Below are positions 1-64,000 of a stretch of 64,000 nt of DNA, piece by piece. Below the pieces are notes generated by a model. The model ran no database searches. It was not told where the DNA came from and saw only the letters and a program-made list of their open reading frames with translations. A program made the position numbers and the translations under genes. The DNA is from Podarcis melisellensis (Eukaryota), in the NCBI GenBank assembly GCA_964234715.1, contig OZ174275.1; one strand, given 5' to 3'. Numbering within the stretch: position 1 is the first letter of the stretch; every line of letters begins with the position of its first letter.

Positions 1-3000
1 TTCCCCAGGGTATGTAAACACACACAATAGGTTTCTCACCTCTCTCTTTTTTTTACATAAAAATTGTGTGTGGCCTTGAGGGCGGGAGCCAGTATGGCGA
101 GCACCTTTGTGTGTGGAGTATATTGCCCAACAAACCTGAAACACCAAACATCAGGCTAGATGGGCTCTGGCTTTGCAGTGGTACAGACATGTTAGGAGTC
201 GCTAGAGACAGATTGGGAGCAGGGGGTGGGGCAGGTTCTGCCTAATTGATCTTCCTGACTGGCAACAGCTGCTGTGCCTTAGCAAGCTGCCACAAGTGAT
301 GCAGAAAAATGCATTTTTGTTCCTATGCGTGCGTGTTTTTTAGTGGGCGGAAAGGCAATTTGAGCATGCTTCCTAGAAGTAAACAAGCAAACCTTTTAAT
401 GCAGTTGAGATGGTGTGTAATGCAAGAAGCAGCTGCTTTTAATTTGATTGTTACTTCATAGAAAATGGGCTACTTAATTGGATTGATCTGGAGGTCACTT
501 GTTTTCCTATTCCTAGGAACAAACACACTTAAAGATGCACAATGCTGATTGCTATTTTTGCGGTAAACAGATCATCTTGGTTCTCTTCCAGCGACTGCCT
601 CCTGTGCTAGGAAATCGGGGTATTTATATTTCATAAAGTGTTGTGGAGGTGCTTATTGTGGGGCCAGAGTGAGGTAACTGCAGAGGCCTGGGAAATGTAA
701 AAGGTGATTTTTTTGTGCAGAAACAAAAATAAAAATGGTCTGCCCTGAGCACTTTGGCAGCAATAAACAATTTCTGCAAAAATTCTGCAACAGCTGTCAT
801 GTCTTGTAAGCATGTCTGCAATCCCAGGATCCACAGCAGGACTGTACTTATGGATGGCCAGCCTTTCAGAAAGGTTTTATATCCAACGCAGTGCAATATC
901 ATGAAAATCTCGGTACTGATTTAAGATCATTAAGCAGAGCTGAGCTTTTCTTGAAAATCTGATTCACTGTGCTCCCAAGCACAACATGGTACATGGGCTA
1001 CCCAAATTCACAATTTCCCCCAGGTAACAATACTGTTACACAATTAACGCAATGCTGTTCCTCGTATGTTGCAGTAGATGAGACATCTTTCCCAGAAGTA
1101 GAAAGTGTGGAAAGTGCAAAAGAAAGAGAAATGTGGATAAGCCCTCAGTTATGGAACATCCTATTTTGGCAGCAGGTCAAAACCTTATGGTTCATGAAAG
1201 ACTTTTAAATAGTGTATGTATGTAGTCTGGATGTCTCGCTGTTCAAATCTATGTGTTTTAAATTTATGGGTAAAATTAATTTCTTGTATTTGTGTCTTTG
1301 ATTTCACAATTCATTGTCTTATTTCACCCCCCCCCCATACTTACTTATTGTAGTTGCCCAGTGAACTTTCTGTTGTGGAACAGCAAACAGCATGCATCAA
1401 TAAACCAAATAGCCTGTGGTGGGCATCTACTGATGACATCACTGTTTATGAGCAACCAAACACATTCCTTCATGATAGACTTTACAAACTTTTAAACCTC
1501 TTTATAGACTCGATGCTTTGCACCCTATGCTCCTAAAGTGCAGAGATCTTTATCGAGCCTTTTACAAATACAATGAAAAAGCTAAATACTAGCAAAGGTC
1601 TTCCACTGCCACCATTCTGCAGTGATGCCCTGTCATTTTGAGAAACATGCACACACTACCTAGGAATGTAATGTTTAGCATTTTGAAGAAGAGGTGGTCA
1701 CATAAAGGCAATGCCTCATTTCCTCTGTATTTATTGGGAAGTAGAAACAGCATAACTACCATATAGCTCTCAATTTAACATAACTGCCTGTGGGCTTTCC
1801 TGGAATTGTCATTCCACCAAACAGGGCAGATACAAAAGAGGAAAATGAACCTTTTGCATCAGAAGCATTTATACCGGGTGCTGCAGCAATGGCAGAGTCA
1901 GCACTAAAGAGCTCTAGGAGACGGAAAAGAGACAAAGGCGGAGGATTAACAGCTGACATCCTCCTATAAACCATGAGAGCAACAAAGCTGGCCATGTATA
2001 ATGTGAGCTGGTCTCAGGACAGGCTGCTTACAAGGAGAGTTCATTGTTAGCCTACTTGCTGAGCCACAACTCAACTGTAAACCATAGCTCAGGGTTGTCT
2101 GGAACGGGAAGAGAATAAATTCTAGCAGTAAGAAAGTTAGGAAAGAGGTTTAGAGCTTTTCCCAAAGTGCTTTGGTCCAAAGGCATAGATTTAGCTGGGC
2201 ATTAGATGTGACAGAAAGAGTATGTAACATGCTGAGTGAAAGCTTAACGGCTGAAGATACATCCAGTCTAAGGTTGCTTTCAGCAAGCGTATCCAAGCTC
2301 ATCTTGGAGCAAAACCAACCTGTGGCATTCCAGCAAAGTTTCCTGGTGATCTGTTCACACATTCTTTTAATATCATTCTGCCGGGTTGCTAAGGTCTATG
2401 GGAGCAGCTGCCTGCTTTCTATTTGCTCAGGGGATATTCCGACATAATGTGTGAAATCCTTCAGAAACACACACCACTTTCCCCACCATCAGCTGGAAGA
2501 CTACAAATGAAAAGTGTGGTTTAAAGTGCAGTGCTCAGACACATTGCTGGCATCTAACATGAGATAAAGAGAAGTGTGGCCTCAACCTGTGGCAGGGACT
2601 GAAGGAGAGGTGTCACATGACAAGAAGGGGGAATTAGGGTGGCAGAGCACTGGAGAGGGATGAAGGGAGCACAGGTGAGAAAGCCTTTGTTCCAAGGTGA
2701 GATCTAAAGGCTAAGCACCACAAACAAGTATCCGTCTTCGCAATTCAAGGCTCTGGATTAAATTTTGAGTAAACCAATTCTATTGTTTGACAAGAAATCT
2801 CCACTGGTGTTTTGAACCACAGATAAGTGTACTTCTCTCTCTGGCCAACTCACCAGTTCTATATTTTAAGCGGTTGTTGTAAACAACTGACTTTTCTGCT
2901 AAGCCTGCACGCCAAACATACAAATCCGTTTGCTCCTCACCTCCAGTGTACATGTATAAAACTCTCTGAACAAGAACAGCATTACTGTAGTTACTATATA

Positions 3001-4546
3001 AAGTATAAGGAAGCAACAAATGCTCTTAATGTAGACTGTTGTTCCTGTTTCTGCTGCAATTTAATTGTGCCAATATCCAGATGTTGACCTTTAAAATTTG
3101 CTGGCAATTTCCTCCTTTCCCCTCCCATGCCCCAATATCTATCCTCCCACCCTCATACCTGAAACAAAACATGTATACAGTAAATAAGTTTAGCTTTTTA
3201 TTAATCAGTAGCTTTTAGAAGGTATTATTTTTTTAATGTCAGAATGCCGCTATCCATGGGAGCAATACAATATTTCAAAAGACAGCTCATAGTACAGTTT
3301 CTTTTCCACTGGTTGACATTGGTGAACACCCTACATTGCACATGTAGACCTCCCCTTCCTCTCCTCTCCCACTGAACTCCCCCCTGAGCCCCTCATCTGC
3401 CCTAGAGGCTGACTCCATTCTGCTGAGAGTGCCTGTTCTGCTGGCAGGTGGACATCAATGGATTTCACCTATGGCTGAAAGCGCCTTTCAAATTCTTTGC
3501 CACAAAAGGACTGTCTATAGTCACTAATCACATGGCAGGCTAGAGATAAGGGAATGGTTCGGGGGCTCTGTGTGGGAGATAAGTGCTGCACAGATTTTTT
3601 GTCAATTTCATTGATAAATCTGACTCGTCTCTCTTACAGCAAGCATAATGCATAGAGCCTGAATACACACAAAACAAAACCCCGTTCAATTCCTTTACAC
3701 AGCCTATGTATGTATTGCTTTCCCAGACACCTCACTTCTCCAATTGTTGCTTTTCATGCCGTTTATTTCTACCTGCTCCTAGCTTGCACATACACGTATA
3801 CACATATGGGGCACACACGTCACCGACACCGCCCAAAATCACAACTGGGATCAGAACAACCTTTACACCTCTCCTTGTCCATTTATTTCAGCAAAGAGAT
3901 TTGGATTGGGCCATTAGTCATATCCAGGTTTCCTTCTTTTTGGTTTTGCGGGTCCTTCTTGTCCCTTCCCTGCCCACCTCCCTGAGGTTTTCAGTTCAAG
4001 CCCTGGGATTCCCTGTCAGCTGCACGTCCTGCTGTGGCCCACCGGTGAGCGAGGGTGGTGGGAGAAGGCAGCAGCAAACCTTGGCAAGGGCAGTGACCAC
4101 AAGAGGTGGTGGACTCTCCTTCCTTGGAGGTTTTTAAGCAAATGGTGCCCCCAGTGGCTACCTCAACTGCCTGTTTTGTTGGAGTGGCCCTTTCATTTGG
4201 CACTCAAATGGCGTTGCATTGCGCATTCCGTATCCTCTTGTCCATTTCAACAATTGTGTGCAGGCGTGGGAGGTACCCCTTGGGACTGGGAAGGTGGGAG
4301 GCAGGGAGAGCAGCAGGGTCAGATCCCATAATACTGCTGAACCAACTAATTCTAGTTTGTTCCTGTCCGCCTCCCTGCTGAGTTGTAACACTAAGAATGA
4401 AGAGGAGGAGGAAACTGACAGGCAGGGCCCTCAACTGGACTGGTGCAGCTCACTGAGGTTGGTAGGGGCAGTGCCCCATTTGCCCTAATAGATCAACCTC
4501 CGACAATTGGGAGTAATCTAGAAGCTGCTTCCTTTTTTGCATCCTG

Positions 4547-4692
4547 GAATTACTTCTGAGTTGGAAGGGACCCTGAGGATCATCTAGTGCAATCCCCTGC
4601 AATGCAGGAATATGCAGCTGCTCCATAGGGGGATTGAACCTGCAACCTTGCCATTATCAGCACCATGCTCTAGCCAACTGAGCTATCCCGGC
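4547..4692 (-). mobile_element. tRNA-Ile-derived SINE with CR1-derived 3' tail
   Basis: The minus strand reads as a tRNA-Ile-like head (gatagctcagttggctagagcatggtgctGATaatggcaaggttgcaggttcaatcccc), followed by a CR1 3' end (ctagatgatcctcagggtcccttccaact). Confidence 0.85.
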
Positions 4693-5651
4693 TGTGTATG
4701 CTACATACATGCAGGTGATCATAGCACGAGCCCATCTTAAGGTGTTGGTCCACTGCCAATGGCCTCGATGGCCCAGCTCTCCAAGAAGCAGACATCCCTC
4801 CTGGGAGAGGAGCCACTGTCCTTTAGCCCTCTCTGCATGGAAGAATGGGCAGCTCTCATGCAGCTTGTCAGTTTCACTCACTTGTGGCAAGCCTGCATTT
4901 CCAAGCCAGGCTAATGTTTTATGGGAATCGATATGTCAGCCCTTATGAAAGAACAACACGGTGAGTGATAAGCAACTTGGGTTCATAAAGCACAGATCGT
5001 GCCAGACAGACTCCAATAGCCTCCTTTGACAAAATTGCAGATTTAGCTGACAAAGGGAATTTAATATAGCTAGATACAGAAAGGCTTTAGGCGGAGACCT
5101 ACACAAAGCATCTTTTCTAATCAGAAAGCATCAGAGTTTTTCTTATCAAAGTGTTGCACAGATAAATATTAATACAACACATGAGGCAACTTGGTGTTTA
5201 GAAGCTCCAGATGCAAGGTTCAGGGTTTTAAAAGTACAGCTGGTTGCGAAGGTCCTGGGAAAGGGTGGCAGCCTCCCAGGAAACAGCTGGAGGAGTGGGA
5301 TTTCCTACAGTTCACACAAGATCACAGCTGGAAAGTTATCTAGTCCCAACTGGGTATCCCCCAAATCTTTTGGACTACAGCTGCCATTAATCCAGTGGTT
5401 AATTGGAAACAAAGTTGTGGAAACAGCGTTGTGCTTTGGAAGGTCTAATTATGCTGAGTATCTGTTGTTTTTGTGTTGGCTTTTAGCTGTCTTACAAAGG
5501 ATATGTTTTAGATTGGTTAAAACTATATTTTATTGGTTATGCTTGTTTTATAAGCTGCTTTGTGAAGAATGTTCCTGGAAAAGCAGGTTATGCATCTGTT
5601 AAAAGAAATAAATAATCCCCGATCACTGGCAATGATGGCTTGGGTAATGGG

Positions 5652-5779
5652 CAGAGCTTTTTTTCCAGTCGGGACTCAGTTCTGGCACCTCTCAGGTGGG
5701 CGCCATTGCCATTCTAAGAGAACAAGGGAGGCATTCATGGTGAGTTCCTGCACCTCTTTTTCTAGAAAAAATAGCACTG
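5652..5779. mobile_element. hAT-type MITE nested in another MITE
   Basis: TIR-like ends cagagctttttt / aaaaaatagcactg. 8-bp TSD gtaatggg / gtgatggg (7/8 match). Confidence 0.65.
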
Positions 5780-5981
5780 GTGATGGGAATTGTAGTCTAA
5801 AGCATCAGGTTGGGTCCAATCCCAAAGACCCATCAGCCTGACAGATCACAAGCCAAGAGCATGAGTGCTCGCCTGAAAAAGCCATACCCACCTAGTCTCA
5901 CAATCCTTTACCTCCAATGAAGGCTGATAGTATATGTGAAGCATTCTAAGAGCCAGAGAGAATGGCAACTTTTTGAAAATA

Positions 5982-6207
5982 CAGTGGTACCTCGGGTTAC
6001 ATACGCTTCAGGTTACAGACTCCGCTAACCCAGAAATAGTACCTCAGGTTAAGAACTTTGCTTCAGGATGAGAACAGAAACCATGCTCCGGCAGCGCGGT
6101 GGCAGCGGGAGGCCCCATTAGCTAAAGTGGTGCTTCAGGTTAAGAACAGTTTCAGGTTAAGAATGGACCTCCGGAACGAATTAAGTACGTAACCAGAGGT
6201 ACTACTG
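5982..6207. mobile_element. Tc1/mariner (Tigger-like) MITE
   Basis: TIRs cagtggtacctcgggttac / gtaaccagaggtactactg, flanked by TA on both sides. Confidence 0.85.
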
Positions 6208-8010
6208 TATATGGAAAGGCACCATCCTGTTTGACTCAAGGCTGCCCACTCTGAATATGTGATAAATAAGTGAAATATCTCCATTGAGAATATTGCTGAG
6301 AAGAGCTAGCTGACAGCCCGTCAACAAATCATTTATGCAGAACACCCATGCAGCCAGTTAGGAGCAGGAAGTGCCAGGTCAGTCTCAATCTGGCTGCTCT
6401 CAAAAATCTTCATTAGTGGTTTTGGAGGTGAAAATACATTGCAATATTGATCATGTTCACGGATCAAACAAGGAGGGCTTGTGAAAACAGCAGATAAATG
6501 GAATCACTTAGTGACGGAGAGACCTAAGCCAAATGGATGAGTTTAAATGGGATGAGATTTAATTTAGATACAGTAAATGTAAAATACTCTATAATAGCAC
6601 CCAGCATGGGGATGCATAATAGAAAAGTATTACCTTTCTCTTTAGGCAGCCCAGAAAAAGGATTGGTTGGGGCGGCAAGACAACATACCGATAGCTGCAA
6701 AGGACAAGGCCTAGCAATGTGACAGAGCTCCCAAGAGCGATGAACAGAATGGGATTTGTAAGGAAGGAGAGCTGTCGGATAACATATCTGATTATCTCCT
6801 TGATACACAATAAGAGGGCATACATCCTTGGAAGACACCCTTCTAGTCTAAAACGTTTGGACTTGCATGTCTCTTGAAAAATAATTAATATTAGGAAGTG
6901 GTCCTAGGAATGAAAAGCTGCCCCAGAAAATCTAGATATAAAGGTGTATAGCATTAGTGAGCACATAATAAAAGCATGCAGATTTTATATATCACGGATG
7001 TATGGTGAGCATTTCTCTGGCTTACATTCATCCCTTATGGCCTTCTGAGTCATTATATGTTCTTTTCTTGGGATAAGCTTTGTGCCTGAATATAACGAGT
7101 ACAGGTTTTGCTACACCACGTAGAACAAACCAAACGTATGGATCTTAGTGCAGATGGAGCACTTTGAGGACTGGTATACAGACCAATCAAAATATTAATG
7201 TGAAATCAAAATGTGAATGAGCCCATTTCTTCCTGTTCCGGGACCAAGTCCATGGAACAGTCTTCCAGCAGAGATTCCTCTGAATGTATCCTCCTTGGCT
7301 TTTGGGAAGGTGCCCGTTTTCAGCAGCAGAGAGAGTCATGCCTTGCTCGTGAGTGAATGGGTGCTGGGTGAAATATACAGTGCCTCTATGTCCTCTGTGA
7401 GTTTTGTAGCTGATATATTTGTGTGTTGTTTTAGCTATGTGATTGTTGTGAGCTGCCTCACGCAGGCTGGAGAGAAGTGGGAGGCAAGCCTATTAAAAGA
7501 AAGCAGCCAAATAGCCATTGGGAAGTGGATACTTGGCAGCACACCGGGTGCAGGAAATAAAATGTGAATTGTGAGCTGCAGGTTGTGATGTAGTAAAATC
7601 AACAGCAAGGCTCCCATTGTTTTGTTTTGCTTTGAATGGGAAGTGGGTAGCTCCATGACTGTGCTTGGAGGTAGGGAGGATCACCTCGTTTCAAATATCC
7701 TTTTAAACAGGGCACCACGTCCGTAGGCAGAGGAGGAGGTGGCCTGCTTCCTTCATTTTCCTGCCAAGAGAGGGCTGGGAAGAAGGATTTGTTTCTGGAG
7801 GCAAAGGGGAGAATGCTCTTCCACTGGGCCCACTTGGCAGAATGGCAGTGGCAGGTTGCAGTGGGTGGAGGTGGAAGACTGCTTAAATTGGAGAGATCAT
7901 TATCTTGGCTGGGCAGGAATCTTTTATTGCACGGAATCTGCTCCTCGCTGCTCACAAGTGCCCTGAAAAGTCTCTTTGTCTGCAATAAGAGTGATTAGAA
8001 GGTAAAAACA

Positions 8011-8013
<3 letters not shown>

Positions 8014-8080
<67 letters not shown>
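8014..8080. repeat. (GA)n microsatellite
   Basis: Perfect GA dinucleotide run. Confidence 0.97.
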
Positions 8081-8085
<5 letters not shown>

Positions 8086-9289
8086 TGCCAACCCTAATGG
8101 GCTCCGTGTGCGAGAGAGAATAGGAACCCGCCACAATGCTAAGGGGAATGTGCTTCCCTTATAGCAAATGAAGGCAATCTTCAAATTCCCTGCTAGTTAA
8201 ACGGCCCTCTGAGACAGAGTGATTCACCAAATCTATGTGCCGGAGACATGCTATACTTGCTGCTTGCATGATTTCAGTTATTTAGTGAAGAAAATAACCT
8301 TCCCACCCTCCCCAAAATTGACCTTTCATTTGGACTGTGTGGGTGTTTTATCTTTCCTGCCCATTCCTCCCCCCACTGCCGTAAGTCATAAGATACCACC
8401 AGCATTTTCTTGGCTGCTCTTGATGACATGGCTTTAAAGAGCGGTTAGGCTTCTCTAAATACTCAGCAGCTTGGCCAGATTCCAAGGAAGAAATGAATTG
8501 AACCAAACATGCGACCCTTTCTCGCCCTGCTGACTGAGGGGAAGTGGGAGAGGGGGTTGCAGGAGCGCAGCTGACAGCCCCACACAGCCCCAGCGACTGC
8601 TGAGGAATGCTGCCAGGACCACTCCCTGCCAGGGCTCCTGCCTAAACAAATTGGATGGACTGCTAGACTCACCAAGGTTCCACACTCCCTCTCTGGGCCA
8701 CACGATCATGGCATATGCATCCTTCCGAGCTACTTGGGCATCGTGGCAAACAGTGCCATCCTGCATAGAATTATGCCCCTGCTGAGTTGTGTTTACTTCC
8801 AAGGGGTGCCCAGGGGCCACATCTGCTGTTGGCCAACCTCCCAAGGCTGCATATCAGTGGAGGACGTGGCCAAAACAAAAGTGGGCTTTACCAAAGACCG
8901 AGCATGAACACACACCCGACAGGCTGGTATGAATATGCAAACCCTGCTCTTCCACTGGGTAGCAAAGTGGGGTGTCCTCCCCATTGCAGTGCTGTGAAAA
9001 GAGGTTCCTCTTCTCCCAGCCCAGCACTGCCATGGGGAGGAGAAATCAGTCCTGCTGTTCTTCAATCTCCAAAGAGCACAGACAGTGGTTTTCCTCCCTA
9101 TCACAGACCAGAAGGGAGAGAAATACCCCTGCCCCTTGCAATACTAGCAAAGAGCAGAGTATTCTGATATGCTTGCAATGGGAAATGAGAGGAAGAAGAG
9201 GCACAGGTTCACCATGGGTTGTATAGAACTGCAGCTTAAGAGACTGATACATCTCTATCATAATTTTGCTTGCCAGCAAGCTGCTCCTA

Positions 9290-9639
9290 GAGACATGGGT
9301 GGCACTGTGGGTTAAACCACAGAGCTTAGGACCTGCCGATCAGAAGGTCGGCGGTTCGAATCCCCGCAACGGGGTGAGCTCCTGTTACTTGGTCCCTGCT
9401 CCTGCCAACCTAGCAGTTCGAAAGCACGTCAAAGTGCAAGTAGATAAATAGGTACCACTCTGCAGGAAGGTAAACGGCGTTTCCGTGCACTGCTCTGGTT
9501 CGCCAGGAGCGGCTTAGTCAAACTGGCCACATGACCCGGAAGGTGGACACTGGCTCACTTGGCCAATAAAGCGAGATGAACGCCGCAACCCCAGAGTCGG
9601 TCACAACTGGACCTAATGGTCAGGGGTCCCTTTACCTTT
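9290..9639 (+). mobile_element. Sauria SINE, full length
   Basis: tRNA-related head (ggttcgaatccc B-box), characteristic body and (accttt) tail. Perfect 12-bp TSD aagctgctccta at 9278-9289 and 9640-9651. Confidence 0.92.
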
Positions 9640-9814
9640 AAGCTGCTCCTACTCAGTCCTGGTATCTCCACTACACTATGGGGGAATTGAAACACTAGAA
9701 ACAAAAATATACAACTGAATAGCCCCAGCACAGGACTACTGCAACTCGCCAGACCTGTTAAGAAAGCCCAAACTCTAAGCATAGCTTCAGAAGGCCTCCC
9801 ATTGACTCTCCCTC

Positions 9815-10100
9815 AGTGCACCTCAGAGAAACAGGGCCTTTTCAGGAGTGGCACCACAGCTGTGAGGCTTCCTTTCTTAGGAGCTCCACCACATACCTTC
9901 TCAGTTTAAAATGGGCTTTGAAAACGCTTTTATTCCAAAAGAATGGATGGCTTTATTGTCTCCGAGATGCATTAGCTCTCTGTATACTTAGTATTTTAAA
10001 AAGAAATATGGTTTATTATTGTGCATTTATTTTGATTACAGTACTAAGATTCCATGTGGGAATGTTTTATCGAAAGGCAGGTTGTCAATCAAAGTAAATA
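9815..10100 (+). mobile_element. Old L2-clade LINE 3' fragment
   Basis: Has the motif agggccttttcaggagtggcacc...tttgaaaacgcttttattcc typical of the L2 ORF2 end and 3'UTR. Confidence 0.5.
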
Positions 10101-12532
10101 AGTAAAATGTGAGTGTTGCCAAGGACTGAGCTTGCTGTCAAGTGCCCCCCCCATGCATATATTTAATATTTGCAGAGTCCTTTCAGCCACTGTTTCCCTG
10201 CTAGAACACTGTGAGGTTGCAAAATATTGTTAGCCCCATATTATCAATGAAGTGTGGCTGGGGCCGAAGGATACTTTAGAGGTTGAGCATGTGCTTCCAG
10301 CTTGTGTTTTTGCGCAGTATGCTCTAAAACGGAATATTTTTCTTGTCTTTGTGGAGCAGCTGCAAAGAAACTCCTTTCTTCCATCATTGCTGCATCACCA
10401 GATGCCCCCAACATGATTGCAGAGCTCTTTGGGATTCTGAAGCCCGAGGAACAGGATTAAGGGGAGTAAGCAAGCAAGGAGCCACCTATGCATAACTGCA
10501 AAGGAGCAAAAAAGGTTGGGGCATGTGGACTATGTAACACCCTCTAGGGGGCTTGCTCTCACTTTGTGCAGGGCTTCATCCTTCCCCTGAAGTCACCTGG
10601 TCCTCCAGCTTTGTGCTTGCCCCCTCCCCCTGGCACCCTCTCCTTTTGTGTCCAGTTTATGCTGCACGGCAGCAGCAGTGTAAGAGACTTGCTCTGCTTC
10701 CAGACTACCTAAGGACTTTGTGCAAACTAATGTCATCCAAGATCCTTTATGCATCCCAGGGGTCTTGGAGGAACCAGATCTTTCTCCTTGGTGGGAGGTC
10801 AGACCTGTCCATGCCAGCCAGCATCTTGCTACCTTGTATGATCGTTGCCTTTCCCCCTTTTGAAAACCACATGCTGCATCTCTATGCTAAGAAGAGGTGC
10901 ACCTGTTGAATATCTACCTGTAGCTCACCTTTGAAAAGAGCAGTCACTCCCCCCCCCCCATGTGTGTGTCTGTGTGTGCACGCCTGCCATACTTGATTGG
11001 CACTGGACAGCCAGTGCTGTTAATATCAACAAAAACATTTGGCTCAAGAGCCTGTTCCATTAATTACCACAAGTGGAAGAACATCAGGGTAATTAAACAG
11101 GGTTATGAAAGGGTAGTTATCGCCGATTAAAAGGGGAAAGTTGCTGAAAGTGTTTCAACAATCTGTTGGTGGAGGGAGAGAAGGGGATTCACCTTTGGTA
11201 TTTACTCTTTTTAAATTGGTGGCCAGATGTGTTATGTTACCATATTACCAGCAGTTATGCCACCACCTGAGCCTGTTTTATTGTCATCTGGCCGGGAACC
11301 AGGCCATGATCATCCCTGGTGCTGGTCTCCTATTGGACAGTGGGAAGCTATTTGTATAGTAGCCTACATTCCAGATAGGCAGAGGTCATGTCCCCATCCT
11401 TCATCCAGGTAAGCAAAAAGCATCATCAGACTTCAAGGGCACCTTCCAGCCAGGCAAAAGCAGTTGAGAGAGGAGAGTGCAGAGCATTGCCAGGGAGGCT
11501 TTCTGGAAAGGTGGTGTTGCCTGGGGAGAGTCCCAAGAGGGGTGGTGGGGAGGAACAGAGGTAGCTGCATCTGGCTAGAGATTTCCCATCCAATTTAAAA
11601 TGATGAAAAGTGACCTGAGCCAAAGACGATACAGACTTAATAAGGTAACTTTCTCCTCTGCAGTTTTAACCCATATTTATAATTGCCAGTGGAGCTTGCC
11701 TCCTTGATATTTAATGGCAGCAAAGACAGAGTGAATCTCTGAATGGAGTTTTTAGTCATGGTTGACTTGGGTTCAAATTCTACATTCTCAGCTGGCAAGA
11801 GTCTTTAGGCAGGTTTTTGGGTTTGGTTTGGTTTGCCTCATGTCTTCACCATGTGAAGGGAAAACAATTCGAACCCATCTCAAGAAGATGTGCCATTTTA
11901 GAGCACAGTGTTCACACCTTTGTTATACCTATCACACTCAAAGCCTAAGTTGTGATTTCAGTAAGCAGACAGATCCCGCTTTTACCAAATTGAGATAGTC
12001 ACTGCTCTAGCTCAGGTAAACCAAGGATGGGGAGCACAAGACACACACCCCATGTTGTTGAGCCATGGCTCTCATCTATACCAAGCCACTGGTGTGGAAC
12101 TGATGAGAGCTGGAGCCAATGAATGGCTGGAAGGCCATGGCTTCTCTATCCTTAGGGAGCTGGAAAAGTATTACTGAACACATCAATGCCATGGGTGGAG
12201 CACCAGATTGAGACTTTCTCTGCTGACAATTCACTATTGAAGGAATGGGGTCCTTAAGAAACATACTTTTTGATTCAGGATTAGCAATGAATCACACAGA
12301 GAGACACACAGGCATCTTGGCTGATAAGAACACCAGCCTATTTTGCTTTCCACTGCAGAGAGAGGGTGGCTCAACTTGTGCTGTAGTGGCAGTGGATGAT
12401 TCGGTAACCACAGCTGCAGGACACAAGGCAGATGCAGAGTTCACTGTAAGGACAAACAAAAGCAGCACTCCTTGCTCTTAGCCTGCAGCATGCTATGTTT
12501 GGCATTTAAATATACATACTTGTGTAATGTCA

Positions 12533-12550
12533 AGCACCACCTAGTGGTCA
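12533..12550 (-). promoter_or_regulatory. Candidate CTCF site (TGACCACTAGGTGGTGCT)
   Basis: Close match to the CTCF core consensus CCASYAGRKGGCRS. Motif only. Confidence 0.4.
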
Positions 12551-14880
12551 AATGCTGAAAAGGAATTAATGGCAAAATAAGAGGTTTTTCCCATTTCTAG
12601 AGATGCACACATGTGCACATAGGTTTACAACTAGTCTCTTCTCATGCCCACGTATTTGTGGCCTTGGAAAAACCACACTAGTGTGCGGGTGGTGTTTTGT
12701 TTTGTTTTTTTAAAACTCTATTAAAGCTACAATTCTATAAACAATTTAAAGCTATAAATTTAAAGTTATAAAAATATTATACATTGCTCCCATCTAAACA
12801 TTTTGCCATGAAATTGAAATGGTTCACTTTTACCAGTTGAAGGGAAAACATGTCTTGAATGAAGGTCCATCAAAAACAAGCAACATACTAGCAGTGCAAT
12901 CCCGTGTCTAATCAGAATCAAGCCCCTCTGAGCTCAACTGGAGGGACACCCCTGGAAGTGTGAATCAAATTGCAACATAAAGCATGCATAATTGCCATGT
13001 GAATAGTATTGCAGTGCTGGAAATCTCAAACTGCCCCTAAGAATCAGGTAAAACAGATGCTAGACTTGGGGAGCTAAAAGGTTGGGGAGGGGAGAGGAAA
13101 TACCATGTAGTAGATGTGGGACTTGAGCATCCCAGGAATGGAACTGGCTAGAATTTCAGCAGGAGTTGCTTGCATGACAAGCTACACTTGCTGAAATCCC
13201 CTCTTCTATCCCAACAGTGAAAGGTGCAGGAGATTCTTCTCCTTTTTTGCATCTCAAGCTACCATGGCAGAGGGGCATTTTCATCCAATGAATGTTGGAA
13301 GGAATGCTTTTCTCACAAGCACATTTCCTCTCCTATATAGCAGAGAGAGTAGTTTATTTGCCTAGAAAACAAAGCCAGCTCACCTAGCCATATTTTTCAA
13401 AAGGTCTAATTGATTAAGCTGTTCCTGCAGTTAAATTATGCTGTTCCTTGCTACCAGTGGCTAAAACAGTCTCTCTTATCAGAAAAGACATCAGAAGCAG
13501 CTGTGGGCTCAGCAGACCAATCTGAACCCATCTGAACTTGAAGCAGCGACAGTTCAACCAAAGGCTGGATATTTTAGTTTCATTGATACTCCGCAGAAAC
13601 ATCACATCACATCACATCCTGGGGTGGAGTTAGGACTCTATCAGCCAAGCACATGAAAGCAAGAGTTCTCTCCCAGATCTGTAGTAAAGCTTTCTCTCTT
13701 AAAGTATCACCAAACCCAGCCAACTCATTGGCCACATGGAGACCAGAAGTCAGTACAAAGAAAGTAACAAACATGACCAAGTCTGGCCTTTTTCTGCTTA
13801 AAAAGGAAAATGATTTAGTACAGTACCTGGATGAGATAACTCTTCACACTGCTTGGCTGGCACTGTTAACTACTTTCTCCCAGCTTGTTGGGGTAGAGCA
13901 TTCACTGCAGCTGAACCGTATTAGTGGCAAATGGAACTAGTTGGTGCCTCCTTCCAGGTGCTTTTTAGAGAATTAAAAGCAGGTTTGCTTCTTTCCCTTT
14001 GTTCCAGGCTGCATGTACACCATACATTTGAAGCACATGGTTTCCCCAATGAATACTGGAAATTGTAGTTGCCCTCTCACAGGGCTACAATTCCCAGTAC
14101 TCTTTAAAAAAAATAGTGTCCAGGATCGGGGGGGGGGGGGAGTCATATGCTTTACACATGCATTGAATGGTATGCTACAGTGCAGAAACTATGGATGTAT
14201 GAATGACTGTAATTCCAGTTTCAAAAATAGTGAACCAACCCAGAGATAGACATGGGATTCACTCATTAGGTTGAGTTTCTGGTGTGCTTCTGATGCACAG
14301 TAGTCTGGGTTGCACAAGAGCCTGCTTCTATTACATCAAGGTTTGCGGAGAGGGATCATCAACCTTAGGGGACCACTGGGCACATTTGGAATTTTGAGAG
14401 TCACAAAATGGCTGCCAAGGGGCCCAGAAGAACACAAAATGAGTGCCACACTTCAAACAACAGAAAGAGAGACAGGACCACAAAAGTGTGGAGTAGGTAT
14501 GTGTCCCCAACAATCTGCATCAGTCACCACTGCTCTTTCTTCAGAACCAATGGGAAGGGTGGGTGTCTAATCCTGGCATCCAATGAACATGCTCATCTTT
14601 TAAGTGGCAGCATGTTCAATGCAGGAGACGCCAAGTCGGAAATAGGAACTGAGCAGGAAGACCAAACTGCCTCCAGCACTTTGTGGATTTTTCAGGAGAT
14701 ATTGACTGAGACATCGTAGGAGGTACTGTCAGGCGCATCATGTGATGGGCAAATATTTGAAATATGGTAGTTGACCATCTCCCACACCCCCGTCCCTGTT
14801 ACTGATGAGGTGTTTGGCTACTCCGCAAACCCACGTTATCACTTCAGCCTCACACAGGACAAAATACAGACAATATTAGC

Positions 14881-14886
14881 TTTATT
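14881..14886 (-). terminator. Candidate CD151 polyadenylation signal (AATAAA)
   Basis: The first canonical AATAAA I found after the CD151 stop, implying a 3'UTR of about 2.5 kb. Confidence 0.35.
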
Positions 14887-17409
14887 GGCCAGCAACATAA
14901 ACTGTATTTAAAGCATGGTTATTATATGAGGAAAAACCAAAGAGCAAGCACAGATTGCTGACTGGCAACCCCTGGCCCTCTCTTACCATGGCACAATATA
15001 GTTCCCCAGTTGAGGGAGGTGGAGAGAAAGCTAGCCATCCACACAAATGCACTTCAGTAGTCAAATACTGTTTCAAGCAACTGCAATCAGGATCTTTTGT
15101 TTTCTTGCAGGTTGGGGAGTGGGGAGAGAAATATCAGGTAGGTATAAAGAAATAATTTAGCAATTTAATTTGTAATAATTTAGATACTCACCCACCTTTA
15201 CAGTGAGAATGGCGCAAAACCTTTCTCCTGCAAGGACGTTTACCGTGTGTGATCATGCTTTACATCTCCCCAGCTGCCTCCTGAACTGTTCCTGAGCCTC
15301 CTGAGCAAAGCAGCCAAGAGGACACTCCATTTTTCACTGCACCCATGAGAGGCAATTATGTGACATGGACTTTCTTGGGTGGTGTGTTTGTATTAAGTGC
15401 TTGCCTATCAGAGCCCACAAAGGACTGGAGATGGAATTACCTTTAGTCTCTAGTTGGAGAAAGTCAAATTTAGCCAGCTAAGGAAAATCCTGGAGTGTAA
15501 GACTAGGTTCCCAGTTTGGGCAAAACCTGTATACGCTGGCCTTTGGTGGTGATGGTGGGGGCTTAGATCAACTTTCCACAGCCTGGTGCCCTCCAATGTT
15601 GTTAGGACTCCCAACTGCTATCAACCACAGTAAGGTAGGATGGAAGGTGGGAGTCTGGCAATGTCAGGAAGGCACCAGAGACTGGGGAAAAGCTTCTTTA
15701 GGCCATGTGATTGCTCTTGCCCCCAGCCAGGTGTGTGAAAGGGGACAGGGAAGAATGGGCTATGGAGGGGCAATGCAAGAGCTTCAACGGAACCTACAGA
15801 ATGCCAATAACACAAGCGGCCACACTGTTTACTCGGGAGACTTTCAGTGGGATAGGAGAGGGATGGGGATCCATATATTGGACTTCAACGACCATCAGCC
15901 ACCACCTACTATTACCAATGGCCAGGAATGATGGGAGCTGTAGTCCAACATGTGGAGGGCCCACCTGGTTCCCCATTGGTTACAGGTGTTGCTACAATGG
16001 ACCTACAAATGAGGTGTGGGAAGAGCTGTTAAATGGAATAGCTCCCTTACTGAAATCAAAATGTGAAGCAGTCGTGAAACAGGTCAATGTAAGAATGGGG
16101 AAGGAATACTTGGACATGGGCTATACAAACAGGATCTGGACACCTACTCTATCAAGGATGCTTTTTCTGTTTCTAAAACATATTCTGTGAAAACCTTTAG
16201 AGAGGGTGAATTCTTGGGAAAACTAGCAAATCCGCTGTTGGAAGCCATTCCTAGAATAGCCTCCTCTACAGCAGAAGAGGCAACTGCTGTGGATACAAAA
16301 GATACCGGCCACTTTCTCTCCTTGCACCAAATAGTTCAATTTGCAATTTTATGCCTTACTGCCAATTGAAATCATTTTGGTATGAAGCATACTCAGTAAA
16401 TTAATGAGAGAGGGGAATAGGAGAGCTGAATTCTGGGTTTTCATGCCAGCCAGAGAGCACCTGGCTGGCTAATCAGACTTTGAAGATCAACACAAAAGCA
16501 AGTAGAAGTATGTTCTCCCCAGTTAAATGATGTGTCATTCTGGGAGAGGATGCTCATTCCTATGAAAAGGGGAGCTGCATGATTCCACAGAGTCGGGTTA
16601 TCTTGACAGCACAGTTGAGGCAGGAAACCATTTCAACAGAAAGCTTATTGTTTGTGTGTCTGTTGGAAAAAGTAGGCCAAGGCTTCTGATTAAGAGAACA
16701 AAAGAACATCCTCCAACACCTGGCCTGAAAGGCACAAGACTCGTCTCCAGGGGGGCCTCCTGTTGGGGCAGAGGGAAGGCCCTGAGGATGAAGCAGCCGG
16801 CTTTGTGGGTAACCTAGTCCATCCATCTCTCAGGCACAACCTCAAGGAGATCGGGAGAAGAGATTACCCAGCAGAAGGAGGCACTGCCTTGGATGGAAAG
16901 AGCCGCCGCATCAGAACTTCCACTGGTCCAGAAAGGCACTTCTTCTGGGTGCAGGAAGAGAGGATTTAAATCTCCCAACCTGTGAACGCCTTATGCATCC
17001 TTGTGGGCTAGTTGTCAGCCAATCAGAGAGTCAATGTCTTGGTTAAAAGAGAGCAAAAAGGGAAACAGGAAAGGTGCCGAGGCCCCTGGCAGCGTTGATG
17101 ATCTCTCTCTCAGATTGAATGCTTGGGTCTGGGCTTGGAAACATTTCTGGCAGATAAGAATTCTACAACTCCATGACTCTGGACCACAAAGAAAAGACTG
17201 GGTGAGCCCTGGGCCTCCACGACTGCCATAAGGAGGACAACTGATCGCTCTCTCTCTCTGGCAGAGGCACTGGGTGATCCAAGAATAAGTTTCCTTAAGC
17301 AGCAGAAGTCCTTGCGAGGTTGATTTTTTCTGTGCTGCCGCCTAAAAGGATAGGGTGATGGGATGGAACGTGGTGTAGTCAAGCAGGTGGGGTGGTCTTC
17401 CAAGCTTCC

Positions 17410-17469
17410 CTAGTAAGGCTCAGATTTCAAATTCCTGTACAAACAGCAAGTGAAGAGCATCCCAAATAT
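17410..17469 (-). CDS. CD151: CD151 terminal coding exon (IFGMLFTCCLYRNLKSEPY*)
   Basis: 60 nt including TAG, acceptor ttgccttctag. Retains the CC palmitoylation site and a YxxL endocytosis motif (YRNL). Confidence 0.96.
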   Translation of the reverse strand: MFGMLFTCCLYRNLKSEPY

Positions 17470-17689
17470 CTAGAAGGCAAAAAAACCAACAATACAAAAC
17501 ATGGGTAAGCAACAGGAGAAGCAATGCATCAAGCCATGTATCTCAGCACCTCTTCACTCTTCTCACATGGAAGAATGTTGGTCCCTTGCAATCATACAGT
17601 TTTGCAGTCAGAAGGGACTGATCTTCCAATATGGGTACAGAGAAAATATGACCTGAAACCTCAGCAGGTGAACCCTGAAGCCTGGGCAA

Positions 17690-17865
17690 GCTCAGTGGTC
17701 TGTAGCTCAGGGACAGCATCTGGCTTTCACACAGAAGGTCCCAGGCTCAGCTTCCAACATTTCCAGGTATAGCTGACCCCTGTCAAAAACCCTGGAAAGC
17801 CACTGCCTCTCAGTTAGCGCTCAATGAACCAAAAGTATGACTTTGTACAAGGTAATTTCCTATGC
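17690..17865 (+). mobile_element. Decayed squamate tRNA-derived SINE (Squam2-like)
   Basis: Reads gtagctcag...agaaggtcccaggctc...ccctggaaagccactgcc. Related minus-strand copies lie at about 26360-26540, 29545-29710, 34000-34140 and 43240-43365. Confidence 0.55.
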
Positions 17866-18285
17866 TCCAGCAGGGCAGCTCAGCTGTAATAGAGATGTGA
17901 TGCTGCAAGCAAGGGCATTCCTTTGGACAGCTGGTAATAGCTGTTTTCTGTAAGAAGTAAAAGGAAAATCTCGCCCTAGTGAGAAAGAGCCAGTCCTGAG
18001 TGAACTGCACTTTACAATGACAGCTGCAAAGGCATGAGAGGAAGGGAGAAATGCACTGGTTCAGCATTAAGATTACATTAAGATCACTGCACATTTCACC
18101 TTTGGCCATTAAAAAAAAAAAAAAGGAAAAGGAAACATTCTCATAATTATTTGAAATGGGAAGCGAAGAGAGAAATTGAGCAATGGATAGTTACTCTGTG
18201 ATTGTCAAAACTCCCAAGATATCAGAGTCACTGTGTGTTATTCTGGTAGTGTTCTGAATTTTAAGAAAAAGAAGTTATTTTCAAA

Positions 18286-18674
18286 CAGGGGTCAGCAAAC
18301 TTACCGCACCTTGGGCCAGTGTCTCCAACGCCGATCATGCGGCAGGCTGGAGGGCAGGGGAGCGCGTGCCCATACACATACGCACACACTATTTCCGGCG
18401 CACTTCCGGGTCGGAGGAGCACCACAAATAGCTTGTGCGCATGTGCACAGGCCTCCTCCGACCCGGATGTGCACCGGAAATAACGCTTGTGCATGCGCAA
18501 ATAAAGCTTGCGCATGCACACAAGCTATTTCCGGTTCTCCTCTGACTTGGAAGTGGGCAGCTGTGCAGCGCAGTGCTGGTAAGAGCAGGCGGTGGCAACG
18601 GGGGTCGCCACAGGCCAGATAAACGAGTCCCTCGGGCCTTATCTGACCCGCGAACCTTAGTTTGGGGACCCCTG
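18286..18674. mobile_element. hAT-type MITE in the last CD151 intron
   Basis: TIRs caggggtcagcaaact / agtttggggacccctg. 8-bp TSD ttttcaaa / ttttaaaa. CpG-rich interior. Confidence 0.8.
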
Positions 18675-19467
18675 TTTTAAAAGCATCCCCTTCTAATTAC
18701 ACTGCTCAGACTGAGCAGCTGTTGGACAAATCACCACTAGAGGCTGCCTTCTCACTGCTTTACAGAAAGATTTCTGTTTTTCACAACCTTCCCTTCAGTA
18801 AATAGTATGTTGGTATTTTTTTTACTGAGTCATGTGTATCTAGAGTTGGCAACCTCAAACCTTTAGAAGCGCCTCCATCCCTTACTCCATAAACTGTAGG
18901 AATTTTTTTTAAGCACACAGGTTATTAAGGATTTACATGTATATGTTTTTGGAAAATTGCCACTTTAAAATGATTGTGGGGGAGACATTCTCTCAATTTC
19001 ACAGTGAAATCAGATAACTCACATCTAAGAAAACACCACCAAAGCTGGCTTCTACTGTAGCTTCTTAGCAGGGAACCCAAGGGGTGGGGAGGGCCACATT
19101 CCATTCAGGGCAACTTTCTGAGGGCCATGTGTCAGGGTCAACGGTTAATATCAGGCATGTAAACAGTCCTTTGTGTGGTTGCTTGTATTGAGTAGGAATT
19201 GTCTCCAGTTAGGGAAGCAATTTGAACGCTAAAAGCAAGCCAACTTTTGAGGCCATGAATGAACCACAAATGGCAAAACAGGTAAGTGCAGGTATGAAGG
19301 CTGGCAGGAAACTTTGTGTGTGTGTGTGGGCTAGTAACTTTTGAGAACTCATTAGCAATGCTAGTTAATATACTGTGCTCAGCCAACACACTGGCTTCAG
19401 AAATTCATGATTGCCACAAATCATGGAGATATAGAAAATTGCAAAAGAAATAGGCATGGGTGAGAAT

Positions 19468-19470
<3 letters not shown>

Positions 19471-19509
<39 letters not shown>

Positions 19510-19549
19510 ATGTGAGATGATACTTGAGTGTGTGTGTGTGTGTGTGTGT
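19471..19549. repeat. (CA)n and (TG)n microsatellites in inverted orientation
   Basis: A CA run at 19471-19505 and a GT run at about 19528-19549, separated by about 22 nt. Confidence 0.95.
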
Positions 19550-20193
19550 CAGAAAAATGAGATCAGAGATGACAGCTACATCTATGACCAGAAGATTGCT
19601 CAAGGCACAGAGATAGTATATAGAATCACTTCCCACATTCACAGCAAACCCAACGAAGCCTCCAGGATCCAGTGGTGCTGGACTGCTGCTTAATTCCAGC
19701 TGCTTTTACATGGTTACAATTTGCACACAGGATCCTCTGGATCCTGCAAAGCTATTATCTCTAATTTACAGGCAATAGCAAAGAGAAATCGATGTCCTTT
19801 TTGCCCTAATGCAGTGTTGTTGGCAACTAGAGTGGGCAACAGGCCAATCCAAAGCCAACCACCGGAGCAATTGGCCAAGTGCTATGCCACACTCCTGCCT
19901 AGCCCCTGCTGGGGAAGTATGCACCTTTCATGATATTCCTGAAACCTTTCTCTTCCGTGGTTGATTACCCATATGTTTTCTGCAGCACTGTTTGTTTGTT
20001 TGTTTGTCTGTCCTATAGCAGCTTTCAGATCAATGGTGAACTGCATGACAGGTCTCCATGGGTCAGACTTTGCTTACAGGTCCCCAGTCGCCAATTACTC
20101 TCCTAACAGTAAACCTGAGACAGGAACTGCAGCATGGTGGTCTCTCAAGCTCTAACCTTGCACACTTCAATCTTGCATATTACTAGCCCATAC

Positions 20194-20280
20194 CTGTACA
20201 AAAGCAATGCCAATCCCCACTGCTCCAATGATTTTCAGGTGTTCCTGGATGAAGTTTTCCAGTTTAGTGATGCAGCCACC
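20194..20280 (-). CDS. CD151: CD151 coding exon 6 ([29 protein letters not shown])
   Basis: 87 nt, found by manual translation. Flanked by ctctctctag and gtatgg. Confidence 0.96.
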
Positions 20281-20834
20281 CTAGAGAGAGAGAAAATTGT
20301 TGACATAATTTCAAGTTTAAATTGTGTCTTCTTGTGCTGTTTCAAGATTTGCCTGGGAACAAAAGTTTTCACACAGCAAATAAATGCAAGAAAATTAAAA
20401 AAGTGGGCTGGGGCATATGAACAAATGCTCATCCTTGCAAGGATTTCTTGGCCTAATGCTTCACTTTAACCATGTTACACCTGTGGCCTGAATAGAGGGC
20501 TCCTATAAAGTCGAATCAGTAGTAGTAGCTTGAATCAGTGGAGCACCAGTAGCCAACTGTAAACCTCTAACATCAACAGGCACTAAAAAAAAAAATATGA
20601 AGTAGAACACAGCGTTAGGGAAGCTCAATCGCTGTCTGCCTCCATCTTTAAAAGATTGCCTTTGGCCTCCTGGTGGCCTGTTTATCTGCCTTGCCAAGTC
20701 ATTGCAGACAGGAGAAATAACAGGATTAGCTGAAGTGTGAGGCAAGCTTTATTTTTTAAGTTGTTTGATCATTCCACAAATGTATTTCCACTGGGTAGTG
20801 GCCTAAGGAAGAAAGCACAGGAGTACATGGCTCA

Positions 20835-20985
20835 TGGCAGTAAAGGCAGAGCTGAGGAGACTCAAATTTAAATCCCCCACGAGCTATGAAGCTCATGGGA
20901 TGGCTTTCAGTCAGTCACCATCCCTCAGCCTTGCCTACCTCATGGGATAGCTCTGGCGAGGATAAAAATGGAAAGGAATATCTAC
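20835..20985 (+). mobile_element. MIR/Ther1-related SINE (Squam3-like), decayed
   Basis: Contains aaatcccc...ctatgaagctca...cctacctca...gaggataaaaatgg. A related copy at about 28882-29041 ends in (aaac)n. Confidence 0.55.
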
Positions 20986-22181
20986 AGAACACACTTATAG
21001 CTACTTTGTACCAATTTCACTTCTATGTCTTCCCCCAAAGAGGTCTAGTTTGGGGAAGATGCTTAAAATCCTTTGTTAAAGGATCTCCTGTCCCTTCCCA
21101 TACAAATATGGTTCTCAGGATTCCCTAAGGAGAGGGGACGAGTGTTTTGAAATGTGTTTAAACTGGTTATGTAAGCTGGTCATTCTTTCTACATTTCCTT
21201 TTGGCAGCCTGTCACAGACAGGTCAATCTCAAAAGGCAGACTGGAGGCAAATGTTGCAGAATGTAAATACTTCACTATTCTTTCCAACTCTTTGGAAATA
21301 TTATTTTATATGTTTCTTTATATCCATGTAAATGGCACTTCTGTGTGATTTACATGAGAGGACAGTTCCCTGCCTCAATAGGCCTACAATGTAGAAACAG
21401 GACAATGTGAGACAAGAGATGAATGAGGAGGAAATGGAGGCCAGGGCAAGCTGGGGAAGGAAATACAAAATGGTGGAATCTCCTTTCAAACGAGTATCTT
21501 TTCTCACCAAAAGTATGTCCTATTGCACTTTGGAAAAGAAGCTCTCGGGGGTGGGCAGCAGGAATCACCTGGGCCCAGCAGTCAGCAATCATGCCCCGAG
21601 GCACAGGGCTTAGTCTGTCTCTGCCTGACTAAAACAAGCTTAGTTGCAGAAGTTATTCATGCTCCTCATATCATTTAATCCCCTTTGAATCCTGTTGAAA
21701 AATGATTGCTTCATTGCCGTCACTCTTTGGCAGAACACTCTGTAGACTGAAACATCAACTGACAGTTGGAAAATTGGAATTCCGTGGTTAAAAAAAACTT
21801 CCCAAGGTATTTTTGAGTTTAAGGGGACAAACTTTTTTAAAAAAAAATACAGTTAAGGTTGCCAAGTCTGAATCTTTGTCCCTTTTCACTAAAAATGGTA
21901 AAAACAACAACCCAAGAACGCCACAAGATGGTGGCAAAGTGTCTCTGCCTCACCTGCCCATGTGTTGGAACAGAACTGCTGAGGAAAATAAATATCTATT
22001 TGCGACTAGTTTTGTGACTACTCTAGAAGAAAATCTTCAGGCAATGTAGCAGAACATACTGAAAGGCTGAATCTGCTGTGGTGCCTTGCATGCAACTTGT
22101 TGATTAAAGTAGTCTCAGAGCCATCTGGCATCCCCTTAACTTTCAGATAAGAGGTGAGGTGGCTCAGGTCTGATTTCTTAC

Positions 22182-22337
22182 CTCTTTGTAGATATTCGAA
22201 GGATGATCTCTTTGGCCACATTTATCTGTCACTGTCTTGCAGCAACTGTCTGGGAACTTCCGGTTTAATGCATCAGGAGATTTGATCCATTCGCTGTCAC
22301 TCCAGTCTGAAGCGTTATGGCTGCCACAGCACTTAAA
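22182..22337 (-). CDS. CD151: CD151 coding exon 5 ([12 protein letters not shown]...PDSCC...[13 protein letters not shown])
   Basis: 156 nt with the CCG and PxSCC tetraspanin motifs, an NAS glycosylation sequon and the QRD integrin-binding motif. AG acceptor and gtaaga donor. Confidence 0.96.
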
Positions 22338-23140
22338 CTGAACACACACAAACATAAAGGTAAAGTTTGCAGGGTGTATTGCCAAAAAGATGTTGCAACA
22401 CTCAAGTTGTCTATGGTGTCATGTCTGTGAATGCCTGTACCTCTGGCCTGCACAACTGCAGGAGCATACAGCCCACCAGTCATACAACAGAAGAGCTATT
22501 GAGCTTTTGCAGAGCTAGAGGGCTGTGCACATTTCTTCCCAAGAGCAACACCAAGCTGGGTTTAGCTGGCATTTCTGTAAGAGAGTATAACTATGACTGC
22601 TGACTGGTTTCTTTTAAAGAAAGCATTCCTTAAATATAAAGCCATCCTTGAACAAAGATAGACATGGTGATGTCACTACTACTTACTATACATATACGGG
22701 ATGTGTGTAAGCTGGCCTATAAACATCGTACTGCTCCTGTGACAGTCAATGAAGAGGCTACTCTGGTTGTTCTCGCTGTATCAAGCTACATTCTCTGCAA
22801 GCAGATCAAATATTCGGCATGGTGTAGAAGAGACATAGCTAGTGAGCTCATTCCTGGCAGACATGCTGTACCCTAACGTGCTTCCTATCCATTACAGTCC
22901 AAGCAAGTCTCCTCCCTTCCTTGCATTTTCCCGTCTTATGTCATGTCTGCAGAGAAACACCCTAGGCATGCAGACAGAAGCTCTGCATGTGTAGGCCTGC
23001 CATACGCCCAAATTTTCCTGGACATTACTGGGATATCAAAGGGGGAAATTTCCTAAAGAAGGCGCTTTGTCCTGGATCTTAGGCAAGTAAAAAAAAATAC
23101 CCCAACAATTTTGGTGGTGTCCTGGTTTTTACTCTTTGAA

Positions 23141-23436
23141 ATATGGCTAACAGATTGAGGTTGAATCCTGACAAGACAGAAGCACTGTTCTTGAGGGGAA
23201 AGGCAGGTGTGGGGGACTCCCTGGCTCTGAATGGGGTAACTGTGCCCCTGAAGGACCAAGTACGCAGCCTGGGAGTCATTTTAGATTCACAGCTGTCCAT
23301 GAAGGCGCAGGTCAATTCTGTGTCCAAGGTAGCTGTTTACCAGCTCAATCTGGTATGCAAGCTGAGACCCCACCTGCCTGTGGACTGTCTCGCCAGAGCA
23401 GTGCATGTTCTGGTTATCTCCCACTTGGACTACTGT
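23141..23436 (+). mobile_element. L2-clade LINE ORF2 fragment
   Basis: Translates as MANRLRLNPDKTE...VRSLGVILDSQLSM...LVISHLDYC, typical of the L2/CR1 post-RT region. Confidence 0.9.
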
Positions 23437-24650
23437 CTAGAATATCAACATTTTAAAAAGCCACATAAGTATAAAAATATTGCTGTGGTAAAGTGGTTTT
23501 ACTAACTAAAAAGTAGGAATAATAAGAACCAATCATTCCCCTGTCACTAGCCAAGGTTTCACCTTCTTTCTGAACTGCAGCAAGTCTCAAATAACTTTCT
23601 GTAACCTTGGAGCTACGCAGCTGAGTGCACTTCCTCTCCTGTATGAATTACAGCCTAAAACAATGAGATGCCTGTCCAAGTTTTCCAAACTAGGTGTGTC
23701 AGACAACACAAGTGCTCCCTGATGGAATGACCTAAAATAGGGCTTCTCTGCTTGATGGAAGATAAAATCTCTGCCTTTTCTCTGTGCTCTGTTGTAAACT
23801 GGATTTCCCATCATACACTTCTGTCACTAGAGATTACTGGCTCCGAGAAAAAGATGTGACAAAGAAGTAGCGGGGGCTTCATCACCTTCCACATTCGGAA
23901 AGGCTGCCACATTTGCTCCAAATGAAGATGTGTCTGCGCTCTCACTTTTCTCTTCAAATGACATGTGAAGGTATAGTGGATTGGTGCTTCGGAGGCACAA
24001 CCACTAAATATGGCCACCTGTTTATTTTAACCAGCTGCACTTGTGTTTCTCTTTTGGGACTTCTTGTGCCAGGAATGAAGCCAAGAGGCAGCAATGTGCT
24101 AATAATACATGTGCCCTGTACAGCACCTCTTGACCAAGGAGGTTAACCAAAGTAGAAGGCATGGGAAAGTGATCTGTACAAAGTAGGAGGCATGGGGGAA
24201 ATTATCTATATTTGGAAAGCCCAGTTAGGGTATCCAAGGGACTGCTCTGTGTGGTCAAGTATTCTGCAAATATTCTGACAAGCTGTATCTCACAAACCCT
24301 AGATCTCTTAGTTCATAGTTATTTATCTCTTGGTTCATAGTTATTTATCATGTCATAAAATACTGCTTAACTGTAAAAAGCAAACAAACCTCAAAGCTGT
24401 TTTCAAAAAGAGAGAGAGAGATAAAACAGTAATTTGATAATATCATGTGCTATTCAAGAAAATAGAAGTCTGGAGCTCCCCCTCTCCAGTTGTGAATCAA
24501 ACAATCCAGATGAGCAGAGGCCTATATATATATATATTTCTATGCAATTAGACTCTCATTTTGCAACGCAGATGGCATTTGCCACAAAAAAGGGAGGTGG
24601 AAAGAAGGCCTGTTGCGCATCAATGTGTGTGCAAGACCTCAATTCACATG

Positions 24651-25052
24651 CAGTAAATAAAGAGTTCACTTGTGATATACCAGTGGTTCAGTGCTTGGAC
24701 ATCAATCAGACGTTTCATCGCTAAAGAGCTTAGTCATCGAGTTTTGTAGTAAATAATATACAAGAGAAGACAGTATGTAAACAACTTAAAGGAGAAGTAT
24801 ATCTGTCCCCATCTGTCCCCATCTGCATGTTTCCATTGGGAGTAGCATAGAAAGAGAACGATGTCAAACCTCCTACAGTTTAGTGACGAAATGTCTGATT
24901 ACCAGAACGATGTCCTAGCACTGAACCACTGGAATATCATAAGTGGACTCTTTATTACTGAGTTTGCAGTTGTTCAAGATAAAATCTATTTTGGAAAGAG
25001 AAGAAATGAGCACTGAACCTCTGATATATTACAAGTGAACTCTTTATTTACT
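24651..25052. repeat. Inverted repeat with one left arm and two right arms
   Basis: Left arm 24651-24725, reverse-complement arms at 24879-24960 and 25009-25052. Confidence 0.85.
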
Positions 25053-25264
25053 CCGTTTGCAATTGTTTAAAATAAAACCTATTTGGGAAAGAAACTACTT
25101 TTGGCATTTTTATGGATGTTTGTTACAGATAGATGCCTTGTATCAATTGTTGTGCATTTTAGGCAAGTGGAGAAATCATTCCACATATTTGGTGGAATAC
25201 TTCCTTCCATAGTCGAAAGATATAGAATCTTATCACCCTATTTAAATCCATTTCCTAAGCCTAC

Positions 25265-25369
25265 CTCCTGCTGCAGTTTGTCCACCGCACTAGTCACAGA
25301 CACTTCGTCCGGCTTCATGTACTTCTGGGTCATTGTCTCCTTCAGATTTTGCTTCAGCTCCGTATTCAG
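25265..25369 (-). CDS. CD151: CD151 coding exon 4 ([35 protein letters not shown])
   Basis: 105 nt, AG/GT flanks, large extracellular loop helices A/B. Confidence 0.96.
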
Positions 25370-28300
25370 CTGCACAGGGTGGGGGAAAGGTAGTGGGGAT
25401 GGAAAGAAAATATGAATAACATCCTTCTTCAACATAGCTCTCTGTATGATAACCAACACAAAACTGCACCCAGAATGACTCAATAGATCCCTGGTCCAAT
25501 TTTACAAGATAAATAAATTTGGGAAACAAAGGCGAGATGGAGAGTTGCAGAATGTTAGGCAAGTGGGTTGCTCAAGAGCAGAGATAGGAAGCCTGTGGCT
25601 CACCAGATGTAGCAGGACTAGAACTCACAACTTCCTAGCCACTGGCCAGGTAGGCCAGGACTAATGGAAGGCCACATCTCTGCTCTAGAGAATCCGCAAG
25701 CTCTAAATAAACACAGGCAGATGCAACAAGCCTTTCTTCCCTTTTGCCTAGGTAGATCAGAATCTGGTGGTGAGATCTGAGTGATCTGCAAGAATTCTGA
25801 CTCCCAATCCTTTAACAATAGGAATGACACACTCCCCTCCTCCCCTCTAAACTAGGCTGCTGAGATGAAGAAAGCTGCAGGAGGGGAACCAGAAGTTGAT
25901 TTGTGTCCAACTGGACTGTGAGTTAGTTCTGCTACTGAAAACAATCCCCCAGTTGAAAGTGTTCCAACAACGTTCTACCAGAATCACACTGCCACTATTT
26001 TGCTCCAGTTGGTGGACCTTGGGTGTCTTCTAAAAAGCCAAATACACGTCCCACAATCCTGAAGTCTGGCCGCTTCTAGCCTAAGCTTATTTTCTAACAT
26101 TTTCTGTAAAATAAACAGGCATCCCACTTCACTTGAATTCTAGCTTGTTATATGGCCCTGGGGCTCCACTGGCTTGGGCCCAAGCACCTGGGCTTGACTA
26201 GATTCATGGGTCAGGCTATCAGCAACCCAAGTACTTTTGAAAGTAGAGCTCTGCAGCTGTCACCATGAGCTACATTTTCTCTCATGCATGCACTTCACCA
26301 CTGGTGAATGAGATGGAAAGTTCCATCAAACTCTTACTACAATGTACACAGAAACAACAAAGCTGCCTTATACTATAAACTCGTCTAGCTAACTACCTGC
26401 CAACCCTGATTGGCTACATATCTGTAGGATCTTGAGCAGAGATCTCTCTCAGCCCAACCCACGGAGATCTTTTAACTGCAAATGTCAGGAACTCAGCCCA
26501 GAGACCTTTCAGCATCTAAAGAAAATGCTCTACCACAGAAGCACTTGGGGAGAGGAGCGGATGCCCCAGGAAACAAAGCAAGGGTTTTTGCATCAAAATA
26601 CGGCAGTGATACATCCTTAAATTCCACTTGTACAAGGTAAACATATCAAAGGAGTGACTAGAGCATCATTTGTTTGCCAGACTAGTGCTTTGATTTGAAC
26701 CCAAATGATATGAGGCTTTAGAGATGAATAATTCACACAAATACAAGGGGGAAAGGTTTGCTGGCACCAAAAGCAAAATGAGAGAGAGAGAGACTCAATT
26801 AGCAGATGCCTTCCAGGAAAAACAAAATAAATTACCTGTGGGCTCATAGGAAAGAACTGCAGCGTGGAACAAAGGCAGCAAAAGCAAATACACAGAGTTT
26901 TATAAGCATATTGGGGGAAAGGGAAGCAAGGAGGGGAAAATAAGAGGAAGAATCACAAAAGACAAAGTGCATTCAGTCCTAGATATAAGGGGAAAGGAGG
27001 CTTGCATGGAAGGTGTGGCAGACAGAAGAAACAGAGGCTTGCAAAACAAGTAGGATCCACACAAACACTGGTGTCCCTCCCCAAACTACAAATCCCAGCA
27101 TGCCACGCTCACTTGCTTGCATTATCAAACTCAATACCATGCATTCCTGAAACAGCATTTTAAATTAGCTCATCCTTCCTGGGAAGCTGATTGGATAATC
27201 ATGCTAAGAGCTAATGATTCCTCAGACAGCTTTTGAAAAAGAAAGCGTCCTCTCTTTGAAAAAACGTTTGGCCTGTTCTGTGCTGGATGATTTCTGTCCA
27301 TATGAAGTTGTGATTGCTTAGGAATTATTCAAGGCAGTCTATTAAACAATTTCCATGCAAACCTGGATATAGGAGTTAGCTTCATTTTACCTTACCCATT
27401 AAATAAATAAGATGCAACAAAATCCCTGCAAGGGTGTCTTCTCAAAGGCTATGGGGTGGGGGGACATACAATAAAAAACCCCATCTAGAACAGTCATCCC
27501 CCCTCACTTGGTGCCCTCCAGATGTTTTGGACTACAACTTCCATCCTTGATAACCTCTGGCTACGCTGGCTGGGGCTGACTGGAGCTGTAGTTCAGCAAG
27601 ATCTGGAGAGCGCCAGGTTGGGAACGGCTGATCTATGCAAAGCTTATGAACGCATGTGGTGTAGCCCAGGAGATCAAGCTTTGTCGAAATGCACACATCT
27701 GTTTTATAAAAGGATATGTGTGAAGACCTGAGTTACGGTGTTCTGTCACACACCTATCTTCCCATTGCCTTTAGGCCACCAGATCTGTATACTTGTAGCT
27801 GAATGCTGACATCAGAATCGTTTAAACAAAATATGGATGATCCTGAGGAAGTTGGTGCATGTAGACCTCTTATTTTCCCCACTGAGCTTTTCTGAGTTTA
27901 GTCACACTTATTTATACAATAGGAAGGTGCTACAGTAACAAGAGCTTTTTGCTAGTAAGTGGGGGGGGGGGGAATCTTCAGCACAAGCAATCAGACTGTT
28001 AGTCCATTTCATACTACAGTAATGTGACAAGGGAAAAGAGAAAGAGGCAATGCAAAGGGAAATTTGTATTCCAAGCACAGGTGCAGCAGCTAGCCAGATG
28101 CTTTGTTAGAGGGTATTTTCACACATCAAGACACTTTTTCTGGATCAACTCAATGCTGATCTATTTCATGCAGTATTAAATTGGCAAACTCATACACAAT
28201 TCATAGGCAAATACCATTTCGGGTGGCAGTGGTAGTTTTTTTAATTTTTTTAAAAAAATCAAACTGATATAAATCACTGGGTGATATCGTACAGAGACAT

Positions 28301-29169
28301 ACTCAGAGTAGACCCACGAAATGGTTTTTTTTACACATAGAATTATTTTTGTTGACAATGTTTTTCACTGTGAAATGGCTTCAACATATTTTATGGGAAG
28401 TGATTCATAAATGGAGTCAAATAAATAAATACATTGCTGCACCACAAAACTGGCTCTGCTTGGGCCAATGTTGTAAACAAATGCATGCAAATAAGATTTG
28501 AAATGAAAGTAAGTTTTTTTTATACATCAGAGGAAGGTACCGGGAGAGAAAAAAGGTAGGACAAGATGGGCTCATAACACACCTTTAAACTGAACTCTCA
28601 GTAGTCACACAATACGAGCCTGCTATTCTAGGACACTTAAATATCTCTTGTACACCCACCCTCACCCCATCAGTTCAGGGTATCAGTTTATTGGCCACAG
28701 CGGCATCACTCATCTCTGCAACAGACATGTTCATAGGGAACTGAAGAGCCTCTGCCAGCAGCAGGCTTCTTTCACCTGTGATGTTGCCACCGATGTCACT
28801 ATAGGGCTGGCTGGGATTGGACATGGGAGTATGAAGGGAAACCACAGCAGAATGACAGGTGGGGCTGTGCAGAGCGAAAGGAGAACCAGTGTGACATAGC
28901 GATGAAGAGTTCAGGTCCCCGCTCAGCCATGAAGCTCACTGGGTTGTAGTGAGGATAAAATGGGGAGAACTTTGTACACCCCCTTGAAGGAGAAGGTGGT
29001 ATATAAGTGTAACAAACAAACAAACAAACAAACAAACAAACATGTGCATGCTTTTTTTATGACAAACACCAGGACACTTGTGAGAAGTGAAAGGCAATGG
29101 TGTGAGAACCCTGGAAAATACAGCCTGTCAAACTGAGGGGCTCTTTGCTAGTTATTAGTGGCTGCTTAC

Positions 29170-29244
29170 CTGCTGGTAGTAGATATAGGCCAGGATTCCA
29201 GCAATTACCTCAAGCAGGAAGATGCACAGCAGCAATATAAAATA
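29170..29244 (-). CDS. CD151: CD151 coding exon 3 (YFILLLCIFLLEVIAGILAYIYYQQ, TM3)
   Basis: 75 nt, flanked by ttttttgcag and gtaagc. Near-identical to human YFILLLIIFLLEIIAGILAYAYYQQ. Confidence 0.96.
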
Positions 29245-32200
29245 CTGCAAAAAACCAAAATGACATGTTAGAATAGACCAGAGCATAATGTCACCACCAG
29301 TGAAAGGTTCCCTATGTAAATCTTTGAGGAAATGCTCAAAGCTAACAAATCGATTCCACTTCCTCCCCAAGAAACATAGACTGGCAAAACAAGCAGAGGT
29401 GGGTGCCAATGCTTGAAAGCCCAGAGAATGGGCAGCACGGAATGGGGAAAGTAACTTGCTGGGATCCAGTGGCACAGCTAGAGATGACATGTTGAGTTCA
29501 GTAGATTCAGCAACAAAAACCAGTGTAGTTAACACATGAAGCTGCGTTTCGCTGACTCAAGTCCACCCAGCCTAGCATGGTCTACTCAGATATGCAATGG
29601 ATCTCCACAGCCGTCTTTCGTAGTCCTGCTACCTGCAATGCTTTTAACTGGAAATACCAGGGATTGAGCCTCAAATATTCCTGCATGCAAAGCACGAGTG
29701 ACTGAGCCTTGGTTCATCCCTGGGCGGTTTTCACAGCTGTGGTTCCTACTTCTCTCCTGCCAATGCCACTTGTCTTGAAATGCAAGCCCTCCAAAGCGAC
29801 ATCATTAGGAGCTCATCACAAGCTTGTTAGGGGGCAGTGGAATGCTTCCTTGGTGAGGGCAGGGAGGGTTTCAGAATAGCTGGGCTTCTTGCAGGGAGGG
29901 CTCTCCCATGTGGGCAAGAGTCAGCAACATGCCTGCAGCAGCACAGGGGCAGCTTCCGGAACTTTGGACTGAACCGTCAAAGAATACAACCAGGCACAGG
30001 GTGCAACACAGAAGAGTTTCCCTGCCCAAATTGCTCAGAGACCCCTAAAGCGGACCTTTCTGCTGACAACCAACCCAGAACTTGAGCAAGGCTTGGATCG
30101 TTCAGAACTCATGACACATTACATCACTAAGCTTATGACAGCCTGAGCTGTACATGTACCGTCAGCAACAGAATTAGAATTGATATAATGGGAGAAATCT
30201 GAAATCTGCTTGGAAACTCTTTGTATACAAGTATCTGCCACCGCCATTATGGTACTTAGCCACACACAATTACTGATGTGTTTTTTGGTATTGCAGTTTT
30301 AGTGACACGGGTGCTACACACACCACAACCTATTCCACTGGCTATAATACACTGCTTTTTACAAGCCCATTTCAGCAGCCAGCAGGATCCCTGCAAGTCC
30401 CAGGGGAGACTTCTGCAGCACCATGCAGGCAAACCCTAACTTAGGACACCCAAAGACCATCCTGCAAATCCCCTGCCATTGGAATTAAGGCGGGTAGTGA
30501 CTAGGCAAGGATCTTCTCAGTTGTGGTGCCCTATCTCACAGAGTGTTTCCAACCGTTGGAAAACCTATGAAGTTCTATGCTGCTCTTGAAAAGTTTAAAG
30601 ACCAGCATGTGTGTGTTTTTATGCTCCTTAATAACTGCCTTTCAATCTTTCATCTGAGGGATTTAATTTTCTTATTTACTTCCTTTGCTAGCTGCCCTGG
30701 AAATACACACTAGTGAAGGTCATAGCATAAATGTTATTTAACTGAACAGTAAAAGTTAGAAGGGTTTCTCTGCCAGGCAGTCTCCAGTCTGTGAGCACAC
30801 CACATCAGCCATTCACTCACCCCACAAAGTGTTGCTGAAGCCTCAGACCAACTGCATGCTTGGACAAGGTATCCCTTTCATACCATGAGAATGAGTAACC
30901 TAGCAGCGCTCTGGCTAACCAAAATGGGAGACTGAAATTGAACAGAAACACACCTTAACCCAAGGGACCGCTTTCTTGCTTTCTTTTTGGAGACAAGTTA
31001 GTCAGAGCTACTGACATCATCCCTTTGTCCAGCTTGTACATTAAGGAAAGAGGAAACAATCAACTAAGGAGCTGGAAAGTTGTAATTTCCAGTGCTTGTG
31101 TTCTAACATTGTCCTCTTTGAAAGTACACTCCTCCTCCCACAACCACACCACTGAGGAGATATATCTATATGTATATTTCTTCAATGGCAGAACGATCAG
31201 GGCTGATAGAAAAGTCCAGATTTAAAACAGCACAGCTATAAGACATCTAATATATATAGAAGCACATTTCTTCTTTAAGAAGTGAGGTTGGAGCAGGAGG
31301 ACAGAATCCATCAGAGTTCCTATTAGTCAAAGAGAGCTGCCTTTGGGGCAGGGAGGGGATGATACTCCACAACTGGGAAGGAAGATCAGTTAAATATCCT
31401 ATGTGAATCATCTACTGGAGTACCTCCAAAATAAAGTTTTATGGAAGTCATATGATCTGAGTTGGAGGGGTGGGGGAGGAGAGAGAAAGACCCCACACTT
31501 TCTAATTCAGTGGGCCATCTACATACAATCATCATTATAAAGGAATATCTTCTAGCTTTCAATCATTATGGCTATAAAATAACACAACTGACACATCACT
31601 TCTCAAACTTTCATTCATCATGATGATCCACAAAGACTATTCTTACATATGACATTCTGTACTGAGCATCAAGATTACGACATTGAAAGAAACTGGGGTT
31701 ACCTGGTGCAAAGTGGCCCTCTAGACCTGTGAAAATATGCTTGGGGTATGGCAGCCCTTGCCAATCTGGTGCCTTCCTCCAGCTGGGTTGGACTACAGCT
31801 CCCATGGTGGTGGCTGGGGCTGATGGGAGTTGTAGTCCAACACAGCTGGAGGGAAGGCACCAGGCTGATGAAGGCTGGGATATGGGCTTAAGCTCAGGAT
31901 TGGCAGAAGCCTTTGAGCCAACTCTGCCTGGCTGGCCACAAAGTGTTTGTTGTGCATGCTGCTTAACTAAACCGGAGGCCAAGAGACAGGCGACAATAGA
32001 TCTGTCACAACCAGCCACTCAGGGGAGGGGAGAATGGCAACAAAAGGCTCTTTTGTTCCCAAGAGACAATCATTAGTTTTCTGTGGCAAAACAACAAAAA
32101 AGGACTGTACCAAATTTTTCATCTGTAATTGCTGGCTTGGAAAGACAGAAACAAAAAGGGAGAAGTCTTCCGCACACTGGGCCATTGTGTGCCTGCCAAG

Positions 32201-32532
32201 AGGGATTGGTATGGTCTACAGGCCATGTCAGCTCCAGTATCATCACAAGCCATGAGAAATACCACTTCAGAAATATCATAGCGCTTTCTTTGTCCTTACT
32301 GTGTGGTGTCCCTGCGAAAGAGGCCTCCGCCTCACACCTTCCTTTTTCACGGCTGCACTGGCAGAGAACGCGTCCATTTCCCAGCCCCACCAACACATTT
32401 AGTTGGAGCAAGCCTACTTTTCACATTATACTCTGACACACTTTCTGCAACACAGCTATTCCTATTGATGTCAGAAAGAGGAGCATATGAAGGATCTCAC
32501 AGGAACACAGGAAGATGCCTTACACAAGTCTA

Positions 32533-32672
32533 GCCATGCCTCTGAACACTAGTTGCTGGAAACTGCAGGTGGGCAGAATGCTCTTGAGCTTAGGTCCCGC
32601 TTGTGGGCTTCCCAGAGGCATCTGGCTGGGATGCTGGGCTCGATGGGCCACTGGCCTGATCCAACAGGGGTT
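32533..32672 (+). mobile_element. CR1 3'UTR fragment inserted in a minus-strand SINE remnant
   Basis: Reads atgcctctgaacactagttgctgg...ttcccagaggcatctggctgg...gcctgatccaacagg. It splits the SINE motif ggaagatgccttac...tggtccatctagttcagtattg. Confidence 0.55.
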
Positions 32673-32874
32673 ATATTCACTGGTCCATCTAGTTCAGTAT
32701 TGCAGACACTGATTGGCAGTAGCTTCCCAAGGCCGGAATTAGTGGTGGGTCTCCCCACCCAAACATTTCTCTCTTTCTGTCTTAACCCCTACTTCCCTGT
32801 TACAATTTAGCGTGGCTCTCCGTGTCGATCCCTGCCTACACTGAGGTCTTCCCACTTGCTCAAAGAATACTCAC

Positions 32875-33066
32875 CACTCTCAGGAGGCTCCGCTGCTCCC
32901 TGAATGTAGCACAGCAGCCCAAGATGCCGGTGATCATGACCACAACGCCTGCCACCACCAGGATGTAGGCTGTTGCCATGTACGTATTGGACTGCAGGAG
33001 GCTTATGTAATCGCTCTTTTCAGCCAGGGTCCAGATGCCCACTGCCATCACGGCTCCACCTGCCAG
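32875..33066 (-). CDS. CD151: CD151 coding exon 2 ([24 protein letters not shown]...[15 protein letters not shown])
   Basis: 192 nt, phase 0, AG/GT flanks. KSDYISLL and TAYILVVAG favour CD151 over TSPAN11. Confidence 0.96.
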
Positions 33067-33692
33067 CTTAAGAGAGAAAGGAAGATAATGAGTTAAATGC
33101 AGCTGGGGTAGAGAAAACATGAGGCACCATTATCTAGCAGAACCACCTATTGCCTCATCAATGGTGGTTCACCATGGTCTGATTCAGGGTCCCTTGGCAG
33201 AGGGGCTCCTGCTGATCTCAATGAGGATCTAAGTTCAAGTGAAGCACCTTTTCACTCTTATCCTTGCCTATCACACTGCTTTGAAGATTTCTAATGGTCA
33301 CTTTTGACGGAAGTTATGGGAAGAGTAGAATAAAGAAAGGCCTATCTATGTGTAGAGGGCCTCCAGCCTTCCTGGAACTTACCTCTTCAGAAGGCAATCT
33401 GGGGATAACCCAGTGGAATGCTCCCCTATGGCTATGCCATCAACACCCATCTTCAGAAAGCTATCAGGGAGAAGTTCTAACCTAGCACTCACCTCAATGT
33501 GGCTGTGCTTTTTGTGGAATAAAGGAGCAGCTAGAAGCTAAGCTCCAACTATCTGCTAATTTTGGAGCAGACTGGCTGTTCTCTTTAAATCATGCAGAAG
33601 AGCATAAAAAGTCATCCTAATCGCCCCACTGCTCCAGGATACTCCCAAATTCACAGTACAAATCAGCAAAATTGCTAAAGCTGGCTCCTTAC

Positions 33693-33776
33693 CCAGAAAA
33701 AGAAGTTGAAGATGAAGAGGAGATATTTGAGACAGATGGTCCCACATGTTTCCTTGTTTTCAGAGTAGTCACGCAT
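33693..33776 (-). CDS. CD151: CD151 tetraspanin, coding exon 1 (MRDYSENKETCGTICLKYLLFIFNFFFW)
   Basis: Manual translation, 84 nt with ATG at 33776-33774 and GT donor at 33692-33691. Matches the CD151 N-terminus (human [28 protein letters not shown]), including the two palmitoylated Cys. An acceptor (ttttccacag) at 33796-33795 implies 18 nt of 5'UTR in this exon. Confidence 0.95.
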
Positions 33777-35199
33777 TGTCGCAATTTAGCAGGGCTGTGG
33801 AAAAGCTTCAAGAAAAGGGAAGATTTCTGTTAGAAAACCCTTTCCCCCTTTGACACTCAATAAGCAACTGTCAACCAGCTTTCTTCTGTATTCAACCACC
33901 ACTCTTAAGAGGCATTGCCAAGATGTAACTTAAGAAACACATAAGGGGGAAAACATGGCTGGTAATACTGCAAGCCCACCCTGTCAGTTCCAGGACAGGT
34001 CAATGGAAGCTGCTTTGTACCCAGTCAGACCATTGGTCCATCTGTTGTCTACACTGACCAGAAGTGAGTCTCCAGGGAATGACCCTGGAGGAACCTTCTG
34101 CATGCAAAACAGATGCTTTACCACTCAGCTACAGACCTTTCCCTACTATTACCGCTGGAGTTAAGATCACTATGTGCCAGGGCACATCTCCACCAATCTA
34201 TGGCCCCCTGGTGATGCTAGCAGGTATGTGGTCATATAGCCAAACGTCTTCTTCAAGGTAGACTAGGTTCAGGCTATCCAAAATTTCATAAGCCAGAAAT
34301 GGGGAAACCTGTTGTCTTCCTGATGTTGTTGGACTACAACTCCCCTCAACCCTGACAACTGGCCATGTTGGCCGGGGCTGATGGGAGTCCAGAGACATCC
34401 AGAGAGCCACAGGCCCCCCCATCCCTGTTATAAGCTTTCACTAGCACCTTGGATTGTGCTGGAAAACCACAAAAACCCAGAGCACAGGCATATGAAAAAT
34501 CATCTTGCTCAGGTTCCCCTAATGACGTGGAGCTAGAAACAGCAGCCCACTCCTGGATTTCATGTGCAGTTAAGTGTTTGGTGCAGAGAAGTTTTCCCTT
34601 TTTTCCTCTCTCACATGATTCAGAAGCTATGTCACCTCCTCAGAAACTGGTACATGGCACTGGGGGCAGGAGGAGATTCCCAGAATGGGAATATTTCCAT
34701 GTCTGAGCCATCTCAGTCTGTCCCCTTTACCTAATTATGCAAGGAAAGTTTTATTCTTTTTCTCTTAGGATATGTGACAGCATAGCTGGCAGCAAGCAGG
34801 GTTCACAAGCAAAGGGGAGAGGCTGAGAGATGACAGCATACATCCAAGATAGTAAAAGGGAGAGAACAACAAGGCTCCTTCCTTGGCTTCCTGACAGCCC
34901 AGTCTTCATGAGAAATTACCGCACAGCTCTGCCAAAACATAAAAAGGAGCTTCAGAGGCATCCATTGGTCCTCAAAAATCCCACTCTCATCCACTGCTCC
35001 CCCCACCCCACCCGCTTGGGATATACTGCTTGTATAAGATGAGAGATTTACTGTCCCCAGGACAAAAAACAAATCCTTTTGTTTATCTATAGATAGAACA
35101 GATTATATCAACAATTGAAACAGACATACGTGCTACAAAAATAAACTGGCTTTGCTGTCATGATCCGCCCCCCCCAAAAAAAACACAGGATCCTAGAAA

Positions 35200-35875
35200 C
35201 TACAGTTTTCCCTGTCTGGCACTTTGACTGGCTTTCATGTTCTGCTGCTTGCTCATGGTCCAGCTTTACCCCACCTCTGTTTGGATGATCAGAAACATGT
35301 TCATCCTCACCCTGTAGGGATGATTCATCCTGAAATGGACATCTTCCCATTTCCGTGGGCTTCCCCCCCCTCCAAGGGTTTGTTAAAGAAATGCTCTGCA
35401 ACCTTTCTGATGTTAAGCACCAGGCATCTGGTTCCATTCTGGTTCAAGCAGAGGGTCCCCTCTCAGTGGTATAGGCCCAGCTTATCCCAAAACATTCCCC
35501 AATGCCCCAAACACCTTAATCTTTCTCCCTGTGTAACCATCTCATCTACACATGGAGACAGATCAGTTTCACTTAACCAACTCACCCTGCACATGGAACA
35601 GGGTGGCATTTCAGAGAAAGCTACCACCTCAGAGGTTGTGGTCTTCAATGTTACCTTCCAGTTCTGCACAATTACAGTTCTCCTTCTTACTGGTGCATAC
35701 CTGCTCACACAAACACTGACTTCCTCCTCTGCACAATCTAACAGGCTATCTAAACTATGGGTGGCACCTATAACCTTCATCTCAGCAGGCAAGTTGCCAT
35801 CCGGTCTACAAACCTGTCACAAAGCCAACTCTTCATGGATACAATTATGATCAAATTGCCCTCTACTCCCTGAAG
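35200..35875 (-). mobile_element. CR1 LINE ORF1 (SGNH esterase-like domain) pseudogenic fragment plus ORF1-ORF2 linker
   Basis: Minus-strand translation gives SLDSLLDCAEEE...VAFSEMPP...GHWGMFWDKLGLY...LNQNGTRCLVLNIRKVAEHFFN, matching the end of the CR1 ORF1 esterase domain, with frameshifts. Confidence 0.75.
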
Positions 35876-35964
35876 GTACATACGCAGTGCAAGGATGACT
35901 TCCATTACCTTCATACAGTTTGGATAAATGCACGTCCCAGTCCCAGAAGGATGCTAAATTTCCG

Positions 35965-36290
35965 CTCATAATGCTAGAAACCCAGGGTCATTCAGTGAAG
36001 CTGAATGGTGATGGATTTAGGACAGATCAACACACATTGATGGTCACCAACTTGGATGGCCTTCGAAGGGGATTAGATAAATTCACTGAGGATAAGACTA
36101 TCAATGGCTGCAAGTAGCGATGCCTGTATATTACATCCAGTACCAGAGGCTGTAAATCTCTGAAAACCAGCTTCTGGGAACACAAGAGGGAAACTGCTAT
36201 GGTGGTGAGTGTCCTGTTTCTACACTTTCAATTGGCATCTAGTTGGCTACTGTTGAGAAACAGAATGTTAGGCTAGATAGGCCTGTGGCT
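35965..36290 (+). mobile_element. CR1 3' end fragment
   Basis: ETQGHSVKLNGDGFRTD...NLDGLRRGLDKFTEDKTING matches the CR1 ORF2 C-terminus and is followed by 3'UTR. Confidence 0.8.
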
Positions 36291-39200
36291 CTTCTTGTGG
36301 TTAGCAGGAGAAATGGCTGCGGGTTCAGCCCTGAAAGAAGTTTTCTATTAAGCAAAAAGTTCCAGGCGCTGCAACCTTTCCACACAGGGCAGTTGTTTCA
36401 TCTCCTTGGATCATTTTGGTTGCCCTTTTTCTGAACGAGAGTCTACCTCTCCTCTCCTCTGCAGAGGCCACATCTATGATGAGATGTACCATCATAGTGC
36501 ATGAATCAGTTCTTTCAACCCTTGTATGGACATGTCACAGCTGGAAGAAGCTGGAAGCATCATGTTAACTATGGAACAAGACACCCAAAAGTAAATGCCT
36601 ACCAGCTGCTTCAAAGTATTATATTTCCATTTTAAAGCTGCACTCAACTGCACATTAACCATGTTCTCATATTTTCTCTCCCAGTGAGGGACAGCATTTA
36701 GCTATGCATGACTCTGATCCAACATGCTTAAAATATATGGGTAGCTTGACTAGACTTCTGTGTGTACATAATAAACACATTTTGAAGTTTTTGGGCTCTG
36801 ATTAATGCTCATTGGCCACATGTTTTTTCCACGAAGCTCTTAAAGCTACATGGGATCTTGTTAGTCCCATCCCCATCTTCCACGAGTTGCATAGCACTGC
36901 TAGTAAAGCAAACAAGATTGTGAAGAGGTGCTAAAAGAGGGCTCTCCCATCGATTTTAGTGCTATAGTCAGAGAACAGCAGAAGGTTTATGAAGCATGCT
37001 GATTTATGGAGGACGGATGGCCAGTGAGTCATAGAACAATCATTGCTGTCTCCACTGGCCCTGGCCAGGAATAGCATCCTATTGAACAACGAGACTGTTC
37101 TTGCATTTAAATCAGCAACCCAAGGAAAGTACTACTGGAAATTAAACAAGCTATACAGACCATCCCACTTCACTGCTAGCATATTCTTTTCATTTCCATC
37201 AAGAAGAACGAATCAGTCTTTTCTACAGTGCTCTGGAAATGCAAAGTCAACACAACTCACAGGAACAGACTATCTAGCTCCAGAGCTGTATATGCTGCAC
37301 TAAAATTCCCACCCCAGAATTTTGCGTTCCAGTATGCTGCATTCCATTCCAAGGAAATCTGGGTTCTGTAACCTATGTGAATTAGGCAAATCCAGCAAGT
37401 GATCATATTGCTTATTCTGCTTTTGCAAAAAAACACACACCAAAAAACAAAAACAAAAAAACCTCACCCCACTAATTGGAAAACTTGCGCAGTCCCACCC
37501 CTCGAACTTCAACATGACTGCCTATACATTTTCACAATGGTAGGGGCTAGAAATTTCTCTTTAAAACAAGGGGAGTTGGAAAGGTGGGGTTTTGAGGGTG
37601 TGCTCTTATTTGCACTCAATAGAAATGTACTAGCCTACATTTGCAGAGCACACAAAATCCTTCACTGCACTCATAGTGTTGATCCAATCAAGGGCAAAGT
37701 TCAGGAAACCACTGCAAGTCTCCGCTTATCAGAAGAAAGGAGGCAAAGATCCCTTTAGCTTTAGGCACATTGCCTCAGTCTGAACACAGGAGATTGCAAG
37801 TTTAAAACCACCCAAGGCATTATTTCCCCTTTCAATCAAGCCTAGCCCCGCCCCATCCCTGCCGCACCTTAATTCACATAGCATTGCTTCACTGTGCACA
37901 CAAATCTGACTTCAAACACGAAGTGTAAAGCTGAAGAAAAAAATGGGATGAGCACTGGCACACTGGTTATGTGACAAGTCACCAGCTAGGCATAAAGGGG
38001 CGCTACCACAAAGTCAACTTTGCAACAAGACTGTCTCGGCACAACAGCTTGGTTAGATCAACTGAAACACGGCAATGAACCTATTAACTAAACACTCAAT
38101 TTGCACTTCACTTGTAGTTACATGAAATGGATGCCTACTATAATAATATTCTCGTCTAGCAGCCATAGGAAAGGAATGCCGCTATATCTTAAGGAAGGCT
38201 GTAAAAAAGAGGGACGTGGTTGCAACTGGCAACTTTCAAATCTAGGCCTAGTGAGCTGTTTTGCTTACAGAGAAAGGAAATTAGAATTGAACTACTATTA
38301 GGAGAAACTGCACCTCTCCCTCTTCAAAGGTTAAGGTGGTTCATCCTCAAATCAAACTTATGCCCAATCTGAAAAACAGAAGTGCTCTCACTTAAGATAG
38401 TGGTTGACCCATGAGTAGAAAGCAGAATTTTCTGTGTGAGCCTCAGCACAATCCATTTTTCATTTCTTTTTGCTTTTAACTTGTTATTAACTTGATATGA
38501 TTTTATTGTTTGGTTTTATGTTTTTATATTGTTGCAAACATTTTTCTGATACAGCAGTATATAAATATTTTAATAAATTCTCTGCCTGCAACTTCAGGCT
38601 TGCAGGAAAAAGGAATCACAGAGTTGAAAGAGATCACAAAGGCCAGCAAACCCAACCGCATGCCAAGACATAGATGCCCACACATCAACCTACTGCTACA
38701 AAACCTCACTAGTGTGTCCAGACAAGCAGATGCCAATGAAACTCCACCAAACTTAGGCAGTGTTTAGATTTGGGGTGCTCTTTGGTTCCACCCCTCTTTC
38801 TACACAGCCTGTGTTTCATTCTAAGACATTCTGTTCTCATTCACCATAATGAGTTATTGGCTGCACAAGACCATGCAAAGCGTAACATGCAGAATTCTCT
38901 GGAGCTGTTTATACACATCTCAAGATGTTCTTTATTAGCAAGACTACAAAGATCCTGCAGGCAATGTCATCTTGTTACTTACAAATGCATACACAGAGAA
39001 GGAAATTACCGCAGTTCCTCATGCTCACCATCAGCTTTTCTGCTAATGAAAGCAGGCATGTAAGCCTTTTGGGGTCCTCATTCACCAGCTAAGCAAGGAA
39101 AAGGAATCAGAAAGGGAGTGAGATGCCCTTCTACGTTCCTCCCAAAGCTTCCCCTAGCATAGAAAAAGATCACGTTTGGTAAGTTAAAGTAGGATTTAGA

Positions 39201-40413
39201 AACTCTTCAAAGGTCAGGTTCATGTGCTTTTCCATATATCAGCCAGAAAACACAGGCAGTAAAACTTAGCTTGGTTATAGTGGTGAAAGTATAAATTATT
39301 GGTATAGGAATAGAAGAATGGCTTGGAGCAAACAGCTCATATCACGTTCCATGCTGAGCTTCTCAGGTAGACTGAAGGGGAACAACAGGTTTGATTACCT
39401 TCCTCTCAAGGTGGGGGGGGGGAGGGGAGAATTGATCTAGCTAAGCCTGGCAGGACAGCTCACTCTATGGTATTAACCCCTTCATGTGCTAATTAGACTG
39501 GAGCATGTTGGTTCTAAGAGGCTGGTTATCCCACAAGATCTACCACTTGATTCCAATCTACCTTTTGTCCACCCATTTATACAGCACATTTGCACACACA
39601 TGTGTTTTTAAGCATCTTTGTAACTCACAATGAACATTAGGCATGGGCAAGTGAGATAATGTGATTTTCCAAGCCACATACACAAAGCCTGTTACAAGGG
39701 TAGGGCCCAGCTCTCTCTCAACTGCTCTAACTCTCCAGTCACATACATTACACCTACTTTGGGGGCTCCTCCCCAAGTAATGTCAAGCATGCATATGCTC
39801 TGCAAAGCCATTTGCTCACACAAACATATAATTACAGACTATATACATCTATTGAGTCACACACATGTTGCCAGATACACTTGTCTCAACCTGTACAGGA
39901 ACAAAGAAAGTAGGTCCTGAAGCTATTTCTGCTTTAACCTATCATGAGTTTAGATCTAAACACTAAACAGGACCTTAGGAAACAAAGGCCAAGCAATCCT
40001 TACATTTCAACGGAACCGTAAGTCAACAAAAATAGCACAAACTGAGCATTACCAACCCAAAAAGTGAAAGCTCTTTTTCGGGGGGGGGGGCAGAGGCTGC
40101 CTGCACATTTAGTCTGTGTTATATTTGTTTTTGGCAAGGGTGTCAATTTTTGTCTGGTTTTCTTTTTGAGGGAAAGCATCACCATTTTTTCCTCTCTTTA
40201 ATGGGTATTTTGTGATGCCAACAGCAATTTCTTCAATTTCAAATGTGTTTCTGTGCCCAAAAAGGTTTCACGTTGTGTGTGAACCTGACCAAAGGCTTAA
40301 AACTATGGTTGAAGGAGAAATAAGGTTGCCATATTTCAAAAAAAAATTAGACACAAAAGTTGTTGAGCTATTTTGGAATACATTAGGCATATCTTGCAAT
40401 AAATATTTCTACT

Positions 40414-40529
40414 TAGGGTTGCCATACATCCAGATTTTCCCGGACATTTTGCCAATTTCCACCCGGACACTGCTTCCAACTGCAGTATTCCAGGTATGTC
40501 CAGGAAATTCCAGACATATGGCAACCCTA
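40414..40529. mobile_element. Short hAT-type MITE (TAGGGTTGCCA TIRs)
   Basis: tagggttgccata ... tatggcaacccta, with subterminal ccggac-like repeats. Confidence 0.7.
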
Positions 40530-43500
40530 AGTAGAAATATTTATTGCAAGATATGCCTAATGCATTCCAGTATATAGCTTTATTGGAGGGTGTTTTTTAA
40601 AAAGATAGCAGGACAAGTAAGTCAACAGAATGTTAAACAAAATATTTCTTCATCTATTCATCATATTCTTAACTTACCTTACCTTATAGGCAGCTCTAGC
40701 ATAATTTAACCCTTTAAAACAATTTCAAAAACATCAAACCCCAACAAAAATGGTTAAAACAAACTAACTAATTTAATCATTCTCTGTACAGCACCCATGA
40801 TCTCAAAAAAACATAGTAACAAGCCACAATAATAAATAACAATTCTAAAAAAATGTGTTTACCCTGGTCTCTGGACTTCTTTTGAATAGTAACATTTAAA
40901 AATCCTTAATAAAAATGTTAGGTAACTGTTAGTCAAGTCTTGAAACATGCTTAAGGTCATATATTTATGATGAGCACTCTGCAAATTCTGTATGACTAAG
41001 AAAGTGTCTACATCAGATAACAACAGACAAAAATAACTGTTTGCAAAGACAATAGACATGTGGTTCTAAAACCCTTCAGTATCTCCACAGAGTTAAAAAC
41101 AAAGCTGATAGCAGCTCTACTCATGGACTAATATGCAGGGATGTTTAAAAATAAGCCTGCACACTTACCAACAAACAAAAGCCACAAACCACTCTTCCTT
41201 GCTCTCAAATGCAAGACTAACTCATGCAAACATTATTAGGGCTTGCCTTTTAACCCATGTCGGCTTTGTAAACTATTTGAATGAGCCAACAGGGAGGTGG
41301 AGGAAAAGGTCATGGAAATCTGCCCTCAATCAGAAGATCATTTCCCTCCCACCCAAAAAAAGTAAGACTTGCCCACAGTTCTCCCTCACTTAGACTTTAC
41401 TGTCCCTGTTTTCTACAGAGATTTCTTGAGAGATCCATAGAAAGCAAACAGTTGCTAAAGACTCCTGGTTGTTATAATCTTTATCCCACAATTAATCTGT
41501 TCATCTTTAAGATGCTGTTGGACTTTTTGGTTGGTTTTTTAAAACTCTGCCAAGCTGCACCTGATGACATTAGGAAGTTTGCCTGAACAAGGTCTGCATG
41601 ACTTGCTCTATGAAGAGCAAATATGTTCTCTGCAGGTTTAAGACCAAATATTTGGGGAAAGACTGCTGCCATTGACAGGCACAAACCTGAACCCATCTAA
41701 ATTAATTCCTCTATTATCAAGACACTTGTGGGAAAGAAAGGAACCTCAGACACAAGCCACCTGATTCTTATATGGCTTCCAATGCCTAAAATGCATGGTT
41801 CCTAGAGAGCTTAACTGAGTATTAAACAGTTTGGAAAGCAAACACACACACAAGCCCGACCAATTTTATACCAGCTTGGGAGAAATACACACTGAGCAAG
41901 GAGGAACTTTTCACATTTGTTATCCCTATATTGCAATAGGAGGCATTCATGTGTACACACTAAACCTTTAAAATGCATTTTCCCCCTCAAAGAATTCTGG
42001 GCTGTAAAGTTTACACCTCATGGAGTTACCATTCCCAGCAACCTATTAACAAACTACAGTGCCCAGAATTCTTTGAGACAGAAAATCTGCTTCAAATGTG
42101 CTTTAAAGGTATAGTGTGTCTGTAGTTGGAGTAAAATTACAGGGCTTTGGTTGAAAGAAATTGCCAGGGAATCATTTCCCAGGTATTCTATAAACCAGCA
42201 CTAAAGGCAGTCATCACAGCGCTGCCATTGCCATGATGCTACATAACTGATGGCCGTCACAGCATTGCCAGGAATAGGATCCAATTTGTCAGGGCTAGTC
42301 CTCAGCGTTGACCAGCTTAGTGTAAAGCCAAAAGGTGTCAAGAGTAACATTTGAAAAGAAAGCAGGGTTATATTTCATTTTCAGTATATTTTCTGGGTCT
42401 GAGTGGCCCAAAGGAATAGGAGTGTTAACAACAATACGCCAAAATGGGTATTGCCAAAGCTGTGTGGTGTTTTATATCACAAAATATCAAAAAGCCTCCA
42501 TAAATCTTAGTTGGTACTGACGTGTTCCAGTTGAGGTTCATAGTTAACCTCTCCCCACCCCACCCCCCAAAAAAGATATTGTGTTATCACATCAAAACTT
42601 ACAATGTTTTGTGCCACAGAACCCAGGTTTAGTGCCACTTCCCACAAAAATGCCAACTAAGAGATGACAGCACAAAACCTGACACTTGTGGCACAAAACT
42701 ACACAATACCTTTGTCTTCTGAAGCAATACTAGATGGGGGGGGGTGGAACTAATAACCCTTAAAGAAATGACTGTTAAGGAAGCACGGGTGCTGATGGAA
42801 ACAATGGCACAAGGAATATCAATTTCTGGAAACCACTGGGAGTGTGCTCATGCGCTTAGGTTCTGCTTTGAGCTTCCCAGAGGCAACTGAGTGGCTACTG
42901 TTAGAACTGGATACTGGAGCAGTTGTGCAGGCTCAAAAATCTCTTCCTTCACCCTACAGACTGGCTCTTCCTTCACCCTACAGACTGATGGAAGGTTTGC
43001 TGCATTAATAACATTGCTGAAGGAGTATAATGAGCATGGTAGGAGTTAACAAGCTAAATGTGTTAAATGTGTAGCCCAGTGAGTTCAGGGGGCAAAGCGT
43101 GGGGCATGTGGGCATATTTGTAATGCGATTTCTTTTCTGGGTCACTGAGATGGTCTAGGGCTAGGCTGAGGCCTAGTTCTGAGAATTTGGATCCTGTTCT
43201 TTGGGAGTGCTGTGGTTGCCACCAATTGTCTTCTAGAAATATAGGAAGCGTCCTTATACCAAGACAGGCCATTGGCTCCTCTGGCTCAGCACTGGAAACT
43301 GGCAGCTGCTCTCCAGGATTTAATGGAGGGCTCCTTCTGTATGCTCTACCACTGAGCTATGGCTCTGGTCTCAGCTGCACAGATATGGCCCTGGGTCTTC
43401 CAGTTGCTGATCTCTATTTTAAACCCACAGCTAAGGGAAAATGCATTTGGTCAGTAGAAAGGATTTTATTTCGCAATCTGCAGAGTTTAAGGAGAATTAT

Positions 43501-43553
43501 CTCTGGCCTCAACCAAGCATATTTTAGAGAACTGTTTAGCTAATGACAAAGCC

Positions 43554-43554
43554 T

Positions 43555-43625
<71 letters not shown>
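43554..43625. repeat. Compound (GT)n(GA)n microsatellite
   Basis: Visible directly in the sequence. Confidence 0.97.
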
Positions 43626-43628
<3 letters not shown>

Positions 43629-44344
43629 CCTCTGTGTATTCAATAATATCATCTTACAGAGAGTGCTATAGAATCCTCAAGAGAGACAGTTGGCTCCGTT
43701 GTGTTTATATTGGGAAGTCAGCCTCCAAGACAGCTCTCTGAGGGGGTGATTGATGGAAACACCACTGCATAGAACATCATCATCTTAAATAAAGCTCCTT
43801 TCATTCTAAAAGTATTTTGCACCATTGATTTACAGGAGCCACTTCAACAGTTATTGAGATGAGAAGAACAATAAAAAAGGACTAGCGTCTTTCAGTGAAG
43901 TGTCAAGAGTGAGGCTCAGGAACACAACCCTTTTCAATCTGGCCTAACTTTGCTAAACCCAGCCTCACTCCAGGCACTTTCACAAGGAAAGCTAATTTCT
44001 TGCAACTGAAGCCCTAATGCAGGACTACTGTGTGTTGCTGCTGGGTAGGGAGGAAAGAAAATATCAGACCACTGATTTTAGGAAGAGAGTTAAAAACAAG
44101 CTGAAATAACCTGCTGTGCATTCTGATGCAAAATGACTGTGAAAGTCAGGATATAAATTTGCATGAATTGGTAATTTCTCCCCTTCCCTCAAGTCTAATT
44201 GCCTTGGGATGGAGTGAGGAGATTTTCTGTAGTGAGGGAAAGAGAGGTGAGAGGAAGAGGGGAGGGGGAGAAAGAAGAGGAGGGCCTCTTGCTCTGGCCC
44301 TGCCCACTTTGAGCTACAGCCCCACCTACCCCTTGCCCCAGGTG

Positions 44345-44482
44345 CAGCGGTTCTTAACCTGTGGGTCACCAGATGTTGTTGGACTACAGCTCCCATCATC
44401 CCTGAGCTCTGGCCTTGCTAGCTAGGGGTGATGGGAGTTATAGTTCAACAACATCTGGGAACCCACAGGTTGAGAAAGGCTG
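44345..44482. mobile_element. Palindromic hAT/Charlie-like MITE (best-preserved copy of a dispersed family)
   Basis: Reads ccagatgttgttggactacagctcccatcatccct...ggggtgatgggagttatagttcaacaacatctgg. Related copies at about 15580, 15870, 27495, 31770, 34300, 47435, 52480, 59700, 60620 and 63200. Confidence 0.8.
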
Positions 44483-44531
44483 CCCCAGGGAATGAAGACT
44501 TCAACTTTTCCCTAGAAGCAAAGTACCGGTA

Positions 44532-44724
44532 AATTCTGTGACAAAATAAAGAGCACTAATGATTATGCACTTAAAACAGACAGAAGGGACTTGTGGACAA
44601 CTTCTGATCTCCTTGTGTGATGTCTCTTCTAAAATAGTCAGCTTGAGAGCAGAAGTTGTCCACAAATCCCTCCTGTCTGTTTTAAGTGCATAATCATTAG
44701 TGCCCTTTATTTTGTCAAAGAATT
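44532..44724. repeat. Long inverted repeat with 80-bp arms and a 33-nt spacer
   Basis: 44532-44611 versus the reverse complement of 44645-44724: 75/80 identical with no gaps. Confidence 0.95.
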
Positions 44725-45398
44725 GGCTGCTTAAGAGGAAAACTGAGGAAGTGAGTCACACAACTTAGGCCTGAGCAAAAGATTAGTCTATAAATACTTC
44801 TTGAAGATACTGACAAATGGAAGGAAACAGATGATAAAGGGAGGAGATTCACTGATAAACGGACACCTAAGAAAAATGCACACTGATGAAGAGAAATCTT
44901 GGGCATAAGAAAATTGATGGTGGATGAGTAAAGAGGCAAGAGTTCTAGAAATAAGATAGTGACTCATAACCAAAACAGGGAGACATGTAATTATTGCTTA
45001 ATACACAGGATTCTGATTGTGTGATTAGGAATGTATTGACAGGGATGGAGATTTCCTTGCTAGAGTTTATGAGGACATAGCTTTCATATTCCCATCTCTT
45101 TAGAATTGAGGTGGCTGGTGACCATGAACAGGGCCTTCTTACTTTTCACATCCCACCTTTGGAATTCACTTCCCAAAGAAACAGAGTTAGCACGTCTCCA
45201 CTCTCATTTATATGGCAAGCATATTCAAAACATTTCTCTTGGGCATTTTCCTAAAGATTGCTGCCTCTAAATTGCTTCCTTTCTCTGATGTAGTCTTGGT
45301 GTGTTTGGCTCTATTGGCTTTTTTAAATGCATTTTTTAAAAAAATAAGTCAACTTTTTAACATGATTTGATAGTTTTACATGAGCCACCTTAGTAATT

Positions 45399-45738
45399 TA
45401 ATAATAATAATAATTTATTATTTATACCCCACCCATCTGGCCTTGTTTCCAAAGCCACTCTGGGCAGATTCCAAAAGAAGATTAAAAATACATTACAACA
45501 TCAGTCATTAAAAACTTCCCTAAACAGGGCTGCCTTCAGATGTCTTCTAAACGTCAGGTAGTTGTTTATTTCCTTGACATCTGATGGGAGGGTATTCCAC
45601 AGGGTGGGCGCCACTACCGAGAAGGCCCTGTGCCTGGTACCCTGTAACTTCGCTTCTCACAGTGAGGGAACCGCCAGAAGGCTCTCAGCGCTGGACCTCA
45701 GTGTCTGGGTTGAACAATGGGGGTGGAGACACTCCTTG
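45399..45738 (-). mobile_element. L2-clade LINE 3' end with (ATT)n tail
   Basis: Reads aataataat...ccactctgggc...aaaaacttccctaaacagggctgccttcag...gggagggtattccacagg...gagaaggccct. Confidence 0.85.
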
Positions 45739-45760
45739 ACATCAAATGATGGAAAGGCAA

Positions 45761-45909
45761 CATAGGTGCCAACTATAGGAGGCCCAGGAGGCCTGGGGGC
45801 TCTGATGCAACTTCCGGTACAAACCGGAAGTCGCGTTGGGAGGTCTTGCAAGGACTCGGGCATGATCTCCGAGGCCCCACAAGGCCTGGGCCCCAAGTTG
45901 GCGCCCGTG
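45761..45909. mobile_element. Short hAT-like MITE
   Basis: TIRs cataggtgccaact / agttggcgcccgtg. The interior has inverted cttccgg / ccggaag motifs. Confidence 0.55.
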
Positions 45910-46880
45910 AAAGTCCATATATAAATATATTAAATACATGTAGCAGAACCTGCTGGAAATGAGCTGCCTGAGTCCACCAATTTATGCTGGCAGAGATGGG
46001 AGCCCTTGCTTTTTAACAAGAGGAACATTTAGCACACACCAAGAGCAGGAATACACATTATCAACAGCTGTGAAACCAATGATTTACCATAATCTGAATG
46101 GACCAGAAATGGATGCAAATGTAATTCCAGGATGTGCCATTAACCTGCAGCAGAGCCAGGGACCACTTTTTCAGCCACATTTCTGTTCCTTCCTTACAGC
46201 AAGCCGTGGACAGATTTACACAAGTTTCCCTGCCTTCCATTTTGAAATCCAAGCACATTTGTCACTATTAATAAATAGGAAGCCTCATCCCTATCCTTTC
46301 CAGTGGAAGGGAAGGGGACTGCTCAGAGACAGAGTGGGGGGTGCAGTATATTGCATTGTCCAACACCAGGGCTGTGATTCCATGCACACTTACTTTGGAG
46401 TAAACACTACTAAAATGAGTGGGATAAAGATGCAGCAGTGCCAGTGAGAGGATGGTTCTCAGTCAAGCTCCCCTCCCCGCTCTGTTGCTACAACAGCCCC
46501 AACCACCAGCTAAACCAGATCCTGAAATTAATCCTCCAGGGAACCAAAATTAACAGTGCTTGTTGCTAAAAACACAAGTGCTTCCCTCTTCCTATACTCT
46601 CCACCTTCCCAGCGCTACGTAGTTTTGAGAGGACCCAGCAAAATTGTTGCTCAGCTGCTTTGAAGAGCCCTCTGTATACACCAGAGGGAAATCAATGGGC
46701 AGCCCATCAACGAAAAGACAAGGGCGGTTTAAAAAGGCAGTTTATTGGCAAGCCGGACGCCAATGCTGGAGGGAAGGCACAGCAGCACCTGAACTCTGCA
46801 ACAAAACTGGGGAAAGCACCTTTCTCTGAATGTGGAAATGTCAGCCCAGTTCCAGTTCCCATGGCAAATCCTCTACACAC

Positions 46881-47404
46881 CAGTGGTTTTCAAACTTTTT
46901 GAGTCCACGGCTCCCTTGACCAACTACTTTCTTTCTGCGACACCCCTGTGAGGCTCAGGAGCCCAGTTATGTCACCCCTTGTCTGCAGAGCTGGCAGCCT
47001 CTCACCCTTTTTTGAACACCCTCCCTCATGGAATATACTCTCAGCCTCCTCTCCTGTCTCCTTGGGTGTCCTTGGGCAGCCACTGCTCCCCCGTGCTCCA
47101 AAGAGATGTGCCTCCTCATGCTGCCCCACAGGGACCTGGGCAGAGGATGCCCCCAGCCTCAGTGGCCCAACAGAGACGGGCCAAAGGTGAACATAAGGCC
47201 AGCATCTTACCTTGGGAGGCAGCAGTGGCAGCAGCAGGGCTGGTGCAACAAACAGCTGTGCAAGCCTTTAGAAGGCAGAAACTCAAGAGGGCGTCAAAAG
47301 AGGGAGGGAAAGAAAGAAGGACAGAGGCCAGTGTTGACTGTGGCACCCCTGACCATCGTTCAAGACGCCCCAGGGTGCCACGGCACACTGGTTGAAAAAC
47401 ACTG
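46881..47404. mobile_element. hAT-type non-autonomous element
   Basis: TIRs cagtggttttcaa / ttgaaaaacactg. The motif ctctacac occurs on both flanks. Confidence 0.75.
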
Positions 47405-49435
47405 CTCTACACTACAGAATGGCTGGCTTATCCGTCGCCCTCAGGATGTTGCTGAACTATATCGCCTCTGACCACTGGGCCATGCTGGTCGGGTTTGATA
47501 GGAATGTCAACCCAGCAATATCTGGAGGACGACAGATTAGCCACCTCTGCTCCACCCCAAAGGTAGTGGACGCACTCCCATAAAGGGATCGGTACACAGT
47601 TTACCGCACTGTTAAAATGCTTATACACAGTGCCTACCAAAGTGAATGTAGCTAAATGGCTTCTTTTCTTTTCTTTTCTTTCTTGTTTTAAGCAGCAGGA
47701 TTCTAAATAATTTCACATAAAAGAAGCACTTGCGTTGCTCCCTTTGTATTCAGCTGACGTCTATCTATTGAACACAAAAGCAGTGCAGTGACTGAACAGA
47801 CACTATACATTGGATGCACAGAGGTTTCATAGCAGGAACTACTGCAGGCAGCTAGAGCTTGTCCATATCATCACTTTTTGTCCACAAAAGAAGCATACAG
47901 CTGTTTCTTTTTTACTTGTGCAGGATCCTGCCCTCATTTTCCCAGTAATTTGAAGCAGAATACCTTATATGTTTAAAATGCCACACTTTGTGGACAGACC
48001 ATGTCCATCATCATACTGAATGCAATTGCACAAGTCATAGGTGCCTACTGGACATGGTCTTCTGCAACACAAATGGGGGATAAGTGACACAACTATCCCT
48101 CTCTCAAGCCTCTGCCACCTTAAAAAATGCCTTCGAGACTGAGAAAGAACATGGCCATCTTTCTCTTCCTCCACTTCCCAGCTACCCCCATGTCTCTGAA
48201 ATGGGACAGGTGAACTGTATTTGAACCGAAACACAGGGGAATTTATTTCACAAAGACGAAAATAAGACTGCTCTGAGATCTACTGGGTCTCATAAGAGGA
48301 ATAAGGATCTTTGCTCTCCACTGAGAATGAATGTACAATCAAATACAACTAGCTGTATTTGGGAGTAACCAGCTGCATCAAATGTTAGACATACTCAAAG
48401 CAGGCACACTGAAATTAATGGGTTTAAGTTAAGAACCCACTGAAATTAAAGGCAATAATGGAGTGTGACAAATATTGGATACAACCTAATTCTTTTTTTA
48501 CTTCCAATAATATACTTTCAATAAATGTCTTAAGTTTTACCAAAGCAGACTCATTTAAATTATAAAATCATAACATGTTTCAATATACAACCAAACATGA
48601 TGAACACTATCTTCCATTTTCTTCCAGAAATCACCAGAGGACATAATGCGTAAGACTGATATCCGACACCCAGCACCTCTAACCATCAATGTGGTCAGTT
48701 CCATAAATTGTGCTTGGGTTCTGCAAGGTGATGTATAATCATATACACTGATGTTGACTCTCCCTCAGAATCAAAGAAACAGGCTGAAAAAGGTAAATTG
48801 ACTGCTTATTATGCATAACAATCCCTTTCCTATATGTCTTTATAGTGTCAAAAAGGTAAAGCTATAGTTATTGGTCACAGGCGGAATAATTTACCCTGGT
48901 TTCTGTTACTAAGTTGAAACGAGAATCAATTCCTTTCCTATTTTTTGAAAAGACAAAACATTGAGGCAACACAATGCTGCTGCATTCCAGGGTAAAGTTT
49001 CCTGCTTGGCATGTAGGTTTAAATGCAAGGACTCTTAACAGCCACCACTGCAAGTGGGGAAATACGTGGGGAATGATTTCTACCTTCCCTACCCAGTTTA
49101 TTCCTGGATGAACAGAACTTGTAAGAATATGGATTTTCCTTGCAATGTCTTTGAACCGGACCCTGCTCCACCCTGGTCCTGTTTACTCCCACACCATGCT
49201 GAGCTAAGCCAAGGTTTGGCTTAACACAGGGGTGGGGAACTTCTCTCAGTCCAAGGCCTGCATTCCATTCTGGACAACCTTCCAAGTAGTAGTAGTAGTA
49301 GTAATACCAGTGGCAGGCAGTGAGACCGGAGGCAAAAGCAGGCAGAGCACTTAGTGTAAAATTTATCTTTGCAGAGTAGGCCAATTTTGATACACACAAC
49401 CCACTCTGTCCTCCATCCAGCAAGAAAATACATTA

Positions 49436-49677
49436 CAGTGGTACCTTGGTTCTCGAACTTAATCCATTCCAGGAGTCCGTTAGACACGTGAAACCGTTCG
49501 CAAACCAAGGCGCGGCTTCCGATCGGCTGCAGGAGCTTCCTGCACTCAGGCAGAAGCCGTGTCAGACGTTTGGCTTCCGAAAAACGCTCGCAAACTGGAA
49601 CACTTACTTCTGGGTTTGCAGTGTTCGGAAGCCAATTTGTTTGGGAACCAAGCCATTCGAGTTCCAAGGTACCACTC
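49436..49677. mobile_element. Tc1/mariner (Tigger-like) MITE
   Basis: TIRs cagtggtaccttgg / ccaaggtaccactc with TA flanks. Same terminal class as the element at 5982-6207. Confidence 0.85.
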
Positions 49678-50267
49678 TATCAGAATTCAAGGTCATATTT
49701 TAAAAGATGTTTTTCTAGCCCTGGCAGGAGGGAGGGAAGGTAAGTGGGTGTTGGTGGAAAAGAAGCAGGAACAAGTAGCCAAGAGACGGTTTGCTACATG
49801 TTGACTGAGGGGATGGGCTTGGGGTCTTGGAGTAGGCCATAGGCTTAAGGTTTATATTACCACTGGGAACTGTGGACCTTTTTTCCAGCATGCAATGTTG
49901 AACTGTCTCTGCTACACTGGCTTCTCTTTAGCCATCTATGTGGCTAGTAGCAAAGTCCAGCCTGCCCCGCAGGAGTGGCTCCTCTCAAACTGGAATTAAT
50001 ACTGGCTTTGTTTTCATTGCAGGAGGCCCATATGCTATTTTAGGGCAACTTCCAGCACTCTCTGTGGGAGCTGTACTCAGCAGTCCTAGGGCAGCATGTT
50101 TCCTTTAGGAACAAAAGGAAATAATGTTCCTGGGTCAGAGGACATGGTTTTTGAGAGGATGGGCGGAGGGGGGAAGCACATTTCATGGAACAAGGCTGGT
50201 TTAAGCTGCGAAGTGTTGTGGAACAGATTGCATGGGATAGCAAATTCCAGAGGGAATCCAACTTCCC

Positions 50268-50269
50268 TT

Positions 50270-50297
<28 letters not shown>
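50268..50297. repeat. (AC)n microsatellite
   Basis: Visible directly in the sequence. Confidence 0.95.
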
Positions 50298-50300
<3 letters not shown>

Positions 50301-53300
50301 TGTCATTTAAAGAAAAATCAGTTTGGGTTCTTGGACATTTTCACGTCTAAATGGATAAATAAAAAATGAGCCTTGCACTGCTGCAGAGACAAGTGTGAGG
50401 GCCTGCTCCTGTGATTCCCCATTGCTAACACTATGAGCACCCCAAGGATGCAACTTGGCAAATGGCATGCTAGAAATGCTGGCACGAGGTGTGTGTTTAC
50501 TCCATCAAGAATCCCGTTCTGTTACACAACCTTCAGAGCAGGGGGTGGAAAATCAGCTATGTTTCTTTTAAACACATGTTTTCTTTGCCAAAAGCAATTA
50601 CATATTCAAAGTGAAGGCAGCTAGAATTTTAACATGGCAGGCAGTCTTTTTCTTGTGAAAACCTATTGAATTTATTCCAAGTTTGTTTGCTTTTAAAACC
50701 CACTGACATAGTCCCTGCCTACTTACATTGATTTCCCACAACCCCATTAATTTTTAACTAAGTTTAATGTGAGCAAATGAAAGGCTGACAACATCACAGC
50801 AGGTTTTGAATTTTGATGACTGGTGGCGTATCCCAAAATCCAAGCAAAGTTCAGGGCCCCACTGTGGTAAATACTTGCTTTCTAGTCTTGAGCCTCTTGC
50901 TGCCTGCTACCCCTGCCTTCAATCAGACCCTCCCACCTAAGCCAGTCTAAAGTAAATGCTTAAAGAAGCCTGGTCACAATGTGTGTCAAGCCTGTAAATC
51001 GCCATTCAACTATAGTGACTCAGAATCACCTGCAGCCAACCAGACATTTTTAATATATAAATGGGAAGAGTATATGCCCTTTATTTTCTTTCAGCCTGTC
51101 AATTGCCACTAACAAAGGCATAAAGGGGAGGGTACAAGCCAATAGTAAAAGTATGTGTTAGCTAATTTTCACATTTGAGATATATGCCTGTTAGTATTTG
51201 GAATCTCCACACACTTTCTTCCATTGCCACAAGAGGCTGAATCCACAGAGGTAAGGAACTGAGAATGGTATAAAATGGGAAGACTACAGAAGTGAACCTA
51301 AAAGGATGAGGACCAGAGAATGAGAGATGAACTCCTTTAGTTGGCCCACCCACTTGGGACAAAGCCTCCAGGTCAGCAAGGTGCAGACATTCCCAGTCTA
51401 GGAAAATGTGCTCTCTATGTATCCACATTTCAACCTGGGGAATGGTCCAAGTTAGGTCTAGACCAGTTGCAATCCTATGCATATTTACACAAGAGCACGT
51501 TCCTCTGAAATAAGTTGGGGCGTACTTTGTAGAAAAAGATTGTAGCTTAATGACTAATCAGTTAGGCTTGCTTCAACCCAGTAAATGTGATAGGTTCTGG
51601 CTACAGCAAACTCTGCATGGCACCAAGGCTACACATAGACTAGCTCTCCTAAACTCACAAAGGAAGCCTGTGCCACCCAAAGCAAGATAATGTGTCTAAC
51701 CTTTAAAAATAAATAAAACAGTGTTATTCTTTCACAAAGAGATGTATGTTTTGGTCCGGAAATTAACATGCTCTCCAGACATCTCTCACCTTAGAACCCT
51801 TGTCTCAATGCAAGACCCAGAATCTGATTCATTACAGTATTTCACTCTAAACTCAGGTAAACTTGACTTTCTTATGGCCTGCATTGTTTAAAAAATGGAC
51901 TTTGCTCCTTTAAGGCTCGGTTCCAGCCCTTGACAGTCAATGCCAAGAAATTCCACTGCAGCCTGCAGCTTTTTGCCTTTGTTTGTTCTAAGATCCTAGA
52001 TACAGTTGCCCAGAACTGCCTACAGGTCCAACTGCCCTTTGCAGTCCTCTCTTCTTTTTTCATTTTCTCCTCACAGTTGCCTGAGCCACACCATTTGCCC
52101 CTTTTCCTGCTAGGCCACAACCCTCTCCTTTCCTCCATCATGGCCTACACACACATACAAACACGCAGGTAAACAAATACCCTCCTCAGTCAACTGAAGA
52201 TCAAAACAAATGATACAACTGCAAGAAGCATATGCCCCACCCCAGACCGTGCAAGATTGTACAATCCATTAGATAATTAAGAGGGGCAGCTTCTTGGATG
52301 CCCTAGCCAGCCTGGCACTGTGGTGTAATGCAGCACTGCAAGAAAAAGCTCCTTTTACTATAATGTCTTCCCATTATTGAGGAGGGAGGGTGTGTCTGCA
52401 AGAATGAAAGGAAACAGCATTAGTTGCTTCTGGAGCCCAAAGGGGGCTCTCAAAGGCCTGTATCAGGGGAGGTCACTCTCCAGATACTGTTGGATTACAA
52501 TGTCCATCATTCTCAGGCATCAGTTGGGGCTGATAGAAGTTGGGAGCCCAACATCTGAAGGGCTGCAGGTTCCTCAACTTTGTTCTACACCATTCACATT
52601 TACAGTTCTTTAGAAAATGTAGTGAAATATAGTTCCCAGAAAAATGAAGGGAGGAAGTGAACAAGTGCTTTATCATTGCCTGCTTCCGCTGCTACATGTG
52701 TAGGGGCAACCTGCATCACGCCTCAGAAAAGATGCGTATGAACTATTTCTGCACTTGTCTCACCGAAAAGAAAGATATGCAAGTACCTTCTTCCCATGTT
52801 ATGGTGGTAAAATGGCTCACTCATGCTTCCTCATCTTCTGCATAACTGCCTTCAGAAGTCAAGAGTAGTCAGACAGGTGCAGAGTTAAAACAGAGGCAGA
52901 TCGCATGGAGCCCCTGCAAAGTTTTCTTGCATGTTCAATACTGAACTTAAATTGCTGGTGATGGGTTCTGAAACAAAACTTTCGTCCCTGAGAAACACTT
53001 CAAGATAAAGGGCATTATGCAATCCCTACTGTAATCCAGTAAAGCATACTGAATAGTAAAATGTATTAGATTTTTTAAAATCTGACATTTCATGTACATT
53101 TTATTTTTTTTAAAAAAGTTAGACAGCAAATGAAATGATGCATTAAACAGATTTAAAAGTAACATAGAGAGCCATCTCTCTGGAATACATATTCATTTAT
53201 TTTCTGCCCTGCTATGTACTCTACTCCAACTGGTTTTTCAGTCTTGAAGCTCTTGCCAAATGTGCATATATATGGTGGGCAATGATGGGTGAAGTCTCTG

Positions 53301-54079
53301 AAATCTCTCATCTGTATTCAATGTTATTCCACCCAAGCAAAATCATTTCCAGCTGACTGTTTGCCCCAACCTTGTTGACCTAAGTAAGGCTTGGATTCCC
53401 AATGGCTGAGCCCTTAATCCAGGCACTGGATGAACCAAAAACCCCACAGCACAGGAAATGAACTCTTTGAAGGTGTGCCTACACAGTTAAGCCTAAAGTC
53501 CAGATAGCAAAAACTTCCCTCAGAAGCCATATACTTTTAGACTGTTTCCCACATTTTCTTCACTATTATCACAGCTATCCAGAAAGAGGAAGGGTCCAGA
53601 TTAGGCAGATTGAAACACACTGTGTTGCAGAATCCTGCTGTACAAAAGTTCATTCTTTTAATGTTTTCCCTTAACTGTTGTGATGGCCAGGATGTAGGCA
53701 GAAAGGTTTTTTTTATTTTAAACAGAAAGAAAACATTTAAGTGTATATAAGCCAACTGTATCCTTTAGGTTTCATGCTAAAGAAACATCAAGATACTAGT
53801 CAGGATTTTTAGTCAGAAATGTTTGGGTTCCTTAGCATTTCCAGCTTGCCCTTTTAATCTTGTGGCTCGCTCTGTTTTTGTTTCACTGCATTTATAAATG
53901 GTTGTCACACTTTCTGCACTCCACACCCTTGGATTCGCATGATGAAGAGGTGGTTAGGAAAAATGTTATGAAATAAACGGAAAAAATGCGGTCTTGAGAG
54001 AGGAATTTGAGCCACCCATGCATTTCAAAGCAAGAGGAACTCTACCCTCTGCTCTCTCTCCCTCACACACCAAGTTCGA

Positions 54080-54950
54080 GCTCACTCCCTCGGAGATCAA
54101 AACAACATTCACCTTCGTGGGCCTCGTACCTTCTTCTCCCCGCGCCGCCCTTTGCAAGCCTGACCCCAACCGAGGGGCCCCTTTCGGCGCTCCTGCACCG
54201 CCCACCCGCCTCCTCCTCCTCGAAGCAAAAGGCATCTTGGCTTCCCAAGACCTGCGCAAAGAGGAAGAGAAGTCTCCCATCCCTCGCACTCTCACCGAAG
54301 CCGCTTTCACTAACTTTGCGGGCCTCGCGCGCCCACATCTGCTCCCCTCCTCCTCGCTCAACTCCAGGGAGATTCAAACCTGCCCACCCAACCTTGCAAA
54401 AGCAAGCCCGCTTTCCTTGCTCCCGGCTTCAAGGCCAGAGCGCGAGGGTTGCCTTTGTTGCCGCTCCAGGTGGATGGATTTCCGCCGCCGCCGCCCGCCT
54501 CCCCTCCCCTCTTTCTGGCCACTTGCTTGCTTTCCTTCCCTTACACGCAAGCAACCTCGTGCGCGCACGATCCAACAAACCCCCGGGCCCCAGAGCCGGC
54601 GCAGACCTTTTTCCTCACGATGACGGTGGTCTTCTCTGTTCTCGGCGAGAATCCGTTTCCAGACAGCGCGGCGAGCGAGAATGCAAAGCAAGCGGCTACT
54701 ACTCCGCAGACCCCTCCCAGTTCTCGGCCCCTGCGGCTAATGGAATATTTTTAACTGTTTGAATAAACTCTGATCTTTCTCTGCGACGAGTCTGGGACGC
54801 CTAGCGGGAGAAGGCGATCATTGCCCTTCAGTTAGGCGGGGCAGAGGAAGTTTGAATCCTAGTCCTCAATCAGGACTAGGATTGTAGGAGCGACTGTTCT
54901 GAATGGAGGCGGATTATTCCTATACTGGATTCTCTAAGGGCGTGGCCAGG
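54080..54950 (-). promoter_or_regulatory. CpG island, probable CD151 promoter and non-coding first exon
   Basis: The only extended CpG-rich non-repeat region in the window. GC boxes at about 54835 (ggcgggg) and 54938 (gggcgtggcc). Several candidate minus-strand donors (e.g. cg|gtgaga at 54295, aag|gtacga at about 54130). The exact exon end is uncertain. Confidence 0.7.
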
Positions 54951-57900
54951 TCGATTATTTTTTAAATTGCTTTCTAATCCCACCTCTTTAGGGTGCATAT
55001 GCCCTCCCAAGGTGAGTTACAGCACCTCACATGAAACACAACATTTAAATTCTAACATTTAAAATAGCAGTAAAAACATTAAAGCAGACAAAAAAAAAAC
55101 ATGTGGCAAAACCATAAAATCACACAAATGCTCACTGGAATTCGTGTGGAACAGAAGGGATGGTACCTTTATTTTAAATTACTAGAGGCTGCAATCCCAT
55201 GCAGCTTTAAGGCACATTTCGAAGAGGTTGGACCAAAGTTGGTAAATTCTTTGATCTGCAAAATTGCGCCAGACAATCACCATTGATTACTAGTACAGTA
55301 AAATATGCAAGTCTTAAATCATATATTGTTTGATGACTACAATTAATCTTCTTCCTTGTGGTGCTTTTGTTGCTGCAGGTATGTATTTTCTCAGCACATA
55401 AACCACACCATTTTGTCCATGTTAAAATGCAACTTCTGTTTCCCTTTCTATCAGGATCCTGCCCACTGTGATAAATATGCTTACACATGTGTGTATGGTC
55501 CGGTTTGTACACTCAACAGAGTCAATTGGCAAAGCTTTTCCTGGATTGAGACACTTGTGAGTTTCTTCTATAAAGTTTCAATCACAAAGTTCAATCACCT
55601 TCCAAAGTTTTATACAGTACTCTTCAACCAACTACAACAAAGATTCCTGAGGCACCTTAAAACTAGCACATTTCACATAAGCTTTCACGAAGTAGAAGAG
55701 TTTTCTCCATCAGATGTTGGAGTCAAATGGCAATGGAATGCAAAAAGTGCACTCTGTAACAAGAGCTTGAGATAAGCAAATCAGGCTTCACAGTAGCAGG
55801 AGCAGAAAACCATTGTCACTATTCAGACCCAAATGAATAGAACGGAACTTCTTGATAAGTTATAATTCAGCAATTTCACATTGGATCCTCCTTTCAAAGT
55901 TTAATTTCTTTGTGGGAGGCCATCTTAAGGATAGTAGCAGTGTGTCCTGACAGGTTGAAATATTTGCCTACTGGTTTCTAATTATTGCCATTTCTGATGT
56001 CATATTTTTGTTTAGGAGACTTAGAGTGCACCTATAGTACCTTTGATGTATTGTATGTTCAATCCCCCCCAGAGTCTTAAGCAGAATTGTGCGTAAAATG
56101 TACTTAAAATACATTTTACATATTTTTGGTACCATTTCCCCATAGACTCTAAGAAGTGAATCTATCTTAAAATATGTAAAATACACGTGCAAAAAAATCC
56201 CACTGAGAGTGACAGCACATCATCAAGACTCCCTGTGAGATTTGCTGTGCTGATTTCAACAGGCGCTGCAGTAGGCGCCCCAAAGCAGTAGCGAGTCACT
56301 ATTTTCTTAATGTTCACATTTCTTTCTTTTTAAAAAAAAAATAAATCACAGTTGTAATTGGAAACACCTGGAAGGCACCAGGTTAGGGAAGAATAAGCAA
56401 CTAACTGTGGAAGTGCCGTAATTTTGGGTTAATTAATACACATGCACATTCCAGCACTTGCTTCATTTTAGTCCTTAATCCTCTGGCTTCCAGCAACAGA
56501 TGATCTACTGGTATAAGTGTGTTGTAATAAATCACTAATGACTATTGAGCCTATGTATTTGTCTCACTGACTCCCCTACTTCAATACAGTGTCTCCTATA
56601 ACAATACTGTCGGGCACTAGGCATGACGGGATGTGATAGTCATAGAAAAAACATTTCCCCTGCTAAAACATCTCTTTTTAGAATTGGAAGTGAGTCATCA
56701 TTTTCCTATTTAATATTGTCCAGAGGGAATGTATTTTCAGTGCATTATTGTAAATAAAGCCTGAGCGCCAAACTGGATATGACTTAAATGCCTCTGCTTG
56801 GAATGGAAAAGTTCAGTTGATCAAAATTCACTGAACTAATTCAAAAGTCTCCGAACTAAACCTGAAAGTACTTCCCATAATTGCTAAGTGATTTAAATAT
56901 GAATTAGATGCATTCTGAGGTAGAACTTAGAACAATTTTTAGTTCATTTTCCAGTTTCTTCTCTCCTCCCCCTGACAGGAGGCCCAGCCTTTTAGCTTTC
57001 TTTCTTTTGTTTTTAAAGGAAGTCAGTCTGATATCTGTCAGTATCTAACTGGCAACATCTAAATCTATCTATAGTGCTTAGTTTTAGTTTAATTTAAATG
57101 CCATTTCCCCACCATGGACTGTTCCCAATTTGTAATGTTGCATACACACCTTAAAATCAATACTTGATTTTAAAGTTATCGGTTATGAAAATGTTTTATG
57201 TGACCCAGGATTAACAACCTTTTGTGTACTATCAGTCCTACCATTAGGCAAATTGAGGCAATTGCCTCAGGAAGCAGATTTTGAGTGTCACAAAAAGGGC
57301 AGAAAAACATATTTTATTTTTTGTTATTTTGTTGTTACTCCCAGGGAAAGGCATTTGAGGGATTTTCTTCCTCTGGTGCAAAAATATGCTGGTAAGTCTT
57401 GGGTGCTACTACACACCTTGACTCAGGGTGAGCATGGTGCTTACTGTTCTGCCTCAGGCAGCAAAATGTCTTACACCAGCCCTGGTTGTTAAATGCGCCA
57501 TCTCTACTGACAGTGAAAGAGGAGAGATCGAATCTATGTGAGGTAATTCTTATGCTAATTGGGTGTAACACTTCCTTTTTTGGAAGCAATGAAAGAGTCA
57601 GGAGGGGTGGGGGACACATTACCTGTACTGAGAGTCACAAATTCCATTTCCCTTAGTGCCAGGCTTCCAAACACCTGACAGAATTATTTGAAGTGTGTGT
57701 GTGGGGGGGAAACATGCCTCACCCTTGTACAGTACAGCTGCTTGACTCAGAAAGCTTTTGGTCTACCTCAGAGCTCCTTAGGAAATGTAAGAACAACGCT
57801 GGACCAACTTCACAGGAATCTGAGTCATTTCTGAGGGAAAACTGAAACTCTTTTTTTACATGGCAAATCAAAGGAGCAGCTTCTGCTTTCACCTCCACTC

Positions 57901-58339
57901 CTCCCCCCCCCACCTCCAACCTCTGCAATGCATGTGACACATTTACAAACAGGGCAGACTTGAGGAAATATCTTAAAACCAAGACTGAAATGTTAATAGC
58001 TAATGCTCTAAGTAACTTTACCAAATATAAAGCTCAGCTACAAGTGATAGGGTTTTTTTTTTTTTTTAAAGAGAGCTTTCCCAGCACTTATACTCTAGGT
58101 GCATGAAATACTTCAGTCTGCACTGGTTCCTGCCAGTTCATGACTGACATGGATCAGCCTGGGCTGTGAAGATTGTATTGCTGGGATCCTCTTCTGCATT
58201 GTATTATTTATATGGTTGATTATTACAGGGATAGGAAACCTAACAAATGGGGTGCAAATGCTTCTTTATTGGACACCTGCTTCTTCAGGACATGCCCCCC
58301 CCAGCTTTGCACCCCAAGTGTTCTTGCTTCCTTCTCTGC

Positions 58340-58690
58340 ATTCATCATCTGAGGCCCTTCTTCATATACCTTTGCCACATGAGGGTGGCAACATGAGAAC
58401 AGGCCTTTTCTGTATTGGCTTCCCGTTTGTGGAACGCTCTCCCCAAGGTGGTTTGCCTGGTGCCTTCATTATATATTTTTAAGCACCAGGCGAAAACGTT
58501 CCTCTTCAACCAGGCGTTTGGCTGATTAATATGCTGCAGCCTTTTAAATGTGTCTGTGGAAAGGGGGGTATTGTTTTCCTGTTTTGTTTCATTTACAGTA
58601 CTTGTTTTTATCCTGCATTTTATTCAGTGAACCGCTCTGGGATTTAGATGGACAGTATATAAATGTAATAATTAATACAATAAATGAATA
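58340..58690 (+). mobile_element. L2-clade LINE 3' fragment
   Basis: Reads gaggcccttctt...aggccttttc...gtggaacgctctcccc...aaaacgttcctcttc...gtgaaccgctctg, followed by an A-rich tail. Confidence 0.75.
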
Positions 58691-60781
58691 AGAATGTGTC
58701 TTTAGCCTCTCATTTCTCTGGAAGGAAGACAGAGAGGATCGTGTGTAGAAACAAATTTACTGCACAAAATTAATATCTGACATTTGCTGCTCCTCCTACT
58801 TTTGCCTCTGGCCCCACCCATCTCTGGCATGCAGCACTTGAAAGGTTGCCCAAAATGGCTGAAAAAGTCTCCCCATCCCACTTCTGGTTCTTTGCACGTA
58901 TATCTTCTTTTCTCCAAGGACCTCCAAGCATGCGTGGTTCTCTCTCCTTTCTCCCTTTTATTTCCACAAAAGCCTGTGAGGGAGGGTTAGGCAAGTGACT
59001 CACCTAAGGGGGGAAAGGCCTAACATTCCCCAATAAGGGGTGGCATGCATTCTGGTTGCTCCCATGCCCCCTCCACGCTGCTCCAGGAGGTTAGGGAACC
59101 ACCTGAAGAGATTTGGGGGTTCACAGAGGGAGAACGTCCCGTTGAACAGGCAGAAGCCCTTGTACTAATAGGACAACGTGGCTGGGTACAACTCATGTGC
59201 TCTCCTTCACATGGGTAGTGAGGGTGCCATCACTGTCATTAGCCTGGGTGGGCACAATCAAGGGTGCCATCTTGAATAAAATATGGGGGAGGGGCACAGG
59301 TAAGCCCCGCCCTGCATAATCACATGACATGAGGCACGCAAACCATTTGAATGGCAATGCCCATCAACCGGGGGGGGGGGCAACCTCCTCAAATATTTTA
59401 TTTGAGTTCCTTGGCCCCTAGCAGTTGGCTCCCATGGGTACAATATACTAAAAAACCCTCTGTCCTTCCTTGGACACTCTAGTGAGGCCTGCCGTGTGAA
59501 GAAATTGCACATGTATTGGGCTTTAAGCTATTTCTACGCTGCCTTGATTTTTATTTAAAAGAAGGGCAGGATAAACTTGATGCCATACATAAAATTAGGC
59601 ATATTAAAAAAGGGTAGGGTGCACAGCCCACTGGATTAATCAATTAATTTTGCCCTAAATGCAGTCACATTGTAAAGTGTGTGGAGCAGCCTTCGCTAAC
59701 CTGCTGTCCTGCAGCATTTTTGAACTACAACTCCCGTCAGCCTCTGCCAGCGCTGCTGGAGGGCCCCAGATTGGCAAAGGAATAGGCACCTGAATTTCCC
59801 TTTAAGGCCTTCACACATTCCAAATATATTATCACGCCTTTGCTGACATCTTGGATAGCTGTTGTTGTTATGACACAGCACCACCGTGTGTTCACTTGAA
59901 TGAACAGCAAGTAAGGGCCTCCAATCTGTAATGTGTGTACAGTATATACAGCAGCATGTCAAGAACAGAAACTACCTCAAGGGCATTTCATTCGGCTTAG
60001 GCGGGGGGGGGGGGGAACCTCTTCACTCCACCCACGGGCCCTAGAAAAAGTAAAACAATAGGAATACTTAACTAACCAATCACATCAGTTCAGCCCCCCC
60101 AACAGAGTCCTGCCCCTTCTAACAAAAATCCTGACTATACCCATGACCCCACCCACCCTCCAGAGAACAGTGCTGCAGCAAACAATGCATAGAAGAGCTT
60201 CCCCGTTTACACACAGCTATCTTTAAATCCAATTGGATTATTGCATGTTTATCACAATACAGCATTAATTGAAATGTTTCCAAATAACAGACAGAACTAA
60301 GGGCTGATTTTGCTAACTCTAGAGGCCCATTTTGCTTAGATCTATAGCTTCGGTCAAGCCTTCATAGCAACTGAATTAAGTAAAATGGTATTATTCCTGG
60401 TCCACCTCTTATGTATACATTTCCATTCCTCCACTGCTCTTTATCAGTAATATTGGGGAGCCTACTTTTATTAGCAACCTGAGTCTTTGACCAGCTTAAA
60501 CAGACGTAACACATTTACAATACTATACAGTATGTCAGGATGGGGAGCCAGTGGCAACACAAGCCACATGGGTGGGGTATCAATAATAAATTTTTTAAAA
60601 TTATTTTTACTATGTTGCAGGAGTTCCAGTTCCCATCACCCGTGACCTTTGGCCAGGCCGGCTGGGCTGGTGTTAGTTGGGGTGCAATGATGTCTGGAGG
60701 GTACTAGGATCCCTATCACATGTCTATGCTTTGGTGGACTCAAGCACCCTTTGTTGGGTGCATGAAGTGAAATCTTAGATA

Positions 60782-61039
60782 CTGTATTTTTCGCTCTATA
60801 AGACGCACCGGACTACAAGACGCACCTAGTTTTTGGAGGAGGAAAACAAGAAAAAAAAATTCTGAATCTCAGAAGCCAGAATAGCAAGAGGGATCGCTGC
60901 GCAGTGAAAGCAGCAATTCCTCTTGCTGTTCTGGCTTCTGGGATAGCTGTGCAGCCTGCATTCGCTCCATAAGACGCACACACATTTCCCCTTACTTTTT
61001 AGAAGGGGAAAAGTGAGTCTTACAGAGCAAAAAATACGG
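60782..61039. mobile_element. Tc1/mariner-type MITE with internal hairpin
   Basis: TIRs ctgtatttttcgctctataagac / gtcttacagagcaaaaaatacgg with TA flanks. Internal stem cagaagccagaa...ttctggcttctg. Confidence 0.85.
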
Positions 61040-61229
61040 TAAATAAATGAGAAAAATGTAGGGTGGAAGTTGAACAGCAGTGAGATGCAAACCACAGTGA
61101 TAATTACAGCTTAAATACAACAGGCACACACAGCGGAATGGTGATAATTACTGAGGTGATTGTATTAGCACATGTAGCAGGGCAGGAAACCATTCACAAT
61201 AAGCAGGTATCTTATTAGTAAGCACCCAC

Positions 61230-61512
61230 AGGAGGTAGTGATGGCTACCAATTTGGATGGCTTTAAAAAAGAATTTGGCAAATTCATAGAGAACAAGGCT
61301 ATCAATGGCAACTAGCCATGATGGCTAGGTTCTACCTCCACGGTCAGAGGCATTATGCCACTGCATACCAGTTGCTGGAATCCCATGTGGGCAGAATGCT
61401 GTTGTGCTCATGCCCCGCCTGGATGCTTTCCACGGGGGTTTGTCTAGTTGGTCACTGTGAGAACAGCATGCCTCACCAGACCTGATCCAGAAGGCTCTTC
61501 TCATGTTCCTGA
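61230..61512 (+). mobile_element. CR1 3' end fragment
   Basis: Reads gtgatggctaccaatttggatggctttaaaaaagaatttggcaaattcatagag...ctatcaatggc, followed by CR1 3'UTR. Confidence 0.8.
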
Positions 61513-61681
61513 GCTCATGACTTACCATCATCTCCAGAGGTAGTCCTGCAATGCAGGAGGGAACTGCTTCAGGCAGAACCAGGAAGAGAAGGGAAGATGA
61601 AGGCAAGGAATTGATGCTTTTGGTGCAGTGAGACTATAGCAGAAAGCTGGTACCACTCCACTCCAGTTAACTCATTATCAC

Positions 61682-61687
61682 TTTATT
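61682..61687 (-). terminator. Candidate polyadenylation signal (AATAAA) for the Rab-domain gene
   Basis: About 360 nt after the stop codon. Another AATAAA lies at 62012-62017. Confidence 0.4.
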
Positions 61688-62043
61688 GTTGCACGACTCC
61701 ATTGCAATAACTTACACTTGCATAAATCACATTGTTTCTGAGTGTAGTCTTGAGACCCTGTGAAGTAGCTTGGATGGTTTTATAGGTAAGCCAATAATGC
61801 TGGATCTATGAGCTGTGATTTGAAGCACTTCCCTGAAGCATTGCGGAAAAAGCAGGAGCGATTTGCAGTTGCAAAAGATGTCATGTCACTTTGATACAGC
61901 ACTCTTTTCTTTCTTTCTTTTTAAAAAAGATCTTGACTCTTCCTTCAGTTCAATCACATTTATCCCTATCTTCTTGCAGGGAGGCAGCCAACTCTGTGCT
62001 TTAGGCTGTTCTTTATTTTCTAACATATCCCTGAACGATTCTG

Positions 62044-62128
62044 TTACAAACAGCATCCCTTCCTCTTGTTGTACTCCTCCAGGTGCAATGCCTGCTCTCT
62101 CTGCTTGTCCTCCTGTGCTGTCAGGATT
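62044..62128 (-). CDS. CRACR2B: Terminal exon of the same Rab-domain gene (ILTAQEDKQREQALHLEEYNKRKGCCL*)
   Basis: 85 nt (1 nt + 28 codons), phase-compatible with the 63633-63709 exon, acceptor gtgttgcag. Ends in a basic patch plus the CCx Rab geranylgeranylation motif and TAA. Confidence 0.8.
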
Positions 62129-63632
62129 CTGCAACACACACAAAATAGGAGGTCAGCACAGAAGGGAAGGAGTAAAGTAAGAGACAGGCAAATCTTGGCA
62201 CTAATCTCAAATTGAGGGGGGAAGGAGCATACATTATCTCAGCATGAAAGGATGAGTACTCTAGCATCACACTGATAATCCAAAAAGCCAGACTAAGCTC
62301 ACTGCTCTTTCAGAGACTTCCAGTGTACCTTAAAGCATCCAAGCCAATCCAAGCCAATCCAAATTCAAATCAAAGTGCATCTTTTGCAACTTATTTGGGA
62401 GCAATTCCTCCTGAACTTAATGGGCAATTCCTCCTGAACACTTCAGAGTGTGCATGTATTTGTTTGGACTGACAATCATCTTGAATTCAAGTATTCTCAA
62501 ACTGGCTTATGAGTTAATATGTGATATCTGCTGAGAGAAACGGACCTTTCTGGGGAATCTGCAAGTTAACCCAACAGGCAGAGCTGGCTCAGCCAGTAGA
62601 CAGGGTGAGGGTGCTACCTCAGGCAGCAGAAGCCCCCTGAGGCAACACCCCCCCCCATGTACCCTGTCTGCCCTGCCGCCTCTGCCAGCAGTGGAGAAGT
62701 GCTTCCGCCATCAGTGTCGATTTCAGACAAGTTTGAGTCCATTTCTGGCAAGATCTTGCCTGAAAACACGCAAGATCTTGTAGAGTATATAAGATCTCAC
62801 ACGATTTTCGGTGAGATCTCACTGAATCAGCACCAGTGGTGCTGCTGCTTCTCCACTAGTGCCAGATGTGGTAATGTATGCAGTGGCAGCAGAGTGGGCT
62901 GTGCAGGCAATGGCAGCAGCAGCTGGTATCATAGTGGCAGTGGGAGTAGGAGTGGCAGCAGCGGCAGGGGAAGGCAGCACTTCCAACAGGACAGATTTCC
63001 AGCATAGATCTGCTCCTGTCAGGAACTCCCAAGACAAAAACAAGAGACAGAACCTTAGCAAAGAATTAAGAACTTATGTAATCATTACATTGGCCATAGA
63101 TCTCCCCCACAAACCTTCCATTCCCCAAACACTAAAATGAAGTGCTAACATTCTGCCTGGTGAGATTGTGGTGGTGAAGCTCTATGGCAGGAGTTGTTAA
63201 CCTGAAGGCCTCTAGATGTTACTGGACCCCCAGCTCCCATTGTTCCTGACCATTGGCCATGCTGGCTGGGGCTGATGGGATCCAACAGCATCTTGAGAGC
63301 CACATGTTCCCCAGCCCTGCTGTATGGTATCTGAGCATCTTGCAGTCTTTAGTATATAATCCTATGGAGTATCCACCCTGTGATAAATGGAGTTTAACTA
63401 ACATTTGCAGTGTGGCAGTGCTCAAAGAACACCAGGCAACTGCAAAACACAGAGGAAGAAATTATCTCCACCCACTGGACTCTTACTGTTTAACTGGAAC
63501 CAACACACTGCTATGTTTTGTCATCTGTTGCTGTTTAACCAGGACCAAGCCTAGCAACTTTGCTGCAACTGGATGAGGAACTGAAGTGGCTTCTGCTCCT
63601 TTTCCAGTTTTATGGGAACTGTTTGCACAGAC

Positions 63633-63709
63633 CTTGCCATGTGCAGCATGGGCTCCTGAATGTTATAGCCAGTCCTTGCACTGCACTCATAGAAAACAGC
63701 TTTATATTC
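63633..63709 (-). CDS. CRACR2B: Penultimate exon of a Rab-domain gene, probably CRACR2B/EFCAB4A (EYKAVFYECSARTGYNIQEPMLHMA-R)
   Basis: 77 nt with acceptor ctttttgcag and GT donor at 63632-63631, ending in phase 2. Contains the small-GTPase G5 box (ECSA) and resembles the CRACR2A/Rab46 C-terminus. The symbol rests on synteny with CD151. Confidence 0.8.
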
Positions 63710-63774
63710 CTGCAAAAAGAGGGAAAGAAGGCAGAAAGTAACTTCAATCAACAATTGTCAGAGTCTGCCACTGG

Positions 63775-63790
63775 AATAATAATAATAATA

Positions 63791-63853
<63 letters not shown>

Positions 63854-63960
63854 TTATTATTTATACCCCGCCCATCTGGCTGGGCCTCCCCAGCCACTCT
63901 GGGCGGCTTCCATAAAAACCAAAAATACAGTAAAATCACACGTTAAAAACTTCCCTGAAC
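63775..63960 (-). mobile_element. L2-clade LINE 3' end with expanded (AAT)n microsatellite tail
   Basis: (aat)n at 63775-63853, followed by ttataccccgcccatctggctggg...ccactctgggcggcttcc. Same family as 45399-45738. Confidence 0.85.
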
Positions 63961-64000
63961 ATTCCCTGAATAACATTTTCCCCCTTTCTTGCTATACCCA

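Follow-up and report, generated by a model that had tools for sequence, protein, structure and literature searches.

RAB44 is a large Rab composed of an EF-hand, a coiled coil, and a Rab domain, and RASEF (Rab45) is another member of the large-Rab group. A 2012 phylogeny of the Rab family includes Rab44 and Rab45 only. Human and mammalian CRACR2B (EFCAB4A) is a protein of about 399 aa, described exclusively in a short form that lacks a Rab domain. A survey of the searchable literature for a connection of CRACR2B or EFCAB4A with a Rab domain, a GTPase, or dynein returned nothing relevant. The 2021 review of the large Rabs names Rab44, Rab45/RASEF, and Rab46 only and makes no mention of CRACR2B (PMC8303950). 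Rab46 is the long product of CRACR2A (CRACR2A-L, the long form of EFCAB4B); it undergoes prenylation, its second EF-hand binds Ca2+, and it interacts with dynein-dynactin (PMC8303950). The CRACR2A gene also makes a short isoform that lacks the Rab domain (PMC8303950), as CRACR2B does. CRACR2A-L is built from an EF-hand pair, a helical/coiled-coil region, a linker, a Rab domain, and a C-terminal CC motif, and the long CRACR2B protein of lizards has the same parts in the same order.

The window, by which we mean the whole 64,000-nt stretch of Podarcis melisellensis DNA that was analyzed, contains no N runs and closes with two minus-strand exons that are the transcribed end of the lizard CRACR2B (EFCAB4A) gene. 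Exon A, the penultimate coding exon, occupies 63709-63633 (77 nt). A polypyrimidine tract followed by an AG at 63711-63710 precedes it, and a GT donor at 63632-63631 follows it. The exon encodes EYKAVFYECSARTGYNIQEPMLHMA and ends in phase 2 with two leftover bases, AG. This peptide forms the end of a Rab domain, comprising the G5 box (ECSAR) and the beginning of helix 5. The last intron (62129-63632, minus strand) is 1504 nt long, has GT..AG borders, and carries a high-copy repeat around 63201-63400. Exon B (62128-62044, minus strand) is the last coding exon; its acceptor AG lies at 62130-62129 and its first base completes the AGA codon for Arg, after which it encodes ILTAQEDKQREQALHLEEYNKRKGCCL and terminates with the stop codon at 62046-62044. 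Exon B supplies the remainder of helix 5, the hypervariable region, and a CCL prenylation-type tail (GCCL, then stop). The G5 box is at the right distance from the C terminus, and it and the double-cysteine prenylation-type motif are the Rab-family features in the window. The original prediction of two phase-compatible GT-AG exons encoding a G5 box, helix 5, a hypervariable region, and a CCx tail is confirmed in its borders, phases, and content. Upstream of exon A, the window holds the 3′ part of the preceding intron (63710-64000, minus strand), which includes an (ATT)n microsatellite at approximately 63765-63865; no further EFCAB4A exon was detected there by tblastn. The part of the gene upstream of exon A, starting with the G4 exon, is located beyond 64000. 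The window contains 53 codons of the gene, and the upstream part is known from orthologues rather than from this genome.

The transcript data for the window are Logan contigs from four small runs of one related organism, and the RNA type is a guess. Runs X4 and X5 each contain a single contig in which 62123 is connected to 63633 across five substituted letters. These five letters are the related organism's version of 62124-62128; therefore, the join is 62128|63633 and skips exactly the predicted 1504-nt intron. Contigs of X1, X4, and X5 continue from exon B down to 61187/61180. These contigs, and the colinearity of the region 3′ of the stop codon with the P. raffonei locus (L007), define a 3′ UTR (61180-62043, minus strand) of no less than approximately 860 nt, a length that is a lower bound because a high-copy repeat terminates the contigs. 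The unspliced form, with the last intron, is likewise found in run X1, which shows that unspliced RNA or DNA is present too.

Close relatives provide the rest of the gene. The lacertid EFCAB4A cluster comprises proteins from Podarcis muralis (696 aa), P. raffonei (701 aa), and Lacerta agilis (696 aa) along with short or split models from Zootoca and P. lilfordi, and all of the full-length proteins considered here are computed gene models. A tblastn search of the whole window with the lacertid EFCAB4A proteins gave matches at exons A and B only. Exon A matches residues 648-674 of the P. raffonei protein (P0283) with 96.3% identity over 27 aa (E = 2.8e-12), and exon B matches residues 673-701 with 93.1% identity over 29 aa (E = 1.3e-11). 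A second lacertid protein, P0163, aligns with exon A at residues 643-669 with 96% identity, and the two exons together span its residues 643-696. Over both proteins, the tblastn identity is 96% for exon A and 87-93% for exon B. Exons A and B were used as separate queries and the joined 53-residue tail was compared to the tails of the database proteins only by local identity counts, which agree with the per-exon tblastn values. The 93-96% protein identity of the exons is about the same as the 94-96% identity of the surrounding noncoding DNA and cannot by itself demonstrate constraint at this evolutionary distance.

Colinearity of the window with the EFCAB4A locus of P. raffonei extends over 63777-61040 (95.6% DNA identity) and over 60781-51693 (94.2% DNA identity). 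A 260-bp stretch at 60781-61040 is present in the window and absent from the P. raffonei locus. Exons A and B fall on the last two annotated exons of P. raffonei EFCAB4A, with exon A corresponding to L007 35221-35301. The P. raffonei G4 exon precedes the start of exon A by approximately 0.7-0.85 kb, and from this spacing the G4 exon is expected a few hundred bases past the end of the window. The remaining part of the gene in related lizards consists of about 15 exons over about 25-40 kb. Exons A and B are very probably the last two coding exons of an approximately 700-aa long isoform of CRACR2B/EFCAB4A that consists of an EF-hand pair, the EFCAB4A_helical domain, a linker of about 130 aa, a Rab domain, and a CCX tail. 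It had been anticipated that such a gene might already be auto-annotated, and RefSeq indeed holds EFCAB4A models with a Rab domain in P. raffonei and in many non-mammalian vertebrates. The exons in the window are an ordinary gene end that RefSeq has modeled in close relatives.

Similarity searches begun from the exon peptides converge on the same protein. Exon A aligns with the Pfam Ras profile at positions 134-156 of 162 with E = 0.08 and a score of 12.9 bits compared to a cutoff of 21.6. A score below the cutoff is expected for a peptide of 25 aa. In the PDB, nearly all matches of exon A are small GTPases aligned at the G5 position, including residues 169-192 of RASEF (2p5s) and Rab6; the GTPase matches of the peptide are weak but consistent. 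Pfam and PDB scans with the 25-aa and 27-aa exon peptides returned no match for the tail encoded by exon B. A word search with the open reading frame around exon A found mainly unspliced open reading frames of bird genomes and one spliced fragment, P0011. This fragment has 97 aa, is recognized by Pfam Ras, originates from a 917-nt Logan contig, and contains G4 (GNKID), the G5 exon, and a DCCL tail. An exhaustive library search with P0011 gave one outstanding match (P0012, E = 4.7e-38) followed by many large Rabs. P0012 is EF-hand calcium-binding domain-containing protein 4A (EFCAB4A) of the lizard Elgaria (XP_062973172.1, 702 aa). It contains an EF-hand_7 pair at residues 45-101, the EFCAB4A_helical domain (PF27574), and a complete Ras domain at residues 516-676 (164 bits); the EF-hand Pfam scores are at the cutoff (29.7 versus 30). 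The closest full-length lizard RefSeq EFCAB4A proteins have 694-730 aa and share the EF-hand pair, the EFCAB4A_helical domain, a complete Ras/Rab domain, and a GCCL end.

The GTPase part of these proteins has the signature elements of a Rab. The lacertid proteins P0163 and P0283 contain the P-loop GNSGVGKS, TIGVDY, WDTAGQE with the catalytic Gln, RFQSIT, and GNKMD. A pattern search located the G1, G3, and G4 motifs in nearly all of the listed EFCAB4A/CRACR2B-type models, and the G1-G4 motifs are present as separate exons in a bird contig (L001). When the GTPase part of P0163 was compared to the PDB, the best 60 matches were all of the Rab/Ypt/Sec4 type and the Rab domain of RASEF was the closest solved structure (2p5s, E = 2.4e-50). 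No RASEF orthologue was recognized in the ten cluster-checked matches taken from the 150 best library matches. Reptile and bird EFCAB4A proteins share the conserved tail motif GCC[LMT], and the sharks have CCK. In its EF-hand region, the protein is closely similar to CRACR2A and to the invertebrate proteins. The second EF loop differs at position 1, which is Glu in the EQDNNG or EQNNNG of sauropsid CRACR2B and Asp in CRACR2A, sharks, fishes, and invertebrates.

The long form is widely distributed. In a word search with P0012, PF00071 is present in >90 of the 120 listed EFCAB4A/CRACR2B-type models, and the models that carry it have approximately 650-800 aa. The lizards listed with the long form are Pogona, Tiliqua, Podarcis, Hemicordylus, Phrynocephalus, Anolis carolinensis (694 aa), and Paroedura. 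The lists also contain the long form from many turtles, both alligators, and dozens of birds including Gallus, and from sharks, rays, lungfish, coelacanth, gar, bowfin, paddlefish, bichir, and eels. The original prediction was that this lizard had retained a full-length CRACR2B with a Rab domain. The architecture is found in the orthologues, but it is not a lizard peculiarity; it is the usual annotated state outside mammals. For squamates, turtles, and birds, the lists additionally include short isoforms (405-470 aa) that lack a Ras domain, of which two (P0260 and P0274) derive from Logan transcript contigs. Because Rab-less isoforms are annotated in reptiles and birds, the proposed loss of the GTPase module in the human lineage is a loss of the exons of the long isoform.

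In an alternative reading, the Rab exons are a separate, stand-alone small Rab beside a short Rab-less CRACR2B, and the long models are annotation fusions. Several models are divided in this manner. The Zootoca gene is split into a 405-aa EFCAB4A (P0281) and a 231-aa 'EFCAB4B-like' Rab (P0297), the P. lilfordi gene is split into models of 455 and 110 aa (P0280 and P0282), and further Rab-only models are Euleptes P0298 and many bird entries named 'RAB44 protein, partial'. P0260 and P0274 are short forms found in transcripts, and C. elegans 4R79.2 has a Rab-only isoform (PMC8303950). Transcript fragments searched with residues 340-600 of P0163 contained no contig bridging the helical region and the Rab domain. 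A bird RNA contig (L005) has the linker and G1-G4 spliced together with approximately 2.1 kb of unmatched sequence upstream in place of the helical exons, and a Logan RNA contig of another species (P0011/L003) has G4, G5, and the tail spliced together. Of the transcript structure anticipated for the gene, the join of exons A and B is present in the X4 and X5 contigs, and a single contig with both the EF-hand and Rab exons was not found. Other evidence argues that the parts belong to one protein. Independent pipelines join them in dozens of species from sharks to birds, and the split Rab models begin inside the linker exon and have no N terminus of their own. The joined lacertid EFCAB4A is colinear over its full length with bird CRACR2A-L (40% identity), and the long form of CRACR2A is experimentally established (PMC4300414). 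The invertebrate relatives carry the EF-hand and Rab domain in one protein, and a Rab-only isoform could coexist with a long one without contradiction. A separate small Rab is therefore improbable, and it keeps a small share of the probability because a contig bridging the helical region and the Rab domain was not found. The long CRACR2B protein is the preferred interpretation of the two exons.

A maximum-likelihood tree was used to place this protein among the other large Rabs; it comprised 42 Rab domains, took the invertebrate EF-hand Rabs as outgroup, and left out true RASEF. The CRACR2A-type and RAB44 Rab domains are sisters that form one clade with a support of 100/97. The sauropsid EFCAB4A Rab domains form a clade (99/94) outside of the CRACR2A plus RAB44 clade and group with lungfish and coelacanth (90/81) and with sharks (88/66). 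All of the EFCAB4A-named sequences, including the long-branched teleosts, are weakly monophyletic (53/88). Tree entries with names that begin 'ras and EF-hand' fall in the CRACR2A, CRACR2B, or invertebrate groups. AU tests gave p = 0.008 for a topology joining sauropsids to CRACR2A and p = 0.0003 for one joining them to RAB44, a protein that is often much longer (800-2000+ aa). The tree and the AU tests answer the proposal to place the domain by phylogeny: the Rab domain belongs to a lineage distinct from CRACR2A and RAB44. CRACR2A is a separate paralogue lineage in another chromosomal neighborhood, and CRACR2B is next to a CD151-like tetraspanin.

Some sources name the relatives 'EFCAB4B-like' or 'RAB44 partial', as would be seen if the exons were a translocated or duplicated copy of CRACR2A or RAB44 that came to lie beside CD151 by chance. 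This origin has a very small probability; it is rejected by the 100/97 clade that excludes the sauropsids and by the two AU results, and Corvus and the shark Heptranchias each have separate EFCAB4A and EFCAB4B proteins. Both Heptranchias proteins (EFCAB4A, 695 aa; EFCAB4B, 724 aa) have Rab domains, which indicates that the Rab module is ancestral to the CRACR2B lineage. The invertebrate EF-hand Rabs (C. elegans 4R79.2 and the Saccoglossus and Mytilus 'EFCAB4B-like' proteins) produce an EF-hand and a Rab domain from a single gene, have a near-identical EF-hand region, and are pre-duplication relatives. Their position as the outgroup and the persistence of the long form from sharks to birds support the prediction that the module is ancestral.

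Mammalian CRACR2B shares with the reptile protein its name, the N-terminal EF-hand and EFCAB4A_helical architecture, and, presumably, its location upstream of CD151. Compared to the mammalian gene, those of reptiles, birds, and fish contain approximately 8 additional exons, which code for the linker, the Rab domain, and the prenylation tail. No long form from a mammal or an amphibian is among the 120 best matches of either word search. Shark proteins with 57-61% identity are present in the same lists. The lack of a mammal in these ranked lists is consistent with a loss of the Rab exons in mammals and does not prove it. With the module apparently gone from mammals and two of its exons open to inspection in this genome, it is conceivable that the Rab exons of this lizard are decaying pseudo-exons and that the short isoform alone is functional. 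We consider decay very unlikely. Exons A and B are intact and have canonical splice sites, the 53 residues they encode are strongly conserved across reptiles, birds, and sharks, and the exons are spliced in the contigs of a relative.

These comparisons point to the long form (CRACR2B-L) as an under-recognized fourth vertebrate large-Rab paralogue that is uncharacterized. By analogy to Rab46, the most likely mechanism for CRACR2B-L is that of a doubly geranylgeranylated, GTP-switched membrane Rab. The protein would be geranylgeranylated on its two C-terminal cysteines and would cycle between GTP and GDP on membranes. The analogy to CRACR2A-L suggests that the EF-hand pair and coiled coil may recruit dynein-dynactin to vesicles, possibly in a manner tuned by Ca2+. 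We infer the Ca2+ response and the dynein-adaptor activity from this analogy, and the Glu at position 1 of the second EF loop calls for caution. The short Rab-less isoform of the same gene would be the counterpart of the only form known in mammals. On balance, we favor the broader view that non-mammalian jawed vertebrates have CRACR2B-L as a fourth functional large Rab that is prenylated, bears EF-hands, occupies its own membrane compartment, possibly acts as a dynein adaptor, and disappeared from mammals, and perhaps also from amphibians, which would retain the short isoform alone. If this is correct, the vertebrate large-Rab family has four members and the three-member list of Rab44, Rab45, and Rab46 is a mammal-centered undercount. 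Mammalian CRACR2B would be the truncated survivor of a Rab gene instead of a stand-alone EF-hand protein. One large Rab would then exist beyond mouse and human cells and would be approachable in chicken, zebrafish-like fishes, and lizards. The inconsistent annotation of the gene, with its split models and the names 'RAB44 partial' and 'EFCAB4B-like', could also be corrected.

In human, CRACR2B is presumably located upstream of CD151. At the EFCAB4A loci of Elgaria, Falco, and P. raffonei, the next called gene lies outside the 10 kb of flanking sequence. In the window, a CD151-like tetraspanin gene (17413-33785, minus strand) is the downstream neighbor of the exons and was identified by a motif scan, Pfam Tetraspanin, and the PDB. 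Its coding exons were seen at 33785-33678 (the first), 22418-22167 (which contains the CCG-containing loop), 20280-20170, and 17469-17413. Two of the four are recognized by Pfam Tetraspanin (E = 1.2e-6 and 1e-3), and the PDB matches are CD63 and TSPAN15. The PDB and the ESM Atlas returned the tetraspanin family only and not the name CD151; we provisionally take the gene to be CD151 from its resemblance to the human protein. The tetraspanin exons are on the same strand as exons A and B and lie 28 kb downstream of the stop codon. The assignment of the two exons to the CRACR2B position holds, with colinearity to P. raffonei EFCAB4A and the presumed CD151 downstream on the same strand.

The EF-hand regions of P0163, P0012 (Elgaria EFCAB4A), P0166, P0171 and P0208 were compared with those of P0230, P0234 and P0263. 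Every sauropsid CRACR2B protein in the comparison has Glu at position 1 of the second EF-hand loop; CRACR2B of shark, lungfish, gar and teleost has Asp there. CRACR2A, RAB44 and invertebrate relatives also have Asp at this position, in contrast to the Glu of sauropsid CRACR2B. This Glu may alter the Ca2+ affinity of sauropsid CRACR2B.

The short and long forms of CRACR2B part directly after ...DERDAFEAKKL, as seen in P0281 (the 405-residue Zootoca EFCAB4A), P0285, and P0260 and P0274 from Logan transcript contigs. At the C-terminus of these four Rab-less short isoforms, from squamates and other sauropsids, a Cys-rich sequence (...VSLRKK...CCCC(C)HH...GGH) is conserved, which could be a motif for acylation or metal binding. 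Segment 1-560 of RNA contig L003 (Logan contig of SRR12656981, another species) contains intron sequence followed by the G2/G3 exon, which runs straight into the G4 exon in a different frame. The exon for RFRSIT...NW is absent from this segment, which could reflect exon skipping, partly processed RNA or misassembly.

Public annotation of CRACR2B is inconsistent, as in P0297 (a 231-residue Rab-only model from Zootoca), P0280/P0282 (Podarcis lilfordi, 455 and 110 residues), P0304-P0330 (B10K birds) and P0373 (Lates). The Rab part is detached in public models, with labels such as 'EFCAB4B-like', 'RAB44 protein, partial' or the unrenamed 'si:ch211-247i17.1', and 'EFCAB4B-like' is also the name given to the CRACR2B orthologues of lungfish and some sharks.

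A complete-looking tetraspanin gene lies on the minus strand at 17413-33785, starting with MRDYSENKETCGTICLKYLLF and ending with CCLYRNLKSEPY. The stop codon of CRACR2B is on the same strand, 28 kb upstream of this gene. The gene resembles human CD151. A scan of both strands of the whole window found no POLR2L motifs.

Alignment of a close relative's runs to the window shows contig depth climbing from tens to thousands at 60600-61200, 63201-63400 and 63801-64000, marking high-copy repeats, and numerous loose contig ends at 61041, 63245 and 63280. The segment at 60781-61040 is an insertion that is missing from the Podarcis raffonei locus, which makes it a probable SINE-like element of recent origin within the 3' flank or UTR of CRACR2B. 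A long (ATT)n microsatellite occupies 63765-63865 in the intron immediately upstream of the penultimate coding exon (63709-63633).
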